In this document: in pieces, positions 1-64,000 of the stretch | Layout: each line of letters starts with the position of its first letter | Position numbering within the stretch: position 1 is the first letter of the stretch | Origin: an uncultured Verrucomicrobiae bacterium | GTDB lineage: Bacteria > Verrucomicrobiota > Verrucomicrobiia > Limisphaerales > JAFGQR01 | Length of the DNA stretch: 64,000 bases | Assembly (NCBI GenBank): GCA_963788655.1 | Contig: CAWBHS010000027.1 | Location: 1 to 64,000, forward strand | Direction of reading: 5' to 3' | The notes under the pieces: generated by a model | Seen by the model: only the letters and a program-made list of their open reading frames with translations | Database searches by the model: none | Told to the model about the DNA's origin: nothing | Program-made: the position numbers and the translations under genes

Positions 1-1113
1 AAGGATCCGCACCAGTTGATCGAGGGCATGATCATCTCCTGTTTCGCGAACGACGTGCATCTCGCCTACATCTACATCCGCGGCGAAATGCCCGAAGGCG
101 CGAAGAATATTGAACCAGCGCCATTGCCGAAGCGCAAGGCAAAGAACTTTCTCGGCAAGAACATTCTCGGCACCGGCTACGATCTGGAGATTCACGTCCA
201 TCGCGGCGCCGGCGCTTACATTTGCGGCGAGGAAACCGGCCTGATCGAATCGCTCGAAGGCAAGCGCCCCTATCCGCGCATCAAGCCGCCCTATTTCCCG
301 GCGGTGCTCGGGCTCTACATGTGCCCGACCATCGTCAACAACGTCGAGACGCTGTGCGACGTGAAGCACATCGTCGCGATGGGCGGCGCGGAATACGCCA
401 AGCTCGGCACGCCGAACAACACCGGCACGCGCATCGTCAGCCTCAGCGGCCAGGTGCAAGAAGCCCGGCTATTACGAAATCGAAGTCGGCAAGGTGACGA
501 TTCGGCGAATTGATCTATCGATCCGGCGTTCGGCGGCGGGTTGCGCGACGGCCGCAAGCTGAAGGCGGTCATTCCCGGCGGTTCGTCGGCGAAAGTTTTC
601 AAGGCCGGCGAGAAATTCAAACTCAAGCGCAAGGGCGTGGACGGCAAGGACGTCGAGCAGGAGGTGGACATGCTCGATTTGCCCTACGATTTCGATTCGC
701 TGATCGCAGGCCGGCATCGATGTCGGTTCCGAGCGCGATCATCGTGCATGGACGATTCCACGGACATCGTCGAGGCGCTGGCGAACATCAGCGAGTTTTA
801 CGCGCACGAAAGCTGCGGCCAATGCACGCCCTGCCGCGAAGGTTCGCTCTGGATGAGCAAGGCGCTGCATCGCCTGGCGCACGGCGAAGGCCGCGCGCAA
901 GACGCGGATTATCTGCTGAAGATCGCCGACAACATTCCCGGCGGCCGCACGATTTGCGCGTTCGGCGAAGCCTGTTCCTGGCCGGTGCAGAGTTTCGTGG
1001 CCAAGTTCAAAGACGAATTCGTCGCCAAAGGCAAGGCCGACGAAGAGCGGCGCGCCGCTGCCGGTGCGGGGCCGTCGGGCGAGATGAAGATTGCCGCCAG
1101 TCCGCAAGTGTGA
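1..1113 (+). CDS. nuoF: NADH-quinone oxidoreductase subunit F (5' truncated by window edge, several frameshifts)
   Basis: ORFs 16..513 and 541..1113 carry GAGAYICGEETGLIESLEGK (FMN/NADH site) and HESCGQCTPCREG...TICAF (4Fe-4S) motifs. Confidence 0.95.
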
Positions 1114-1126
1114 TTGGGTCTTGCTC

Positions 1127-1851
1127 ATGGTTAGCGCGACATTGAACCATTCCAAACCCCGCCGCCGAAGCGGCTCCGTTCCAACCGGGCGGCAGAACCT
1201 GGTGCCGTTGCTGGATAACGGTTTCCGGTTGGCGCAACCTGAATTTCATCGTCGTTACGAACTCATGCCGGAAGTCAAAAGGGCGGAGTTGATCGAGGGA
1301 ATTGTGTTTATGAGTTCACCCGTAAGCTTTGTGCATGCCCGCGCAACCCAGGCCGTGCATACTTGGATTGGAACTTATGCGGTGGCGACTCCCGGCGCCG
1401 AAGCTGTGGATAACGCGACGCTAATTCTCGATCCGGACAATGAATTTCAGCCGGACATCATGCTGCGTCTCGACGAGGCCCACGGGGGCAAGAGTCGCTT
1501 GGTGGACAAATACCTTCACGGTGCCCCTGAATTAATCATCGAAGTCGCCTTGACCAGCGTGGCCCAGGACCTGCACGGCAAGTTCAATGTGTACCGTCGT
1601 CTGGGCGTGCCCGAATACCTGGTCTGGCAATTGGAACAGCAGCGGATGGACTGGTTTATTTGCAGGAAGGTGAATATCGTCCAATGGCGCCCACCGCGCA
1701 TGGTATGCAGCGGAGCCGGGTGTTTCCAGGATTATGGTTGGACACCCAAGCCATGTTGGCCGGGGATTTGAAAGCCGTGTTGCGCCGGCTGCAAAAAGGA
1801 ATTGCCAGCACCGAGCATCGCCGCTTCGCGAAAGAATTAGGTTCCCAATAG
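1127..1851 (+). CDS. Uma2 family (PD-(D/E)xK-like) putative endonuclease, frameshift near 1660
   Basis: KRAELIEGIVFM, EFQPD, GAPELIIEVA, KFNVYRRLGVPEYLVW; C-terminus SRVFPGLWLD continues in ORF 1660..1851. Confidence 0.9.
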
Positions 1852-1855
1852 CATC

Positions 1856-3598
1856 ATGGCAAATCCGGCTTCTGCTTCATCGACCGTTCCGCCTCCCGTG
1901 GACACCGTCACCGTCAAGGTGGACGGCCAGACGGTGGTGGTGCCCAAAACGCGCCCCGATCCGCTGACCGGCAAGCCGGTGCCCACGACCATGATCCAGG
2001 CCTGCGAGGTGGCGCAGGTGGACGTGCCGCATTACTGCTATCATCCCAAGCTGCCGGTCGCCGGCAATTGCCGCATGTGCCTGGTCGAGTTCGGCACGCC
2101 GGCGCTCGGTCCGGAACGCAAGCCGATCCTCAATCCGGACGGCACGCCGAAGATCGTCAAGGCGCCGCGCCCGGCCATCGCCTGCGCCACGCCGATTTCG
2201 CCGGGCATGGAGATTTACACGAACACGCCCGGCGTGAAGCAGATGCGCGAAGGCGTGCTGGAGTTTCTGCTGATCAATCATCCGCTCGATTGCCCGATCT
2301 GCGACCAGGCCGGCGAATGCAAGCTCCAGGAGTATTCGGTGGAATACGGCCAGTCCGCGAGCCGGTTTGTCGAGGCCAAGGTTCACAAGCCCAAGCGGTC
2401 GATCTCGGCCCGCGCATCGTGCTGGACGACGAGCGCTGCATTCTCTGCACGCGCTGCATCCGGTTCACGCGGGACATCGCGGGCGACGACGCGCTCGGGC
2501 ATCGTCAACCGCGGCAGCTACAACACGCTCACCGCGTATCCCGGCAAGCCGTTCGACAACAATTACACGCTCAACACGGTGGACATCTGCCCGGTCGGCG
2601 CGCTGACGTCGAAGGATTTCCGGTTCCAGATGCGCGTCTGGTTTCTCAAGGAAACCAAGAGCATCTGCACGAGCTGCGCCACGGGCTGCAACATCATCAT
2701 CGGTTCGCGCGAGGACAAGGTCTACCGCTACGAACCGCGCGAGAACGATGCGGTGAATGTCGACTTGGATGTGCGACTACGGGCCGGCTGAATTACAAAT
2801 GGATCAGCCGCGAAGACCGGCTTGAAGGAAGTCATCCGCCAACCCAAGCAAGGCGCCGGCCAAAAGACCACCTGGACCACTGCGCTCAACGAAATCACCG
2901 AACAAGCTGAAAAATGCGCCCACCGGCTCGGTGGCCATCATCGCCTCCGCGCGGCAGACCAACGAAGAACTGTACCTGCTCAAGAAACTGGCCTCCAAGC
3001 TCGGTGCGATCACCGATTCGGTGCCGCGCCACGGCGAGGCGGACGAGCTGCTGGTGTGCGCGGACCGGAATCCCAACAGCAACGGCGCGCGGCTGCTCGG
3101 GATTTGCTTCACCGAAATGGGCATCAACCTGCCCGAAGATCGCCGACGGCATCCGACAAGGGGCCATCAAGACGTTGATCGTGTTCGGCGAAGACGTGAC
3201 CCGCCCCAACATGGACGCGCAGTTCAGCGAAGACATCGCCGGGCAGGATCTCAGCGCGGAGTTGCTGGAGAAACTGGAATACTGATCGTCAGCGACATCC
3301 TGCCCAACGAAACCACGCGGCTGGCGCATTACCTCTTGCCCGGCTGCGCCCACGCCGAAAAGCGCGGCACGTTCACCAACACCAAAGGCCGGGTGCAGAA
3401 ATTCATGAAGGCCGTCGAGCCGCCCGGCGACGCCCGGCCGGAAAGGGAGTTTCTGCGCGAACTGGTCGCAACGTCACCGGCCAGGACGGTGCCCATGACC
3501 ATCGAAGGCTTGTTCAACCAGATGGCGCAGGAAGTCCCGGCGTTCACGGCTTGACCTGGGCGGCCTTGGGCGACACGGGCGTCACGGTTTTAATCTGA
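1856..3598 (+). CDS. nuoG: NADH-quinone oxidoreductase subunit G (short form, multiple frameshifts)
   Basis: HYCYHPKLPVAGNCRMCLVE, NHPLDCPICDQAGECKLQ, RCILCTRCIRF, DICPVGAL, CTSCATGC, AEKRGTFTN motifs across ORFs 1856..3554. Confidence 0.93.
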
Positions 3599-3607
3599 GA
3601 TTGCGCA

Positions 3608-4656
3608 ATGGATTGGAATTTCATTTTGTTTTCAGCGGTGAAGGTCATTGCGGCCTTTGCCGTGCTGATGTTCATCGTCGCCTACACCGTGTTGGTCGAG
3701 CGGCGGCTGTGCGCGGCCATCCAGGATCGCCTCGGTCCCAATCGCGTCGGCCCGTTCGGGCTGCTGCAACCGGCGGCGGATGCGGTCAAGGCGTTCCTGA
3801 AGGAGGACTTCACGCCCGCGCACGTGCGCAAAGTGTATTACTGGCTCGCGCCGGCGATCGTGATGATTCCGGCCATTCTGAACATCGCGGTGATTCCGTT
3901 CGGTCGCACTGGGCGACCAACGATGGTCATCGCCGATCTGAACGTCGGCATTCTCTACACGTTCGGCATCGTGTCGCTGGGCGTCTATGGCATCGTGCTG
4001 GCCGGTTATGCGGCCAACTCCAAGTATCCGTTCCTCGGCGGCATCCGCTCGAGCGCGCAGATGATTTCCTACGAAATCGCCATGGGCATGTCGGTGATGC
4101 CGTTGTTCATGTTGGTCGGCAGCCTGAACCTGAGCCAGGTGATCGCTTACCAGCAAGGCACCTTGAGCTGGCTGCCCGTGCTGCCAAATTGGCTGGTCTT
4201 TCAGAATCCCATGATGTTCCTGTCGTTTGTGATTTTCCTGGTCGCGTCGTTCGCGGAGACCAACCGGCTGCCGTTCGACATGCCCGAAGCCGAACAGGAA
4301 CTGGCCGGCGGTTACAACGTCGAATACAGCTCGATGAAGTTCGCGCTGTTCTTCATGGGCGAATACGCCAACATGATCCTGGCGTCGGCGATGATGGTGA
4401 CGCTGTTCTTCGGCGGCTGGACGTTGCCGTTGTTCGGCCTGGATCAACCGGCCGCCACGCTCTTGGCAAGGCATCGCCCAACATCGGCATTTTCCTGGCG
4501 AAGATGTTGTGCTTTCTGCTGATGTTCATCTGGGTGCGCTGGATGTGGCCGCGGTTCCGCTACGATCAATTGATGGATCTGGGCTGGGGCGGTTTCATTC
4601 CGCTGGCGCTGGCCAACATTGTGGTGACGGCGGTGTGGTTGTGGGTAAGAGCGTGA
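3608..4656 (+). CDS. nuoH: NADH-quinone oxidoreductase subunit H (frameshift near 3' end)
   Basis: QDRLGPNRVGPFGLLQP, AETNRLPFDMPEAEQEL, PRFRYDQLM. Confidence 0.96.
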
Positions 4657-4661
4657 ATGAA

Positions 4662-5241
4662 ATGATTGTCAAACGCCCCAATTTAACCTTCTGGGAACGG
4701 CTCTATCTCCCGGCGATTCTCGGCGGGTTCAAGGTCACGTTGCGGCATTTCTGCGGACTTTTCAAGCGGCCGGTGACCATGCAGTATCCCGAGGAGAAAT
4801 GGGTGGTGCCCGAAGGCTACCGCGGCGCGCCGTATCTGGTGAAAGACCAGGAAGGCCACACCAAATGCGTCTCCTGCCAGCTCTGCGAATTCGTCTGCCC
4901 GCCCAAGGCGATTCGAATCATTCCGCCCGGGCCGGAAGGTCGATCCGACCGCCGCCAACGTCGAGAAGAGGCCGAACGAATTCGAGATCAACATGCTGCG
5001 CTGCATCTTCTGCGGCTATTGCCAGGAGGTGTGTCCGGAGGAAGCGATCTTCCTGATGAAGGACTATTCGCTGACCGGCTCGAGCCGCGAGGAAATGATT
5101 TACAACAAAGAGAAACTGCTGGCCTTGGGCGGCACGCACCAGGACCGCATCCAGAAATGGAATCGGGCGGCGCGCGAAACCCGGGAGCAGGAGGCGTTTC
5201 CCGTGCAAACCGGCAGCCCGAAAGGAGAAGGCAAGGCGTGA
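4662..5241 (+). CDS. nuoI: NADH-quinone oxidoreductase subunit I (frameshift)
   Basis: TMQYPEE, CVSCQLCEFVCP and RCIFCGYCQEVCPEEAI ferredoxin motifs. Confidence 0.95.
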
Positions 5242-5296
5242 GCCGATTTTCCGACGCTGAGCGCGAGCGATTGCCGCTGGATTGGCGCGCGTCACC

Positions 5297-5497
5297 TTCC
5301 CCCTCACCCCGGCCCTCTCCCTGGGGGAGAGGGAGAATCGAACTCCGCTGGTTTGAAATGTTGGATGCGGTCGGTTCTTCGCGCGGCCTTTGTGCGAACC
5401 GGCAAGAAGCGGACATTGTCATTGGTTCTTACGAACAACTCGCAGCGGCTGCCTGCTGTTCCCTCTCCCTGAGGGAGAGGGTCAGGGTGAGGGGGAA
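5297..5497. repeat. Inverted pair of CCCTCACCCC..CCCTCTCCC..GGGAGAGGG REP-like palindromes (REPIN)
   Basis: ccctcaccccggccctctccctgggggagaggg at about 5301 and the inverted ccctctccctgagggagagggtcagggtgagggg at about 5461. Confidence 0.85.
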
Positions 5498-5591
5498 CCA
5501 GAGGCCCAAACGAGTGACCACTTCCGGATACAGGGAGACTTGCCGAGCCGAACGAATTCCGCAGCAAAGCTGGAGGTTTCGCCAAATCTTC

Positions 5592-5957
5592 ATGAACTGT
5601 CTGCTGCCTCTGCTGCTGGCCTTCGCGGTCGTAGGTTGCCGTACGGGCTACTCGCCCAGTTCGATGGTCACGCTCACCGCCACAGGCGATCCAGGGGTGT
5701 CCGTTCGCGTGGTTCCAAGTCCCGGCGATATGCCCGAGAAGGTCGCCACCGTTCCGGCAACATTGCAGTTCAACGGACGTAAATTCGACTTAACCTGCCT
5801 GCACGGCCCACAGTCGGGACGCTTGAGCCTCAGCATTCGACGTGACGGATTTAATTTATCGACCGGCGATACCACGGAACCGGATCAAGTGACCGTATTC
5901 GAGGTCCGCCCCAATTCCATCTCGGCCAAATCGCGGCCGCCTAAACCCAATCCCTGA
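5592..5957 (+). CDS. Putative lipoprotein of unknown function
   Basis: MNCLLPLLLAFAVVG-C lipobox-like signal; 3' part of ORF 4509..5957. Confidence 0.6.
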   Translation: MNCLLPLLLAFAVVGCRTGYSPSSMVTLTATGDPGVSVRVVPSPGDMPEKVATVPATLQFNGRKFDLTCLHGPQSGRLSLSIRRDGFNLSTGDTTEPDQVTVFEVRPNSISAKSRPPKPNP

Positions 5958-5983
5958 ATCGATTTTTCCATTTAACCCAATCA

Positions 5984-6172
5984 ATGACAGGTAGCCCTCC
6001 GCCTAAACCCAAATCCAAGCTCAACAAGTCCTGGCACCTCCAGCATCCGATGCCGCCCAGGGCCACTTTGGAGCAACGAATCGAGTGGCATCGAGAACAC
6101 GCACTCAAATGCGGTTGCCGCCCCATTCCTCCCCGTTTGCTCGACGAAATTGAGAAGCGCAAGCTTGCCTAA
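5984..6172 (+). CDS. Small hypothetical protein with His/Cys motif
   Basis: 62 aa, LNKSWHLQHPMP..TLEQRIEWHREHALKCGCRPIP; resembles a recurrent small bacterial protein. Confidence 0.6.
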   Translation: MTGSPPPKPKSKLNKSWHLQHPMPPRATLEQRIEWHREHALKCGCRPIPPRLLDEIEKRKLA

Positions 6173-6222
6173 AGCCCTTATGACCGCTGTAATCCCCGCG
6201 CGACCAGCAGTTGGATTCTGAA

Positions 6223-6726
6223 ATGCAGGATGTCTTGTTTTACATTTTTGCGGCGCTGACCGTGCTCTGCGGTTTCCTGGTGGTGGCGAATCCGTTCAGC
6301 CGTAACCCGGTCACCAGCGCCATGTTTCTCGTCCTGACCATCCTCTCGATGGCGGGGCTGTTCGTGTTGCTGCACGCGTTCTTCCTGGCCGCGGTGCAAA
6401 TCATCGTTTATGCGGGCGCGGTGATTGTGCTGTTCCTGTTTGTCATCATGCTGCTCGATCTGAAGGAGGAAGAACAGCGGATGGCTAACAAGACTGTCAC
6501 TGGCTTGGCCGTGCTGGCGGTGCTGGCGCTCGGCGGAATCTTTGCCAGGGCGCTGTTCAATTCAGAACTCGACGCCGGCTTGGCTGCTCCGACGTTGCAG
6601 GGCGATCCCAAGCTGCTGGGCCAAGCATTGTTCACGCAGTATCTCCTCCCCTTTGAAATCATCGCCGTGATGCTCCTGGTGGCCATGGTGGGCGTGCTAT
6701 TGCTCAGCAAAAAGGATTTGAAATGA
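6223..6726 (+). CDS. nuoJ: NADH-quinone oxidoreductase subunit J
   Basis: RNPVTSAMFL, QIIVYAGAVIVLFLFVIMLL, YLLPFE. Confidence 0.96.
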   Translation: MQDVLFYIFAALTVLCGFLVVANPFSRNPVTSAMFLVLTILSMAGLFVLLHAFFLAAVQIIVYAGAVIVLFLFVIMLLDLKEEEQRMANKTVTGLAVLAVLALGGIFARALFNSELDAGLAAPTLQGDPKLLGQALFTQYLLPFEIIAVMLLVAMVGVLLLSKKDLK

Positions 6727-6783
6727 GACGGCTTGAGCGACGCCAGAAATACTCGGAAGGGCAGTTGTTGGGAGGACGCTCCG

Positions 6784-6922
6784 TTCCCCCTCACCCCGGC
6801 CCTCTCCCTCGGGGAGAGGGAGAACCTCTTGCCGCGTGGATTGCCAATTCGGCACTGTCAATTGTGCCAGCCGCCCGATGGCTGTTCCCTCTCCCTGGGG
6901 GAGAGGGTCAGGGTGAGGGGAA
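6784..6922. repeat. REPIN, same family as 5297-5497
   Basis: ccctcaccccggccctctccctcggggagaggg ... ccctctccctgggggagagggtcagggtgagggg. Confidence 0.85.
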
Positions 6923-7060
6923 TGTGCGCGTTCGCCTTTCATCGAAGCGGCGCTATTCCCACTTCGGCTCACCTCGGCGCGCTTCCGACGCGGCGGCATG
7001 CTCTACCCGGGCCATCTCTTCGACCTTTCAACTTTTCAACCCATCACTCTTCACCTCCCC

Positions 7061-7366
7061 ATGAGCGTTGGCCTGGAACATTATCTGGTGGTCAGCGCGT
7101 TGCTGTTCGGCCTGGGATTGTTGGGCGTGATCCTGCGCCGCAACCTGATCCTGATGTATATGTCGCTCGAATTGATGCTCAACGCCGCCAACCTGGCGCT
7201 GGTGGCGTTTTCCCGTTACCACAACAACCTGAACGGCCAAGTGATGGTGTTCTTCATCATCACCGTGGCGGCCGCCGAAGTCTCCGTCGGCTTGGCGCTC
7301 ATTGTGGCGCTTTACCGCAAACGTCAGACAGCCCATGTGGAAGATCTGACTTCGATGAAATACTAA
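7061..7366 (+). CDS. nuoK: NADH-quinone oxidoreductase subunit K
   Basis: RRNLILMYMSLELMLNAANL, VAAAEVSVGLA. Confidence 0.97.
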   Translation: MSVGLEHYLVVSALLFGLGLLGVILRRNLILMYMSLELMLNAANLALVAFSRYHNNLNGQVMVFFIITVAAAEVSVGLALIVALYRKRQTAHVEDLTSMKY

Positions 7367-7369
7367 ACC

Positions 7370-9284
7370 ATGAGCAGCCTGCCCTGGATCATTCTCTTCC
7401 TGCCGCTGCTGGCCGCCGCGGGCATTACGCTGTTCACGCTCAAGGACCGGATGCTCAGCGCCCGGCTTTCTGTAGGGGCGATGGCGGTGGCGTTTGTGCT
7501 GAGTTTCGCCACCTTCCTGTTTTACCACAACGCCGCGCCTACTGAACTCAATGCCTCCTGGCTGGCGGTGGGGAGTTTGCACATCGATTTTGGCGTGCGA
7601 CTGGATCCGCTCAGCTTGTGGATGCTGCTCCTGGTCACCGGGGTCGCCCTGATGATTCACATTTATTCACTCGGCTATCATGCACGATGACCGCGGCTTC
7701 AGCCGGTACTTTGCCTGCCTGAGCTTCTTCACTTTTTCCATGCTGGGCATTGTGCTGGCCACCAATTTCATCCAGATGTTCATTTTCTGGGAACTGGTGG
7801 GCTTGTCGAGCTACCTGCTCATTGGCTTCTGGTACGAAAAGGAATCCGCGGCCGACGCCGGCAAGAAGGCCTTTCTAACCAACCGGCTGGGCGACTTTGG
7901 TTTCATGCTCGGCATCATCCTGATCTGGGCGACTTTGGGATCGCTCAACTTCGGTGAACTGGCCGACATCGTGCAAAACACTCCGGCGGCGCTCGGGGCC
8001 GTGGCGACGCTGGCGGGCTTGTTGATTTTCTGCGGCGCGGTGGGCAAGTCCGCCCAGTTCCCGTTGCACGTGTGGTTGCCGGACGCCATGGAAGGCCCGA
8101 CGCCGGTAAGCGCCTTGATCCATGCCGCGACGATGGTGGCGGCGGGCGTTTATATGCTGTGCCGGGTATTCTTCCTGTTCACCGCCGTGCCAGCCTGGCC
8201 GGAGGCAACGCCGGGTTGGTTGCAGGGCATTACGGCATCGGGATTCATTGGCTGGATTGGCGGCATCACCGCCGTGCTGGCCGCCTTGATGGCCGTTCAA
8301 CAAGACGACATCAAACGCATCCTGGCCTATTCGACCTTGTCGCAACTGGGTTACATGGTGATGGCCGTGGGTCTGAGCAGTCCGACGGCGGCGATGTATC
8401 ATCTCTCGACGCACGCGTTCTTCAAGGCCCTGCTGTTCCTCGGCGCCGGCTCGGTCATCATTGCGCTGCATCATGAACAGGATATTTGGCGCATGGGCGG
8501 CCTGCGCCAGAAAATGCCGGCCACGTTTTGGACATTTTTGCTGGCCACGCTGGCGCTCTGCGGGGTGCCGCCGTTCAGCGGCTTTTTCAGCAAGGACGAG
8601 ATCCTGGCCGCCGCTCTGGATCCGAACCACAGCAGCGTGGGTCTCTTCGTCGTGGGCGTGTTTGTCGCGTTTCTCACTGCCTTCTACATGACCCGATTGT
8701 TCCTGGTGGCGTTTGTGGGTACGGCCCGTTCCGACGCAGCTTCTCATGCGCAAGAAACTCAGAGCGTGATGAAATGGCCAATGATTGTCCTGGCGGTTCC
8801 GGCGACGCTCGCGGGTTTCTGGGGGATTCAGATCTACTTGGAACGGCAGTTCCATGCGGAGGAAGTAATGTCCAGTGGCGGTTGGTTGGCGAAGTTGTTC
8901 GCTCCGTTTGCGCACGCGCCGTTGGGCGCCCTGTTGGGCTTGATGGCTGTGGCGCTGGGTTTCTCCTTTGCCTACACGCTTTATGCCAAGGCGGCTACTG
9001 ATCCCTTGCCGGAAAAGCTGGTGGCGTTCTCCCGGGTAATGCGCAACCGGTTCTACTTCGACGAAGTATATGCGTTTTTCATCCGGATTACGCATGATGC
9101 ACTGGCGGGATTGGCGAACTGGATCGACCGCTGGCTGGTTGCCGGGTTGATGGTGCGCGGTACGCACGGCACGACTGAGTTGACGGGGCGGGCGTTGCGA
9201 ATGTTGCAAACGGGCAATTTGCAAACCTACGCGTTGTTGTTCTTGTTGGGGATCGTCGCGGTATTGTTGTTCGGACTAGGGTAG
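7370..9284 (+). CDS. nuoL: NADH-quinone oxidoreductase subunit L (frameshift near 7680)
   Basis: GKSAQFPLHVWLPDAMEGPTPVSALIHAATMV, THAFFKALLFL. Confidence 0.96.
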
Positions 9285-9330
9285 CGCCATGAGAGAACAT
9301 CAAAACATTCCAGGAACGAGATTCAAGACT

Positions 9331-9406
9331 GTAGCCGACGACGTAAGAAGGTGGATTCGCCGATGCACAGTGTCATGGAGGTCCGCCTCCTTACTTCGTC
9401 GGCCAC
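9331..9406. repeat. GTAG-type REP doublet
   Basis: gtagccgacgacgtaagaaggtgga ... tccgcctccttacttcgtcggccac imperfect inverted repeat. Confidence 0.7.
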
Positions 9407-9450
9407 TTGTTTTTGGGAATTTCGATCACGTTTCATCCCCTCACTAAGCC

Positions 9451-11039
9451 ATGCTTTCCGTCATCATCCTGTTGCCATTGGTCGTCGCGCTGCTGCTCTG
9501 TTGGGTGCCGCGCGAGATTCGGTTTGGCATTCGCCTGATCGCGCTGGCGGCCACCTTGCTCGACTTGTTGCTCGCCGGCGCATTGTTTCTGCGTTTCGAA
9601 ACCGGGCTTGCCGGATACCAATTCGTGCAAAATGTCTCCTGGGTGACCGCGTTGGGCATCAACTATCATGTCGGTGTGGACGGGGTGAACATCGGTCTGA
9701 TACTCATGGGCGCGGTGGTCGCCTTTGCCGCCACGTGTGTGTCGTGGGAAATCAAATCCCACGAGAAGGAATTCTATATCCTCCTGCTGGTCATGACCGG
9801 TGGCATCCTGGGCGCCTTCGCGTCACTGGACCTGTTCTTCTTCTATTTCTTCCACGAATTGGCGTTGGTGCCGACCTTTATCATGATTGGTGTCTGGGGC
9901 CGCGGGGAGGACAAGAATTACGCCACGTTCCAAATCACGCTTTACCTGAGCCTGGGCGCGCTCATCGCGTTGATTGGCTTGATCGCGCTCTACCTGCAAA
10001 TGCCGGTGGGACAACGTTCGTTCGATATGGAGACGCTGACGGCTTATTTCCAGGCCAATCCCATGCAGGCTTCCGCGCAGCATCTGATTTTTCCACTGTT
10101 GATGTTCGGCTTTGGCATTTTGGTGTCGCTGTGGCCGTTTCACACTTGGGCCCCGCTCGGCTACAGCGCGGCGCCAACGCCGACCGCGATGTTGCACGCC
10201 GGCGTGCTCAAGAAGTTCGGATTGTACGGCCTGATCCGCATCGCGTTGCCGTTGATGCCGCAGGGCGCGAAAGATTGGCTCGGCCTGCTCGCTGGTCTTG
10301 TGCCTGGGCAATATCCTGTATGTCGGTTGGGTGGCCATGCGGCAGCGCAACCTCAACCTGCTGATCGGTAATTCCAGCGTGGCGCACATGGGACTGGTCT
10401 TCCTTGGGATCGCCAGCCTGAGCTTGATCGGGGTGACCGGCGCGGTGCTGGTCATGGTGGCGCATGGCTTCCTGGCGGCGCTGACCTTCGGCCTGAGCGG
10501 CTACCTGTATCAGCAGACCGGCACTTTGGAAATGGACCGTCTTGGCGGACTGCTGCGCAAGTTGCCCTTCCTCGGCACGGCGATGATGATGGCGATGCTG
10601 GCCGGTTGCGGGGTGCCGGGTTTTGCGAACTTCGCCGGCGAAATCCTGGTGCTGTTCGGCACCTGGAAAGGCGCGTTGCTGGCCAGTCCGCAATGGTTTG
10701 TGGTGTTGGCCACCTGGGGCGCTTTGATCATTGGCGCGGTTTACATGCTGCGCGCCATTCGTCGGATCTTTCACGGTCCGCTTCGTCGAACTACCGACTT
10801 CCGCAGCCGATCCCAGCCTGTGGCGCAAGCTGCCGTTCGCGTTGTTGCTGACCGCGTTGCTGGTCTTCGGATGTTTTCCGCGCTTGTTGACCGACAAGAT
10901 CAAGCCGAGCGTCGCGGGGATCGTGAACCTGGCAACGACGACCAAGGCTGCGGTGGCGCAGGCTCAAGCCGAACCGAGTCAATCTATGTTGGCAAGGAAA
11001 TCATTGGCTTCCAGGGAAGCCGGGGATTTGAAACGATGA
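9451..11039 (+). CDS. nuoM: NADH-quinone oxidoreductase subunit M (two frameshifts)
   Basis: WPFHTWAPLGY, AGVLKKFGLYG, SSVAHMG, GVPGFANFAGE across ORFs 9451, 10298 and 10731. Confidence 0.94.
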
Positions 11040-11087
11040 ACGGCTTCAAGCTAATCCTATTTTCCCGCATTGAGCCCTTGAACCATT

Positions 11088-11334
11088 GTAGCAGCGGACG
11101 TGAGTCCGCTCTATCTGAATTCGAAAAGAGTCAGAGCAGACTCACATCCGCTGCTACGCGGTTCGTGGGGAGGGAGGACGTTCAACGCGTGGAAAAAATA
11201 CCGAACACCTTGCCAAGATCGCTCGGCAGTTTGCACGAGCGGCGCGACGGCGCCGAGGGCTTGCGCCCCAACCAAATCTTTGCGCGTGTTCGTTGGCTGT
11301 TCCCTCTCCTTGAGGGAGAGGGTCAGGGTGAGAG
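11088..11334. repeat. REP cluster: GTAG doublet (11088-11157) plus a single CCCTCTCC-type REP (11300-11334)
   Basis: gtagcagcggacgtgagtc...gactcacatccgctgctac; ccctctccttgagggagagggtcagggtgag. Confidence 0.75.
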
Positions 11335-11446
11335 CGAACAGGCCGTCCTGCCAATTATCTCCTCTCAAATATGCACTGACCTGCTGGAACTCGACAAGTC
11401 CTCCAGCATATCCGAAGGCTACGACAAACGGAAATGAAGTGCCCGC

Positions 11447-12940
11447 TTGATGAATTTATCCTTGCTCAATCTTGAAATCGCGGTGGCCCTGCTGGGGATC
11501 GGCGTGTTGTTGATGGACCTCTGGCTGCCGCCGGAGAAACGGCGCCAGTTGGGATACCTGGCGGCCATCGGGGTGGCGTTGATCTTCGTTTCCAGCTTTG
11601 TCTGGCCGCCGCTGCAATTGAAATTCACGGTCGGGCCGTTCATCTTCCAACGCATCGAAGTCGCTTTCGGCAACACTTATGTCATGGACCTGCTGGCGCT
11701 GTTCTTCAAACGCTTCTTCCTGCTGGCCGCGGTGTTCGTCCTGGTGATGGCGGTGGATTTTTCGGACCGATTTAAGGCCGGCGTTTCGGAGTATTTCAGC
11801 CTGGTGCTGTTTGCGTTGCTCGGGATGATGTTCGCCGCCTCGGCGTACGACTTCGTCATGCTGTTCGTTTCCATGGAACTGATCACGGTGACTTTTTACG
11901 TGCTGACCAGTTTTCAGCGGCAACGTTTGGTCTCATTGGAAGCCGGCGTCAAATACCTGATCCTCGGCGCGGTGGCGTCTGCCGTCATGGTCTATGGCAT
12001 TGCGTTGGTCTATGGCGCCAGCGGCACCATGAACTTTGGTGAACTGGCGAAGAAATCCGCCGAACTCAACAGCCAACCAATCTTCCTGCTGGGGCTGCTG
12101 CTGTTGCTGATGGGCTTGAGCTTCAAGATCGCCGTGTTCCCGATGCAAATCTGGACGCCGGATGTTTATCAAGGCGCCCCCACACCGACGACGGCCTTCC
12201 TGGCGGTAGGCTCGAAGGCGGCCGGTTTTGTCTTGTTGCTCCGGGTGTTGTTCAGCGCGGTGCCCGGCGTCACGATGCACTGGGTCAAACTGCTGATGGC
12301 CGTCTCGGCCGTGACGATCCTCTACGGCAACCTGTGTGCGATTCCGCAGCGCAATCTCAAACGGCTGTTGGGCTATTCCAGTATCGCGCACGCGGGCTAC
12401 CTGCTGTTGGGGGTGGTGGCCATGGCAGCGAATTTGAAGAATCCCATGCCGGGCGGGTCCGCCATTCTTTATTACCTCAGCGGCTACTTGTTTACCGTGT
12501 TGGCCGCGTTTGCGGTCATCGCGTTGGTGATGCGCGCGGCGGAAGCCGAGGACATCAGCGGGTTGGCCGGATTGAACACGCGTTCACCGCTGTTGGCCAC
12601 GACCATGACGTTGGCCATGGTTTCGCTCGGAGGCATCCCGCCGTTGGCTGGCTTCTTCGGAAAGTTCCTGCTGTTCAAGGCGCTGATCGAACAAGGAACC
12701 GCGTACTACTGGCTGGCCGCCGTGGCCATCATTGGCGTGGTGATTTCGCTTTACTACTATTTTGGCGTGATCCGGGTGATGTACTGGTCAGAGCGGCCCG
12801 CGGACTTGTCGCCCATCCCGGTGTCGTGGCCCAACCGGACGTTACTCTACGGTTGCATGGCCGGCATGCTGGTGCTCGGAGTTTTTCCCGGCGTGCTGGT
12901 GAACGCCGCCATCCAGGCGGTCAGCGTGTTTCGGCTGTAA
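11447..12940 (+). CDS. nuoN: NADH-quinone oxidoreductase subunit N
   Basis: EAGVKYLILG, FKIAVFPMQIWTPDVYQGAPTP, KRLLGYSSIAHAGY, GIPPLAGFFGK. Confidence 0.97.
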   Translation: MMNLSLLNLEIAVALLGIGVLLMDLWLPPEKRRQLGYLAAIGVALIFVSSFVWPPLQLKFTVGPFIFQRIEVAFGNTYVMDLLALFFKRFFLLAAVFVLVMAVDFSDRFKAGVSEYFSLVLFALLGMMFAASAYDFVMLFVSMELITVTFYVLTSFQRQRLVSLEAGVKYLILGAVASAVMVYGIALVYGASGTMNFGELAKKSAELNSQPIFLLGLLLLLMGLSFKIAVFPMQIWTPDVYQGAPTPTTAFLAVGSKAAGFVLLLRVLFSAVPGVTMHWVKLLMAVSAVTILYGNLCAIPQRNLKRLLGYSSIAHAGYLLLGVVAMAANLKNPMPGGSAILYYLSGYLFTVLAAFAVIALVMRAAEAEDISGLAGLNTRSPLLATTMTLAMVSLGGIPPLAGFFGKFLLFKALIEQGTAYYWLAAVAIIGVVISLYYYFGVIRVMYWSERPADLSPIPVSWPNRTLLYGCMAGMLVLGVFPGVLVNAAIQAVSVFRL

Positions 12941-12944
12941 ACGG

Positions 12945-13128
12945 CTCGAGCATCACGGCGGCGAAGCAAAATGGGAAACCGAGGAGCAGCCGGCCGAGCG
13001 GATCGTCGAGGAAGAATTGCGCTGGCACCGCCGGCGCGAAGCGGACCTTGAACCAACGGCGCAAGACGGATGCGACGAAGGTGCAAATCGCGGCTCAGTT
13101 ACGACGGGAGGCGGTACAGACCTTGAAA
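12945..13128 (+). pseudogene. C-terminal remnant of a REP-associated (Y1/RAYT-like) transposase
   Basis: Translates, with shifts, as EEQPAERIVEEELRW..EADL..RRKTDATKVQIAAQLRREAVQTLK; resembles from memory the HTH tail of Verrucomicrobial Y1 transposases. Confidence 0.5.
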
Positions 13129-13129
13129 C

Positions 13130-13645
13130 GGTGTTGGCCCAACGCCTCGCACCCGTTTCAAAAACGCGTTACAGCAGGCGCATCCCGAACTCCTGGCCGC
13201 CATTCCCGCCCAGATCTGGTCGGGGGGACTGGGTGGCCGACGTGCAACCCGTCGGCTCGGGCGAACCGGCCTTGAATACCTGGCCGCTTACGTGTATCGC
13301 ACCGCGTTCAGCGCCGAGAAAATCCTCACCGACTACGGCCAACACCTCACCTTCGCGTACCGCGACAACACCGGCCAGCGCCAGACCGCCACCCTCACGC
13401 CGGAGGCCTTCCTGGACCGCTTCCTCCAGCACGTGCTGCCCCGCGACCTGCAACGCGTGCAGTACTTCGGCTGGCTCAGCCCGGCGGCCAAGACCCGCTT
13501 CGAGCGCATCGCCGCCCTACTCGACTGGACGGCCCCCGCCCTGGAACCTACGCCCCCGCGCCCGGCCCGGGAATGTCCGTATTGCCACCAGCCGATGATG
13601 CACCTGCGTTGGCTGCCGCGCGCGCCGCCGTTCGACACCTCATGA
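13130..13645 (+). pseudogene. IS91-family (Y2 HUH) transposase, 3' fragment
   Basis: WVADVQPVGSGEPAL-YLAAYVYRTA (YxxxY), FLDRFLQHVLPRDLQRVQYFGWL, C-terminal CPYC. Confidence 0.85.
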
Positions 13646-13933
13646 CCGCCTTGCGCTCAGGATCACTCATTCCCTCGCTGCGAAGCCCACGCCCAACGAA
13701 ACGTCGTTCCTGTGGTGAACGTCCCCGGTGTCGTCCGTCCCGGTGCCGCGGGGGCACCCAGCACCCGGAACCCAGCTTGGAAGAACCTCCGAACCCCACC
13801 GGGGGCAACCCACCCCCCCTGTCACCCGCCGGACGGCAGCCGCGCGCCCGCTTTGCCCCCCGATCCCCGCGACCCTTATGGCGCCCCACCGGCTAAAAGT
13901 AAAAGACAAGCCTCCGAGCCGTTCGCCGGGCTC

Positions 13934-14038
13934 GTTCAACCCCTGATAGCTTTGGCGCTCCGCGCACGGCCACCCCGCCCTTCCATTTCAAGCCCCAACC
14001 GCGCGCGCTCCGGCCAAAGCTATCTTTCTTCGTTAGGC
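13934..14038 (+). other. attC-like hairpin abutting the end of the IS91-like element
   Basis: gttcaac-ccct-gatagctttggc ... gccaaagctatc-tttcttc-gttaggc; has a GTTRRRY core but no obvious extrahelical bases. Confidence 0.4.
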
Positions 14039-14452
14039 TTCGGAGTTCCACAAGTTTTTTGGAATTGCCTTCCAAGGAGAAATTGGGCAAGAGCCCAGCC
14101 AACCAGTAATATAACTGCTGGAACGGCGATAGTGCCAGCAACGACAACTTCGATTGGTTGGTGGAAACTATGTTGGTAGGAGCCGCAGTGCATGACAGTC
14201 ATCCGCGGATCGCTGGATTTGAGACCAACGAATCCGTAGCTCCCACCAGGACCCTTGATAGTCCAGTTGTGTTCGATCTGCCTGGCTTTCCAGATGCGCA
14301 GCGCTCCGATTATTGCGAACGCGCATGCATGACTGATTGGCGAGCCACAAAGACCGCACCATCATCAATTTCATCGCGCCTCCGCCAAAATCGGCCGTCC
14401 CGCAGCCACCATCTGCCAGTCCCGCAGGGACGCCCGACAATAGCCCTCCGTT

Positions 14453-14887
14453 TCAACGGTGGGTTGGCGTGCGCCAAAGAAAATCGAGTCCCAGCGGGAC
14501 GAAAGAAATCCTACCGCACCATTTCCGCCAGGCCCGAGCATTCATCCGTGGTTTTCTTCCTGCAGAGACACCGTCTGAGCAGCTCAAGGAAACAACGGTT
14601 CCATGGTGCTGCCAATAGAAGGGCCGCCGATGCGGATGCATTACGGCTTTAATGTAGAGGGTATCGCCACGCACGCTGTAAACGATGGCGTAAGGGAAGC
14701 GATCGAAGTTGAGCTTGCGATTGTCTCCGCGGATTTTGCGCCAGCGCTCCGGTTCGGCCACGATGCGGCGCAAGGTCCGTTCGAATTCATCCAGGAAGTC
14801 ATCGCCGAGGCCCGGCTGCCGTTGTTCATACCACAGTGCCGCGCCTTCCAGTTCCTGCTCGGCTTCAGGATGGCTGACGACGTGCAT
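14453..14887 (-). CDS. RelE/ParE family toxin (expected stop near 14600 missing; reads on to 14453)
   Basis: HPEAEQELEGAALWYEQRQPGLGDDFLDE...RFPYAIVY...AVMHPHRRPFYW. Confidence 0.88.
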   Translation of the reverse strand: MHVVSHPEAEQELEGAALWYEQRQPGLGDDFLDEFERTLRRIVAEPERWRKIRGDNRKLNFDRFPYAIVYSVRGDTLYIKAVMHPHRRPFYWQHHGTVVSLSCSDGVSAGRKPRMNARAWRKWCGRISFVPLGLDFLWRTPTHR

Positions 14888-15110
14888 TGAGCTTGGCACG
14901 AATATTCCGGATGGTTTCTTCCAAGGGGCGGCATTGGACCTGGCCTTCCTCAATCTCGCGGGAGCGCCGGTCAATCACTTCGTTCCACTGCGTTTCGGCG
15001 TCAGCGTCCACCGTGCCGTCAAGGCTGGCGATGAGTTGGTGGGCCAGGTACGCCCGGTCCTGTTCCGGCAACGCCAGCATCTCGGCCACCTTTTCTACGG
15101 TTATGCTCAT
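14865..15110 (-). CDS. Putative addiction-module antitoxin
   Basis: LALPEQDRAYLAHQLIASLD...WNEVIDRR; overlaps toxin start. Confidence 0.88.
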   Translation of the reverse strand: MSITVEKVAEMLALPEQDRAYLAHQLIASLDGTVDADAETQWNEVIDRRSREIEEGQVQCRPLEETIRNIRAKLNARRQPS

Positions 15111-15473
15111 GCGCGAATAATATCGCCTTTGCCGCCAGAATGACAAGGGCCGCCCTCGGCGGTTTCTGGCAGTTACGCCGGAAGCTGAGAAGGTAGGCTG
15201 CGACGCCCTGACTTCCCCCCTGAGCGCATCCATCAACCCAAAGTCGGGCAACGGGAATTTTTGGTCTTGCCGTAACGATTCACTGGGAAAGGGGAGCGCG
15301 CCCGCCCCGGGCGCCGTGGTTGGCGCCTCGCCAACCACTTTCGAGCAGCCCGATTATCGTGCTAATCCGTATCTATGCAATTGCGGTAAGGCGGAACTGC
15401 CGTTCCACCATGCGACTGAGGCGCTTTTGCATAAGCGGGATAACATAGTAGCTTGGAGCCTGTTTGAAAAATG

Positions 15474-15559
15474 GTAGCAGCCGACGTAAGGAGGCTCATT
15501 CTTGTCGAACGCAGCACGGTTTTCCAAAATAAAATGAGCCTCCTCACCTCGGCTGCTAC
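15474..15559. repeat. GTAG-type REP doublet
   Basis: gtagcagccgacgtaaggaggctcatt ... aatgagcctcctcacctcggctgctac. Confidence 0.8.
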
Positions 15560-15733
15560 AGATCGGATGGAGTTTAATACAGGATCTGGGGTGTGACCAA
15601 TGGCGTGTGCCAAATAGACGGTCCACGGTGTCATTCGGTCCGAGGGCAATACCCGCAATTTGATAGTACCGCGCGTCCCGTTTGTCTCGGAGGGCCCCGG
15701 GACATTAGCCACGTCGCAGAACGTCCGGCAATA

Positions 15734-16013
15734 CTAAGAGCCTGTTTTAAAATTTGGCGTGGTCCTGTTTTCGCGGAAAAGGCCGGCTGGCGAGGCGCGA
15801 CGAAGGAGCATACCCGCAGCGGTCTGTGACTGAGGAGCAACGAAGCCAGCCGGCCTTTTCAGTGAAAACCCGCAGGGCGGCGGGTCTTTTGAACGTGGGC
15901 TTCGTTGGCTCGATCCGTACAGCCCACTGCGGGGATGCGCGGACCTCGCCGCCTCGCCCCCGTCCAAAATCCCTCGCCGCAGAACCTTGCCCCATTTTAA
16001 AACAGGCTCTTAG
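15734..16013. mobile_element. MITE (non-autonomous element) with 20-bp terminal inverted repeat
   Basis: ctaagagcctgttttaaaat (15734-15753) and attttaaaacaggctcttag (15994-16013); internal hairpin aaaaggccggctgg/ccagccggcctttt; no coding capacity. Confidence 0.8.
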
Positions 16014-16211
16014 CCGTGACTATGCAGTAGGACAGGCGTCTCGCCTGTCCCGAACGAGTGCAAACCAACAACTTGTATCACGGCGCCGTGAGTCTTTTTC
16101 TATGTCACCAAACGGTAAGGATGTCTTGGGCTATTAGAGACAGGCGAGACGCCTGTCCTACCACGCCGAACCGCGTCATCGCTGCTCCAGCTACTGAATG
16201 GATACGGCTTA
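16011..16211. mobile_element. MITE-like element enclosing a GTAG REP doublet
   Basis: Ends agccgtgactatgcagtag / ctactgaatggatacggct; inner gtaggacaggcgtctcgcctgtc / gacaggcgagacgcctgtcctac; shorter related copy at 25675-25765. Confidence 0.65.
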
Positions 16212-16256
16212 GGCAACCTGGGGCATTGCCGTCGGTTTTACCTGGTCAATCGCGCT

Positions 16257-16467
16257 CGGATAAACCGACACATTGTCGGTTTATCCGGAAAGAGATGCGC
16301 ACGCAGGTCAATCCGGTCTGCCTCCGTTGTGCTTGCGCTTACGCAACTAATGTCTTGACCCATGCAGTAAAACCCAATTTATTGGAACCATGAAAAGCAA
16401 CGGTCACCAACGTTAACGGAAGGTTTCGGATAAACCAACGATTTGCAGTTTATTAACACTGTTAGCC
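16257..16467 (+). other. Putative integron attI region
   Basis: GTTAGCC core at 16461-16467, 9 nt before the first cassette ATG and not part of an attC hairpin; AT-rich; palindrome at 16257-16287 and a repeat of cggataaacc at 16427. Confidence 0.6.
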
Positions 16468-16475
16468 CAAATAGT

Positions 16476-16913
16476 ATGCCTCTCGCGAAAGAAGAGCTTT
16501 GTCAGAAGATTTAGTCAGGCATTTGAGGGGGTGACGCTTGGCAATGGTATCGGGTTGTTCGAGGCAGACGGTGTTGACGAGTATGTTGACGAGGCGACTC
16601 TCAAAGCGTATCGAGAGAAGGATGAAAAGGAAGACTGGCAGCGCATTCCACTGGAGCGTCTACGTGGAGAGGGGCTTTGTTTCACCGATGCCGAAGGGGA
16701 CAGAGTTTCGTTGCCTCGGTCATGATCGCGGTGGTCCAGAAGGGCGTGGATGCGCCGGTCTTCATGCTGAAGGATCAGCCCCGGGACTTATTCGCTCTCT
16801 CACGCCCGCAAATAGAAGCGGTGCGCGAGTTCTTGCTGCTCATCAGGCACGATCCAGAGCATGGTCTAGATCGAACGGAGATTGAGAGCGCATTATCGGA
16901 ACCATGGAGATGA
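16476..16913 (+). CDS. Gene cassette 1: DUF6714-like protein (frameshifted)
   Basis: MPLAKEELCQKI..QAFEGVTLGNGIGLFEADGVDEY...LCFTDAEG...LFALSRPQIEAVREFL; family assignment from memory. Confidence 0.6.
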
Positions 16914-16929
16914 CAGACTTGACCCGAAG

Positions 16930-17052
16930 AGCCAACCAGACGCTGGAGGCAACAGCCGCTGAGTCAGGCATTATGACCGTCACTGGCAACACAACACCAT
17001 CGGATTCGATCACACCGCTCGCCAGCGGCTGTGCCTGCACTGATCGTTGGCC
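16930..17052 (+). other. attC site 1
   Basis: agccaac...aggcaacagccgctg ... cagcggctgtgcct...gttggcc. Confidence 0.85.
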
Positions 17053-17077
17053 GGAGAGGTATTCGACCCTTTGAGCC

Positions 17078-17449
17078 ATGTTCCTTGTCGAGAAACTGCG
17101 AGACGAGACACTTCCGGATGTCGAGGCATCCCTGGAGGTTCTTGTCCGGGAGATTTACGGCAGGCGTCCTGAGTGGCTGGAGTATGATTTGCGTGGGAGC
17201 TACCGGTTTCAGGGTCGAGAATTCATTATGATGTTCTGTCCGGCAGGTAGCGTGCATTCCCACCTCACCCTTCGAGCTTTGACCGGAGACGGAATCAGCC
17301 GCGACATTTTGCAGTTGGGGACGAAAGAAGGTCGTCGACTGGCCTGGTTGATTCGTCAGGGCAAGCAGTCGGAATATGATCCAGCCGAGGTCGAAGAGAA
17401 CGGCCAACCAGGCGCGTCAGGCAACCGCCGCCCCGCGCCTCGACATTGA
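17078..17449 (+). CDS. Gene cassette 2: hypothetical protein
   Basis: 123-aa ORF between attC1 and attC2, running into attC2. Confidence 0.65.
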   Translation: MFLVEKLRDETLPDVEASLEVLVREIYGRRPEWLEYDLRGSYRFQGREFIMMFCPAGSVHSHLTLRALTGDGISRDILQLGTKEGRRLAWLIRQGKQSEYDPAEVEENGQPGASGNRRPAPRH

Positions 17450-17529
17450 CCTTTGCCGGTGATATGAACGCCATCATTACCAAGCGTAGAGCCCGCTTCC
17501 GGCGGCGGTGCCTGCGCTGGTCGTTGTGC
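17402..17529 (+). other. attC site 2
   Basis: ggccaac-caggcgcgtcaggcaaccgccgcc ... ggcggcggtgcctgcgctggtc-gttgtgc. Confidence 0.8.
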
Positions 17530-17545
17530 CGAAAATGATTGCATC

Positions 17546-18190
17546 ATGACGTCGCGGGAGTTCTATCAGCTTTTGGATCGCTGCCTTGAGCCAGGAGTGC
17601 AGCCGGTTAGGGCTGTCTCGGAAGCGTGGCACCGTATCGCTATGGTATGCGACTCTTCCCCAGCGGCACTTTCTTCTACGAGGTTTCCAAAGGTCCGAAG
17701 AGTCCGTTCATCCCGTATCTCGGTGGACGGTTCAAGGTCGACTGTGATCTTGCGCCTTCTGCGGATCACAAGCTGCGGGGGTTGCAGACGGCGATTTCGT
17801 ACATGGAGTTCTTCTCCGATGATGATTTGATGGCCATGCAGCAGCTACGGGATCGAGGACCTGCGTAAGATCATCGGCCAGAAGCCACCCGAGGTGCTCG
17901 ACCAGTTGATGCTCGAAAGCCATACGCCCTTGTTCCGCTGGAGATTGGTTCGCAGTTTAGGAGGCATCAGGTTTTCAAGCTGCCGTACCTGGATGCCGAG
18001 GACGTCTCAGCATCGGGGGCAATTCCTCGCATCACGTATGGAGCACACCCTGATTGAGGTGCGGGAGAGACCGGTATTCTTCATGCGAGTCGAGAACGGC
18101 CAACCAGCGGGTGGAGCGAACGGGGACCAGCCGATTCGCTCGGGGGCAAATTCAACGTCGTCGGAGGCTGGTCCCCGTCGCTCACCCTGA
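17546..18190 (+). CDS. Gene cassette 3: hypothetical protein (frameshifted)
   Basis: Overlapping ORFs 17546, 17626 and 17894 fill the space between attC2 and attC3. Confidence 0.5.
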
Positions 18191-18199
18191 TCGTTAGCC
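18098..18199 (+). other. attC site 3
   Basis: ggccaac-cagcgggtggagcgaacggggaccagcc ... ggctggtccccgtcgctcaccctgatc-gttagcc; extrahelical bases evident. Confidence 0.9.
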
Positions 18200-18212
18200 C
18201 AATTCGTGCGTC

Positions 18213-18521
18213 ATGGACAAAGAGACGACCATTTGTTTTATCGGGCTCGTTGCCTCGGTGTATCTGTGGTTTTCGGCGATTCTTGTTCGGGGCATCTGGA
18301 TACAGCGATACGTCGTGCGCAATGGCCAGCGAGCAGCGCCCTTCGCCCTGACACTTTTCACAGGATGGGGCGTGCTGATTGACTATCGCAGAGCGCGCCG
18401 CATTGCAGCGCAGCAGCACCATACACCTTGGTTTTTGCGGTGCTTCGCGTGGCTTGCCGGGCTTGGTATGGTTGGCTTTATCAGCACGATGGGATACGTT
18501 TGTGTCACTGCATTCCTGTGA
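18213..18521 (+). CDS. Gene cassette 4: small membrane protein
   Basis: 102 aa with about three hydrophobic segments, bounded by attC3 and attC4. Confidence 0.75.
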   Translation: MDKETTICFIGLVASVYLWFSAILVRGIWIQRYVVRNGQRAAPFALTLFTGWGVLIDYRRARRIAAQQHHTPWFLRCFAWLAGLGMVGFISTMGYVCVTAFL

Positions 18522-18531
18522 TGATGATTTG

Positions 18532-18657
18532 GGCTAACAAGTCGGTGGAGACGAACCGCCGCCCCGCTTCTCCGTTCAACGCTGGGCGGCAATTCGAGAG
18601 TGCCTCGTGCGCTCCACCGTCCCTGTCGGCGGCGGTCGCTCACCTCTGGCGTTAGCA
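18532..18657 (+). other. attC site 4
   Basis: ggctaac-aagtcggtggagacgaaccgccgcc ... ggcggcggtcgctcacctctggc-gttagca. Confidence 0.92.
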
Positions 18658-18669
18658 CCAGACGCCCTC

Positions 18670-19065
18670 ATGACGCCGAAGCGCAAAAAGCTGTGGATTG
18701 GGTTGGGACTCTATGCCGTCCTCTGGACCGTTACCGGCGTTTTGGGGCTTCCACAGATTGACCGTGCTTTTGATCGGGAGTTTGCATCCGGTTCACCCGA
18801 TGCCTTCGCGACAGACGAGCATCCAGCGCGCAACGTGCCAGCTTCCAGGGTTCCCTACGTGCGAGTCACAGACCCGAGCAAGCATTCACTCCCCGACATT
18901 CCCTTCCGCAGCCGCTCGACTGGATTTCCCATCGCTCCATTCCTGGTCATCGATGAGGCTTGTGTTGCTGAGGCACCGCTTGCAGCCTTTTCCGGTCGGC
19001 GCATGGTTTTCTGGTTCTTTGGTTACACTCGATGGTTTCCTTTGAAAGTATGGTGGGTGTCGTGA
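18670..19065 (+). CDS. Gene cassette 5: membrane-anchored hypothetical protein
   Basis: MTPKRKKLWIGLGLYAVLWTVTG...WFFGYTRWFPLKVWWVS. Confidence 0.75.
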   Translation: MTPKRKKLWIGLGLYAVLWTVTGVLGLPQIDRAFDREFASGSPDAFATDEHPARNVPASRVPYVRVTDPSKHSLPDIPFRSRSTGFPIAPFLVIDEACVAEAPLAAFSGRRMVFWFFGYTRWFPLKVWWVS

Positions 19066-19069
19066 TTTG

Positions 19070-19195
19070 TGCTAACAAGTCGGTGGAGACGAACCGCCGC
19101 CCCGCTTCTCCGTTCAACGCTGGGCGGCAGTTCGGGAGTGCCTCGTGCGCTCCACCGTCACTGTCGGCGGCGGTCGCTCACCTCTGTCGTTCGGC
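19070..19195 (+). other. attC site 5 (near-identical to attC4)
   Basis: tgctaac-aagtcggtggagacgaaccgccgcc ... ggcggcggtcgctcacctctgtc-gttcggc. Confidence 0.92.
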
Positions 19196-19198
19196 CAA

Positions 19199-20400
19199 AT
19201 GAGACAGCTTTTGCCATTGTTGATAACTCTGATGCCGATGCTCGGCAAGAGCGAGCAAGCCGCCGGGCAAATGCCAGATGATTCAGTCCTTCATTTCAAG
19301 TTCGAAGTGTACAGCGGCAGAAGGCGGTGCCCTATATCGCACGCCCGGCTTTCGGACGAACTATGACAACCACGTTTTCGCGCTGAAAGTCGATTCCAAT
19401 GATCGGGTATGGGTTGGTACTGCCGAGCGGTTTAGGAGTGTATGACGGGAAACAATGGACACACAGAACGTTTCAAAACAGCATGCCTGCGGGACTCCGT
19501 CTGACTCTCGGATTGATTGCGGGAACCACGTGCGGTCCGTCGCATATCGAGGAAGGGCCACAGGGGACAGTCTGGCTCGGCGGTAATTTCGGAGTCTGGC
19601 GGTTTCGCGGGGGCACGTACGAGGAGCTGAGCTCGAAAATTGCAGGGATGAACAGCATGGCCGCCGATAGTGATGGCAGTCTCTGGGTCGTTGATCGGTT
19701 TCGTGTTTTTAGGTATGACGGCAAGAGTTGGAGCCAGGTCTTGTGTCCCTATATTGGCAAGCCTGCGAGCTTTGAGGCTTCCGGTTTCCGGGGAATCGTC
19801 ATCGAAACCAACGGATTTGTCTGGATTGGCGCTACTGCTTACCACGAGATGGAAGCTCCATTGGAGCATAAGGGCCTCATTTGGATAGTGGATCAGGACC
19901 GCAAGCAGCGAGCGGGTGGACCTCCCATGGCGCCGCTATTCGCGTTCGATGGAAATCGCTGGCGGGCTTTTGGCCCGGAGGAAGGACTGGACGCCTTTTA
20001 CAAAGGAAGGCAAGGGAGTGCGGACCGAGGCACTCCGAGAGGGTGGGCTGCTCCGCGTCTGAACCAAGCAGGCCAGTTGACAGTCGCGACGCCAAATGGT
20101 CAGTACCGGCGGGAGGGCGAGTCCTGGAAGCCGGTCGAGGCAGCTGATCTGTCCTTGGGCCAGAGATGGAAGCTTCAGATGCACGGTCGATTCGGAGATT
20201 ACGGAGAATTGCTTTATCGGGACGGGGATCGGCTTGTAACGGTCCAGCCGATCAGTGATCGAACCGGCGAGGTATTGGATCTGAGATCGGACACCTTCGC
20301 CTCGCTGCACCTTGCCGAAGACCCGGCCAGAAATTGTGTCTGGCTCGGAACATGGCATGGACTTTATCGGATTTGGGAGGATGGTGCGAAGAACAGATGA
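19199..20400 (+). CDS. Gene cassette 6: secreted beta-propeller-like protein (frameshifted 5' part)
   Basis: Signal-like MRQLLPLLITL; repeated motifs GTVWLG, DGSLWV, YDGKSW, GFVWIG, NCVWLGTWHGLY. Confidence 0.65.
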
Positions 20401-20415
20401 ACGAAGGATGATGAG

Positions 20416-20521
20416 GCCGAACCAAGCGACGGACCGAATGAGGAGGAGCGCCGGGCAGCCGCTTGCTCCAATCGAGCGTCTGTGGCGCGCTCCTCCTCAT
20501 CGGTCATCTTGATCGTTCGGC
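20416..20521 (+). other. attC site 6
   Basis: gccgaac-caagcgacggaccgaatgaggaggagcgc ... gcgctcctcctcatcggtcatcttgatc-gttcggc. Confidence 0.9.
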
Positions 20522-20529
20522 ATAAAGCT

Positions 20530-20922
20530 ATGTCCACCGCCACAAAGTGGAAACTGATCGCAATCATCGGCTGGATAATTGCGGTCGCGCTACTCGGTCT
20601 TGCGGGTTTGAGGACAGTGGAATCTCGCACAGGAGGTGGTTCTGCGATTGACTCGCCGGACGGGACGAGCACGGCTTGGCTAGACTCGTATCGGAAAATC
20701 GGGCCACTTGTTCGTGATACGAACGTGTGGATAGATGTTTGCATTCAGCCCAAGGGGATTTCCGGCGTTGCCAATTCCAGGTATTTGAGGTTTTCATGTC
20801 CCGATGCAGACATTGGGGATGAGATGTATGCTCGGAACCATGACGGAGCCATTTCTTGGAGTTCCGATTCCAGGACGGTTCGCGTGATTCTGCCCAGGAA
20901 GGAGATCGTGATTACCAAATGA
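20530..20922 (+). CDS. Gene cassette 7: exported/membrane-anchored hypothetical protein
   Basis: MSTATKWKLIAIIGWIIAVALLGLAG..SPDG..ISWSSDSRTV. Confidence 0.75.
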   Translation: MSTATKWKLIAIIGWIIAVALLGLAGLRTVESRTGGGSAIDSPDGTSTAWLDSYRKIGPLVRDTNVWIDVCIQPKGISGVANSRYLRFSCPDADIGDEMYARNHDGAISWSSDSRTVRVILPRKEIVITK

Positions 20923-21070
20923 GCACAAAGCCGAACAATCGCTGCAGGCAACAGCCGCTGCGCCGGGCAGTTGACCGGTTTATGAAACTTGAACATCATC
21001 ATTGCAGGCCACGCCCGCTTTCGGCGGCTGTGCCTGAGCTCATCTCTGAGGTGAGCGATCAACCAATTTT

Positions 21071-22409
21071 TCATTTTTTCTTCGCGGCTTTAGCGCCCTT
21101 TTGCTGGCGGCGGGTGTAGGGGTTTTTGCCTAACTCAATCTGATCGAACAACGCCACGATCGGGCTGCCGTGGCGACGCAGCGCTGCCTCATAACGCGCC
21201 TCGTCATAGACCTCGTGGCGCTGCCAGCAGCACCAGAGGATTCGCTGCCATTTGTAGGCCAGCGCCCGGATCGCGACGTGATGGCTGGCCCCCGCCTCGC
21301 GCGGTTGTAAGTAGTAGGCCGCGGCCCAGCGACTGAACAGGATCGAGCTGCCGGCATACTCGTGAAAGCTCTGCCGGCAAAACTTCGGACAGAGATAGCG
21401 CCGATGGACGTGTCGCTTGTTGCCACTCTCTTTGGTGACCGGGGCGATGCCACTGTAGCACTGGAGACTGACGACCGTGGGAAAACGCTCGCGCTGGCTG
21501 CCCACCGTGGCCAACAACCGGGGCGCCAACACCGAGCCGGCTCCGGGCAGGTTCTTGAAGATGACGTAATCGGGGTGCGCCACAAAGCGCTCCTTGATCT
21601 GCTGATCGTAGGTGTCAATGGCGGCGACGACCAGTTGGAGTTGGCGACAAATCAATTGCACGCGCAAGGCGTAGGTTTCCACCAGGGCCGATTCCTCGGT
21701 GAGAGCAATCGCCTGCCTAATACATTGGAGCCGCTGGTCCAGCCGGGAAGCGCTGTGGGAATTGTGCTGGCGATAGAATTGTTTGAGGGTGGCTGGCTTG
21801 ACCTTTTTGATCGCCGCCAGCGTGGGCCATTTCAACAACAAATCGGTGGCCAGCGGCCGCCACAGTTCCTCGCCGCACAGCGTCAACGCCTGCGGAAAAT
21901 AAGCCTTTAAGAGGGCTTGCAAGCGGTTGGTCAACTCGGTGCGTTCGTCCACCACCGCGCGGCGGTGGGTGACGGTTTGTTGGAGGTGGCGAGTGGCGCT
22001 GTCCTCGGGCATGCCACACGGTCAGCTTGTCGTGGTGAGTCAGCAGCAGTTCAGCTAAATAATAGGCGTCCTGGGTGTCGTCCTTGGCGCGGCTGGTGAC
22101 GAAGGCTTCCCGGAAATTTTTCAACGTCATCGGGTTGATGGCGTAGAGGGTAATCCAGGCATAGCCTTCCAGGAAGGCCAGGAGGTTGGCGGCGGGTTGT
22201 TCCACGCAGATCGCCACCCGGCCCTGGGGATGTTGCTGGCGCAGTTGGGCCAGCCAGTCGTGGAGGGCCTCGGGACTGGTGCCGATGGTTTGGTTGGCAC
22301 GCTGGTGGGTGCGCACGTCAATCGTGTGGAGATCGGCGGTGGCATCGGAGCGGTCCAGGCCGATGACCAGGTCATACGGATAATCTTGCTTCATCGTCGA
22401 ATCATTCAT
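21071..22409 (-). CDS. IS110-family DEDD recombinase/transposase (frameshift near 22015)
   Basis: VIGLD, CVEQP, RAKDDTQDA (DEDD RuvC-like); LPGAGSVLAPRLLA, YSGIAPVTKESG (Tnp domain Ser-Gly), AIRALAYKW. Confidence 0.93.
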
Positions 22410-22435
22410 GGTTTATAGTTGGGTGGTTTTCCCGC

Positions 22436-22600
22436 AGGCTTGACCCGGCGACGGTAATATAGAAGAGTTCTGACTGCAAGCGCGAACGCCCTCTGAGAAG
22501 TCGTTAGAGGGTGCAAGCCCGCCCCGTGGGCCGGTCGATAAAGCTCAAAGTCGTCCAGGCGACTGGTCGTTCGCAGACCTGGCCCACAGAGGCGAGAAAA
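22436..22600 (-). ncRNA. Predicted IS110 bridge RNA (target-binding and donor-binding loops)
   Basis: Two consecutive stems with internal loops; loop segments match the attC7 target and the IS circle junction on opposite strands (see findings). Confidence 0.8.
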
Positions 22601-22763
22601 CCGGGATACCCTACGGCACCGATGCAACGAATGCGAATAAGTAAATGTCATCATCAACAGTTCGGCGGCGCAGTTATTGACCGGCGGCTGCGGCGGAGCA
22701 ACGCGGAGCGCGCCTGGCCACCGGTGAATAACTGCGGATAACCTATATTGATCGTTATGCGGC

Positions 22764-23093
22764 ATGCGTACATTCCCAACAATGAGAGTTTGGTTGCCAG
22801 TCATAGTCGGTTTTGTCTTAGGCTTGTTTTTTGCATTGCCTGTTTTGAGCCGAGGTGTAGGTGATTGGTTTGAGGGCCATCCAATGACGAATCAGATTTA
22901 TGAAGTGTTGCATTTTCCAGCTATTATTTTGGCGTATCTCTTCGGGTTTATGTCCAACCCAAGCGAGATTGGCGCGGTTGGCGATGCTTTACCATATACT
23001 GTCATCATTCAGTGGCTCTTGGTTGGCTTTGTTATCAGCGCGATTGTCTATTGGAGGCAGTGCCGCCGTGAACATGCAAAAGACCTCGCCTAA
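22764..23093 (+). CDS. Gene cassette 8: membrane protein
   Basis: AT-rich, about three TM segments; stop TAA lies in the gcctaac box of attC8. Confidence 0.75.
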   Translation: MRTFPTMRVWLPVIVGFVLGLFFALPVLSRGVGDWFEGHPMTNQIYEVLHFPAIILAYLFGFMSNPSEIGAVGDALPYTVIIQWLLVGFVISAIVYWRQCRREHAKDLA

Positions 23094-23213
23094 CAAGCGG
23101 ATTCACACGAACCGCCGCCCCGCGTTTCAGTTTCGATGCGCCGGGTTCTTCGCACACTGGATTCGCTGCCAGTGGCCGTTTCCGGCGGCGGTCGGTGATC
23201 CTTGGCGTTAGTT
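23088..23213 (+). other. attC site 8
   Basis: gcctaac-aagcggattcacacgaaccgccgcc ... ggcggcggtcggtgatccttggc-gttagtt. Confidence 0.9.
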
Positions 23214-23490
23214 GTGACATGAAGTCGCATTCATCACTGCTGAGCATGGGCAACCTGACTCAGCCCTGCCTTTCGCGGCAGGTATTCCAGGGGAGCATGC
23301 GTTGGGCGGGCGGCCGCAAGGCTACTGTCCAGGGTGTGAAGCCTTCCCGACAATGTAGCCAGCCTGGGAGCCTCAATCCGGGTGCGGCGCTAGAATTGGA
23401 TGGTAGGGTCAACCCACGTGAACACTCGCAAGCATCGTCAGAGGAACGAGCCAGACGAGGCTGTTTTAAGGCTTCGATCAGAAAATAGCC

Positions 23491-23760
23491 ATGAAGAAGG
23501 CCCCAACTGTTTATGCCCTGCTGTTTATTAATCTAGGCATTTTCGTAGCTACGGTTACTTTCTTGCCAAGACGGGGATCATGGGGTTCCAGCGGGCCGCT
23601 CAGTTACTTCCTCAATTCTCGTGCTCGTTGGGATATCGCATGGGGCGTCCTCGTTGCGGGCATTATCCTTTCTATCGGCATCATCTTTTTACTTTACGCT
23701 AAAGGCGCATTTGAACAGAAACCAAAGAAGATTGAACAAGCCGTCGATCCTAACGCCTGA
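23491..23760 (+). CDS. Gene cassette 9: small two-TM protein
   Basis: 89 aa, AT-rich, ends inside attC9. Confidence 0.7.
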   Translation: MKKAPTVYALLFINLGIFVATVTFLPRRGSWGSSGPLSYFLNSRARWDIAWGVLVAGIILSIGIIFLLYAKGAFEQKPKKIEQAVDPNA

Positions 23761-23855
23761 CCCGCCCCGAGACGGAAGCGTCATGACAACTCAACCCTTA
23801 CCCCAGCAGTCGGAGCGCGTCCTCGGTCAGGCGTAGGATGACTCCAACGTTCGTG
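23731..23855 (+). other. attC site 9
   Basis: attgaac-aagccgtcgatcctaacgcctgacc ... ggtcaggcgtaggatgactccaac-gttcgtg. Confidence 0.75.
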
Positions 23856-23955
23856 GTGACATGAAGTCGCATTCATCACTGCTAACGCCGATCACCTTTG
23901 CCTCTGGAAACTTCGCAGTCCCTGGTTCGAAGACGGGGAAAAGGGAGATCGGGTC

Positions 23956-25469
23956 TTACTTTTTGGGGGGGTCGTGCAGGATTTCAAACTTGCTGGTTCC
24001 GCGGCTGGTGAAATGGATAATAATGCCTCTCTGAGCGTTGCCTTCGCTGATGGCCGTCTTGAATTGGCCGGGCGTGCGCACGGTTTGGCGGTTTACTTCC
24101 GTGATGATGTCGCCGGGGCGAATGCCTTTGCGCGCTGCTTCACTGTCGGTTTCCACTTCGGTGACAATCACGCCGCGTTTCGTGGTAACACCAAATTGCC
24201 GTGCAATTTCCGGGGTGAGCATTTTGACCGTGGCGCCGAAACGGCTGGCCGTTTCCTGCCAGCTCACTTTTCCCCTCCCGCTTGGCGAGGACGGGCATGG
24301 TCGGGTCCGGCCACGCCCCGGTTTTCACCTTAACTTCGAGGTTTTCTCCCCCGCGATGGACCGACAGCGCAATTTCCTGGCCCACCGGTTTGTTGCGGAT
24401 GGCGTTGCGGAGCTGTTGGGGGGTAGCCACCGGCTCCCGGTCCACGGCGGTGATGATGTCCGCTGCCTGCAATGTGGATTGGGCGGCCGGGCCGTCCAAC
24501 ATGATTTCCGTGACCACGACTCCATCGCTGACATCCGGCACCAGTTCACGCAGTTCGGCATCGTCGTGAAGCGCGCTGATTTTCACCCCAAGGTAGGGCC
24601 GAACAAATTTGCCGTCCCGGATAAGTTGATCGGCGACCAAGCGGGCCAGATTGATGGGAATGGCAAAACCGATTCCGGTGCGCAGGCCCCGGATGAGCGT
24701 ATTGATCCCGATCACTTCGCCGGCAATGTTCACCAACGGACCGCCACTGTTGCCGGGATTGATGTTGGCATCGGTCTGAAGAAAGTCCTGGTCCATGCTG
24801 GGATCGTTGATCACTCGCGTCCGGCCTTTGGCGCTGACATGGCCGAAGGTAACGCTGTAATCCAGTTCGTAGGGTGCGCCGATGGCGATGGCGAATTCGC
24901 CGACACGGATTTTGTCGGAGTCGCCGAGTTTGGCGACGGCCAACGGACTGTTCTTAGGATCAATTTTCAGGACCGCCACGTCGGATAGGGCATCCACTCC
25001 ACGCACTTGGGCTTCAAACTCCGAGCCATCCTGCAACACCACCAGAATCTTCTCCGCCCCCTCGACAACGTGGCGATTGGTCAGGATATAACCTTCTTTG
25101 CGGATCACCACACCGGAGCCCTGCCCGTTGAAGATCGGTGGATGCCCGGGCGGTAATTTCTGGCCATCCTCCTTTTGTTTTTGTTTGTCCCACTGTTCCT
25201 CAAGGTGCTTGCGAAATTCGCGGGGAACCAGGTCCCAAAATGGCGAACTCTCGTCATCCAGGTTCAGCAAGAGTCGGTCGCTGGGCCACTTTAATGACTA
25301 CGACGGCGGGCGACACTTGTTCAGCGACGTCGGCAAAGGCCTGGTTCAATTGCCGGGCCAGATCCAAAGGCGACGGGGCTTCCGCGGCGGGCGCGGGCGG
25401 CGCCGGGCTCAACCAGAGCGCGGCGAGAACGAGGGGACGGATAAGTTGCGCAATACGGACTGTTTTCAT
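23956..25469 (-). CDS. DegP/HtrA family serine protease with PDZ domains (frameshifts)
   Basis: ILTNRHVV, DVAVLKI, QTDANINPGNSGGPL catalytic motifs; signal peptide; two PDZ regions. Confidence 0.93.
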
Positions 25470-25674
25470 ATCGATCAGGTCAAAGCTTTGGTTACCACTG
25501 CCCACAGCAGGATGCCAACGCGAGTTCGCTTATCCTAGCATTTCACGCCGGTAAAGCCAAATCGATGGGGCAACGCGGCACGGGCATACCGAGATTCGGT
25601 CGGCGCGCTTGAGCTTCGCCCGTCGATCCGGCACGAATATCGGTGTTCCTTGAGAAATCGTCTCCCGTTGCCTG

Positions 25675-25765
25675 AGCCGTCACTATTCAGTAGGAAAGGC
25701 GAGACGCCTGTCCTACCACGCCGCCTCCCCTTTATCGCAGCACCAGCCACTGTATGGATACGGCC
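25675..25765. repeat. Short copy of the 16011-16211 element
   Basis: agccgtcactattcagtagg..aggcgagacgcctgtcctaccacgccg...actgtatggatacggc. Confidence 0.65.
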
Positions 25766-25923
25766 CAGCAAATCAAGCCCGGCGATCCTTAAGTGTTACA
25801 ACGACCCCGGCTGGAGCTTGCCGACCTGGATACCTGGAGCCGCGCCTTCCGTTGATTGCCCGGATTGACTTAATTTCCTTCGCCCGATAATTTCGGGCGG
25901 CACTGAATTATCGAACCAATCAC

Positions 25924-26652
25924 ATGCTCGACGTTATCGACAAATTGCTGACCCTGCAGGAGCGCGACCGCAACATCGTTCAGCTCGGTGAAGAATTGCG
26001 CCGCATCCCTCCAGAACGGAACGATTTGCAGTTCAAGGTTGAAGCCGCCCAACAAACACTCGAAGCCGGCAAACTCCACCTCAAACAGATCGAATCCGAC
26101 CGGAAGAGACTCGAACTGGAAGTGGAGCAAAAACAACAGTTGATCGAAAAATATTCCCTGCAACAGTATCAAACCAAGAAGAACGAAGAATACCGGGCCT
26201 TGGAGCATGAGATTGCAAATTGCAAAAAAGACATCCATCGCCTGGAAGATCAAGAACTCGAATTGATGGAAAAGGCGGAAGCGGGGCAAAAACAAGCCGC
26301 TGAAGCCGCCAAGGAAGCTCAAACAGTCAAGAAGACTGTGGACGACCGTTTGGCCGATCTGGCGAAACGGGAACAGGAGTTGGAGGATCAACTTGCCAAG
26401 CTGGAAACGGGCCGCGATGACCTGGCAGCGGCCGTTGCGCCCGAAGTGCTCTCGCGCTACGAACGCCTCTTCAAGAATAAAGGCGGCTCCGTGGTCGTCG
26501 GCGTCCACCGGGGCGTGTGCGGCGGCTGCCACATGCAGCTCAGCCGACAAATCGTGGTCAATTGCCAGGCCGAACAGGAAATTGTCACTTGTGTCAATTG
26601 TGGCCGATTGCTGTATTACACCCGGGATATGGATGTTGCGTTGATGGAATAG
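25924..26652 (+). CDS. Coiled-coil C4-type zinc-ribbon protein (DUF164-like)
   Basis: Long coiled coil followed by CGGC...CVNCGRLLY. Confidence 0.9.
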   Translation: MLDVIDKLLTLQERDRNIVQLGEELRRIPPERNDLQFKVEAAQQTLEAGKLHLKQIESDRKRLELEVEQKQQLIEKYSLQQYQTKKNEEYRALEHEIANCKKDIHRLEDQELELMEKAEAGQKQAAEAAKEAQTVKKTVDDRLADLAKREQELEDQLAKLETGRDDLAAAVAPEVLSRYERLFKNKGGSVVVGVHRGVCGGCHMQLSRQIVVNCQAEQEIVTCVNCGRLLYYTRDMDVALME

Positions 26653-26772
26653 TTGGAGCCTGATCCAAGAACAGACTTCCGAAAAACTTGTGGGAACTTC
26701 TGCGGGTTCCGATTCAACTCCAATCACGTCTTGTAAAACGGCGACTGGCCTTGTAGCTTCTAAATGGATTTT

Positions 26773-27205
26773 GGAAGAGCGGAGAATCGCCTCGAGTGCA
26801 AACTCGGGGAGGAAAGTCCGAACTCCACAGGGCGCGATGCCGTGTAACCCGGTTCGGTCGCAAGGCCGGGTGTGGGATATACACGGGAGAAACGGTTGAA
26901 GCCGTTTCGACGGACAGTGCCACAGAAAACGAACCGCCGGTTGGGGAGTCCTCCGGGTAACCGGGTGACTGCCGTACCCGCAATCGGTAAGGGTGAAAAG
27001 GTGGGGTAAGAGCCCACCGCTCCAAGAGCAATCGCGGAGGCACGGAAAACCCCATCGGGAGCAAGGCCAAATAGGGGACCTCGGAGCGGCCCGCTCCAGC
27101 CGCGCTCACGCGCGGCAGGTTCCGGGTACTGGCTGCACAGACAAATGATTCTCTCCCTGGCGCTTGTTTGGGCCAGGCAGACAGAATTCGGCTTACAGCT
27201 CTTCC
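26773..27205 (+). ncRNA. rnpB: RNase P RNA (type A)
   Basis: gaggaaagtccgaact, gggtgaaaaggtggggtaagagcccacc, acagaattcggcttac; P1 ggaagagc/gctcttcc. Confidence 0.97.
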
Positions 27206-27900
27206 AAAATCCCCAAATCCAACTCGGCCGTGGTTTCCGAACTGGCCAAAGGTTCGACAAATCCTGGCTGGTCGTCTTTCGGGCTGTTCACGCGCGAGCT
27301 GACCGGGTACCCGGTCATTTGCGCTGCTGGAAATGGACCCCACAATGGCGGCAAAACGTCGGCGTTGGCGCCTTCGAGGTCGAGCCAAGTCCGACAACCC
27401 TCCGGTGACAGCATGACGGGCATCCGGTCATGCACTGGTCGCAGGACTTCATTGGCGGAGGTGGTCAGGATTGTGAACGTCGCCAGTTCCCGGCCTTCCG
27501 ATCCGTGCCAACGGTCCCACAATCCCGCAAACGCAAATGGCGCCTTGGTACGCAACCGGAAATAGAAAGGTTGCTTGGAACGTCCGGACTTTTGCCATTC
27601 GTAGAATCCATCGGCCAGCACCAGGCACCGGCGGTGGGTCAGCAGTTTTTTGAACGCGGGCTTTTCCGCAATGGTTTCCGTCCGCGCATTAATCATTCGA
27701 TGGCCAATCTTTTCGTCCTTGGCCCAAAACGGCACCAAGCCCCAGCGCATCGACTTAAGGTGTTGCCCCGCGATAATGACCGGAGCTTCCTGCGACGGCG
27801 CAAGGTTGTAACGGGGTCGGAGCAAGCGATCATCCCCATCGAAATCCAGGAGCTGTTTGATTTCGTCGGGCTTGCAGGTTTGCGTGTATCGGCCGCACAT
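27193..27900 (-). CDS. SOS response-associated peptidase (SRAP/YedK family)
   Basis: N-terminal MCGRY, INARTET, GFYEW, HDRMPV. Confidence 0.95.
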   Translation of the reverse strand: MCGRYTQTCKPDEIKQLLDFDGDDRLLRPRYNLAPSQEAPVIIAGQHLKSMRWGLVPFWAKDEKIGHRMINARTETIAEKPAFKKLLTHRRCLVLADGFYEWQKSGRSKQPFYFRLRTKAPFAFAGLWDRWHGSEGRELATFTILTTSANEVLRPVHDRMPVMLSPEGCRTWLDLEGANADVLPPLWGPFPAAQMTGYPVSSRVNSPKDDQPGFVEPLASSETTAELDLGILEEL

Positions 27901-28032
27901 CGAACGAGTAATTGTTTGCGTAAACTTGGAATCAATTTGCAGTCACACCAGAATTTCCACATCATCCTTCTTCAGCGACATCATTCAGATAGCAAGAGGG
28001 TCCGCCCACCACCAACATTTACAGAATGGTCA

Positions 28033-28638
28033 TTACTTTGAAAACCAAGCTACCAGTTGTTCACGTAACCGATGGAAGCAAGGATCGTTACAGTGGCGAA
28101 GACTGATCTTCTCAGCGATTCGCTGATACAAGGCGGAAGACCGAGGGCGACGGATCAATCGGAGCGCGGATTCCAGAGCTTCTTTGGGACGACTGGGCTT
28201 CTGATTGGTTTGAAACGTGAAGCCACTTTTCGAAAGCCATTCCCGGATACCCTCGCCCGCCGGCCAACCGATCACCTCCTCGATGGCGTTATCCGAACCC
28301 CACATCCAGATATCTAACTCCGGTTCAATCACAATGGCTTTGGCGCGACTGTTCCAAACGGGTCGCAGTCGCGCGTCGAGTTCAGTTTCCAACGCACGTG
28401 CGTCGTCCGATTCAGAGCCACTTCCTTCGAAATCCAGCAAGAGCAACGCGTGGGAGAACCGCCGATGCTCTAATGCCAACAGCTCGGGACCTGATTTCCT
28501 AACGCCGCCGTCTCGCCCAGGATGTACACGAAACTCAAACTCCACCGGGTGGATCGCCAAGGCTTCCGGTCGCCCCAATGCCCCGGTCAGTGCGAATTGG
28601 GCGTTCTTGTCGGCAACCAAAAAGATGAGATCCTTCAT
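28033..28638 (-). CDS. MAD4-like (TOPRIM-like) partner of an ABC/AAA ATPase
   Basis: MKDLIFLVADKN, HPGRDGGV, LLLDFEGSG, IVIEPELDIWMW, PKEALE; resemblance recalled, not searched. Confidence 0.65.
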   Translation of the reverse strand: MKDLIFLVADKNAQFALTGALGRPEALAIHPVEFEFRVHPGRDGGVRKSGPELLALEHRRFSHALLLLDFEGSGSESDDARALETELDARLRPVWNSRAKAIVIEPELDIWMWGSDNAIEEVIGWPAGEGIREWLSKSGFTFQTNQKPSRPKEALESALRLIRRPRSSALYQRIAEKISLRHCNDPCFHRLREQLVAWFSK

Positions 28639-28647
28639 GGCCCAACA

Positions 28648-29907
28648 TTAGCTGAGAATTCCTGAGGCAAACAGAACTCCCAAATCCGGTTCGCCCTGCT
28701 TCCAATCTCGCAGCGCCGGATGTTTGTCGCCGGAAACGATGTCGGTGGCGCCCGCGGAATCTTTTGCGAAACACAAAACGTCTCCAGGCTCCAAAAGGTT
28801 CAATGCAACCGGGCTGTGCGTGGCCACCAAAATCTGGCTTTGGTAAACGGAGGCAAGGGACTGGAGGACCGTTTCGATGGCCCGCGGATGAATGCCGTTT
28901 TCGGGTTCTTCGATCAAGAATGTGCCGGCGAGATTGGGAAGATAAGCGGGAATCGTCAGGGTTAGCAAACGCAGGGTTCCGTCAGAGGTTAGCCAGGAAG
29001 GCACCTTGGCTCCGTTTGCATATTCGATCACCAAATAACGGTGTCGATCCTCTGGTCGTTCAATCGTATCAATGTCCTGAATGTCCTCGAGAGCGGTGCG
29101 CACGTGATCCAGCCAAGCTCGAAACCGTTGTTGATCCTTTCGCAACTCAGCGATGACCCAAGGCAAATTCGAACCGTCAGTCTGAAAACGGCGGCCTAAT
29201 CCTGGCGCGCTGGGTTGGCGAATCACTTGGCTGTTAAGTACAAAAGTTTGCACTCCTTTTTCCAACAGATTGCGAAACCAAGTGCTCACGGGGAAGCTCT
29301 CTGTGTCGGATGGAAGATTCGCCAAGGCTGATCGCCCCCGCCCCCCCTTGTAGGACGGTTTGTACGATTGTTTCCCCTCGGTGTAGTAATTATCGTTGCC
29401 GCCAGGAGTTTTGGTGATGGCCGCTTTCATTGTCTTTTTCGCGCGGCATAAGATTGAGGGCGTATCAGCTCGAAGTTCTGGAAACATTTCCCGTTGAATC
29501 GGCGTCGTATTCAGCATCGGCTCCATCAGCCATAGCGTTTCGTGATCCAGACCGATTTCATTGCTTGCTTTGTCCAAGCCCACTTCGACTTCGTAACGCA
29601 GCTTGGTAAAACGCTGTTTGTCTGCCGCCATGGATTTTCGAATGTCGGACGGGATCTCTGCTTCGACGGCCAGTTGAAACGAGCGGCCCTGCCCCATCCA
29701 CACCAGATTCTCGAAATTGCTGCTGCGGGCCTGAACCGTGCTTAACACATCCCCTCGATTTCGCGTCAGATCGCTCAGGAATCCAACAACATCGAGGAAC
29801 GTCGTCTTGCCACTGGCATTGGGACCCACCAAAGCCCGGAAAGGACCAATGGTCTGGTCGATCGATTTCAAACACCGGAACCTGCGGCTCTGGAGGCGCG
29901 TAAACAT
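28648..29907 (-). CDS. ABC/AAA_21-type ATPase, MAD3-like
   Basis: Walker A GPNASGKTT, signature SDGTLR, Walker B LIEEPENGIHP, H-loop ATHSP. Confidence 0.88.
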   Translation of the reverse strand: MFTRLQSRRFRCLKSIDQTIGPFRALVGPNASGKTTFLDVVGFLSDLTRNRGDVLSTVQARSSNFENLVWMGQGRSFQLAVEAEIPSDIRKSMAADKQRFTKLRYEVEVGLDKASNEIGLDHETLWLMEPMLNTTPIQREMFPELRADTPSILCRAKKTMKAAITKTPGGNDNYYTEGKQSYKPSYKGGRGRSALANLPSDTESFPVSTWFRNLLEKGVQTFVLNSQVIRQPSAPGLGRRFQTDGSNLPWVIAELRKDQQRFRAWLDHVRTALEDIQDIDTIERPEDRHRYLVIEYANGAKVPSWLTSDGTLRLLTLTIPAYLPNLAGTFLIEEPENGIHPRAIETVLQSLASVYQSQILVATHSPVALNLLEPGDVLCFAKDSAGATDIVSGDKHPALRDWKQGEPDLGVLFASGILS

Positions 29908-29964
29908 ATTAAATTCTGGATGGATGGCTGAAGCCAATGATTCTCAGTGGAATTACACCGTTGC

Positions 29965-30054
29965 TGGCGGAAGGGGGGGGATTCGAACCCCCGAACGAGT
30001 TACCCCGTCTCCTGATTTCGAGTCAGGTACAATCAACCACTCTGCCACCCTTCC
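29965..30054 (-). tRNA. tRNA-Ser(CGA)
   Basis: Minus strand GGAAGGGTGGCAGAGTGG..CCTGA-CT-CGA-AA-TCAGG..long variable arm..GGTTCGAATCC..CCCTTCC-GCCA. Confidence 0.97.
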
Positions 30055-30399
30055 ATTGCGCTGGTTTATCCGGTGTTTCCGAACGGCCATCTCGACCGGT
30101 TCCGGAATAGTCACGTCAGCCGCAGCCGTCTTCTTAACGCCGCCGCCAAGATTTTCGGCCCGCACCAAACCAGCATCACGGGAGACGCTAACCGCAAATG
30201 TCCCCGGCAAGCAACTTGAAATTACGGAAATGGGCCATTTCAGTTGCGGCAATGAAGATTCTTTCCCTATACTTCGTCCATCATGTTACTTGACCGCAAT
30301 GTTCCCATCCCCTGGATGGGCTTGAATTCAAAGTAATCAACGTGCGAAGTATTGAGCAAAGCAAACAACTGCACCTGCAATTATTCTAAAATTATTCCC

Positions 30400-31908
30400 A
30401 TGAACAGTATCAGTCGTCGTCATTTTTTGGAAAAATCTCTCGTCACCGGAGCCGGACTGCTGGCCAGCCCTTATATCCTGCGGGGCGCATCGCCCAATGA
30501 AGCCATTGGGGTGGCCATCATCGGGGTCGGGGGACGGGGCAATAACCACATCAGCGAATACCTGGGTGACCGCCGCACCGAAATTCGTTGCATCGTCGAT
30601 GCGGACGAAAAGATCGCCGCCGCCCGGGCCGCCGCCATCGCCAAGAAACAAGATCGCCCCCCCAAAGTGCTCAGAGATATGCGCGAGGCGTTTGACCTGA
30701 AGGACGTGGATGTGATCAGCACGGCCACCCCCAACCATTGGCACGCCTTGACCGGTATTTGGGCCATGCAGGCGGGCAAGGATGCCTACGTGGAAAAGCC
30801 GATCTGCCACGACATCGCCGAAGGCACCGCGCTGGTGGCCGCGGCGAAGAAGTACAAGAAGATGTGTCAGGTGGGAACGCAGTGCCGTTCCAATCCGGCC
30901 ATTCAAAACGCCATGAAATTCCTGCACGACGGTGGGCTGGGCGAAGTAAAGCTGGCGCGCGGGCTTTGCTACAAGCGCCGCAGTTCCATCGGCCCGAAAG
31001 GCGATTACCCGATCCCGGCGGAAGTTGATTTCAATTTGTGGTCCGGTCCGGCGCCGTACACCAATCCCAAACTCACCCGCAAACGATTCCATTACGACTG
31101 GCACTGGCAACGCCTCTACGGCAACGGCGATTCCGGCAACCAGGGACCGCACCAAACCGACATTGCCCGCTGGGGCCTGGGCGTCAATTCGCATCCGCTC
31201 AGCGTGATCACTTACGGCGGCCGGCTGGGTTATCAGGCGGAGCGCAAGGATGACAATTACGTCGATGCCGGCGATACCGCCAACACGGAAATCGCGATTT
31301 ACGACTACGGCGATAAAACCATGGTGTTCGAAACGCGCGGTCTCTCTGTCGATAAGTCCGCCGACGAGGAAATCAATAAATTGTTCCAGAGCACCAAAGG
31401 CAACAAGATTGGCGTCATTTTCTACGGCACCAACGGATATCTGGTGCAGAAGAGCTACGATCACTGCATTGCGTACGACAAGCAGTTCAACGTCATCAAG
31501 GAATTCAAAGGCGGTGGGAATCATTTCCGCAATTTCATTGATGCCTGTCTCAGTCGGAAAGCGGCCGACCTGCACGCTGACGCTTGGGAAGGACACCTCT
31601 CCGCCGCCCTGGCCCACCTGGCGAACATCTCCTATTACCTGGGGGAAAACCACCATGTGTCACCGGAAGAAGCCAAACGCGTCCTGGACAAAATCAAGAG
31701 CCACGACGATAACCTCAAGACCCTCGACCGCACCATCCAGCACCTGAAAGACAACGGAGTGGATCTGGCGAAATATCCGATCTCTCTGGGACCGTTCCTC
31801 AAGTTCGATCCGGCGCGCGAAGTCTTCCCGGATTCTCCGGCAGCCACCGCCATGGTGAGCCGGAAGTATCGCGATGGCTTCGTCTGTCCCACGGCGGACA
31901 AAGTCTGA
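30400..31908 (+). CDS. Gfo/Idh/MocA family oxidoreductase with Tat signal
   Basis: SRRHFL, IIGVGGRG, ATPNHWH, YVEKP. Confidence 0.93.
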   Translation: MNSISRRHFLEKSLVTGAGLLASPYILRGASPNEAIGVAIIGVGGRGNNHISEYLGDRRTEIRCIVDADEKIAAARAAAIAKKQDRPPKVLRDMREAFDLKDVDVISTATPNHWHALTGIWAMQAGKDAYVEKPICHDIAEGTALVAAAKKYKKMCQVGTQCRSNPAIQNAMKFLHDGGLGEVKLARGLCYKRRSSIGPKGDYPIPAEVDFNLWSGPAPYTNPKLTRKRFHYDWHWQRLYGNGDSGNQGPHQTDIARWGLGVNSHPLSVITYGGRLGYQAERKDDNYVDAGDTANTEIAIYDYGDKTMVFETRGLSVDKSADEEINKLFQSTKGNKIGVIFYGTNGYLVQKSYDHCIAYDKQFNVIKEFKGGGNHFRNFIDACLSRKAADLHADAWEGHLSAALAHLANISYYLGENHHVSPEEAKRVLDKIKSHDDNLKTLDRTIQHLKDNGVDLAKYPISLGPFLKFDPAREVFPDSPAATAMVSRKYRDGFVCPTADKV

Positions 31909-31926
31909 ACCGCATTTTTTATCCTG

Positions 31927-31969
31927 GGCGGAGTCGCGATCCCCAAGCACGCGACTCCGCCTGTTTTTT
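31927..31969 (+). terminator. Rho-independent terminator
   Basis: ggcggagtcgcg-loop-cgcgactccgcc-tgtttttt. Confidence 0.8.
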
Positions 31970-32070
31970 GGGGGGAAACGTGGTGCCGGCAATCCGCCAC
32001 AGTTTCCCGTGGAGGGCAGACCTTTTTGCCGCCCTTGCTTGGAGCCGCTCCCTTCAATACGATCCCGGCC

Positions 32071-34902
32071 ATGAAACGACTTCTCACGGTGCTCACCATT
32101 GTTGCCGCGTTCGCCGGGAACGCGCGCGCGGCCACACCCAATCGTTGGAGAGCGGTCCTCTCACCCGCAGGCAGTGTGCGGCTGGAGCGCGACGGTAAGG
32201 AACTGGGCACGATGCGGCCCGGGCTGTTCGAGGTGCCTTGGCGATTCGCGAGCCTCAACGCCGGCAAGCCCGGGGCCGCCGCCAGTGACGGGGTGTATCG
32301 CGGCCAGATTAACGCACCCAGCGGCCCATCCGTGGACACGGAGTTGCGCACGACCAGTCAAGCAGCGGGTGGACGGTTCGAATATCGACTGACGCCGCAG
32401 CGCGAATTGAAACTAAACAGCCTGAATGTCACGCTGACTCTGCCTTCCGCAGCCTGGACGGGCGGAAAACTTTCCGCGGATGGCAAGGAGATCATGTTCC
32501 CGTCGCAGCTCAAGGACATGCAACTGTGGTCCGCACCGACCAAGTCGCTGCAAATTGCCACGCCAGACGGTGCGGCACTACGACTCGATTTTGCCGAACC
32601 GGCCCTCGTGCTGGTGCAGGACGACCGCCAGTGGGGCGAAACGTTTTCGGTGCGGATGGAATCGGTGAAGGCTCCGGAAACCTGGCCGGCAGGCCGCACG
32701 ATGGCATTGACTTTCACGCTGAACGCACCCGACGGCGTGACGATCGAAGAAGACGGACCGGTAACCATTCGCGCCGGCGATGAATGGCTGCCGCTGGAGG
32801 CGAGCCTCGATATCGAGCCGGGGTCGGCCCTGGACTTCAGCAGCCTCGTTCCGCGTCATGCACTCGCGGGTCAATTCGGCCGTGTCATTGTCAATTCACA
32901 GGGCAAGTTCGCGTTCGAGCGCCGTGCGCAAACTGCTGCGCGCTTCTACGGCGTTAACCTCTGTTTCTCGGCACAATATCTCCCGCACGAACCGGCCGAT
33001 CGGCTGGCTGAGCGATTGGCCCGCCTCGGCTACAACGCGGTGCGGATTCACCATTACGAAAGCGAACTGGTTGAGCGCGGGCCGGGAAACGCGGGTCAAT
33101 TGAAACCAGACAAGCTGGACCAGTTCGACTATTTGTTCGCCGCGCTCAAGCGGCACGGCATTTACGTCACCACCGACTTGTTCGTGTCGCGGCCGGTCGC
33201 CCTGGCCGACATTTACGACGGCGAGTCGGGCAACATCGGGATGGATGAGTTCAAGATGGCGGTTCATGTCAATGAACGTGCGTTCGAGAACTACCAGACG
33301 TTTGCCCGCGCCCTGCTCGGCCATGAGAATCCTTACACCAAACTCCGCTACGCCGATGACCCGGCGCTGGCGTGGCTCAGTCTGGTGAACGAAGATTGCC
33401 CCGGCAACTTCATCGCCCGCCTCAAGGGCAAACTCCGTGACGACTGGCAGCGTGCATGGAATCGCTGGCTCGTAGCGCATTATCCCGACCGTACCGAATT
33501 GGCCCGCGCGCTCGGCAATCTGCGCGACGGCCAAGACCCAAAGAAAAACACCGTGCCGCTGCAAAACACTTATGGCCGCGAGCCAAGCACCGTCGTGTTC
33601 AACGTTTTTCTCGCTGAAGTTGAGCGTGATTTCTTCGAGCGCACGCGCAAATTCCTGCGCGATGAGCTGAACTGCCAGGCGTTGCTGACCGATTGCAACG
33701 CCTGGAGCAACCCCGTCCAGATGCAGGCGGTGCGCGGCGCGTTCGATTACGTGGACGACCATTTCTATGTGGACCATCCGCAATTCATCGAGCGCCCGTG
33801 GTCGTTGCCGTCGCGCTGTCCCAACACCAGCCCGATTGCCGAGGGCGCGCGCGGCGGACGCGGTTGCGCGTTCACCCGATTGTTTGGCAAACCGTTCACG
33901 ATCACCGAATTCAACTACGCCTCGCCCGGACGCTTCCGCGGCGTCGGCGGCATCCTCACCGGAGCGCTCGGCGCGTTGCAGGATTGGGACGGGCTGTGGC
34001 GATTCGCCTACAGCCACAGCCGTGATAACGTCGCCCGACCCGGGGCGATGAACTACTTCGATGTTGCCAGCGATCCCTTGAACCAGGCGGCCGAGCGCGC
34101 GAGCCTCTGCCTGTTTCTCCGTGGCGACATCCAACCAGCCAAACACGCCGTTGCCCTCGTCGCTACCACGGAGGAATTGCTGGGTTCGCCGAAAACCTCC
34201 CGTGACAAAACGCCATCGTGGCAAGGTCTGGCGTGGCTCACGCGTGTTGGTTGGGTCATTGGAAAGGACGAAAAACTCAGTCCGGATGTGCTCGCGCTTC
34301 CCTTTGCCGATGGCCAAGTCATGAATGGCGACCAAACCATTCTCAAAGCCCTGCAGAGCCGGCGCTGGTTGCCGGAGAATAGTGCCACGCAATTTGGACA
34401 GAACCGATTCCAGAGTGAGAACGGCGAAGTCACGATTGACGCTCCGAAAAACATCCTCACCCTCGATACGCCGCTGACCGCCGGCGGCTTTGCGCCCGCT
34501 GGACAGAAAATCGAGACGCGCGCTGCGCGCATCGAAGTGCTCGACACGGACGCGACCGTCTGGGTCAGCAGTCTCGACGGCAAGCCCATCGCTACAAGCC
34601 AACGGCTGCTGATCACGCACCTCACCGATCTGCAGAACAGCGACACCCGCTATGGCGACCGCGCGCGCCAGGTGCTGCTGGCATGGGGTCATCTGCCACA
34701 ACTCGTCCGTGCCGGTCGGGCCGTCGTTGCGCTTCACCTCGCCAACGCCAATCGAGCGAAGGTCTATTCCCTCGCCCTCACCGGCAAGCGCCTCGGCGAA
34801 GTCGCGACCGACGTCGGCGATGACGGCACATTTTCAATTCCGCTTTCCGTCGCCGCGGATGGCAAAGCCCGAATGCTTTACGAGGTGGAAATTCGCAACT
34901 GA
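32071..34902 (+). CDS. Secreted clan-A (GH5-like) glycoside hydrolase
   Basis: Signal peptide; RFYGVN, GYNAVRIHH, LVNED (acid/base), DHFYVDHP, FTITEFN (nucleophile). Confidence 0.8.
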   Translation: MKRLLTVLTIVAAFAGNARAATPNRWRAVLSPAGSVRLERDGKELGTMRPGLFEVPWRFASLNAGKPGAAASDGVYRGQINAPSGPSVDTELRTTSQAAGGRFEYRLTPQRELKLNSLNVTLTLPSAAWTGGKLSADGKEIMFPSQLKDMQLWSAPTKSLQIATPDGAALRLDFAEPALVLVQDDRQWGETFSVRMESVKAPETWPAGRTMALTFTLNAPDGVTIEEDGPVTIRAGDEWLPLEASLDIEPGSALDFSSLVPRHALAGQFGRVIVNSQGKFAFERRAQTAARFYGVNLCFSAQYLPHEPADRLAERLARLGYNAVRIHHYESELVERGPGNAGQLKPDKLDQFDYLFAALKRHGIYVTTDLFVSRPVALADIYDGESGNIGMDEFKMAVHVNERAFENYQTFARALLGHENPYTKLRYADDPALAWLSLVNEDCPGNFIARLKGKLRDDWQRAWNRWLVAHYPDRTELARALGNLRDGQDPKKNTVPLQNTYGREPSTVVFNVFLAEVERDFFERTRKFLRDELNCQALLTDCNAWSNPVQMQAVRGAFDYVDDHFYVDHPQFIERPWSLPSRCPNTSPIAEGARGGRGCAFTRLFGKPFTITEFNYASPGRFRGVGGILTGALGALQDWDGLWRFAYSHSRDNVARPGAMNYFDVASDPLNQAAERASLCLFLRGDIQPAKHAVALVATTEELLGSPKTSRDKTPSWQGLAWLTRVGWVIGKDEKLSPDVLALPFADGQVMNGDQTILKALQSRRWLPENSATQFGQNRFQSENGEVTIDAPKNILTLDTPLTAGGFAPAGQKIETRAARIEVLDTDATVWVSSLDGKPIATSQRLLITHLTDLQNSDTRYGDRARQVLLAWGHLPQLVRAGRAVVALHLANANRAKVYSLALTGKRLGEVATDVGDDGTFSIPLSVAADGKARMLYEVEIRN

Positions 34903-35009
34903 ATTCGCCGCTGGCCAGCCGCATGAGCTTGGCGCCGGAGCGCATGGGGAAGCGAGCAAAGGCTTCGGAGAGATGCCAGTGGCTAAGAAGAAGCAATCGA
35001 TGGGGCAGA

Positions 35010-35468
35010 CTACGGCGGGAGGAAAACCGAAGTGTATCCTGCGACCAGCGCAAACTGGTGTTGCTGGCGATCGGAGGTCACGAAATGGTCGAAGCCAAAT
35101 TCCATTATCGCCACATGCAGCAGGTCGGCGGTGCGAACAGGTTGGGTGAGGCCGTGTTTCCGGGAGAGTTCTGCGACAGCGTCAAACACTTCGTCGTAGT
35201 CCACATCGAGAAAACCAAGCTGGCCCGTTTGGAGATGTTGCTCAAAAAACGCCAGACCTGCTTGATACTGCGCCGGCGTCAACAGCGGTTGGCCGGAGAC
35301 ATCGCGCAGCCACGTTTTCCGCCGCACGACATGGAGGATTTCAATCTCGTTGAATCGCGACAACAAAGCCGGCGGTTCGTACTGCTGAAGCAAGGTGAAA
35401 GCCGCTGGCGAGTTAGGTTCGGGCCAGTAGAGTTTGAAGAGAAATCCGCTGTCGAAGTACGCCCTCAA
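35010..35468 (-). CDS. VapC-like PIN-domain toxin
   Basis: YFDSGFLFKLY..E..RTADLLHVA..FVTSDRQQ. Confidence 0.9.
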   Translation of the reverse strand: MRAYFDSGFLFKLYWPEPNSPAAFTLLQQYEPPALLSRFNEIEILHVVRRKTWLRDVSGQPLLTPAQYQAGLAFFEQHLQTGQLGFLDVDYDEVFDAVAELSRKHGLTQPVRTADLLHVAIMEFGFDHFVTSDRQQHQFALVAGYTSVFLPP

Positions 35469-35725
35469 AACCGGTCTTCCTTGTCCTGGCCAAGTAATTC
35501 CGTGGCGGTGGGGCCTTGCGCTGGGCCGTTCGGGAAATGCAGTTTCCAGTGCGCTGGGTAGTCAGGCCATCGGGCGGCACGAGGGCGGTTTCCACCTTTG
35601 CGTGGCGCCTGGAGCACAACCCATGGCCGACCATCGTGGGTCACGAGGATGCTCTCGCCGGCACTGGCCATCTCGGCAAACTTCCCGAAATGCTGCTCAG
35701 CCTCTTGCGCAGTGATCGTCTTCAC
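35465..35725 (-). CDS. Phd/YefM-type antitoxin
   Basis: GTG start; KTITAQEAEQHFGKFAEMASAGESILVTHDGRPWVVL; overlaps vapC start. Confidence 0.85.
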   Translation of the reverse strand: MKTITAQEAEQHFGKFAEMASAGESILVTHDGRPWVVLQAPRKGGNRPRAARWPDYPAHWKLHFPNGPAQGPTATELLGQDKEDRF

Positions 35726-36268
35726 AAAAGCAGAATCGTCTTGCGGGGTTGGATTGTAAAGACTCGGATTGTGTAGCGGAAGCCTATCCCACCACCCTGC
35801 TCCGGACTCCCTCGTTGCCACCAATTGTAATGGGGAAACCCTTCGCTCTGGTTTGCGGCCAGGTCCATCAACTCCACATCGTCGAAGAACAGCCAAAACA
35901 GCCGGCCTTCGGCCAGCGTCGTCATCCCGAAACTGAGCGTCGCGCCGACCACTCCGTCCGGAGCCATGTCGGGCAGGACCATGTCTCAGCCACGAGAATC
36001 GGTCATCATCGGCACAATCTCTATCGATTACGCGCGCGACACGCAGCGCGCAATGAGCGGGTTACGAGCGTTGATCTGTATTTCCGCTCGGCACTGGCAG
36101 ACCATGGCACATGTCAGGTTGGAATTTAGAGTCAAGAGGGTTCGCATTACCAAACGAAGGCACGGCAAATCTTGAACCGGCAGCAGTAGGTAGTTACGCT
36201 CTGCCAAGTAATTCACTGATGCGTGTCGGCCTGAAGCTCGTTTTGTAGAGTTTTCCGTCGGCGCTCCA

Positions 36269-39200
36269 ATGTTCAAAGTCTGTATGAAAATGTCAGCCAA
36301 CGTCCAACAGCCAACTTACGAACCGGCCGTTATTCCGCTCTTTGGCCAGTCAATCCGGAATTCTGCCGAAAGTTGCACCAGCGCAAACTGGCTTTGGAGA
36401 GACGGTTCGGTGGTTCCCCGGGGGTTGGGCTTTTTGGCGATCCTGTGGATGGCTTTGGTGGCGCCGGACGTCGCCCAGGGCAGCCCCGCGGCAGCCATCC
36501 CTAATCTCGAGGTTCTCCAGGGCGCGTTCGGCGACGAAGACGCCGCCGCATTTCGCGAACCTTCCCGGGTTTTTCACCCTGAAACTTGGTTTCACTTCAT
36601 CGGCGGGAACGTCGCCACGCAAGGCATCACCGCGGACCTGGAGGCAATCGCCGGCGCCGGGATCGAGGGCGTTCAACTGTTTCACGGGCAGTTCGGCGGA
36701 CCCTGGCCGGGCGTCGCGCCGCAAATCAAGTGTCTGAGCGAGCCGTGGAACGGAGCAGTACGCCACGCAGCAGAAGAGTGCCGGCGGCTTGGTCTGCGCT
36801 TCACGATGCAGAATTGCCCGGGCTGGGCAATGGCGGGCGGGCCGTGGATCACGCCGGACAAGGCGATGCGGCATCTGGTGTGGAGCCGCAGTGACGTGCC
36901 CGGCGGCAGCAACGTGAACATCGCCCTGCCACAACCGCAGCCGAGCCGCGAGGCGTGGCGCGATTACCGCGAGGTCGCGGTAGTGGCCTTCCCAACACCG
37001 GACGGAGACACGGGCAAAGCGCTGGTGCCCGTGTCAGTGAAAAGCAACCGGGACGATTTGCCTTGGGAAAAATGCCTGCGCAATGAACAGGACGGGAAAA
37101 TTGTTCTCGAACCGAGTAAGGAGCCGGTCTGGGTGGAAGTCACTTTCAAGGACGCGGTGACGCTCCGGACGGTCGAGTTTCCGTCGGTCCAGGGCTTCAA
37201 TCATCAATGGTGCTATGTCCCCGGCGTGACGGTCACGGTGCAGGCGGTGTTGCCGGAGGGAATGCGCGAAGTCGCACGTCACGAGATGCCGGAGAGCAAT
37301 TGGCAAGACAACAAACCGATCTCGCTGGCGTGTTCGGAAGTGCCGGCCAGGACTTACCGCATCATCATTGATAACCAGCACACCATGAGCTTGCCCTACC
37401 TCCAGCTTTTCACGGTTGCGCGGAAGAATAATTGGGAAGCCGAGGCAGCGTTCACCCTGCGCGGCTTGGATCGCGCGCCGCACCCACGGCAGGCGATGTC
37501 GGCATGGATCGATCCCGCGCGGATCGTGGATCTGACGGAGAAGATGGATGCCGGGGAACGCTTGCGCTGGAAAGCGCCGGCCGGCCACTGGACGGTGCTG
37601 CGTTGGGGTCACGTGAACACCGGCAGACGCAACGGGCCGGCGCCACCCGAGGCGACGGGTTGGGAGTGCGACAAACTCTCCCCGGTCGGTGCCGACACGC
37701 ACTTCGCCGGATACATCGGAAGGCTCTCGGCCAAGAACGGACCGGTTGGCGGCGGGCTGATGCAAGGCATGGTGCTCGACAGTTGGGAATGCGAGACGCA
37801 GACATGGACGCCGGGCATGGATGGGCAATTCGCGCGGTTGCGCGGTTATCCGCTACGGGCGTGGTTCCCGGCGCTGGCGGGATATGTCGTCGGTGATCCC
37901 GAAACCACTGACGCGTTTCCTGCGCGACTGGCGGGCGACGGTGAACGATCTGCTGGTCGAGAATTTCTTCGGGCGCATGGCAGCGTTGGGGCACAAGAAC
38001 GGCTTGGCGATCTCGTTTGAAACAGCCTCGGGAGACGTGTTCCCCGGCGACATCCTCGAGTATTACAAATACGCCGACGTGCCGATGTGCGAGTTCTGGC
38101 AACCGAGGACCGAAGCCTTCGTCGGCAGCTTCGAGTTCAAACCAGTCAAGCCGTGCGTGTCCGCGGCGCGGATGTACGGCAAGCCACGCGTGGCGGCCGA
38201 GTCCTTCACGTCGTTCAACCTGACGTGGAACGAACATCCCGGCATGTTGAAGCACATCGCGGATATCCACTTCGCCGAAGGCGTCACTCACTTGGTATTC
38301 CACACCTACACCCACAACCCGCGCACGGATTGGCTGCCGCCGGGCACGGCGTTCGGTTCGGGGATCGGCACGCCGTTCCTGCGCGGTCAAACCTGGTGGC
38401 GGACGATGCCGGAGTTTACGACGTATCTGGCCCGGTGTAGCTATTTGCTGGAGCGCGGTCGCCCAGTGTCGGACGTGCTTTGGTATTTGGGCGACGAGCA
38501 GGATCACAAGCCGCCTCAGAATGCGCTTTTTCCCGCCGGATTCCGTTATGACTACTGCAATCCGGATGTCCTGCTCCATCGTTTGTCGGTGATTGATGGC
38601 AAGATCGTCACGCCGGAAGGCTTGCGCTATCGCGTGCTGTGGTTGCGCGATTGTCCCCGCATGTTGCCGGAGACGCTCGAACGGATGTTATCGCTCGTGA
38701 AGCAAGGGGCAGTGCTGGTCGGCGAGCGACCGCAGGGCTTGGCCACTCTGAGCGGCGGGGCTCGTTCTGAGAAACGGTTTCGCAGTGCTGTCAAGGCGCT
38801 TTGGGGCCGCGATGCGGCTGTGAACGGGTTACGGCAGGTGGGGAAAGGAAGTGTGATCGCCGGGATATCTCTGGGCGACGCGCTGGCAAAACTCGGCCTC
38901 GAACCCGATGTCGAAGGCGATGGCGTGGTCTGGACGCACCGGCAAACGGAGGGCGCCGACTGGTACTTCGTGGCGGCTTCGTCACCACAAGGTTTTCGCG
39001 GCACGCTCCGGTTCCACGCCGTCGGCGCGGTCGAATTGTGGAATCCGCTCACGGGCACGGCGACATCCGCCGGGGTGGTGCGACGGGATGCAGACACGAG
39101 CTTGGTCGCGCTGGAACTTCCGCCGTCCGGATCGGTCTTCGTCGTGTTCCGGGGCGCCGGCCAGACGACCTCGAACCACGTCGTCCGGCTCGAACACGAT

Positions 39201-40121
39201 GGCGCGACCGTGGCGGACGCGCAGGCGACGCGTAAAGTGGCGAGTGGTCTGCAGGTGGTTTCCGCCAGCTACGGTGATCCCGCAAATCCCGCGCGGCGGA
39301 TGGATGTGACCGACCTTGTCCGCCAGGACTTGTCGCGTGGCCTGACCACGATCGCCGCCAACAATGACTGGGCCGGCGGCGATCCGGCCTTGAAGACAGT
39401 CAAGAAGCTGTGGGTCGTGATCCGACTACCAAACGGACAAGCGAAGCACCTCGAGGCCACCGAAGGCGAGACGCTGCCCGTCGTTGACCCGGCTCCCGCG
39501 CCGCGACCCGCGTGCGACATTTTGGACGGTGGCACCCGACTGCTAGCCTGGGAGTCGGGCGTTTACCGCGAGACCCGAGAGGACGGAACATCTTCTAAAT
39601 GGGAGACCCAGGCACCGAGAGTTGTCTCACTGACGGGACCTTGGACCCTGGCTTTCCCGGCTGGCTGGGGCGCGCCCGAATCACTGCGGGTGGGCAAACT
39701 AAAGTCTTGGACGGAGTTGAATCTTTCTCCCGAGGCGCGGGCGTTTTCCGGAACGGCAACGTACACCACCGAATTTACCTTGGACCCGCTTTCGAAGGAT
39801 TCGCGTATGGAACTTGACCTGGGGCGCGTGGAGGTCATCGCCAGCGTGCGTCTCAACGGCGAACCAGTCGGGACCGTTTGGACGCCGCCATACCGGCTGG
39901 ACGTAACCCGACTGGCGAAGCCCGGCGTCAACCGCCTCTCGGTGGAAGCAACCAGCACCTGGTTCAACCGACTGGTTTACGACGCGGGGCAGGACGAAAA
40001 AGCGCGTAAGACGTGGACCATCAGCGGTCCCGCCAAAGGCAGGGCTCTTCGACCCGCGGGCCTCTTGGGTCCGGTGACCGTGCGGATCGGCCAAACGCTG
40101 ACTACGCGCGACCGTCGATAG
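36269..40121 (+). CDS. GH106-like alpha-L-rhamnosidase (frameshift near 37910; start uncertain)
   Basis: PETWFHFIGGNV, GWAMAGGPWI, GWECDKLS, DSWE, VPMCEFW, AAESFT, LDLGRVEVIA, GLLGPV. Confidence 0.85.
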
Positions 40122-40330
40122 ACGTTTTCCTGATAGGTTATAATCGTGAAACACGCTCGCACCCAAACCTGAGCTTCCCATAGTCTGTCCCTCTCGCTAA
40201 GTTGCCGCCGTGAAATTGACTAGAACCGAACGGGCGACAGTGAAAGCGGCAGCAATAGCGCGCGCCGCTCGCACCATCCTCCAATGAGCCTTCGCCATCC
40301 GACGCTTTCCCCGGCCCAGACTTTCCCGCT

Positions 40331-41833
40331 ATGTCCAATTCCCAAGTCCTGAAACTCCTTCGCGCGTATGAATCCCGCAACGTTACCTATATCGAACCGG
40401 ACGGTTCGTGGCCCATCGTGTGGGAACGCGCCCAAGGCGTCCAGGTGTGGGATGCCGACGGAAACAAGTATCTCGACCTGACCGCCGCATTTGGCGTGGC
40501 GGCGGCGGGCCATGCCAATCCCCGCGTGGTCCGCGCCGGCCAGCAACAAATGGGCAAACTCCTCCACGCGATGGGCGACGTACACCCGCACGCGCTCAAA
40601 GCGCAACTGGCACGCGAACTCAGCCGGTTGACGTTCGAACGCTGGGCGGCCCTCGAGCGCAAGGAGGCAAAATCCCAAACCCAGCCGGGCGCCAGCACGG
40701 GCAAGGTGATATTCGGCAACTCGGGCTTCGAAGCCGTGGAAGCCGCGTTGAAAACCGCCCTGCTAGAGACAGGCAAACCGGGCGTGATTGCTTTCGAAGG
40801 CGCGTATCATGGATTGGGCTACGGAGCGTTGAACGCCACGCACCGTTCCCTGTTCCGGGGCCCCTTTCAGACGCAACTTGGCAAGTTTGGTCACTTCGTG
40901 CCTTTCCCTGGTGGCGAATACGTCGCGGCGGACGGGCGCACTGTCACGTCCCCGGAAGTTACGTTAGAACGCATCCAATGGATGATCCGCCAATTGTTTC
41001 ATCAACATCCGATCGGCGCCATTTTGATGGAACCGGTCCAAGGACGCGGCGGCCTACGGGTGCCCCCACCGGAATTCCTGCCGGCGTTGCGCGAGTTGTG
41101 CGATGAACACGGCGCACTGTTGATTGCCGACGAAGTCTATACCGGGTTTGGGCGTACGGGACGCTGGTTTGCCTGCGAACATACCGGGACGGTGCCGGAC
41201 CTGATCTGCCTGGGCAAAGCCTTGACCGGCGGCTTTCCACTTTCAGCTTGTGTCGGCCGGGCTGATCTCATGGATCAAGCCTGGCCGCCGACGGCCGGCG
41301 AGGCCATTCACACCAGCACGTTCCTGGGGCATCCGGTGGGATGCGCCATGGCGCTGGCGCAACTCAAGGAGATCGAACGCAAAAAACTGGTCGATCGCAG
41401 CACCAGTCTGGGCAAACACCTGCTCGACCTGCTGGCCCATCTGAACGTGCCGCCATCTTCGCTCGAATTGTCCGCGCGAGGATTGGGATTGATGGTGGGC
41501 CTGGAACTTAAGCACCAGGACAGCACACCGGCGACTGACGTTGCGTTGCAGACCATCAAGGCGATGTTGCACCGCGGCTTCATCCTGCTGCCCGAAGGCG
41601 AAGATGCAAACGTGATCGGTTTCACACCACCGTTGACCATCACCGAACGGCAATTGGCCGGCGCCGTCCGTGCCTTGCAAGCGGTATTGGCGGACGACGG
41701 TTGGCCGGGACGTTCGCCCGCGGCGTCACGACGATCACGACGGCGGACGCCGGCACGCAGAACCAAGGCGGTTTCCCGGAAACGTCCGGCAACGTCCAAC
41801 CCGACGGAGCCGCTCCCGCCTATTTCCGCATGA
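40331..41833 (+). CDS. Class III PLP-dependent aminotransferase
   Basis: DADGNKYLDL, EPVQGRGG, LIADEVYTGFGRTG, PDLICLGKALTGG. Confidence 0.93.
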   Translation: MSNSQVLKLLRAYESRNVTYIEPDGSWPIVWERAQGVQVWDADGNKYLDLTAAFGVAAAGHANPRVVRAGQQQMGKLLHAMGDVHPHALKAQLARELSRLTFERWAALERKEAKSQTQPGASTGKVIFGNSGFEAVEAALKTALLETGKPGVIAFEGAYHGLGYGALNATHRSLFRGPFQTQLGKFGHFVPFPGGEYVAADGRTVTSPEVTLERIQWMIRQLFHQHPIGAILMEPVQGRGGLRVPPPEFLPALRELCDEHGALLIADEVYTGFGRTGRWFACEHTGTVPDLICLGKALTGGFPLSACVGRADLMDQAWPPTAGEAIHTSTFLGHPVGCAMALAQLKEIERKKLVDRSTSLGKHLLDLLAHLNVPPSSLELSARGLGLMVGLELKHQDSTPATDVALQTIKAMLHRGFILLPEGEDANVIGFTPPLTITERQLAGAVRALQAVLADDGWPGRSPAASRRSRRRTPARRTKAVSRKRPATSNPTEPLPPISA

Positions 41834-42651
41834 AGCTGTCGGAGATGAAGCAACTGCTGGTGGCCGGCCAGATTCAGTTGACCAAGTCTCTGGGCCAAAA
41901 TTTTTTGCATGACCTCAACCAACTGCGCCGCATCGTCGAAACGGCCGGGGTGACGCCAACGGATTGCGTGTTGGAGATTGGTCCGGGGCTGGGACCGCTG
42001 ACAGAGGTGCTCCTGGCGCGGGCGAAACACGTGCTGGCCATCGAAAAAGACCAGCGGTTGGTGGCGTTGCTCCGAAAACGATTCCGCGAGGCGCAGAATT
42101 TCACGTTGATCCATGCCGACGCGGTAGATTACCTGCAACAGAAGCCGCAGGATTGGCGCGAGTGGAAACTGGTCGCGAACCTGCCGTATTCGGCGGCAAC
42201 CTCCATCCTGACCACTCTCGTGACAACCGAGCACGGTCCCCGTTTGATGGTAGTTACCGTGCAATGGGAGGTGGCGCAGCGATTGACCGCCGCGGCGGGC
42301 GCGATGGATTACGGCGTGTTGACGCTGCTGGTGCAACTTCGATATGAGCCGCAAGGATGGTTCAAGATTCCCCGGCCGTGTTTTTTTCCCGAGCCGGAAG
42401 TGGATTCGGCCGTCATCACGTTGCGGCGCCGGACGCAACCGCTGTTGTCGCCCGCCGAAGCCATAACTTTTGAACGCATCGTGCGGCTGAGTTTTTCACA
42501 GCGAAGGAAGATGATGATGAAATTGCTCAAGACCGAATGGCCAACCGAGCAATTGGTCCACGAGTTTCAAACCGTTGAACTCTCGGAGCAAGCCCGCGCG
42601 GAACAGGTAAGCCTGCAGCAGTTTGTTGCCCTGGCGAAACGGTTGGCTTAG
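41830..42651 (+). CDS. rsmA: 16S rRNA (A1518/A1519) dimethyltransferase
   Basis: KSLGQNFL, VLEIGPGLG, VANLPY, FFPEPEVDSA, FSQRRK. Confidence 0.96.
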   Translation: MKLSEMKQLLVAGQIQLTKSLGQNFLHDLNQLRRIVETAGVTPTDCVLEIGPGLGPLTEVLLARAKHVLAIEKDQRLVALLRKRFREAQNFTLIHADAVDYLQQKPQDWREWKLVANLPYSAATSILTTLVTTEHGPRLMVVTVQWEVAQRLTAAAGAMDYGVLTLLVQLRYEPQGWFKIPRPCFFPEPEVDSAVITLRRRTQPLLSPAEAITFERIVRLSFSQRRKMMMKLLKTEWPTEQLVHEFQTVELSEQARAEQVSLQQFVALAKRLA

Positions 42652-42724
42652 CGCAATCACGGAAGTCGGAGCCGACGCGATGAAGTTCTGACCTTATTAG
42701 TCTCTCGCACCCCGGGAACTCGGC

Positions 42725-42796
42725 GTAGCGGTGTCTCAGGAAAGCGCCGCATCTTGAGCAAAGAGAGTCTGCGGCACTCTGCCGAGACGCTGCTAC
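42725..42796. repeat. GTAG-type REP doublet
   Basis: gtagcggtgtctcaggaaagcgccgca ... tgcggcactctgccgagacgctgctac. Confidence 0.65.
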
Positions 42797-42981
42797 GCCT
42801 TATCCCCACTTAACCACCAAAGCTGGCCACCGTCCGTCAGGCTTCAGTTTCGTTCCTTTGAATTTCGGACTTCATTCGGATCTCGGATTTCAGATTTTGG
42901 GTTGGTCCCAGCTCGACCGCGCGGGACACCAGAATGGTCGTGACCTATGGTCAGGCCCCGCGAATACTGGCCGGCGACTGA

Positions 42982-43494
42982 ATGAACGAAGAAATCTTTG
43001 ATGTCGTCAATGAACGCGACGAAGTGATCGGCCAGCAAACCCGCCGCGAAGTGCATCGCTTGGGCCTCAAGCATCGGGCGGTTCATATTTTGGTGTTTAA
43101 CCGCAACGGCGACCTCTTTCTGCAAAAGCGTTCGATGCAGAAAGACAATCATCCCGGTGTTTGGGATTCGTCCGCCTCCGGCCATGTGGACGCGGGAGAA
43201 GACTATGACGCCGCCGCAATTCGGGAATTGCGGGAGGAGCTGGGAGTGCAGGTGCCGGCCCCACTCGAACGGTTATTCAAAATTGATTCCTGCGAGGCGA
43301 CCGGCCGCGAATTTGTTTGGGTTTACCGCTGGGCCGCGGAAGGTCCGTTGGTGCTCCACCCCGAGGAAATCGAGCGGGGCGAATGGTTCAGTCCGAACAA
43401 CGTCAGCCATTGGCTGGCCGAGCGGCCCCAGGATTTTGCCCCGGCATTTCCAGTAATTTGGAAGCGGCTACAAGCCAGGCTGGCAAGCCCTTGA
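42982..43494 (+). CDS. NUDIX hydrolase (IDI/YfcD-like)
   Basis: HRAVHI, LQKRS, GHVDAGEDYDAAAIRELREELG Nudix box. Confidence 0.92.
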   Translation: MNEEIFDVVNERDEVIGQQTRREVHRLGLKHRAVHILVFNRNGDLFLQKRSMQKDNHPGVWDSSASGHVDAGEDYDAAAIRELREELGVQVPAPLERLFKIDSCEATGREFVWVYRWAAEGPLVLHPEEIERGEWFSPNNVSHWLAERPQDFAPAFPVIWKRLQARLASP

Positions 43495-43529
43495 TCGCAT
43501 CCGCTTGCACAATTGGTTCCTGGAGGCGC

Positions 43530-44129
43530 TTATGACCGTTCACGAAAATCAAGCTGATTCACCAAGGCGCCGTAACCGCGCTTCTGCAGTCGCCGAAGCG
43601 ATTCTTTGAAAGCGGTAATTTCCGCGAGTTGAATTTTAAGCCACTTCTCGTCCGCCTCATCGAACGTATCGAGTTTCAGGATATCCTCGTAATAACGTTT
43701 CGCGGACATGATCGGGCGGGCGAGATCAATGATCGTCAGCTCGCTTCCGGAATCTGAGGTGGAGTAGTTGATTCCGTAGTAGCGCTTGTGCTGCGGCAAG
43801 AACAGGAAACCCTTGCGCTTGCCTTTGAATTCGCTTTCACACCGTTTGAACGCTTCGACACTCAGACGCCCGGGGATAATAATCTGAACCAGTGTTTTCT
43901 CTGATTGAAACTGGCCCGCGGATTTGAATTGCGGCGGGTCGCAGCCTTCCACCGCGGAGTAGAGCTCAAATTGCTCCCGGTCGATGGCGGAGGAGACGGG
44001 GTCCAGGAAATTGTAAAAGTAGCCGACCGCGAGGCCCACTCCCACGACGTCCGTGTCCTGTTTATTAAGGCCATCAAAAAACTTTTCGACGGCCTTGATG
44101 CCGATTGCTGTCGCGATTTGTTCCCACAT
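43530..44129 (-). CDS. Stand-alone prokaryotic STING-domain protein
   Basis: GLAVGYFYNFLDPV, VQIIIP, KRYY, IIDLARPI, EITAFKESLRRL occur in the order of bacterial STING motifs; recognised by eye. Confidence 0.72.
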   Translation of the reverse strand: MWEQIATAIGIKAVEKFFDGLNKQDTDVVGVGLAVGYFYNFLDPVSSAIDREQFELYSAVEGCDPPQFKSAGQFQSEKTLVQIIIPGRLSVEAFKRCESEFKGKRKGFLFLPQHKRYYGINYSTSDSGSELTIIDLARPIMSAKRYYEDILKLDTFDEADEKWLKIQLAEITAFKESLRRLQKRGYGALVNQLDFRERS

Positions 44130-44439
44130 AGCTAGGTTGTCAATTATTCTCCGGTTGTCTGAATTAATGCCCGGCACCGACCGGGACGCCTGCTCCGGAT
44201 CGTCCCCCCACTCGGCGGGTCACCGGCGCAACCACGGGCTTGAACATCCACCATCGAAACGGGAACTGCCAATCCAAAAGTGCCGTCCGGGCTGAATGCC
44301 GGCTGACGGCACGAGTCCACCGAAGCGGGTGCCTTCCAAGACAAACCTTGACCGACAAGGGCTGAAGTGAAATGAATTTCCTCTCGCTAAAAACAGTCTT
44401 TAGCTGACACAACGAATAACATTAGATGCATGCTTTGAT

Positions 44440-45291
44440 ATGAAACAAAAACTCATTTCCCACCTCACCCGTTCGCTGCTTGGTCTGATTGCCGGGGCAT
44501 TGGCCCTGCCAGCCGTGGCGGCGGAACCCAAGAAACTCCTGCTGGTGACCACCACCACCGGATTCCGACACAGCTCGATTCCCACGGCGGAAAAGGTCAT
44601 CCAGCAACTCGCAGCGGAAGACGGATCGTTCACCGTGGACTTGGTGCAACAACCAAAGGGCAACAGCAGAGATCCCGAGTTCCAGGACAAGATGAAGCAG
44701 GCGCTCAGCAAACTCAGCCCGGACAATCTCGCCAAATACGATGGGGTGATTTTCGCCAACACCACCGGGGATTTGCCGCTGCCCGATCCCGATGGATTTG
44801 TGAAATGGATCGAATCCGGCAAGGCCTTCATCGGCATGCACAGCGCCAGCGACACGTTCCATAACTTCCGGCCGTACATCGAAATGTTGGGCGGAGAATT
44901 CAAAGGCCACGGGGCCCAGGCCACAGTCGATTGCATCAACGAAGATCAACAATGCGCCTGCTGTCGGCATCTCGGTTCTTCCTGGACCGTGCATGATGAG
45001 ATTTACCTGATTAAAAGCTTCGAGCGCTCCAACGTCCACATGCTGCTGGGCCTGGACAAGGAACCCAACAAAAAGACGCCCGGATACTTCCCCGTTTCCT
45101 GGTGCAAGAACGCGGGCAAAGGCCGGGTGTTCTATACCTCGCTGGGCCATCGCGAAGACGTGTGGGATGACAAATATCCGAACCGGCAGAATTCGCCCGA
45201 AGTGGCCAAAGCGTATCAGCAGCACATCTTGAACGGTATCAAATGGGCCTTGGGCCTCGTGCCGGGAAGTGCGACCCCGCAAGCGAAGTAA
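44440..45291 (+). CDS. ThuA-domain (class I glutamine amidotransferase-like) secreted protein
   Basis: TTGFRHSSI, FANTTG, GMHSASDT, GRVFYTSLGH. Confidence 0.9.
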   Translation: MKQKLISHLTRSLLGLIAGALALPAVAAEPKKLLLVTTTTGFRHSSIPTAEKVIQQLAAEDGSFTVDLVQQPKGNSRDPEFQDKMKQALSKLSPDNLAKYDGVIFANTTGDLPLPDPDGFVKWIESGKAFIGMHSASDTFHNFRPYIEMLGGEFKGHGAQATVDCINEDQQCACCRHLGSSWTVHDEIYLIKSFERSNVHMLLGLDKEPNKKTPGYFPVSWCKNAGKGRVFYTSLGHREDVWDDKYPNRQNSPEVAKAYQQHILNGIKWALGLVPGSATPQAK

Positions 45292-45348
45292 CTGGAGGCG
45301 ATGAATCGTGAACATCGTTTGACATTCAAACTGATAGCGAACCTGACC

Positions 45349-45969
45349 ATGAAAAAGATCACTCTGTTACTCACCGGATTATTGCTGTGTGGCGCGGCGG
45401 CAGTTTGGGCCGCGAACGAACCGGGATTTGTGCCGCTGTTTAATGGCAAAGACCTGACCGGTTGGAAACTGCGTAATCCCAACGGACACAATTCCTGGAC
45501 CGTCGAACCGGGTGGGGTTCTCCAGAACACCGTCCACAAGGGCGAGCACGGCACCGACCTGGTGACGGAGAAGAAATTCTGGAACTTCACCGTCCGTTAC
45601 GAATTCAAAGTACCCGATGGCTCGAACAGCGGTTTCTATCTGCGTGGCCGTCATGAAATCCAAATCCTCGGCGATTACCGGAGCGGCAAGGCCGGCACGG
45701 GTGGCAACGGCGCCATTTATGCCTTCAAGGCGCCCGATGTCTTTGCCTCGAAGCCGGGAGACCAATGGCAAACCGTCGAGGCAACCATGATCGGCAACAA
45801 AATCACGGTGACTTTGAACGGCAAAAAGATTCACGACAATGTGGTGTGCGATCGAGCAACCGGGTCGGAGATCGACCGCAACGTCACGGAGCCGGGGCCA
45901 ATCTTCCTCCAGGGCGACCATGGCACCGTCGCCTTCCGTAACATGCGCATCAAAGTCCTATCGCCTTAG
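45349..45969 (+). CDS. DUF1080 / 3-keto-disaccharide hydrolase family protein
   Basis: LFNGKDLTGW, NSGFYLR, EIQILGD, GPIFLQGDHGTVAFRN. Confidence 0.92.
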   Translation: MKKITLLLTGLLLCGAAAVWAANEPGFVPLFNGKDLTGWKLRNPNGHNSWTVEPGGVLQNTVHKGEHGTDLVTEKKFWNFTVRYEFKVPDGSNSGFYLRGRHEIQILGDYRSGKAGTGGNGAIYAFKAPDVFASKPGDQWQTVEATMIGNKITVTLNGKKIHDNVVCDRATGSEIDRNVTEPGPIFLQGDHGTVAFRNMRIKVLSP

Positions 45970-46133
45970 GCCGCCGGCAGGTGAATGTTCCACCGGAGCG
46001 GGACTTTCACCCTCCGGTGGGCATTCTTCACCACCGCACCAACGCCGCCATTCTTGTCGGCCGGGACGTTGATGCGCCCGGCGACCTTACCAGAATGTCG
46101 GCGCTTCGTCTTTAATCGTCGCAAGCGCGCCCG

Positions 46134-47060
46134 CTACCCAAATCGTTGCCGCGCCGATTCAATGTCGCGGGCAATTTGGACTTTCAACGCATCCAATGAA
46201 GCGAACTTCTGTTCGTCGCGTAACTTGTCCACGAAGGTCAGTTCCAGTTCCTGCCCGTAAAGGTCACCTGGAAATCGAGCAAATGGGCTTCGACCCGCAA
46301 TTGGGGCTCGGGGTGCGCAAGGGTAGGCCGGTACCCGACGTTGAGCACCGCCCGGTAGGTGCGGCCGGCAGCGCTGGCATGCACGGCATAAACTCCGTTG
46401 GGCGGCAAGGCGAGCCCTGTGGTAGCGAGATTGGCCGTGGGGAATCCCAGTTGACGCCCAACCTGATCGCCTTGGACCACCCGTCCGGCCAGCGAATACG
46501 CCCGCCCCAACATCTGACTGGCGGCATCCAATTGCCCCAGCCGAATCGCCTCGCGAATCCGGGTGCTGCGAATGGCCTGGCCTTCAAGCGACACGGCCGA
46601 CAGACTATGGACTTGGAAGTGAAACTCTTGGCCAAACTGCTTCAGCAACGCCACGTTGCCGCTGCGTTTGTGGCCGAAATGAAAATCGCTGCCCACGCAC
46701 ACGCTTTGTAGTCGCCCGAGATCACCCACCAAAGCCACGCACAAACTCCTCGCCGGATTGGCGGCTGAGTTCTGGGGTAAAGGCGAGCAGCAAGGTGGCG
46801 TCTACTTCCAGCGAAGCGATGGCCCGCAGCTTTTGGGGGAGGGAATAAATCAGGCGCGGCACGCGCGCGGGGGCGACTACTGCATTAGGATGGCGGTCGA
46901 ACGTGACCACCACGCTGAGGCCCTCGTGCTGTTTGGCGTCAGCCATCGTGGTGCGGATGATTTGCTGGTGACCCAAATGCACGCCATCGAAGAAGCCGAT
47001 GGCCAGGCACACCCGTCGTCCGTGGGGCCGCAGTTCGGTGGCCGCATGAACGGTTCTCAT
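46134..47060 (-). CDS. ribF: Bifunctional riboflavin kinase/FAD synthetase (frameshifts)
   Basis: IGFFDGVHLGHQ, VGSDFHFG, GRQLGFPTAN, NVGYRPT, VEAHLLDF. Confidence 0.94.
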
Positions 47061-47061
47061 G

Positions 47062-47773
47062 TCAGCCGACCAGTTGCAAAAACGGCACCACCCGTTTTTC
47101 GAATTCGTCCGGGTTCAGTCGGATCAATTGCTCCAATTCAATGGCGTCCTTGATTTCGAAGCGTCCGGAGGCCAGCCGGCGCAAGTGGGCCAGGTGCGCG
47201 CCGCAGCCAACTTTCTGGCCCAGTTCGTGAGCCAGACTGCGGACGTAGGTGCCCTTGGTGCAAGCGATACGGAACCACCCCAGCGGTTCGACGTAATCGG
47301 TGAACGCAAATTTGTAGATATGAATGAGCCGGGCCTTCCGCTCCACTTCGAGTCCGCGGCGCGCCAGTTTGTAGAGGGGCACCCCATCTTTCTTCACCGC
47401 CGAAACCATGGGGGGCGTTTGCATTTGGTCGCCCACGAACGCGGCTGCCATTTCGTTGAGTTGGTTCACGGTCAACGGGGGCACCGGTTGGGTGGCAATG
47501 ACTTCGCCTTCGACGTCGTAGCTGTTGGTGGTCACCCCGAACCGGATGGCGCCGGCATACACTTTGTCATCCGCCATCAGTTTCTCGGAGAGCCGGGTGG
47601 CCCGCCCCATCACGATGATCAACAAGCCGGTGGCATTGGGATCCAACGTGCCGCAATGGCCGGCTTTGCGCACGCCAAACCGGCTGCGCACGATGTCCAC
47701 TACGTCGTGGGACGTGGGACCGAGCCGGCTTGTCGATGAGCAAGGCGCCATCCAGCGGATCGAAAACTTCCAT
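47062..47773 (-). CDS. truB: tRNA pseudouridine(55) synthase (frameshift)
   Basis: LLIDKP, TSHDVV, GHCGTLDPNATGLL, KGTYVRSL. Confidence 0.95.
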
Positions 47774-47776
47774 GGG

Positions 47777-48757
47777 CTAGGGGGCGGAGTTGAGGGCTCG
47801 TTTAAGGGCGCTGAGCATGTTGCGTTGAATGGTGATTGGTTTGCCGGCGATCCGGACGCCCGCCGCGGCCGCATGACCACCGCCGCCAAATTGGGCGGCA
47901 ATTTTCCCCACGTTCACGCGCGGGCTTTTGGAACGGAGGCTCACGCGCGTCAGGTCAGGCGTCAGTTCTTCAAAGACACAGGCCACCACCACCGGCTCGA
48001 TGGCGCGGAGGTGGTCGATCAGACCCTCGGTATCGGCGGAGGTGGCGCCGGTACGAGTAAAATCGGCTTTGCGGAGCCAGAAATAGGCGATCTGGTTGAG
48101 GTGTTTCAGCCGGAAATCATTGTAGATATGTTTGAGCAACCGCACCCGCGAAAGCGGAAAAGATTGATAAACTTCCTGACAGATTCGGGCCAGGTTGGCC
48201 CCGCGTTTGACCAACTCGCCGGCGACCACGTAGGTGGTGGGAGTGGTCGTGGGATACTGAAAGGAACCGGTATCGGTGGACACAGCCGTAAACAGGCAAT
48301 CGGCAATCGCGGGCGTGATCGGCCACCGGGCTGCCTTCAGCAGGTAGTAAATCAGCTCGCCGGTCGAGGGCGCCTTGCCTTGAACCCAGTTCAAATCCGC
48401 ATACCGGGTATTGCTGGCGTGGTGATCGATGTTGATAAACAAATGGCGGTCCTGAATACACGATCCCACGGTGCCCAAACGTTCCAAGCTGGCGGCGTCG
48501 GTGGCGATGACGCAATCGAACGCCTGGCCCGGCTGGGGCGGTTGGATGAGCTTTTGCGAATCGAGGAAAGCCAGTTTGTGCGGCACCGAATCCTCGTTCC
48601 AGCAGGTGACACGTTTGCCTTCGCTTTGCAGCGCCCGGGCCAGACCAAGCTGAGAACCGATGCAATCGCCGTCGGGCCGGACGTGGCCCACAATGCAAAC
48701 GCGCTCGCTGGCGCGGATACCCTCGAGGATGCGCTGGACAATTTTCGCGGACTTCAT
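47777..48757 (-). CDS. nrnA: DHH-family bifunctional oligoribonuclease/PAP phosphatase
   Basis: HVRPDGDCIGS, NIDHH, TDTGSF, FGGGGH. Confidence 0.9.
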   Translation of the reverse strand: MKSAKIVQRILEGIRASERVCIVGHVRPDGDCIGSQLGLARALQSEGKRVTCWNEDSVPHKLAFLDSQKLIQPPQPGQAFDCVIATDAASLERLGTVGSCIQDRHLFINIDHHASNTRYADLNWVQGKAPSTGELIYYLLKAARWPITPAIADCLFTAVSTDTGSFQYPTTTPTTYVVAGELVKRGANLARICQEVYQSFPLSRVRLLKHIYNDFRLKHLNQIAYFWLRKADFTRTGATSADTEGLIDHLRAIEPVVVACVFEELTPDLTRVSLRSKSPRVNVGKIAAQFGGGGHAAAAGVRIAGKPITIQRNMLSALKRALNSAP

Positions 48758-49113
48758 GTTTCCTCCGGCAGGCTCCGTTCGAGCTCGGCAATGATTTCCA
48801 GCACGCGGTTGCCGCGCATAACGGAATCGTCCACAACGAAACGGAGGCGGGGGATGTATTTCAGAATCACGGCCTTGGCGAGATGGTCCTGGATGCGCGG
48901 GCGGTGGTTTTGCAGGAGTTGAAGCCCCTTTTTTTGCTGTTCCGGCGAGCCCATGATGCTGATGAAGACGCTGGCCTGACGCAGGTCGCCCGAAACCTCC
49001 ACGTCATTGACGGTGACCAACCCGGCCTCGTCGATCGGAATTTCGCGGCGGATGGCTTCGCCGATTTCGCGCTTCAACAGTTCGCGCACACGCAGAAGTC
49101 GATGGGAGGACAT
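48754..49113 (-). CDS. rbfA: Ribosome-binding factor A
   Basis: RVRELLKREI, VEVSGDLRQASVF, KYIPRLRF; synteny. Confidence 0.95.
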   Translation of the reverse strand: MSSHRLLRVRELLKREIGEAIRREIPIDEAGLVTVNDVEVSGDLRQASVFISIMGSPEQQKKGLQLLQNHRPRIQDHLAKAVILKYIPRLRFVVDDSVMRGNRVLEIIAELERSLPEET

Positions 49114-49146
49114 AGGCGGTGGAGGGAAGTTGTTTGCGCAATAGCC

Positions 49147-51789
49147 TCACAGAGTCGCGGCCATCTTCTCCAGGGTATAGCACTCGATGGAATCCCCGAT
49201 TTGAAACTCGTTGAAACCATCCAGGCGAATGCCGCACTCCATGCCCGCGCGCACTTCGTTGACTTCATCCTGAAAGCGCCGGAGGGATTGGGTCTGGCCT
49301 TCGAACAGCAGGTTCTTGCGGCGCATGACGCGCACTTTGCCCCGGGACACCCGGCCACTGGCCACCATGCAACCAGCCACGTTGCCGCCTTTGGACAGTG
49401 CGAAGACCTTGCGCACTTCGGCCGCGCCGGTGACCACTTCCTTGAGAATCGGTTCCAGCAACCCGGTCAACGCATCGCGCACTTCATCGATCAATTCGTA
49501 GATAATGGAGTAGAGCTTGATCTGCACGCCCTCGCGTTTGGCCTGTTCGGCGGCCACGGGATCCACCCGCGTATGAAACCCGAGAATGACCGCGTTCGAG
49601 GAACTGGCCAGGACGATGTCGTCCTTGGTGATGGTGCCCACGGCGCTGTGCAAGATCTTCAAATCAACTTTGTCAGACTCGAATTTGTTGAGCGCATCAA
49701 CAATGGCTTCCTCGGACCCTTGCGTATCGGTTTTGACGATCAGCCGCAACACCTTGCCCTCCTTCGCCGCCAGGGTGGTGTAAATGGTTTCCAGTGAAAC
49801 TTTGGGGCCGGCCTGTTCGCGGTTGCTGGCCTTGGCCTGTTCGACGCGTTTTCCGGCCTCTTCGCGGGCGCTCTTTTCGTTCTTCCAAACGGTGAATTCC
49901 AACCCGGCTTCCGGCACTCCATTGAGACCCAAAATCCGGACGGCCTGGGCCGGACCGGCTTCCTTCAGGCGTTTGCCATCTTCATTAATCAGGGCCCGCA
50001 CCCGGCCATAATACTGATCGCACAATAACACGTCGCTGACGTGCAACGTCCCCTTGCGCACCAGCACCGTGGCCACCGGTCCGCCGGGTTCGATGCCGGA
50101 CTCGATCACGTTGCCCTTGGCGGCGCGGACGGGATTGGCTTTGAGTTCCAGAAGTTCAGCCTGCAGCAGAATCATCTCGAGGAGCTTGTCCACGCCCTGT
50201 TTCTCCTTCGCCGAAACGTCCACAAAAATAGTGTCCCCACCCCAGTCGTCCGGCGCCAACCCTTTTTCATTGAGTTGCTGCCGTACTTTCAGCGGGTCGG
50301 CATTCGGATGATCGCACTTGTTGACTGCCACGATGATCGGCACGCCGGCGGCTTTGGCATGATTGAGCGCCTCCATGGTCTGGGGCATGACCCCGTCGTT
50401 GGCGGCCACCACCAGGATGACAATGTCGGTGACGTTGGCGCCGCGGGCCCGCATGGCACTGAAGGCCGCATGACCCGGAGTATCCAGGAAGGTGATTTGT
50501 TGCAGCTCCTTCTTCCGTCCCGGGTGCGGGAAAGCAATGGTATAGGCGCCGATGTGCTGGGTGATGCTCCCGGCTTCGCCGGCCACTACGTTGGACTCCC
50601 GGATGACATCGAGCAGGGTCGTCTTGCCGTGATCCACGTGCCCCATGATGGTGACCACCGGCGGGCGCGGTTGCATGTCCTCCGGCTTGTCTTCTTCGTC
50701 CAGTTCGACGACGCGAACCTGTGGGCGGATTTGCTGGGTGGCGTCCCGCCGACGTTTTTCCACTTCAAACTTCGCGCCGAAGCAGGCGCAGAGCCGGGTG
50801 GCCACCGTTTCATCAATGGACTGGTTGGCCGTGGCCCACACGTTCATGCCGACCAATTCGGCGATGACCTGGTGCGGCTTCTTGTTCAGTTGTTCTGCCA
50901 GGTCACGGACGATGATTGGAGGTTTCATCGTGATGACTTGGGCGTCTTCGGGCAGCACAATTTTCGGGGCAGTGGCCGCGGGAACGGCGGGACGGGAAGA
51001 TGGCTGGGACGGGCGCCCCGGCATCCCGGCTCCCGGCTGGGATCGCTGATCCGGTCGGCCGCGCACGCCCCGTTGTCCCCGCTGGTCAAACCGGCCGCGC
51101 TGAGTCTCTCGGCCTTGCGGTCCGCGGGCGGCGGTTTTCGGCGGTTCCGTCTTTTCCGCGGAACGCGGCGTGGGTTTGGGCGGAAGTTGGATAAAACCTA
51201 CCTTGTCGCCAACGCGCGGCGGGGGCGGCTCGGGTGGTGGCGCCTCGACGGCAGCGGGCTCAGATTCAGGGATGGTCGTGGGCGGGGCCGGTTCTTCCGC
51301 CAGCGGTGCGGGTTCATCCGGTTCGAGTTCGGTGGCGGGCTCAAGTTCTGGCCCCTCCGCGGGCAACGCAATGATCTCCGGCACCTTGACTTGGTCCTGC
51401 GGAAGCACACCGGGAGCGGCTGGCTCAGCGGTTTCGGTTACTGAATCAGCGGGCACGTTCGCTGGCGGGGGCGGCGCGATTTCTGGTGCCGTGATGATCA
51501 TGATTTCTGGGACCGCTTCCGACTTTTCTTCAGGTTTGGCTTCGGCGGCCGGGGAGGAAGTGGTTCCGGAAATGTCGGGGGCCGGCTCGGCGGTTACTGG
51601 TTGCTTCCCCTTAGGCAGGGCGGTCCCGCACTCTTCCAAGATCTTGTCGGTCAGGTATTCGGCGGTGATTTTATCGAGGGTGCTGGAGGCAACCCGGGCG
51701 CCGGCAATGCCCAGTTCTTTGGCTTTGGCAAGCACGTGTTTGCTTTCCCAGCCAACTTTCTTTGCTATTTCGTAAATGCGAACGGGCAT
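49147..51789 (-). CDS. infB: Translation initiation factor IF-2
   Basis: [32 protein letters not shown]; Pro/Glu-rich N-terminal linker. Confidence 0.98.
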
Positions 51790-51871
51790 AAATTCTCTCT
51801 ACCATCCATCGCTGCGGCATGGCGTTCATAACGACACAACGAAGAGAGCAGTTTTTACCAAAATCATATCC

Positions 51872-53152
51872 TTAAGCAACTGGAGACTCACCAATTTTAA
51901 TGGTTCTCCGGCCGGCTTCGTCTCGGGCGGCCTGCAATACCTGCTCGGAAACCGGGCCAATTTCAGGCACATCTTCCAAATCCGACAAGTCCGCCTGCAG
52001 GAGCGCCTCGAGGCTGGTCCAGCCATGGTGAACCAAAACATCCGCCTGTTCCGGCGTGATGCCTGGAATATCCGCCAAGGACTGCACGGCATGAGCCAGT
52101 TTGTCTTCAAATCCTTCGCTCACGGTTTGCTCGGCCTCAATATCCACCTGCCACCCCGTGAGCTTGGCCGTTAAGCGCGCGTTCTGACCGCGCTTGCCAA
52201 TGGCCAGCGAGAGCTGGTCCGGCGTGACAATAATGCGGGCGCGACGCCGTTTTTCGTCAATATCAAATGATTTCAATTTGGCCGGTGCCAGCGAATTGGC
52301 CAACAACACGGTAATGTCTTGATCCCAACGGATGATGTCCACTTTCTCGTTGTTGAGTTCGCGAACAATGTTTTTGACCCGTTGCCCGCGAAGTCCGACG
52401 CAGGCGCCCACCGGATCGACTTTGTTGTCTCGGGTCCAGACGCCGAGTTTGGTTCGGAAACCCGGTTCACGCGCGATGGATTTGATTTCAATCGTGCCAT
52501 CGCTGACTTCAGACACTTCGAGTTGAAAGAGCTTCTTCACGAAATTGGGGTCGGCGCGGGAGAGAATGATCTCCGGGCCGTGGGGACCGCTTTCCGTGAC
52601 TTCCTTGACGTAGCAACGAATCCGTTCACCGATTTGATATTCCTCGGTGGGCACGCGCTCGCGGTTGGGCAACAGCGCGTCATAGCGCCCCAGGTCCACC
52701 GTAACGTCGGACTTCTCGAAGCGCCGGACCACCCCGTGAACGATATCGCCAACGCGGTCTTTAAACTCGGAAAATATCAGTTGCTTTTCCGCCCGGCGAA
52801 TGTGCTGCAAGAGGGATTGTTTGGCGTAGGTTGAGGCAATGCGCCCAAAATCCGCGGGCGTTACTTCGACCTCGAGTTCATCGCCCAGTTTGGCCTCCGG
52901 TTTGATGCGCCGGCCATCGAACAGGGAAATTTGGTCATGCTTGGACTCGACTTTTTCGACGACGATCAGCTTGGCAAAAGCTTTGATTTCCCCGGTTTTG
53001 GGATCCATTTCACAACGCAGTTCCCGCGCGGGCCCGATGGCTTTCTTGGCCGCCGAGGTAAGCGCCTCCTGGACGGCACCAATGAGCTTCTCCATTGGGA
53101 TGCCTTTCTCTCGCACCCAATACTCCAGCACTGTTAATAAGTCCGCATTCAT
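51872..53152 (-). CDS. nusA: Transcription termination factor NusA
   Basis: FGRIA, AREPGFRTK, DPVGACVG, LSLAIGKRGQNARL. Confidence 0.98.
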   Translation of the reverse strand: MNADLLTVLEYWVREKGIPMEKLIGAVQEALTSAAKKAIGPARELRCEMDPKTGEIKAFAKLIVVEKVESKHDQISLFDGRRIKPEAKLGDELEVEVTPADFGRIASTYAKQSLLQHIRRAEKQLIFSEFKDRVGDIVHGVVRRFEKSDVTVDLGRYDALLPNRERVPTEEYQIGERIRCYVKEVTESGPHGPEIILSRADPNFVKKLFQLEVSEVSDGTIEIKSIAREPGFRTKLGVWTRDNKVDPVGACVGLRGQRVKNIVRELNNEKVDIIRWDQDITVLLANSLAPAKLKSFDIDEKRRRARIIVTPDQLSLAIGKRGQNARLTAKLTGWQVDIEAEQTVSEGFEDKLAHAVQSLADIPGITPEQADVLVHHGWTSLEALLQADLSDLEDVPEIGPVSEQVLQAARDEAGRRTIKIGESPVA

Positions 53153-53186
53153 AAAGCAACAATCGCCTGCCTCCCACGAGGGGAAC

Positions 53187-53215
53187 AAAAAAGCCGGCAG
53201 AATAATCTCCGACTT
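53187..53215 (-). promoter_or_regulatory. Leader terminator/attenuator hairpin upstream of nusA
   Basis: Minus strand aagtcggaga-ttat-tctgccggc-tttttt about 35 nt before the nusA ATG. Confidence 0.5.
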
Positions 53216-53643
53216 CGCGCGTGGGCCTTGAAGGCCATCTTTACCATTCTGTTCAAACCATAATTGCAACCTGCCCGACGAGTCAAGAATCAAGCTGACA
53301 GTATTTTCAACAAAAAAGTGACTTCGATTAAGAATTCCTCGCCCGATGATCCTTGCTCAGAACGGCTGGCAGTAATTTGCAAAAGATTGTTCCACAAGCA
53401 CTTCCAAAGTGCGTCCAGGGAGCCTTGAAATTCACCGACGCGCGCAAGTAGAAGTAAACCAACACGTTACTGTTTGCCCTCCTTATCCAAGCATGAATAT
53501 GGAATGCGTCGGTGCAGCAGTGCCGGAACGCCAACATCCTGGACCAAGGAATCGTGCCCCCCCCGGCCGAGCCGATCAGAATGTCGGCGCTCGGCGCGCT
53601 CCCTGAGTTGTGACGTTGCCGGGGTGGGATCGGTGCGGGTTGA

Positions 53644-54879
53644 TCAAGACCGCCAAGGCAAACCGCGGTCAGGCTTAATCAATTTGCCGCCGGCGAGAAT
53701 CTGGAATCGTTCTCCCCGCCATACGACTCGATTGCCAATGAAGGCCAGTCCCCAAATCAAGAATTGGAGCAGGTCTTTAATCGGGACCAACCCGAAATAC
53801 CGGACATGGGCTGACGAACGGGTCAACCGAGCTTCAAGGTGCAGCGCGGTCAAGATGCGCACCAGCAGACAGACTCCCAGCCCGAGCGCCAACCAACTAC
53901 CGGCTACCGGCTGCGAGAGAACCTCCACAGACGCGCGCTGAAACTGCAGGAAATTCGGCCAATGGAACGGGTAAGTTTGGCCCACCGCCCACCAAGCCAG
54001 TGGCCAGATGGTGCCGTTGCTCAAGATGCTGAAGAAATAGGGAACGGGCTGACAAGCCCGGATCGTTCGAGCCCAGCGGAGTTGATGCGACCAGACCTCC
54101 CGCCACCCCATCGGCACGCTCCGGCACTCGACCACCACCGGGCAAAGTTCGATGCATGCGCCGGTGGCGGCGACGCGCTGCCCTAGTTGATAATCGTCGG
54201 CCAGGTAATCGACCAGGCTGGCGAAGCCGCCGATGGGTTTGAGTTGGGTCTGGGTGGTAGCCATCACCGCGCCCAGCGCAAAGTCCAATGGTTTTAGGCT
54301 GCGCGCCTGCAGGACCTGGCTCCAAAAATCAGCATTCACCGCGATGGCCTCCCAGCGCATTGCCACGTTGGCGGGATTGGCAATCTGATAGAAGCAATTG
54401 ACCAGCCCCACCTTGCTGTCCGCCAACGGCGAAACCACCTGGCGCAACAAGTCTGTTGGCACCCACACGTCGGCGTCGCTGATAACCAAGGTTTCGTGTT
54501 TGATCAGCGGTTCCAGTTGAATCAGCGTGGACACCTTGGCATTGGGTCCAAGCGGCTCAGGACAGACGACCAATTGCGCGTCAGCTTCCGGATAGCGGGT
54601 TAGAAGCTGGCGGACGAGATCGCCGACCGGATCTTGCGCCGAGGCAACTCCGAACAGGAATTGCACGGGCGCGGGATACGTCTGCTTCAACCAACTTTCC
54701 AGGCAAGCAGCGGTTTCAGGATCGCAGCCTTTGAGGGGCTTCAACACCGTCACCGGCGGAGCGGCAGCAAGTTCTTCGTCGCGGTGGTGCAGGCGAAATC
54801 GCCAGGTTACCGTCCATTGCCACAATCCTAGTCCCAGACTAAGCAGGGCCAGGAAGGTCAGCGGAAGGGTCAAGAACAT
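53644..54879 (-). CDS. HpnI-like/ceramide glucosyltransferase (GT2/GT21)
   Basis: LKPLKG, GPNAKVSTL, ISDAD, YLADDYQLG, QLRWARTIR. Confidence 0.88.
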   Translation of the reverse strand: MFLTLPLTFLALLSLGLGLWQWTVTWRFRLHHRDEELAAAPPVTVLKPLKGCDPETAACLESWLKQTYPAPVQFLFGVASAQDPVGDLVRQLLTRYPEADAQLVVCPEPLGPNAKVSTLIQLEPLIKHETLVISDADVWVPTDLLRQVVSPLADSKVGLVNCFYQIANPANVAMRWEAIAVNADFWSQVLQARSLKPLDFALGAVMATTQTQLKPIGGFASLVDYLADDYQLGQRVAATGACIELCPVVVECRSVPMGWREVWSHQLRWARTIRACQPVPYFFSILSNGTIWPLAWWAVGQTYPFHWPNFLQFQRASVEVLSQPVAGSWLALGLGVCLLVRILTALHLEARLTRSSAHVRYFGLVPIKDLLQFLIWGLAFIGNRVVWRGERFQILAGGKLIKPDRGLPWRS

Positions 54880-54944
54880 GAGAGCATTTCAACAAATGGT
54901 CGCCGATAGGTTAGTCCGGAGTCGCATGGTTCCCTCGGTTCGTA

Positions 54945-56164
54945 CTACAGTTGGTCCACAGTAATAACGCGCAGGATTTCTTCCAACGTCGTCTGGCCCG
55001 CAAAGACGCGTTGGAGACCGTTCTGCCACATCGTTTGCATGCCTTGCTGGATGGCCACTTGCTGGAGTTGGCGGGTGGGGAGTTTTTGCAGCACCGCATC
55101 CCGAAACACTTCGTTGACGACCAATAGTTCGGTGACTGCGGTTCGTTCGGCGAAGCCGGTCCGCACGCACCCCGGGCAACCGACGCCGCGCTTGAATTCC
55201 ACGCCAGCAGGCAATTCTTCTCCGAGGCAGACTCAACAGGTTTGGATCCGGTAAATACGCTTCGAGGCAATGGGGGCAGTTCTGGCGGATCAAACGAATG
55301 CCGAGCACCCCAATGATGCTGGAAGCCAGCAGGAAGGGCTCGATTTCCATGTTGATCAACCGGGCAAAGACACCGGCCGCAATTCCGCTGTGAATGGTGC
55401 TGATGATCAAGTGACCCGTCAGGCCAGCTTGCACCGCAATGTTGGCCGTCTCCGGATCCCGGATTTCGCCCACCATGATCACTTGCGGATCCTGGCGCAT
55501 CAAGCGAACGCAGCGCCTTGGCGTAAGTAAAATCCTGCGCCAAGTTGATCTGCGATTGACTGACCATGGGCAGGTTATACTCAACCGGATCCTCCACGGT
55601 GCTCACGCTGATCGCTGGCCCGGCATTGTGAACGATGTGGGTCAGGGCGGCGTAAATGGCCGTGGTTTTTCCCGATCCCGTCGGACCGGTCAGGAGCAGT
55701 AATCCGCTCGGGTGGGCCAGCAACTTCGACAACGTTTGATGCGTGGTCACGTCCAGACCCAGTTGCGCCAGATCGAAGCTACGGTTGGTCGGATCAAACA
55801 AACGAACCACGATCTTTTCACCGCGCACCGTGGGAAAAACCGAAACCCGCAATTCGACGCCGCCAAGTTCCGGCCCCACGGAAGCATGTCCTTCCTGCGG
55901 CAAGCCGGTCTGGTAACTGACCAGGTTGGCAATGACCTTGAACCGACCCGCAACCTTGTCCAGGAGTTCCAGGGGCAGATGCACCAATTCGGTCAAGACA
56001 CCGTTCAAGCGAATGCGGACGACAATCGAGCTCTCCCACGCCTCGATATGTATGTCGCTGGCCCCTGCCGTGATGGCATCGGCCAGCAGACAGTTCACCA
56101 GCACACCAATCTCAATCGCGTGTTCCGCGGATTCGGATTGCAGATACTGGAGCGTTTGGTTCAT
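54945..56164 (-). CDS. GspE/PilB-family secretion ATPase, core only (frameshifts)
   Basis: ASDIHIE, TGPTGSGKTT, TVEDPVE, RQDPQVIMVGEIRD, TGHLIISTIH, CPHC/CPGC. Confidence 0.9.
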
Positions 56165-56445
56165 GGCCGGCGATGGCGGGGCCACGGTAAGATTGGCTGA
56201 AGAATTAAAAAGTTGAAGGGGTGAAGCGGTAAAAACGTTGTGCGGTGTTCGCAAACCTTGAAAGACAGCCTTGGCGACGAGGCTCCGGACGCAGCGCGAG
56301 AACGAGCCGTTACTGAAAAGTGACTCGCCCTCGAATCTGCCCAAGCCTCATTCGTCCATCCACACGTATCCATTTGTGCCACTATCTCACAAAAACTGTG
56401 CAACCACGGCCACGCACCAGCCCTTCAACCATTCAACTCGTCCCG

Positions 56446-57486
56446 TCACCTCTTGCCCTCGCCGTCCAGTTCGCGGAGGCGGATTTCCAATTGCTTGACG
56501 CGACGCATCAATTCCGGCAAGTGCTGCACCGCCAGAACTTGGCGCTTCGCCGGGCGATCCGATTGCGCGGGGATACCGAACCATTTCTCGCCGTCAGGAA
56601 TGCTGTGCATGACCCCGGACTTGGCGGCGATGGTCACTCGACTGCCAATTTTCAAATGGCCCGCCAATCCCACCTGGCCCGCCAGCGTCACATAGTCGCC
56701 CAGCGTAGTGCTGCCGGCGATGCCGACCTGTGAAACGATGATGCAATGCTCACCGATGGTGACGTTGTGGGCGATCATTACCAGGTTGTCGATCTTGGTG
56801 CCCTTGCCGATTACGGTCGAACCCAGCGCGCCGCGATCCACCGTCACATTCGCGCCGATCTCGACGTCGTCATGCACGACGACGTTGCCGACTTGCGGCA
56901 CTTTAACGTGGCGGCCTTGGTCAAACACATAGCCAAACCCGTCGGAGCCCAACACCGATCCGGCATGGATGCACACTCGGTTGCCCACCTGAGTACGGGC
57001 GTACAGGACGACGTTGGGAAACAGGTGCGTGTCCGCCCCCAGCCGGCAATCTTCACCGAGGTGATTGCCGCCTTCCAAAATACAGCGTGGCCCGATCTCG
57101 ACTCCCGCGCCGATCACGCAAAACGAACCGATGCACGCGGTCGGATCAATCTTCGCGCCGGCATCCACCACCGCGGACGGATGCACACCCGGCGCAAAAC
57201 TTGGTTCCGGAAAAAACAATGGCAGCACCTGGGCAAAAGCCACCCGCGCGTTGGGCACGCGAATGAGCGTTTTCTTAACGGAACTGAAATCGCCGGCCAC
57301 CAAAATGGCCGAAGCGGCGCTTGCCTCCGCGAGGGCAAAGTAACTCTCGTTCTCGGCAAAGGTCAGATCGCCCGGTTGGCTGGTATCGGCAGGCGAAAAG
57401 CCCGTCAATTTCACCGTCCCGTCGCCCACGACTTTCCCTCCCAGTTTTTCAGCAATTCCTGCGGCAGTGTATGGCATAAGGTTCAT
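56446..57486 (-). CDS. lpxD: UDP-3-O-acylglucosamine N-acyltransferase
   Basis: Hexapeptide repeats; GSDGFGY, VPQVGNV, DRGALGST, KIDNLVMIAHN. Confidence 0.96.
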   Translation of the reverse strand: MNLMPYTAAGIAEKLGGKVVGDGTVKLTGFSPADTSQPGDLTFAENESYFALAEASAASAILVAGDFSSVKKTLIRVPNARVAFAQVLPLFFPEPSFAPGVHPSAVVDAGAKIDPTACIGSFCVIGAGVEIGPRCILEGGNHLGEDCRLGADTHLFPNVVLYARTQVGNRVCIHAGSVLGSDGFGYVFDQGRHVKVPQVGNVVVHDDVEIGANVTVDRGALGSTVIGKGTKIDNLVMIAHNVTIGEHCIIVSQVGIAGSTTLGDYVTLAGQVGLAGHLKIGSRVTIAAKSGVMHSIPDGEKWFGIPAQSDRPAKRQVLAVQHLPELMRRVKQLEIRLRELDGEGKR

Positions 57487-57585
57487 TCCGATTCAGGTAA
57501 AACTTGAAAGCTATGGACGTTGGCTAACCAGTCACCGCTCTTCACCCCAACCGGCTCCTCCCAGCGACTTGTTGCTGCCATTCCA

Positions 57586-57948
57586 TCAAACGCCGCGTTC
57601 GGTGATGACGACGTTCTTTTCACCCAGCACGATGACGTGGGGCTGCCAGGTTCTGGCGGCCACTTCCTCCACCTCGGTGTAGCTCATGATCGTGAGCAAA
57701 TCCCCGGCCCGGCCCAAGCGGGCGGTGGCGCCGTTGAGCACAATGGCAGCGGAACCCCGTTCGCCCGGGATGGCGTAAGTTTCGAAACGGGCGCCATTCG
57801 CCATGTTTCCGCACAGAATTCGCTCATAAGGAAACAGGCCGACCCGGCTCATGAAGTCGGCATCAATCGTCAGGCTGCCTTCGTAGTTCACATTGGCAGC
57901 CGTCACGCGCGCCCGATGGATTTTAGATTTCAGTAAATGGACCAACAT
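57586..57948 (-). CDS. panD: Aspartate 1-decarboxylase
   Basis: KSKIHRARVT, YEGSLTID, NGARFETY, LNGATAR. Confidence 0.97.
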   Translation of the reverse strand: MLVHLLKSKIHRARVTAANVNYEGSLTIDADFMSRVGLFPYERILCGNMANGARFETYAIPGERGSAAIVLNGATARLGRAGDLLTIMSYTEVEEVAARTWQPHVIVLGEKNVVITERGV

Positions 57949-58420
57949 AAGGGTCAAGTCGCCGGCGACTCGTTGTCGGGACGAATAATAAGTTCAATAG
58001 CCGCCAATTCAACACCTTCTTTTTCCGCCACGTGCGGCCGGCATCTTGCCGGCGGTTTGGCACGACGGGTCCGAGTAAATGACCACTGTTCAATAGCCCA
58101 AGGGCCAATACCCATCACCAACGGGCGGGCGATGCGATGATTGGTTGGGCATTCGGGAGGTGGTCATTCTCTGGGCGTTGGTCATTGGCAATTGATCATT
58201 TCTTCCCCCCGGCCAGTTCCTTCGGTCGCCGCGCTTGCATTCGGTTCTGTCGGCGGGACGCCGGTAACACGCTGCCCCATCCCTTGTCCACCCTCGCACA
58301 AAAACGCTTGAACCAACCCAGCTTTGCTTTAGTCTCCCCGCCCAGAATTCATCGACCGGGAAAACCCGACAGGGTTTCCATGGAACAAACGAATATTGAA
58401 TCAGCTAAACAACAGAATCT

Positions 58421-59611
58421 ATGTCCAATAAACCTCTCAATGTCGGTCTGGTCGGCGGTGGCAAAGGCGCTTTCATCGTTCACCCCCATCAAAAAGCTAT
58501 TCATTTTGACGGTACCCGTCGCGTCACGGCGGGCGCGTTGTTCCCCGATCCCAAGATCGCCCTCGAGGAAGCCGCCAACTGGCCCTACCCCATCAAGGGT
58601 TACGGTTCCTACGACGAAATGATCGGCGCCCAGGCCAGCCTGCCCGCGGACGAAAAACTCGATTACATCCTCATCGTCACGCCCAACTTCGTGCATTTCG
58701 ATCCGGCCATGAAGGCGTTGGACGCCGGCATTCCCGTGTTCTGCGAGAAGCCGCTGACCGTTACCCTCGAGGAAGCTGAAAAAATCGTGAAGAAGGTCAA
58801 GGAGAAGAAAATCCCCTTTGGGGTGGCGCACACGTATCTTGGCCATTGGACCAGCCGGTTCAGCCGGTACATCGTGCGCGCCGGCTTGCTGGGCGAGGTC
58901 CGCTGGGTGGACGCCTATTATATTCAGGGCTGGCTGGCCACCAAACTCGAAGACACCGGCCAGCAACAGGCCTCCTGGCGCGTCGATCCCAAGAAAGCCG
59001 GCGGCTCGGGTTGCGGTGGCGACATTGGCACGCACGCACTCATGCAGCTTCGCTATGTGACCGGACTGGAAGTCGAAGAACTTTCGGCGAACCTGGAAGT
59101 CTTCGTGAAGGGCCGCCCGATTGACGACCATTTCACGGCCTATTGTCACCTGAACAACGGCGCGCGCGCGCTGGTCCGCGCCTCGCAAATTGCCGTCGGC
59201 CATTTGAACGACCTCGGCATGGAAGTTAACGGCACCAAGGGCACCTTGCGCTGGCGACAGGAAGATCCGGAAGTGGTCACCATTTCATTGATGGGCCAAC
59301 CGGATCGCGTTTATTACCGCGGCGCCGTTGCACCGGGCGATGGTTTCCTGCCCCAGGACGTGCCCGCCGACCTCATGGCCGAACCGACCGTCCCAGCGGG
59401 GCACCCCGAGGCGTTCCACGATGCGTTTGCGCGCCTGCACCGTTGCTTCGAGGCGGACGTGCGCAAATACAAGGCCGGGCAGCCGTTCGCATGCGACGGG
59501 TCGAAATACGCCAACGTCGAAGACGGCTGGATGGGCATGGCCTTCATCCAGACGGCCGTCGAATCCAGCTCGAAGAAAGGCACGTGGACACCGATGCCCA
59601 AGCTGGGCTAA
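58421..59611 (+). CDS. Gfo/Idh/MocA family oxidoreductase
   Basis: [31 protein letters not shown]. Confidence 0.93.
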
Positions 59612-59743
59612 GACCTCGGAGTGGAGAATGACGCGTGGAAACGTGCGCTTTCAACTCTGGCGGAATTACACCTTAAACGCCTCAATTCAATGGCAGCAGG
59701 GCGGCGCCGTGGTGCCGCCCTGTTCTTTTGGAACAACGCCAGA

Positions 59744-59896
59744 CTAGAACAACGGATACAGCAACGGTGCCAACGGCGAAGACGCGCTGAAGACCAGGAA
59801 GAGGCCAAGGAGCAACAGGAGAACCACCAGCGGCACCAGCCACCATTTCTTTTCCTGTCGCAGGAATAGCAGAAACTCTTTGAAGATTTCCCACAT
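59744..59896 (-). CDS. Small membrane protein, DUF5989-like
   Basis: MWEIFKEFLLFLRQEKKWWLVPLVVLLLLLGLFLVFSASSPLAPLLYPLF (read directly). Confidence 0.75.
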   Translation of the reverse strand: MWEIFKEFLLFLRQEKKWWLVPLVVLLLLLGLFLVFSASSPLAPLLYPLF

Positions 59897-60199
59897 GCGT
59901 TGCCGGGATTCGTAGCCGATTGTAGGAGCAATGGCAAATGGAAAGGAGGGGGAGCCGGGATGTTAAGATGCTGGATGCCGGATGCCAGATAGCTGAAGGT
60001 GAATGCTCGTTCATGAGTGGGGCTGTGAAGGTGGCTGGCTCCCGCGGGAAATGATTGACTTCGGAAAGGCGATGCGGAATCAAGGGCTATGATCGGTCGC
60101 CTTTCGTGACTTGCCTGATGCTGGGGTTATTCCAGCGCTTCCACCCTCTTCGCGGACCCGCCACCACACGGCAGTTTGATCGATCCCGGATTCGAAGCC

Positions 60200-60792
60200 G
60201 CGAAACTGACCGACCCGTGGCGGACCTGGATCTACCATGACGGCACCGCGCTGCTCATTTGCTTCGATACGCCGATCGCGTCGCAGGGAAAACAACCACG
60301 CCTGGTCGGAGGATTGACCCGGCGGACATGGCCGTTGGCCAAGTGATCGCCCTGCCCCCGGCCTCCGGCTGACGGGCCAAGTGCCGCGTGAAAACCGAGA
60401 AACTCACTGCGGGTGGTCGCACCGACATCGGCAGCGCGCTGCACATTCAGACAACCAATGGAGCGACGCTGGCGCGCGGGCCGAGCACGTTTGGCACGCC
60501 ACCGTGGAAGCAGACTGAAGCGGTTTTCCGGGTTCCTTCAGAAGGGCGGGTCAACGTGGTGCTCTTCTTCATTGGCTATGGCCAAGGCACCGGCAAAGTC
60601 TGGTTCGACGACGTGCGACTGGAGCAAATCCGCGCCGCTGGCCATCCGGAAATTGAGATCACAGCCGAGCACCTCACTCAACGATCCATCGACGCTAAGC
60701 AAGGCGGCCAATTCATCGAACCGCTCTGCGGCCTGATTCCGCGCGAAGCTGCGTTCAACCGCGCATTTCAAGTCGGGCGTCTGCGCGGCTGA
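60200..60792 (+). pseudogene. Fragment of a carbohydrate-binding module / glycosidase
   Basis: GYGQGTGKVWFDDVRLE CBM-like motif followed by a truncated GQFIEPL. Confidence 0.5.
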
Positions 60793-60844
60793 GGGTAACG
60801 GCGCGCCAATTGCACTTGAATGCTGCGCGGCAGCCGCCATCCAA

Positions 60845-62026
60845 TCAGTACACGTCCCGCAAGTAGCGCTTTTCGGCTTTCATCAGTGTCTGGTTCACGT
60901 ATTCGGCGGCGCCTTCGGGAGTCATGCCGCCTTGTTCCTGGGCAATTTCAATCAGGGCTTGATGCACGTCCTTGGCCATGCGCCGGGCATCACCGCAGAC
61001 GTAAAAGCAGGCGCCGTTTTGAAGCCAGGACCAGAATTCCTTGGCGTTCTCTTTCAAACGGTGCTGCACATAAATCTTTTCCGTTTGATCACGCGAAAAC
61101 GCCAAATCCAACCGGTGCAGGGCGCCGGACTTGTGGTAGTTCAGCCATTCGTTGCCGTACAGGAAATCGCAGGACTGGCGTTGTTCACCGAAAATCAGCC
61201 AGTGCCGGCCCGTGGCGCCACGATGCACCCGTTCCTGGAGGAACGCCCGGTAAGGGGCGATCCCCGTTCCGGCGCCCAGCATGATTATGTCGGTGGCACC
61301 ATCTTCGGGTAGCCGAAACGTTTTGGACGGTTGCACGTACACGGGGATGTTGGGCAGGCGGATGTTGCTGTGATCGGCAAAAAAGCCGGAACAGAACCCA
61401 GTCTTTTGCCGTCCGTGCGTTTCGTAGCGCACGACGGCAATGCACAGGTGAACTTCGTTCGGGTACAGCGTTTGCGAGGAGGCGATGGAATAGAGCCGGG
61501 GGGTCACCGGCGACAATTGCGCCAGAAAAGCCTGGGGCGATTCAAACCGGGCTTCATCGAACTCCCGCAAAATGTCCACATAATCACGGGAGAAAATGTA
61601 TTCCCCCATCAGCGTTTCGGTGTCCACGAGTTCCATCAACCGATTGCGCTGCTCGCCTTGGGGAATGATCGCGCTGAGGCCGAACATGATTTTGCGATTG
61701 GCCCGATTCAACACGTAATTGTGCAACAGGGCCTCGCGGAACGGCACCGTCTGGCCTTCCGGATTGGTGACCGACGCCTGGGGAGCGAAACCCAATTCCT
61801 GGATCAGTTCGTCCACCAACGGCGGCGCATTATTGGCGAAGGCTCCCAGGGAATCGCCCGGTTGGTACGTGAGCCCACTGGCCGAGATGTTCAACACAAA
61901 GTGCCGGGTATCCTTCTCCGAACCCTCGCTCGTCAACAAGCGATGCTCGGTCAGGTGCGCCATAAACGGGTTCTTTCGCGAATAAGTCATTTGCGGTTTC
62001 AAGGGTGCCATCGGTTTGTCTGTCAT
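60845..62026 (-). CDS. Sulfite reductase flavoprotein-like (FAD/NADPH domains only)
   Basis: YSRKNPF, PRLYSIASS, GAGTGIAPYRAF, LDLAFSRDQ, YVCGDARRMAKDV, RYLRDVY. Confidence 0.9.
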   Translation of the reverse strand: MTDKPMAPLKPQMTYSRKNPFMAHLTEHRLLTSEGSEKDTRHFVLNISASGLTYQPGDSLGAFANNAPPLVDELIQELGFAPQASVTNPEGQTVPFREALLHNYVLNRANRKIMFGLSAIIPQGEQRNRLMELVDTETLMGEYIFSRDYVDILREFDEARFESPQAFLAQLSPVTPRLYSIASSQTLYPNEVHLCIAVVRYETHGRQKTGFCSGFFADHSNIRLPNIPVYVQPSKTFRLPEDGATDIIMLGAGTGIAPYRAFLQERVHRGATGRHWLIFGEQRQSCDFLYGNEWLNYHKSGALHRLDLAFSRDQTEKIYVQHRLKENAKEFWSWLQNGACFYVCGDARRMAKDVHQALIEIAQEQGGMTPEGAAEYVNQTLMKAEKRYLRDVY

Positions 62027-62324
62027 AATTGGTCGCTATCGCAAGAATGACCCAATCTAACGAGTTTTTCCGGGAGCGCAATGCGGCAGAGGTAAAATCC
62101 AAAACGCGGAATCCAAAAGCCAATAGCCAGAACGGCAAAGGGGGGCCTGGACCAGCTTGCGGAGGACAGTCATCCGGCGGAGCGAACCGGTTCGTCCAAG
62201 CACGCGTTCGCGCTTCGGATTAGCCGTATCCAAAATCGCGAAGCCTGGGGTATTACGCCGGCTTGCTTCCGCTTTCGACAGTCTGCGGAATGAACCAACG
62301 GCTGGTTGGTTTTGCGGCGAATGT

Positions 62325-62786
62325 TTAACTCGTGAAACTAACGATTCGTGGTTGGACGAGACGCTCGAAATCGCGGTAGTCCATTTGGATCAGTTCGGTG
62401 TGCGTGCCGGCATTGAAGGCGATCGTGGGTTTCCCGGCCAGGCTGGCTTCGGCATACGTCTCGAGGCCGTACAGATTGCCGAAGGGAGGCATGGCGCCGA
62501 TTTCGCAATCCGGGAACGCATCATTGAACTCCGGTTCCGTGGCAAACTCGACGCGGTCTTCCCCGGTGATTTCCCGCAGATCCTGGATGATCACCTTGCG
62601 CGGCGCCGGCAGAACGGCCATGCACAATCTTCCGTTGATTTTTACCATGACCGTCTTTGCCAGTTCCTTGCCGGAGATGTGGCTGGAAGCCGCGACTTCC
62701 TGGGCGGTGTAGGCGGCGGAATGTTTGACGGTGACGTACTTAATTTGGTTTCGGTCCAAAAATGCTTTCACTTTTGTTGCCGGCAT
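62325..62786 (-). CDS. YbaK/EbsC (aminoacyl-tRNA deacylase) family protein
   Basis: LAKTVMV, FPDCEIGAMPPFG, FNAGTHTE. Confidence 0.92.
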   Translation of the reverse strand: MPATKVKAFLDRNQIKYVTVKHSAAYTAQEVAASSHISGKELAKTVMVKINGRLCMAVLPAPRKVIIQDLREITGEDRVEFATEPEFNDAFPDCEIGAMPPFGNLYGLETYAEASLAGKPTIAFNAGTHTELIQMDYRDFERLVQPRIVSFTS

Positions 62787-63016
62787 ATCGGTCTCCTTCT
62801 CGTTAAAGGTTTCACTGCGAAAACTTCACTCTGAAAACTTAAGCCGCCCACGCCATCCTTCAAGCTCGGCACACCCGATATTTCATCCAGCTACAGGCAA
62901 TGTCCTGAGCGGTTCATGGCCCGCAACTGAATTGGGTCGGCTTGGCCAGCGCTTGGCCCTGAAGTAGAAGAATCCTTTGGCACGACGGGGGTTCTCCCCT
63001 AAGCTAGCCGGAACGT

Positions 63017-63880
63017 ATGCGAGTGATTGGTCATCTGGCGAATGAGCGGAACGCGGCTTTGTTCAGCGATTACCTGGTCGTCCAGGGAATCGCGAATGAA
63101 GTGGAAGCCGATAAAGAAGGCTGGGCGATCTGGATTCATTCGGAAGACGAAATGGAACGAGCCCACGGGCTGTTGCAGCGCTTCCGGACCAACCCGGACG
63201 ATCCCACCGTTCAAAAATACGCCCGCAAGGCCCAACTCCTGAAAGAGCAACATCAGCAGGAAGCCGAAGCCGCCGAAAAACGGCAATACACGCGCCGCCA
63301 GTTGTTTCCCCGGACGAGAGCATACGCGGTTGGCCCGGTGACGGTCAGCCTCATTGTGATTTGTGCGGTGGTGGCGATTCTCTCCGATTTCGGTAAGAAT
63401 GAAGCGGTTCTCCAATACTTGTTCCTCAGCCTGCCGGAAGTCAGCCGGGGTGAAGTGTGGCGCCTGTTGACGCCCATCGTGGTGCATTTCGGGATTCTGC
63501 ACCTGGCGTTCAACATGCTTTGGCTGTTCGACCTGGGCACCATGATCGAACGCTGTCAGGGCACCGGCAAATTCGTGTTGCTGGTGGTGGTCTTGGGAGT
63601 GCTTTCCAACGTCGGGGAATATCTGATGAGCGGACCATTCTTCGGCGGGATGTCCGGAGTGGTTTACGGGCTGTTGGGGTACATCTGGATGAAAGGCAAA
63701 TTTGATCCCCTGTCGGGCTTGATCCTGCATCCGCAAACAGTGGCGATGATGCTGGTTTGGTTCTTCCTCTGTCTGAGCGGCCTGATGGGGCACATTGCGA
63801 ACACCGCTCACGCTGTCGGGCTCGTGCTGGGCATTGTCTGGGGCTACTTGTCCAGTCAACTGGCCAGTCACCGTCGCTAA
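63017..63880 (+). CDS. Rhomboid family intramembrane serine protease (GlpG-like)
   Basis: WRLLTP, HFGILHLAFN, GGMSGVVYG, ANTAHAVG. Confidence 0.93.
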   Translation: MRVIGHLANERNAALFSDYLVVQGIANEVEADKEGWAIWIHSEDEMERAHGLLQRFRTNPDDPTVQKYARKAQLLKEQHQQEAEAAEKRQYTRRQLFPRTRAYAVGPVTVSLIVICAVVAILSDFGKNEAVLQYLFLSLPEVSRGEVWRLLTPIVVHFGILHLAFNMLWLFDLGTMIERCQGTGKFVLLVVVLGVLSNVGEYLMSGPFFGGMSGVVYGLLGYIWMKGKFDPLSGLILHPQTVAMMLVWFFLCLSGLMGHIANTAHAVGLVLGIVWGYLSSQLASHRR

Positions 63881-64000
63881 TCGGGGCCGCAGGCCAGCCC
63901 TTCTTCCGGGCTGCTCAGTTTAGCAACTCCGTTGGCCTTGGTTGTGCTTGTCTGCCTTCGGAAGGGCGAATTGAAACTCGTCCTCGCGAAGTCTTGATTT

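Follow-up and report, generated by a model that had tools for sequence, protein, structure and literature searches.

The bridge RNA of IS110-group insertion sequences is encoded by their left end, ahead of the transposase gene (PMC11208160). For IS621, RNA guidance was demonstrated experimentally; the first loop of its RNA recognises the target and the second the donor, and the 5' sides of the loops pair with the bottom strand and the 3' sides with the top strand (PMC11208160). In IS1111 elements the layout is reversed, i.e. the non-coding RNA region lies downstream of the transposase (PMC11208160, PMC11187229). IS1111 transposases have 330-350 aa, and 'potentially folded structures' are among the targets described for them (PMC11187229). 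For IS1111-attC elements, the insertion point is close to the 5' end of integron attC sites and the orientation is antisense to the cassettes (PMC3001079), and one cluster in the supplement of Durrant et al. 2024 holds ISKpn4, ISPa21 and ISPst6 (PMC11208160). Our literature search for an attC specialist of the IS110 group found none; in the published text that it covered, only the IS1111-attC group of Pseudomonas and clinical integrons is printed as such.

Here, we analysed a stretch of 64,000 nt (the window) from an uncultured Verrucomicrobiae bacterium, in which an IS110-family element of 1708 bp occupies positions 21041-22748 and splits an attC between the L' and R' boxes, 4-5 nt before the R' GTT core. 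The ends of the element were fixed by aligning four copies from the same genome, which have differing flanks, and by 23 relatives. The left part of the attC (20930-21040, plus strand) comprises the R'' box GCCGAAC, the L'' box, a variable loop and the L' box ending in ...GCCTGAGCT; it shares the repeat families D3, D4, D8 and D9 with the intact attCs of the array, and the L'-L'' stem closes in the fold of the flank. The right part (22749-22759, plus strand) consists of the spacer TGAT(C) and the R' box GTTATGC, in the arrangement found in the intact attCs ...CTGATCGTTGGCC (17040-17054) and ...CTGGTCGTTGTGCC. The transposase gene is on the minus strand while the flanking cassette ORFs (20482-20922 and 22764-23093) are on the plus strand. 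Upstream of the transposase start (22409) there are 339 nt of non-coding DNA (22410-22748), and beyond its stop (21071) there are 30 nt (21041-21070). A single T (21040/22749) is common to the element junction and the target, and the similarity of the termini of this copy is weak (6 bp with one mismatch). An earlier note, made from the sequence of the window, had proposed an IS110 element at these coordinates inside an attC, antisense to the cassettes, with one shared T and no further duplication, long upstream and short 3' non-coding ends and weakly similar termini; all of this was reproduced. That the element is itself a gene cassette was considered and dropped: the two attC halves flank the element, and its ends are constant across different attCs.

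The split site belongs to an array of at least eight attC-like sites at 16.9-23.9 kb; those at 16926-17054 and 17398-17531 are of the same type and uninterrupted, and others are found at 18094, 18534, 19072, 23090 and about 23750. The sites have the expected attC features, i.e. an imperfect palindrome R''-L''...L'-R' with RYYYAAC/GTTRRRY boxes, and the arm opposite the insertion has two extra bases (GTTGCCTGCAGC vs GTGCCTGAGCT). Extra-helical bases define the attC bottom strand. When the right flank of the element was folded alone, the L'-L'' stem closed (104 nt, dG -25.2, z -3.6 vs shuffles) and was followed by GTTCGGC; the L'' partner scored 10 (shuffle p 0.003). Three matches to the integron integrase TIGR02249 exceeded the cut-off in the genome and none of them is on the contig of the window, and the array is therefore integrase-less (CALIN). 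For two other copies of the element in the genome, integron integrase genes are found at 6 and 10 kb and are oriented divergently, as they would be in an integron. Empty attCs with the target sequence are also present in the genome (e.g. C44:29706, C46:2430, C39:38331 and C88:109749). In the metagenome run X1, a related attC continues past 21040 into TGAC-GTTAGC, and the element is absent there. Of the words sampled from the stretch, at most 0.13 occur in any of the 12 sequencing runs listed, and none of the runs listed as containing the stretch is an RNA run. Among the contigs of four metagenome runs, none joins across the element, carries an RE-LE circle junction or spans the whole stretch; a single joint from 21262 to 22135, in one contig with 24 letters on its shorter side, is too weak to read.

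The transposase has both domains of the IS110 family in Pfam (PF01548 and PF02371), spread over two frames (21717-22409 and 21071-22012) in the window copy. The N-terminal part (22014-22409, minus strand), which starts with the ATG at 22409, holds the DEDD/RuvC-like domain (PF01548, E 9.6e-14, profile positions 1-113), and the C-terminal frame (21071-22012, minus strand; 313 aa and stop) holds the end of the DEDD domain (PF01548 positions 118-155) and the Transposase_20 domain (PF02371, E 4.8e-13). The frame is shifted by one extra base at 22010-22013 (minus strand), seen as a one-column insertion in the window copy relative to the three sister copies C48, C59 and C49; the earlier note had overlooked this shift. 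Related contigs from the other metagenome runs X2, X3 and X4, one from each, have one base fewer at 22011 or 22013, and the frameshift could be an assembly error. An intact gene of 445 aa is present in only one of the six long copies in the genome (C59), and the intact sister protein matches NF033542, 'IS110 family RNA-guided transposase', with 163 bits (cut-off 140). The earlier note had expected excision of the IS to restore the attC; this does not hold for the window copy as assembled, which cannot excise alone because its transposase is frameshifted, and which would therefore depend on enzyme from the intact C59 copy in order to move.

The genome has seven matches to the element, and their flanks differ while their ends are identical. 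The left junction is preceded by AACG at a distance of 3-6 nt (AACG-N3-6) in 23 of 26 complete elements, most of which come from Verrucomicrobiota MAGs; L022, L051 and L026 are the misses. In the own genome the motif is present at all five visible left junctions. The check proposed in the earlier note, whether other copies also sit at attCs, thus spoke for its reading. On the right side, the L'' partner score was at least 9 in 14 of the 24 testable elements, with a shuffle p of at most 0.01 in 13, and in 14/24 the L'-L'' stem closes and GTT comes next. The strictest fold test, in which the R' AAC is paired with the R'' GTT, was passed by 8/24 elements, an outcome partly foreseeable from the hybrid nature of R' boxes in arrays, and this test was superseded by the L'-L'' stem tests. 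All attC calls were made by boxes and folds. L022 and L051 are inserted outside attC at look-alike words, which in L051 are AAACCACCA before the junction and AGCTGAG after it. The long-upstream/short-downstream layout is also found in the 23 relatives, and a sub-terminal inverted repeat of 9-12 bp is found in 22/26 elements. Besides the own genome, no close homologue at E <= 1e-120 was found in 400 evenly drawn genomes of the phylum; the element family is patchy, or is lost from assemblies.

The left end (LE; 22410-22748, minus strand), which starts with ATATAGG and is kept across 23 aligned elements, is proposed to be a bridge RNA gene. The RNAalifold consensus of the 23 left ends is a two-loop RNA with 61 pairs, in which 96.8% of cells are paired, vs 25.6-46.8% when the partners were slid, and 14 pairs have compensatory changes, vs 0-5 when slid; none of 500 shuffles reached any of these measures. 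A long 5' hairpin (22669-22736, minus strand), with the arms GCAGTTATTCA ... TCAATAACTGC, corresponds to helix 1 (19 pairs, five changed on both sides, 95.6% paired). It is followed by a proposed target-binding domain (22518-22595, minus strand), a stem enclosing an internal loop (helix 2; 17 pairs, seven changed on both sides) with a predicted terminal hairpin (22549-22564), and by a proposed donor-binding domain (22438-22517, minus strand; helices 4-6). A search of 20500-23300 with Rfam 15 at E up to 1 gave no match; Rfam 15 may lack a bridge-RNA family.

The first loop has two motifs: CUAACGACCA reads in the sense of the R' side of attC, and UGAGCU is the complement of the L' box. In the window copy, the 5' side of this loop (UGCGAACGACCA; 22564-22575, minus strand) matches the left target, on the R' side of the attC, in the same sense, and the 3' side (UUGAGCUUUAUC; 22537-22548, minus strand) is complementary to the right target AGCTCA in the L' box. 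The 5' arm repeats the R' core of attC (YUAACG) in each of the 30 loop matches (29 elements). On the right side, target and guide are concordant in 24/26 elements (GAGC-AGCT in 19, GAGU-AACT in three and GACC-AGGT in two); the exceptions are a G-U wobble in L051 and a mismatch in C49. Moreover, two relatives appear re-programmed: L065 has the guide GACC and the target AGGTCAG, and L030 has the guide CUCACUU and the target AAGTGAG, with three changed positions that are all compensated. The left target is matched loosely: AACG is separated from the junction by anything from 3 to 6 nt, and guide and target have the same base after ACG in only about two thirds of elements. Therefore, the R'-side guide may tolerate mismatch, or recognition there works differently. 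A 12-nt stretch, UGAGCUUUAUCG, that pairs across the whole junction was also considered as a guide and was dropped, the relatives giving no support to its left half.

In the second loop, the 3' side (CUAUAUUAC; 22454-22462, minus strand) is complementary to the LE start ATATAG, and LE starts and loops vary together, i.e. the starts ATATAG, ATATCG (L026) and ATATGG (L030) match the elements' own loops CUAUAU, CGAUAU and CCAUAU. The 5' side (CUCAGAGGG; within 22488-22503, minus strand) matches the RE end CTCAGAG in the same sense; this proposed left-donor guide is partly inside the predicted helix 6 and ends 2-3 nt short of the element end. The right end (RE; 21041-21070, minus strand), ending in ...CACCTCAGAGATG, is kept in all copies. 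It contains a candidate -35 box (TTGATC, 21057-21062, minus strand) that, with the spacing read from the aligned ends, would form a promoter only once the ends are joined in a circle: TTGACG or TTGATC of RE is then 17 nt from TATAGG of LE, a candidate -10 box by its sequence (22742-22747, minus strand). In total, covariation in the alignments argues that the left end is a two-loop bridge RNA, the loops of which match and co-vary with the target and the element's own ends. As far as sequence can place the core and the crossover point, the core is apparently RA. The earlier note was right that the long upstream non-coding end is real and unlike the IS1111 layout, but had taken it to be odd; such an end is what defines the IS110 group, where it encodes the bridge RNA (PMC11208160).

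BLASTP of the recombinase gave no similarity to the IS1111-group member IS4321, and the closest named transposase is that of ISEsa2 (39% identity over 403 aa, E 3e-101). With ISEc21 as tblastn query only IS110-type matches were found, and with IS4321 the matches listed (at least 5000) were dominated by IS4321 and IS5075. The transposase tree was built without any IS1111-attC protein, the IS1111 side being represented by IS4321; in it, the C59 protein falls in a clade of 20 rows (98% SH-aLRT), together with 13 of the 14 attC-flanked rows. The remaining attC-flanked row, L041, is outside because of a probably wrong ORF, and the wrong ORFs were probably also picked for L054 and L033. The sister clade (99%) contains ISEsa2 and elements with non-attC flanks, and the clade with the C59 protein is far from IS4321. 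Thus, the recombinase does not fall with the IS1111 side as represented by IS4321, which for the IS1111-attC group is an indirect test. The record of ISEsa2, from the Klebsiella plasmid pKOXM1B, would accommodate a similar layout, with some 420 nt unoccupied on the upstream side and no more than 89 nt on the downstream side; unlike the element described here, ISEsa2 is located outside attC, between ISEsa1 and ncrY in that record, and in another host phylum.

The likeness to IS621 and the IS110 group as described (PMC11208160) includes the long left end with a two-loop RNA, the order of target and donor loops, 5' arms in the sense of the top strand and complementary 3' arms, a promoter split between RE and LE, which is a candidate here, and a core of 1-2 nt. 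Several features differ: the target is an integron attC and not a REP-like or linear site; the protein of 445 aa is in the size class of the subgroup with IS110 itself (395-455 aa; PMC11187229); the RNA has an additional, long 5' hairpin; RA and not CT is the apparent core; and the 9-12-bp sub-terminal inverted repeat of the relatives contrasts with the 2-3 bp printed for the group. Group IIC-attC introns (PMC3001079) are likewise mobile, find attC by RNA-DNA base pairing and split it, but they are retroelements with a ribozyme and a reverse transcriptase and, as described, have no DEDD recombinase or bridge RNA.

In their target, the elements most resemble the IS1111-attC group (PMC3001079, PMC11187229, PMC11616780), which shares the DEDD transposase of the IS110 superfamily, the RNA guidance (seekRNA), the site-specific and antisense insertion in attC without a real target duplication and the expected immobilisation of cassettes; the sub-terminal inverted repeat in 22/26 elements is itself an IS1111 hallmark. 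The element could accordingly be read as an ordinary member of that group, of the ISPa21, ISPst6 or ISKpn4 type. We give this reading almost no credence: the guide RNA is encoded upstream here and downstream there (PMC11208160, PMC11187229), the transposases have 433-445 aa here and about 330-350 aa there, BLASTP finds no similarity to IS4321, and the tree groups the element with ISEsa2-like elements. Moreover, the insertion point is in the gap that separates L' and R', at a distance of 3-6 nt from the R' core and thus at the 3' end of attC, as opposed to near the 5' end (PMC3001079), and the hosts are soil and wetland Verrucomicrobiota with chromosomal arrays, as opposed to Pseudomonas and clinical class 1 integrons in the sources cited. 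Layout, BLASTP, tree and attC survey support the earlier suggestion of an independent lineage of attC parasites, and by sequence this looks like an independent attC-targeting lineage that uses the end of attC opposite to that used by IS1111-attC elements.

The specificity could also be for a short word (about AAGCTCA and a loose upstream match) that happens to be one local L' box, so that the elements would be no attC specialists and other insertions would be as frequent but under-sampled. The two of 26 insertions at look-alike words outside attC (L022 and L051) and the loose left-target spacing fit this reading, as do the intact attCs of the same array that have GTGCAG or GCGCAG as L' box and are unoccupied. 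We regard it as improbable, given that the 5' target arm corresponds to the R' core in every loop match, that the R' core is in the flank of 23/26 insertions and that the relatives re-programmed to AACTGAG, AGGTCAG or AAGTGAG remain in attC-like L' boxes; in practice, it is a weaker wording of attC specificity via sequence. Alternatively, the recombinase might, like IntI, select its target by the folded hairpin of attC, and the matches of LE to the flanks would be leftovers of past insertions or coincidence. attC sites are structured, folded structures are among the printed IS1111 targets (PMC11187229), and the variable R' spacing would be easier for a reader of structure; nevertheless, the changes in guide and target that compensate each other, at four positions of the right target and in several lineages, the two-loop layout shared with the experimentally RNA-guided IS621 (PMC11208160) and the insertions at non-attC look-alike words make this very improbable. 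We consider it highly likely, on the evidence of sequence comparison, that the window copy is a dead or non-autonomous copy of a bridge-RNA-guided IS110-group insertion sequence and that the whole lineage is programmed for integron attC sites.

By analogy with IS621 (PMC11208160), the element would excise as a circle, in which the RE-LE junction would make a promoter (TTGAYC/G, 17 nt, TATAGG) driving the bridge RNA and the transposase. Base pairing of the first loop would involve one strand of the R'-side flank (...YUAACG-N4) for the 5' arm and the other strand at the L' box (AAGCTCA) for the 3' arm; the second loop would hold the joined element ends. The DEDD recombinase would then exchange strands at a core of one or two bases, RA in the sense of the element, equivalent to the shared T on the plus strand. 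The guides copy both conserved boxes of the local attC type, and therefore any cassette with that attC type would be a target. A resident copy parts R' from L' by 1.7 kb; therefore, the attC should no longer fold for IntI, and the two neighbouring cassettes would act as one unit. It is thus reasonable to predict, as the earlier note did, that the insertion blocks IntI excision at the split attC and fuses two cassettes.

A further possibility, which we advance tentatively and hold to be somewhat less likely to be right than wrong, is that the elements form an unreported bridge-RNA clade in which attC parasitism evolved independently of IS1111-attC elements, by setting both arms of the target loop to the R' and L' boxes of verrucomicrobial attCs. 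With an IS110 layout and IS1111-like sub-terminal repeats of 9-12 bp, this clade would be a candidate for an intermediate in the move between element ends that has been proposed for the guide RNA. If so, it would represent a naturally occurring pair of recombinase and RNA that is re-programmable and directed at integron recombination sites, and would add a second system in which to study the freezing and reshaping of cassette arrays by such elements. The family offers natural guide-target covariation in a structured target, and the rules of bridge-RNA targeting and the effect on cassette excision are directly testable. Altogether, the finding of a second lineage that carries its guide RNA at the opposite end of the element and inserts at the opposite end of attC suggests that integron sites are a recurrent niche for RNA-guided mobile elements.

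The 1.7-kb IS110-family element in the window (21041-22748, minus strand) carries a transposase in two overlapping reading frames, an N-terminal frame at 21717-22409 (minus; PF01548) and a C-terminal frame at 21071-22012 (minus; PF02371 and the last part of PF01548). On the same strand, 339 non-coding bases precede the start codon (22409) and form the left end (22410-22748), and 30 non-coding bases follow the stop (21071) and form the right end (21041-21070). Read in transposase orientation, the element starts ATATAGG and finishes CAGAGATG; its relatives finish CAGAGGTG. In the window, most of an attC (20930-21040) adjoins the element on the left, and the box GTTATGC, preceded by a short spacer, adjoins it on the right (22749-22759), demonstrating that the element sits inside an attC as the earlier note had claimed. 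The details of that claim also held: the element ends and the target share one T (21040/22749), the terminal similarity of the window copy is weak (6 bp with one mismatch), and the minus-strand transposase gene is antisense to the cassettes, as seen from the plus-strand flanking ORFs (20482-20922 and 22764-23093), neither of which matched a Pfam family.

Two uninterrupted attCs of the same type as the split one (16926-17054 and 17398-17531) lie in the same array, which also has attC-like sites at 18094, 18534, 19072, 23090 and about 23750. Because no integron-integrase match was found on the window's contig, the array is integrase-less. The attCs at 18525-18653 and 19063-19191 lie 538 bp from each other and share 96% identity across 129 nt, suggesting from sequence a recently duplicated cassette. 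A palindromic word of ~24 nt (GTAGGACAGGCG...CGCCTGTCC), which looks like a REP-like repeat, lies in both orientations at 16027-16054, 16134-16161 and 25693-25716, i.e. directly ahead of the array and again at 25.7 kb.

One genome per GTDB species was scanned, which gave 79 loci, mostly in Verrucomicrobiota MAGs, and the 23 loci with both ends found together with three copies from the source genome made up 26 complete elements. AACG lies 3 to 6 nt ahead of the left junction in 23 of the 26, mostly as GCCTAACG, the classical attC core. Two of the three exceptions (L022 and L051) are not in an attC, and the third (L026) has a 21-nt left-end duplicate at the junction with GCCTAACG directly beyond it. 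In L026 (2118-2160) and L037 (610-680), the opening 20-47 nt of the left end are tandemly duplicated ahead of the full element, with GCCTAACG directly upstream of the duplicate; the donor end may have received a second insertion here or undergone recombination. The right flank starts AGCTCAG or a variant; among 24 testable flanks, 14 had a downstream complementary partner scoring at least 9 (shuffle p ≤0.01 in 13), 14 folded into a closed stem followed by GTT, and 8 passed a stricter test demanding AAC-GTT pairing. In total, these observations demonstrate a family-wide association with attC. Empty attCs with the target word are present in the source genome (C39:38331, C88:109749, C44:29706, C46:2430 and C67:26672), and in sequencing run X1 a related attC extends uninterrupted past 21040 into a spacer and GTTAGC. 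Sites of the same type are spread over at least 20 contigs of the source genome (e.g. C9:104029, C38:55658, C47:441 and C100:92877).

Two papers place the long non-coding end, which holds the bridge or seek RNA, upstream of the gene in the IS110 group and downstream of it in the IS1111 group, and give transposase lengths of 330-350 aa for IS1111 and 395-455 aa for the subgroup around IS110 itself (PMC11208160, PMC11187229). By layout and size, the element is assigned to the IS110 group. In BLASTP, the protein of the intact sister copy on contig C59 had no similarity to that of IS4321, an IS1111-group member, and was 39% identical to that of ISEsa2 over 403 aa. We built a quick IQ-TREE phylogeny of 47 rows, comprising C59, five named references and the 41 of 79 loci whose ORF had at least 330 aa and a G[LIV]D motif; three rows (L054, L041 and L033) have very long branches and are probably wrong ORFs. 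C59 falls in a clade of 20 rows (98% SH-aLRT) that includes 13 of the 14 attC-flanked rows, and its sister clade (99%) contains ISEsa2 and verrucomicrobial elements in non-attC flanks, as fixed by comparing copies. Seven sister-clade elements (L056, L057, L060-L062, L064 and L068; protein 42-44% identical) have a GTTATTCA 5' hairpin and a ACCTCAGATG right end in common with the attC family and insert beside GCTCCATCGCATT-like flanks, not attC, which looks like natural re-programming between sister clades. Unexpectedly, 22/26 family members have a sub-terminal inverted repeat of 9-12 bp, a feature that serves to define the IS1111 group; in the window's own lineage this repeat has decayed.

IS1111-attC is described in PMC3001079 as a monophyletic subset of IS1111 that inserts antisense near the 5' end of attC. 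From this printed monophyly and the IS4321 comparison, the attC clade appears to lie outside IS1111-attC. The antisense orientation is common to both; by contrast, the insertion point of the present family lies between L' and R', at the 3' end of attC. The family shares superfamily and habit with the known IS1111-attC elements and differs in guide position, attC end and, apparently, lineage. In the literature accessible to us, to which subscription papers or supplements may add a case, the elements named as targeting attC are all group II introns or members of the IS1111 group, and none belongs to the IS110 group. Metagenome protein sets are rich in the family; the best 120 clusters are 59-100% identical, and many lie on 1.5-2 kb contigs. 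A search of 400 genomes drawn evenly from the phylum gave no close homologue (E ≤1e-120) outside the source genome.

The left end is the proposed bridge RNA. We aligned 23 left ends, which gave a good alignment, and RNAalifold predicted a long hairpin on the 5' side together with two domains, in each of which a stem surrounds an internal loop with a hairpin cap. As folded, 96.8% of cells were paired and 14 pairs had compensatory changes, compared with 25.6-46.8% and 0-5 when partners were slid, and 0/500 shuffles reached the observed values, demonstrating a conserved fold, with the reservation that counting on the alignment that gave the structure favours it. In the first loop, the 5' arm (C/G)UAACG(A/U)CCA has the sense of the left flank, i.e. 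the attC R' core and spacer, and the 3' arm UGAGCU is complementary to the right flank AGCTCA. In the second loop, the 3' arm CUAUAU is complementary to the first bases of the element, ATATAG, and the 5' arm resembles the right end CTCAGAGG. The arms of both loops are thereby arranged as in the geometry published for IS621.

Guide and right flank were Watson-Crick concordant at two variable positions in 24 of the 26 elements with both readable (GAGC/AGCT, n=19; GAGU/AACT, n=3; GACC/AGGT, n=2), L051 having a G-U wobble and C49 a mismatch. Further covarying cases are L065 (GACC with AGGTCAG) and L030 (CUCACUU with AAGTGAG, three compensated changes). This demonstrates guide-flank covariation, amounting to a handful of events rather than 26 independent ones because the elements are related. 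On the donor side, the element start occurs in three six-base versions, ATATAG, ATATCG (L026) and ATATGG (L030), and each matches its own loop. The left-flank guide match is loose (spacing 3-6 nt), and the left-donor arm lies partly within a predicted helix and ends before reaching the element end. The core comes down to no fewer than one and no more than two bases (RA in transposase orientation). One relative, L031 (2305-2340), has an insertion of ~30 nt, a small hairpin, in the region of the 3' arm of the proposed target loop.

Among the four closest copies in the source genome, those on C48, C59 and C49 are 96%, 88% and 81% identical to the window copy (C27), and their alignment revealed one extra base at 22010-22013 that splits the window transposase gene, a defect that the earlier note had missed. 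This base may be an assembly error; one contig in each of three other metagenomes has one base fewer at 22011 or 22013. The C48 copy has a 2-bp deletion near the transposase start, the gene is fragmented in the C49 copy and both C40 copies, and only C59 has an open gene, of 445 aa. AACG adjoins the left junction in all five own-genome copies in which this junction is visible. An isolated remnant on C99 (135348-135570), 89% identical to the window copy, comprises the last ~200 nt of the transposase gene and a truncated right end without the left part. The C59 and C49 copies lie 6 kb and 10 kb, respectively, from divergently oriented integron integrase genes. The best two integron-integrase matches (C59:66134-67021 and C49:288364-289293) have one in-frame stop each (TAA and TAG) and only the match on C69 is open; integrons hosting copies of the element may have dead integrases.

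By analogy with IS621 and ISEc21, the element would leave as a circle, a promoter would form at the circle junction, and the DEDD recombinase would exchange strands under RNA guidance. Joining the two ends places the left-end TATAGG at a distance of 17 nt from TTGACG or TTGATC in the right end, a plausible candidate for such a junction promoter. As R' and L' are now 1.7 kb apart, the bottom strand would be unable to form the attC hairpin; therefore, IntI could not use the split site, and any movement of the cassettes on its two sides would be as a single unit. This idea has also been voiced for ISPa21, for which the experimental evidence is described as limited (PMC11616780). Exit of the window copy would require the C59 enzyme in trans.

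Follow-up and report, generated by a model that had tools for sequence, protein, structure and literature searches.

What guides an IS110-group insertion sequence into the middle of an integron recombination site? The window analysed here, a 64,000-nucleotide stretch of DNA from an uncultured Verrucomicrobiae bacterium, carries such an element on its minus strand (21040-22748; 1709 bp including the core A at both ends), which splits an attC site between its L' and R' boxes. A first-pass annotation had read a bridge RNA in the DNA upstream of the recombinase gene and had named attC as its encoded target. On our assessment, this locus is, with a probability of about 85%, correctly described as a bridge recombinase system of the IS110 group that targets integron attC sites. 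Comparison with other copies and with relatives establishes the element, its target, the RNA fold, guide-flank covariation, conservative junctions and a variable register at the sequence level.

The element ends were fixed by aligning six copies in the source genome whose flanks differ; these are the copies with recognisable ends, and one further fragment is present. The window copy is 96.6% identical to the copy on contig C48 and 88.3% identical to the intact copy on contig C59 (58354-60062). At its left junction (22742-22749, minus strand, placed by the copy alignment and by relatives) the target core AA (22749-22748) is followed by TATAG(G), which constitutes the right half of the donor and the -10 box of a predicted circle-junction promoter. 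The right end (21040-21062, minus strand) contains a -35-like TTGATC (21062-21057), the left donor half CAGAGAT (21048-21042) and the donor core GA (21041-21040). When the ends are joined, a TTG hexamer stands 17 nt ahead of TATAG in 88 of 92 elements, the TATAG half having also been used to define the ends. A promoter scan of the linear element found no site at the left end. Contigs from 4 of 13 listed sequencing runs contained no end-to-end joint, an outcome that has no bearing on whether circles form. Subterminal inverted repeats matching at 7/10 or more positions are present in 87 of the 92 elements, with 5/10 in the window copy. Among parsed relatives the left end spans 320-436 nt, the upstream non-coding region being ~340 nt long, and the right end is shorter than 40 nt.

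The DEDD/serine bridge recombinase gene (21071-22409, minus strand) is recognised by PF01548 and PF02371 on two pieces. It carries a +1 frameshift near 22012, a one-base insertion that the paralogs lack. The C48 copy, the C49 copy (at many places) and both C40 copies are frameshifted as well, which may reflect decay or assembly error. The intact paralog on C59 (P0002, 445 aa) scores 163 bits against NF033542 (cut-off 140). Its residues D19, E70, D111, D114 and S328 are invariant across 35 relatives and align to the catalytic set of IS621, and an N-terminal DEDD domain (PF01548) with a C-terminal PF02371 domain bearing the catalytic serine places the protein in the broad IS110 family. A search of solved structures with the single protein gave no match, and the same search with a family profile matched IS621 and ISCro4 alone (E ~1e-10 to 1e-11). 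Proteins of the family are 430-445 aa long; among named elements, ISCfr13/ISCps4-like IS110-group proteins come closest to them, at 39-42% identity.

Upstream of this gene lies the two-loop core of a predicted bridge RNA (22425-22602, minus strand), comprising a closing helix, a target arm and a donor arm, and delimited by folds, a 31-sequence consensus and pair counts. A long hairpin precedes the core, and the 5' stem-loop of the left end predicted by folding (22661-22739, minus strand) is probably the 5' part of the RNA; the base of its stem is conserved across 107 left ends. The two stems with internal loops that had been described from the window alone are borne out: the centroid fold of 22425-22602 is two-armed, and a large internal loop in either arm contains guide segments (z -3.37, 0/200 shuffles), and the longer interval 22410-22750 folds with z -3.88. 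A consensus built from 31 non-redundant sequences takes the same two-loop shape. Across homologues, the comparison that the first-pass annotation had proposed as a check, 97.9% of the cells in 46 chosen pairs are paired (slid controls, 28-52%), and compensatory changes on both sides occur in 9 of the 46 pairs (shuffled mean 2.9, 0/500). Several stems are invariant, and the inner stems vary so little that they are uninformative for the fold. The donor-arm inner stem as originally drawn competes with the left donor guide. An RNA model made from the family alignment matches upstream of relatives down to ~37% protein identity; Rfam holds no family matching the bridge RNA.

The guide segments are placed on the minus strand as follows. 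The left target guide (22563-22571, 9 nt, AACGACC-AG) has the same sense as the attC bottom-strand R' box and spacer, and matches the window's left flank at 6/7 positions; in parsed examples it occupies a constant 12 nt between stems. The right target guide, UGAGC-UU (22541-22547, 7 nt), is complementary to the core and the start of L', and is directly followed by the handshake position of the target loop (22540-22538). In the donor loop, the left guide CAGAGG (22490-22495) has the same sense as positions 1-6 of the element's right end; the right guide CUAUA-UU (22456-22462, 7 nt) is complementary to the core and the left end, and the handshake position lies at 22455-22454. All four segments originally picked out, AACGACCA (22571-22564), UGAGCUU (22547-22541), CUCAGAG (22497-22491) and CUAUAU (22462-22457), are where they had been placed. 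Two of these readings needed revision. While CUCAGAG is present in the window, its contiguous form belongs to a minority of relatives (9 of 99 parsed), most of which have an extra base after CUC, and the conserved left donor guide is (C)AGAGG. Likewise, the positions of the right guides stand, but each is 7 nt long (UGAGCUU and CUAUAUU) and includes the core. The annotation had also cautioned that the donor-left match ends about 3 nt short of the junction. This is a family trait, because the left donor guide never extends beyond position 6: positions 1-6 pair and positions 7-9 do not, both in the window copy and in distant relatives with a CT core.

Certain loops deviate in length or content. 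A short palindromic repeat of ~33 nt is inserted just before the right guide in the target loops of L078 and L089, and a palindromic insert of ~15 nt enlarges the apical loop in L059 and L068, with the guides kept in each case. In the second copy on contig C40 (C40b, L004:4140-4335) unrelated GC-rich sequence stands in place of the target loop, yet the copy still sits in an attC; trans mobilisation, later replacement or assembly error may account for this.

The target was proposed to be an attC site, and the flanks of the window copy agree. The left part (20930-21039, plus strand) contains R'' (20930-20936), L'' (20941-20948) and L' (21033-21039), and the right part (22748-22760, plus strand) a 6-nt spacer and R' (22754-22760). 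Rejoined, they form a 123-nt attC with R boxes matching at 5/7 and L boxes at 7/7, a score equalled by 1 of 60 shuffles, and fold into a hairpin. The cut borders the unpaired central spacer, and a near-identical empty site with the same spacer is found on contig C9. The surrounding cassette array (16900-23860, plus strand) is of the CALIN type, made up of small genes with attC-like ends. No integrase match was found on the window contig, C27; an integron integrase lies 6 kb from the intact C59 copy (TIGR02249, 391 bits, cut-off 265). The window site shows the hallmarks of an integron attC: an imperfect R''/L''/L'/R' palindrome with an extra base, an array, and an integrase in the same genome. 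Eight further attC-like R' ends, picked by eye, are present in the window array, and none of the eight has A+GCTCA.

Among relatives, 60 rejoined sites retained enough flank for a rule-based attC test, used in place of a curated attC model, and 33 of them passed. Seven failures had no AAC; others kept an L-box partner and had a poor or lost R'', and some were off-target or retargeted insertions. Whole-site DNA folding was discarded as an attC test for poor discrimination (26/60 against 44/180 shuffles), as was a generic genome-wide attC scan, which was too noisy (1287 matches, with 46 on one strand of a shuffled 1.5 Mb); empty attC sites of the source genome were taken from a seeded BLAST in its place. 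Three of the six copies in the source genome fit their guides imperfectly: C49 has two mismatches to the right guide, C40a has an unrelated right flank, and C40b has the replaced loop described above.

The family was sampled by protein, not by flank. A protein search yielded 4325 matches among 8000 candidates. Protein motifs were then used to retrieve 70 loci from species genomes, most of which carry a Verrucomicrobiota label, together with the best 80 of 501 metagenome loci. A recombinase match was obtained in 162 loci, and the left end was found by pattern in 107 of these. The pattern required ATATAG and thereby left out at least seven full-length members (L036, L135, L051, L129, L110, L049 and L062) in which the first base differs or the end has changed. 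The target loop was parsed in 103 elements (all but L078, L089, L068 and C40b), and removal of two duplicate sites left 101, with the right flank available in 90 and the left flank in 93.

The position of the core was settled with the help of distant relatives. A first 14-nt frame, in which donor TG and target CA shared no core, was replaced because relatives with a CT core place it one base further; the change left the covariation counts as they were and shifted the position numbers. These relatives (L094/L101, L010, L077, L079, L083, L028 and L192) have CT at the junction, share 35-47% protein identity with the family and occupy non-attC targets, namely REP-like palindromes and other repeats. 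Their left guides match their own left flanks, and wherever the right end was found their right guides match the right flanks. In L094 and L101 (47%, Verrucomicrobiae), the target is a palindromic repeat, CCCTCACCCC...CCCTCTCCC, and the guides match in two copies. Since the CT-core relatives correct the position by homology, the attC family is aligned as donor CAGAGGT-GA-TATAG and target AACGACC-(A/G)A-GCTCA. This is the 7+2+5 frame of IS621, for which a 14-nt frame and a top-strand cut after position 9 are described (PMC11208158), and by homology the top-strand cut would fall after position 9 here too.

In this frame the family has a purine-A core. The donor core is GA, with G at its first base in 88 of 90 right junctions, and the target core is AA or GA in 91 of 93 left junctions (A in 65, G in 26). 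The first core base remains with the left partner. In 65 of 93 insertions the donor core (GA) and the target core (AA) disagree. The right target guide opposes the core with UU in 92 of 101 elements. Donor-like bases ending in AGAGGTG were seen at the left junction of L137, and a target-like A at the right junctions of L181 and L059; heteroduplex repair over positions 6-9 could be their source. The handshake base of the donor loop is G in 100 of 101 elements, the exception being the window copy. AU directly follows the right target guide in 47 of 101 elements and stands one base later in most others. The loop bases at these positions are consistent with the handshake of IS621; on the DNA side, insertion sites show no enrichment over empty attC, which has similar bases there.

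That these segments act as guides is supported by their covariation with flanks. The proposed layout, with left guides same-sense and right guides antisense in both loops, is upheld by this covariation and by natural retargeting. Over 90 insertions the right target guide matches the core A and five flank bases at 497 of 540 positions, compared with 457.4 +/- 3.4 when partners are permuted (0/5000). Kinship was controlled by drawing one random member per cluster, with 68 clusters at 90% and 48 at 85%. The right guide then gives 275.6 against 255.6 (90%) and 189.9 against 170.3 (85%), and the variable positions of the left guide 122.4 against 95.8 and 82.9 against 67.3; across 100 draws of 300 permutations each, none reached the observed value for either guide. 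A GGTCA-type guide occurs in four separate places in the DNA tree, each time with an AGG flank, and a U-type guide at the first flank position pairs with A or G flanks, as wobble allows. In four relatives (L117, L124, L142 and L154) both guides have changed and the elements sit in non-attC repeats or hairpins, with tandem repeats of the AAGCCACC/ATGCGACC type, or the base of a long hairpin, as their flanks. Three of these four, with both ends found and placed in trees, form one clade nested in the family. The donor side covaries too: distant relatives carry CAGAUG, CAGAAG or CAGGUG with matching right ends, in L049 and L062 the left end and right donor guide have changed together in a compensated manner, and among CT-core relatives the right donor guide ends in AG.

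In the strict register the left target guide matches at 5/7 or more positions in 29 of 93 left flanks and at 3 or fewer in 58, and the model therefore needs sliding. When a 5-nt seed of the guide may shift by two bases, 4-5 of its 5 bases match in 89 of 93 flanks, compared with 295 of 3271 random right-guide-matching sites of the source genome. Among the 87 elements with an AACG guide, the R'-L' spacer is 4 nt in one, 5 nt in 10, 6 nt in 29, 7 nt in 36 and 8 nt in two, with AACG absent from the range in nine. Variable guide bases track the flank most clearly in the 7-nt class (87/108 against 68.3, 0/3000), then in the 6-nt class (57/87 against 49.1, 12/3000), the 5-nt class being weak alone (18/30 against 13.0, 110/3000 permutations, n=10). 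The window site has the 6-nt, IS621-like register. In the source genome, three copies with the same guide occupy A+GCTCA sites with 5-, 6- and 7-nt spacers; the A+GCTCA motif is found in 2 of 66 parsed empty attC and occurs six times overall.

Empty sites carry these spacers, which therefore pre-exist insertion. Empty attC of the source genome mostly have a spacer of 5 or 6 nt. Across 401 genomes of the order, the 7-nt empty site is the commonest, with ~113 of the 150 matches listed (a hand count; 203 more matches are unlisted, and one order-wide match comes from G310). The form expected had a base been gained on insertion accounts for 1 of the 150 matches listed. With a second empty-site pattern the 7-nt form was found in 10 of 19 and the base-gain form in 0 of 19. 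A first, local test was mixed, with 21 best matches to a conservative junction and 11 to one gained base. From these natural insertions we infer a variable left register, in which the left guide seems able to accommodate targets that differ in length.

A mechanism for the family can now be proposed, in which expression, the circle, cleavage chemistry and the handshake are modelled on IS621. The element would depart as a circle, and the joining of its ends would create both the donor (CAGAGRT-GA-TATAG) and a -35/17/-10 promoter transcribing the left end. The resulting bridge RNA would be bound by the DEDD/serine recombinase, its donor loop reading the circle junction and its target loop reading AACGACC-(A/G)A-GCTCA, which on the attC bottom strand covers the R' box, the L'-R' spacer and the first bases of L'. 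Top strands would be cut after the core A and then exchanged; the two U's of each right guide would accept either A or G at the start of the core, and handshake bases placed as in IS621 would favour the exchange. The right guide and core would set the cut, while the left guide would anchor on the AACG of R' and tolerate spacers that differ in length by one or two bases. Insertion is antisense to the cassettes, at a fixed base beside L', with no bases gained or lost. With L' separated from R', the attC would no longer fold for the integrase.

Three other accounts of these insertions deserve consideration. One holds that pairing is confined to the right guide and core, with the rest supplied by the recombinase or by the open state of an extruded attC, and that AACG is incidental to every attC. 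The poor fit of the left guide in strict register speaks for it, as do half-match insertion by IS621, which has been reported (10.64898/2026.08.31.748434), and the position of the cut beside the unpaired central spacer. We nevertheless regard this account as quite improbable. Within the attC class the variable left-guide bases track the flank, most strongly in the displaced 7-nt register, and the retargeted relatives switched their left guide along with their left flank. Furthermore, pairing by the right guide alone would scatter copies over the ~2400 AGCTCA sites of the source genome, 64 of which have AACG upstream. Extrusion of attC may still act as a helper.

A second account, which is unlikely though a shade less so, retains a strict IS621-like register and ascribes off-register copies to a later change of spacer, to bases gained at the junction or to trans mobilisation by copies whose guides differ. 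The near-invariance of the donor loop makes trans mobilisation plausible, and the C40b copy is suggestive of it; the 11 base-gain matches in the local test speak for the base-gain variant of this account. Against this stand the order-wide survey, where the 7-nt empty site is common and the base-gain form all but missing from the matches listed; the constant length of the left guide in parsed examples, with no longer-guide copy seen; and the three same-guide copies in one genome with three spacers. Finally, the element might be an ordinary member of the IS1111-attC group, which shares the kind of target and the antisense orientation (PMC3001079) as well as subterminal inverted repeats. This can hardly be correct given the long non-coding region upstream of the gene and the short right end, a protein of 430-445 aa as opposed to 330-350, and nearest named relatives in the IS110 group.

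In the reading that we favour, an RNA-guided recombinase aimed at attC, the parts may be joined as follows, although we hold this fuller picture to be about an even call. A widespread clade would use an elastic target loop, in which the cut beside the attC L box is set by the right guide together with a purine-A core read by wobble, and a left guide of fixed length anchors on the R' box over 4-8-nt spacers, with guide or DNA bulging. On this view the IS110/IS1111 superfamily would have captured attC independently at least three times, at opposite ends of the site, and the clade would represent one of these captures.

The family belongs to the IS110 group and works like an IS621-type bridge system, while lying outside both the IS621 clade and the IS1111-attC group. 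In the IS110 group the bridge RNA lies upstream of the gene, and in IS1111 downstream (PMC11208160); here a long non-coding upstream end carries a two-loop RNA whose guides covary with target and donor. The shared CT core and 315-330-aa protein of the IS621 clade are absent, as are the downstream guide RNA and 330-350-aa protein of IS1111-attC elements. The family resembles IS621 and ISCro4 (IS622) in its left-end RNA with a 5' stem-loop and two internal loops and in the sense of its left and right guides (PMC11208160; PMC11208158; 10.1101/2025.05.14.653916). It also shares with them the 14-nt frame with a 2-nt core at positions 8-9, a predicted junction promoter, the DEDD and serine residues, and the handshake-position bases, A-U in the target loop (A81/U82 in IS621) and G in the donor loop (G166). 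It differs from IS621 in protein length (445 aa here, 328 aa there, the two being distantly similar by profile), and in its purine-A core, which is often mismatched between donor and target where IS621 has CT. Moreover, left guides here leave the donor core unpaired and the left register varies, the target is attC instead of REP, and most members have 8-9-bp subterminal repeats.

RNA-guided attC targeting is already described for ISKpn4, ISPst6 and ISPa25, whose seekRNAs are encoded downstream of 330-350-aa transposases (PMC11187229). With ISPa21, these IS1111-attC elements share with the present family site-specific insertion into attC antisense to the cassettes, RNA-guided there and by prediction here, a DEDD recombinase and, in most members of the family, subterminal repeats. 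They differ in the downstream position of the RNA and in their shorter proteins (~440 aa here), and they insert near the attC 5' end, probably on the R'' side (PMC3001079), as opposed to between L' and R'. Group II introns of the IIC-attC type are likewise mobile and use RNA-DNA pairing to find attC (PMC3001079), but with a retrohoming ribozyme and reverse transcriptase in place of a DNA recombinase. Closer by protein is a Klebsiella plasmid relative of the ISCfr13/ISCps4-like kind (L189, 412 aa), which is 39% identical over 403 aa and by eye closely resembles ISCfr13 as listed (ISfinder names as given in the source data of PMC11187229). The RNA model matches several relatives of this grade; they differ in having a CT core and other targets (REP-like palindromes and repeat ends). 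The 27 family members included in a 44-row protein tree group on a single branch (100/100) amid CT-core relatives. This tree was built without the broken L071 and L028 and without IS1111-attC proteins, and has L064 on a long branch. With the family lying among CT-core elements that have other targets, attC targeting is best read as having a separate origin in the family.

In the accessible literature, including PMC11616780, PMC9229058 and PMC11089894, we found no upstream-RNA IS110 element in attC. A motif search of the readable parts of the Durrant supplements returned no family member, and the main text of 10.64898/2026.10.21.760802 contains no mention of attC, integrons or Verrucomicrobia, although the 32,190 loci of that work may include the family. 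Guide RNAs and their targeting of attC are known, and no new principle is claimed here. What is new is the separate attC-targeting origin, the purine-A core and the variable left register. Beyond the first-pass annotation, our analysis adds this core and the multi-register left guide, the earlier publication of RNA-guided attC targeting and the broken state of the window copy.

These features have some practical bearing. Bridge recombinases are under development as programmable editors, and the published rules derive mainly from IS621 and ISCro4, in which the CT core is matched and the 14-nt register rigid. The family offers ~100 natural guide-target pairs, mostly from Verrucomicrobiota. These pairs suggest that a different core can serve, that a mismatch at the first core base is tolerated and that the left guide can shift by one or two bases, all of which bears on retargeting range and off-target behaviour. 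If the proposed reading is true, a natural bridge system exists that is non-CT, mismatched in its core and tolerant of target length. For integron biology, it would represent a second, unrelated RNA-guided way to split attC and freeze cassettes. Verrucomicrobiota genomes hold very many attC sites, and integron arrays would be a contested niche for RNA-guided elements.

Other arrays and relatives yielded further observations. In Pseudoalteromonas (NZ_CP013139; L193:6942-14400), a small-gene array with attC-like repeats contains three IS110 genes in antisense orientation. Two of them, encoding proteins of 422 aa (40% identical to P0002) and 318 aa, have long upstream leaders and start at CT on the R'' side of the repeat, and the guides of the 40% relative fit its R''-side attC-like site. 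Upstream-RNA IS110 elements thus seem to target attC in Gammaproteobacteria too. On one short contig of the Terriglobales (Acidobacteriota), a relative at 47% identity (L069:~1000-1320 and right end) lies between the L'' and R'' boxes of an attC-like site; the guides fit, and the right target guide matches the GTT box. In the source genome, two integrase-like genes stand in tandem at the head of the array on C59 (L186:6147-8726), the second apparently broken, and integrase-like genes are also present on C49 and C69. Within the window, 5' remnants of group II introns lie right after two attC R' boxes of the array (23213-23400 and ~23855-23885), with an Rfam D1D4-7 match at 23264-23389. Upstream of the array are a ParE toxin and addiction-module antitoxin pair (14453-15338) and an Acido-Lenti-1 match (14418-14463).

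Follow-up and report, generated by a model that had tools for sequence, protein, structure and literature searches.

The window, a 64-kb stretch of DNA, contains an insertion sequence that very probably belongs to the IS110 group proper and encodes a bridge RNA whose guides specify the L'-R' spacer of an integron attC site together with the element's own ends. The group assignment follows from the placement of the guide RNA upstream of the recombinase gene. The original prediction had described an RNA-guided recombinase aimed at attC, and this description is supported by a conserved two-loop RNA and by covariation between its guides and the flanks of related insertions. The features are collected in Table 1.

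Table 1. Positions of the insertion sequence, its RNA and guides, and the attC sites around it, in window coordinates
Feature	Position	Strand	Basis or remark
IS110-group insertion sequence, about 1.7 kb	21040..22749	-	RA core copy counted at each junction
Recombinase gene, two frames	21071..22409	-	ORFs 22409..21717 (homologous through codon 132) and 22012..21071
Bridge RNA gene, about 176 nt	22427..22602	-	model R1, built without the window
Left target guide CGAACGACCA	22564..22573	-	same sense as left flank
Right target guide UGAGCUU	22541..22547	-	antisense to core and right flank
Left donor guide CUCAGAGG	22490..22497	-	sense of the element's right end
Right donor guide CUAUAUU	22456..22462	-	antisense to second core base and TATAG, left end
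Conserved long-range stem AGTTATTCA...TGAATAACT around a GC-rich insert	22660..22735	-	30 left ends aligned
Short right end, 29 nt	21042..21070	-	sequence reading
Left flank, the 3' piece of attC no. 7	22750..22760	-	junction reading
5' piece of attC no. 7	20930..21039	+	repeat families D3, D4, D7, D9
Eight attC-like sites	16926..23213	+	direct-repeat families; each behind a short + strand ORF

The element lies within an array of direct repeats. Each repeat has an RYYYAAC core at its start, a GTTRRRY core at its end, and L boxes, and ORFs stop just before and start just after each site. The bottom strands of four sites fold as bulged hairpins, with z values of -1.3 to -4.0. The repeats are integron attC sites. 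None of the 116 ORFs scanned in the window matched an integron integrase (Phage_integrase); the integrase gene may lie outside the window or be fragmented. The seventh site is cut in two by the element, with R'', L'', and L' on one side and R' on the other. Its 5' piece starts with R'' (GCCGAAC, 20930-20936), followed by L'', the variable part, and an L' ending in ...GCCTGAGC at 21039. Its R' reads GTTATGC on the + strand (22754-22760) with spacer bases before it, and ORF 22764..23093 (+) begins right behind this piece. As read from these junctions, the element is inserted in the L'-R' spacer of the seventh attC site and is oriented antisense to the cassettes.

The ends of the element were set from 28 related left junctions, at least 25 right junctions, and empty attC sites. 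All 28 relatives whose left junction was read adjoin a YYTAAC-like motif, which is the attC R' core in reverse complement. These left junctions consist of YYTAACG, three to six variable bases, (A/G)A, and TATAGG, and the right junctions are constant through ...GGATTACCTCAGAGGTGA and variable from the following base. Among the matches listed for the relatives' loci, empty attC sites read CTAAC-GTCCA[GA]GCT-CAGGCAC in L001, L004, and L017, with GTCCAGAACT and GAACCAAGCT as variants. Filled sites read ...GTCCA[GA]TATAGG (L007 and L011) and ...CAGAGGT[GA]GCTCAGG. When empty and filled sites are overlaid, the crossover falls on the RA dinucleotide in the L'-R' spacer that is common to both; the exact cleavage positions presumably lie within or around this core. 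The two core copies of the window element read AA at 22749-22748 and GA at 21041-21040, its left flank reads CATAACGATC[AA], and its right flank reads [GA]GCTCAGGCA.

The consensus target derived from these comparisons is CTAACGNCC(A)[RA]GCTCAGG, which corresponds to the L'-spacer-R' end of attC on the bottom strand, and the derived circle junction is ...CCTCAGAGGT[GA]TATAGGTYATCC. The target that had been predicted from the guides, AACGACC-AAGCTCA, coincides with this consensus, which was obtained independently from the left and right junctions and the empty attC sites. Two other placements of the crossover were rejected. With a CA core directly before ATATAGG, the target would be GAGGTGAGC, and the empty sites, CTAAC-GTCCAGAGCT-CAGGCAC, are too short for it; GAGGTGA is moreover invariant across insertions, and everything behind it is variable. 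A GAT triplet duplicated at both junctions suits the window copy alone and is contradicted by the relatives. A loose regular expression for attC ends was dropped, as its matches were mostly noise.

Relatives of the element were collected by a protein search, which gave 2510 relatives among 6167 candidates; scanning one genome per species yielded 80 loci out of 138 confirmed relatives. BLAST and alignment show that the left end is common to about 29 of the 80 loci. In these 29 related loci, 25 of which are labelled Verrucomicrobia-type, the same bridge RNA lies upstream of an IS110-family recombinase of about 445 aa. A covariance model of the RNA, R1, was built from 24 relatives with the window left out. 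R1 finds the window RNA, matching 22602-22427 over its full length (positions 1-175 of 175; 154.8 bits; E 1.9e-34, a rough value because model calibration was short), and it finds nothing else credible in the window. The 80 loci give 72 matches to R1, comprising 30 strong ones on the + strand (141-206 bits, in 29 loci), 23 weaker ones on the + strand (24.7-71.2 bits), and 19 on the minus strand that are echoes of palindromic stems. Every + strand match at these loci is directly upstream of the recombinase gene. The window RNA scores inside the family range and keeps all helices.

The RNA is composed of an outer stem around a target-binding and a donor-binding stem-loop, each with an internal loop. 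The two-arm fold drawn in the original prediction is recovered by the minimum-free-energy fold of 22610-22430 and is conserved in the relatives. The energy of this single-sequence fold is not significant by itself (z = -1.82; 11 of 200 shuffles fold equally well). RNAalifold predicts 46 pairs from 29 sequences, 14 of them with double changes. When 45 pairs were counted over the 29 aligned RNAs, 97.3% of cells pair. Double changes occur in 14 of these 45 pairs, versus 2.9 +/- 1.4 in shuffles and at most 7 in slid controls, and none of five pairing measures was reached by any of 500 shuffles. L036, which has a 35-nt insertion in the target loop (about 1810-1845), and L039, which the left-end search pattern missed, were omitted from the RNA alignments. 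A search of 20500-23500 against Rfam (E up to 1) returned no family for the bridge RNA and only a piece of a group II intron. Among the outcomes named in the original prediction as counting against it were the lack of a conserved two-loop structure and the lack of guide/flank covariation. Neither occurred: the structure is conserved and, as described below, the guides covary with the flanks.

Upstream of the bridge RNA, a conserved long-range stem lies in the left end's 5' part (Table 1). It shows paired changes in L012, L020, L024, L038, and the window; L020 and L024, for instance, have GTTGTTC/GAACAAC. In L005, a left end standing alone (502-840) holds an entire bridge RNA (205.6 bits) and lies 1.1 kb upstream of a complete copy of the element (1614-3345). 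L010 has a 19-nt duplication of the left-end start at 1618-1660.

The four loop segments proposed as guides were found in place by sequence reading and by the model match. Their arrangement is that of IS621-type RNAs, as had been proposed, with left guides in the sense of the flank and right guides antisense. In IS621, left guides pair with the bottom strand and right guides with the top strand, core included (PMC11208160). The segment AACGACCA (22571-22564) agrees with the left flank AACGATCA (22756-22749) at 7/8 positions, the value first reported, and the longer left target guide agrees with the window copy's own flank, ATAACGATCA, at 7/10. Within the family, the left guide matches the left flank at 10/10 positions in 4 of 28 junctions and at 8/10 or more in 17 of 28. 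Summed over the junctions, the agreement is 216 of 280 positions versus 205.1 after shuffling; 488 of 100,000 shuffles reach the observed value in this test, which used 28 of 29 rows and ignores the relatedness of the elements.

The right target guide UGAGCUU was correctly placed in the original prediction (22547-22541). The flank assigned to it, AAGCTCA, is its reverse complement and did not hold: the actual right flank is GAGCTCA (21041-21035), so the match is 6/7, with a possible G.U pair at the seventh position. Among 26 elements, the right guide matches the first five flank bases at 5/5 positions in 17, at 4/5 in 8, and at 3/5 in 1. L005a, L009, and L008 lack a usable right flank, and removal of duplicates reduced the 26 elements to 23 events. 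In these events, 106 of 115 positions match versus 93.3 after shuffling, and none of 100,000 shuffles reaches this value; this test also ignores relatedness. The left guide thus follows the left flank with a weaker signal than that of the right guide with the right flank. Variants of the right guide are accompanied by changed flanks: UGACC by GGTCA in 3/4 cases, UGAGU by ACTGA in 3/3 (at 4/5 positions), and UCACU by AGTGA in 1/1. In L007 and L020, the right guide encodes a GA core, and the left junction is GA.

The two-guide match was also compared with mock targets at every position of both window strands; 3 of 383,880 position/register combinations reach the observed match. There is no perfect site for the encoded target in the window, and the best remaining one is the L'-R' end of attC no. 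6 (20501-20524, -), which matches the left guide at 9/10 and the right guide at 5/7 positions. Under a rival explanation, the matches between loops and flanks would not reflect guides. The left end of the element could be attC-derived or palindromic, with the protein or the shape of the attC hairpin picking the target. Since attC is a conserved and partly palindromic site, a CTAACG match comes cheaply; the signal for the left guide is modest (216 vs 205 of 280); and AACGAC occurs three times in the bridge RNA. We nevertheless consider this explanation highly improbable. Among independent insertions, differences in the variable right guide go along with differences in the flank (0/100,000 shuffles), and subfamily B, described below, has another target and matching, different loops at the same structural positions. 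In addition, guide RNAs have been demonstrated experimentally for this protein family (PMC11208160, PMC11208158, PMC11187229). The data favor the reading of these loop segments as target guides.

The donor segments stood as predicted: CUCAGAG (22497-22491) equals CTCAGAG in the right end (21050-21044), and CUAUAU (22462-22457) is complementary to ATATAG (22748-22743). In the window, the left donor match leaves out the T directly before the core. The family guide, CUCA(A)GAGG, matches the right end CTCAGAGG and likewise ends before T and core, such that in both family A and subfamily B the match is one base short of the 2-nt core. The gap between the donor-left match and the junction, raised as a caveat in the original prediction, is therefore real; it is a clade-wide trait rather than a defect of the window copy. 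As first drawn, the left donor guide includes a GAG that falls within a predicted stem, and none of the pairs of this stem covary. Within the family, the right donor guide, CUAUAUU, does not vary, and it and both target guides reach the core. The base next to it is A in the window versus G in all 24 sequences of alignment A3; in the family, this G fits the last base of the left target and not the donor.

The left end of the element (22747-22410, about 338 nt) holds the RNA. In the modelled circle junction, a -35-like TTGATC (21062-21057) is 17 nt from TATAGG (22747-22742). The pattern TTGAYN, 17 nt, TATAGG is present in the window and 13 relatives; other relatives have TTGCCG or TTGTCG in place of the first hexamer. 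A promoter formed from joined ends is known for IS621 and ISEc11/ISEc21 (PMC11208160, PMC11187229), and by analogy the one modelled here would be functional. Sub-terminal repeats, CGGATTACCT and AGGTNATCCG, are complementary at 8-11 of 14 positions in 26 relatives and at 6/14 in the window.

The recombinase gene is split into two frames. ORF 22409..21717 matches the first 113 positions of DEDD_Tnp_IS110 (PF01548, E 9.6e-14), and ORF 22012..21071 matches the tail of PF01548 and Transposase_20 (PF02371, E 4.8e-13). The first frame corresponds to residues 1-132 of the intact 445-aa protein P0002 (123/132 identical), and the second corresponds to its residues 134-436 (268/303 identical). The gene therefore has one break, at about codon 133, and is otherwise undamaged. 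The motifs GLDRS, EQP, and DDxxD are found in the window translation and are invariant in alignment A1. TKESG is also present; its S328 and G329 are invariant in A1 and align with ESGS of ISCro4, and this serine is likely the catalytic residue equivalent to IS621 S241. P0002 matches NF033542, "IS110 family RNA-guided transposase," with 163.3 bits versus a cutoff of 140. Since the gene is split, each of its two window fragments falls under this cutoff, with 103.1 and 40.1 bits. A profile of 22 relatives matches the solved structures of ISCro4 (9t56, E 3.4e-12) and IS621 (8wt6, E 4.7e-11), and the GxDxS, E, DxxD, and SG motifs align in the ISCro4 alignment. By these sequence matches, the protein family is the RNA-guided IS110 family.

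The window copy may be inactive: its gene is frameshifted, the repeat in its right end has diverged, and a G next to the right donor guide is uniquely changed to A. These features raise the possibility that it is a bridge-RNA element that has become a dead relic, with guide matches that record a past insertion. The break at about codon 133 fits this account, as do the weakened right-end sub-terminal repeat (6/14 vs 8-11 in relatives), the A in place of an otherwise invariant G, and the single copy of the element in the 64-kb window, as counted by the covariance model search. Both recombinase halves, however, are 88-93% identical to the intact protein and have no stops, and all RNA helices are kept, with 154.8 bits lying within 141-206. 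Several housekeeping genes of the window are also split, including nuoG-like, nuoL/M-like, GH106 rhamnosidase, and T2SS/T4P ATPase genes (1856-3554, 7680-12940, 36269-40121, and 54889-56344). This pattern suggests indel errors in the assembly, so the recombinase frameshift may itself be an assembly or sequencing error. We therefore regard the relic account as possible but doubtful. Under either account, the bridge-RNA assignment is the same.

Targeting of attC by an RNA has been shown for the IS1111 members ISKpn4, ISPst6, and ISPa25, in which the RNA lies downstream of the gene (PMC11187229). The window element could in principle be a member of this described IS1111-attC group (ISPa21, ISPst6, ISKpn4) that uses a seekRNA. 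It shares with this group the attC target and the antisense orientation (PMC3001079), and its family's sub-terminal repeats of about 10 bp are inside the IS1111 range of 7-17 bp (PMC11208160). In the IS110 group, as distinct from IS1111, the non-coding left end is long, the RNA precedes the gene, and the right end is short (PMC11208160, PMC11187229). In the element, the RNA likewise lies upstream of the gene, within the long left end, and the downstream end has just 29 nt. Its protein has about 445 aa versus the 330-350 aa of IS1111 transposases (PMC11187229), and it is inserted at the L'-R' end of attC, whereas IS1111-attC elements are described near the attC 5' end (PMC3001079). The repeats of the relatives, at about 10 bp, depart from the 2-3 bp taken as typical of the IS110 group. 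We give membership in the IS1111-attC group almost no credence and retain the assignment to the IS110 group proper.

Several other likenesses to the IS1111-attC elements ISKpn4, ISPst6, ISPa25, and ISPa21 are evident. Both kinds have a DEDD-family protein and are antisense to the cassettes (PMC11187229, PMC3001079), and the seekRNA, like the RNA described here, has two short matches on opposite strands of one attC end (PMC11187229). They differ in RNA placement, which is upstream here and downstream there, in protein length (PMC11187229), and in position within attC. For IS1111-attC elements, insertion is described near the attC 5' end (PMC3001079); family A inserts in the L'-R' spacer and subfamily B at R''-L''.

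The element also resembles IS621 (PMC11208160, PMC11208158). Both have a DEDD and serine recombinase, and in both a long left end encodes the RNA. Each of the two internal loops contains a left guide in sense and a right guide in antisense orientation, and the 2-nt core, which the right guides include, is present on both sides of the element. In a handshake-like manner, the base that follows the right donor guide suits the end of the left target and not the donor. The promoter, here a predicted one, is divided between the two ends. There are also differences. The protein has about 445 aa versus 328 aa in the 8wt6 chain, and the core is RA (AT in subfamily B), whereas that of IS621 is CT (PMC11208160, PMC11208158). 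The left donor guide ends one base before the core, and the sub-terminal repeats are about 10 bp versus 2-3 bp in IS621 (PMC11208160). An extra outer stem surrounds both stem-loops, and the target is a structured integron site. The ISCro4 transposase (9t56) is the best solved-structure relative by profile, aligning in two stretches over the RuvC-like and Tnp domains. It is distant, at 25.4 and 22.3 bits per stretch, and is likened here by protein profile alone.

Group IIC-attC introns are also RNA-based mobile elements that home to attC in antisense orientation (PMC3001079). They are retro-elements with a ribozyme and a reverse transcriptase (PMC3001079), unrelated to the present element in sequence and mechanism. 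The array that contains the element also has a match to the group II D1-D4-7 model, at a distance of 650 nt. It spans 23264-23389 (+; 62.4 bits, E 9e-12) just after attC no. 8 and is flanked by two 36-nt direct repeats (23206-23241 and 23848-23883; 94% alike). Neither an intron-encoded protein nor a match to domain V/VI was seen.

In the first stem-loop, the inner loop holds both target guides: the left one has the sense of the bottom-strand R' core and spacer, CTAACGNCCA, and the right one is antisense to the core and to GCTCA, the L' sequence on the bottom strand. Guides for the right and left ends of the element lie in the corresponding loop of the second stem-loop. A mechanism can be proposed by analogy with IS621 and ISEc21. 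The element would be excised as a circle, joining of its ends would create the promoter (TTGAYN, 17 nt, TATAGG), and the RNA and the DEDD/serine recombinase would be produced. The RNA would then bring together the circle junction, ...CCTCAGAGGT[GA]TATAGG..., and the attC duplex, and strands would be exchanged at the RA dinucleotide.

A second group of relatives, subfamily B, consists of 12 loci with 37-48% protein identity in which the RNA architecture is kept and the loop sequences are different. Its target, read from junctions and four empty sites, is GCTCCATCGC[AT]GGTTAGG. The left target guide is CUCCAUCGCC, and the right target guide is antisense to AT-GGTTA. The left donor guide is CCUCAGAUG; the right donor guide is antisense to AT-TATTG, and the GC behind it fits the left target's end. 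The opposite strand carries the cassette ORFs of L052, so that subfamily B is placed at the R''-L'' end, antisense to the cassettes. Family A occupies the L'-R' end and subfamily B the R''-L'' end of attC, both in antisense orientation. Further distant relatives, L025, L034, L028, and L031 (left ends near 1031, 1697, 310, and 295), start with TATAGG, yet have other target loops; their left flanks, of which GTTGCCTCCAGCGGAT is an example, resemble an L-box and spacer. The clade as a whole may be associated with attC sites.

We lean, by a little, toward a broader interpretation in which these elements form a Verrucomicrobia-centred clade of IS110-group bridge elements that specialised on attC independently of the IS1111-attC elements and was naturally reprogrammed between attC ends. 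The clade would have features not described for IS621: the left donor guide stays clear of the core, the core is RA or AT and is read in the RNA by UU or AU, and the sub-terminal repeats measure about 10 bp. If this interpretation is right, the elements would split attC sites and could freeze or reshuffle cassettes in chromosomal arrays without a nearby integrase.

The mechanism itself is already known, since RNA-guided attC targeting has been published for the IS1111 branch (PMC11187229); it is left unchanged by a new example within the IS110 family. In the literature searched, no IS110-group element with an upstream RNA aimed at attC was found. Neither "integron" nor any of the three natural target strings occurs in the supplementary files of Durrant et al. 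2024 that were examined, and the terms attC, integron, and cassette are absent from the bioRxiv preprint 10.64898/2026.08.14.744561. A plasmid collection of 1314 records holds no relative above 60% identity and therefore no annotated close copy. A named or published copy may exist elsewhere, for example in ISfinder, metagenomes, or viral contigs.

The element represents natural, sequence-readable programming of a bridge RNA against the recombination site of another mobile system. Guides can be compared directly with their targets in about 30 close relatives and about 23 distant ones, and two subfamilies aim at opposite attC ends. For integron biology, it points to a second lineage of RNA-guided elements that split attC, found in environmental phyla with large, little-studied arrays. 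For tool building, it offers an additional scaffold with a different core and donor geometry.

The surroundings of the array show several other features. Three repeat pairs that are 82-97% alike and about 9.5 kb apart (16009-16208, 25672-25764; families D8, D11, and D12) bracket it. A ParE-toxin/antitoxin-like pair (14453-15338, -) and a fragment of a Y2 (IS91-type) transposase (13292-13645, +) lie just before it. Elsewhere in the window, a prokaryotic STING domain (E 9e-11) is found in one ORF (43530-44177, -) and an AAA_21/AbiEii-type ATPase in another (28648-29937, -); both are possible defence genes. RNA searches also located RNase P RNA class A (222.7 bits; 26771-27211, +), one tRNA (29968-30054, -), and a match to the Acido-Lenti-1 sRNA (43.8 bits; 14418-14463, -).
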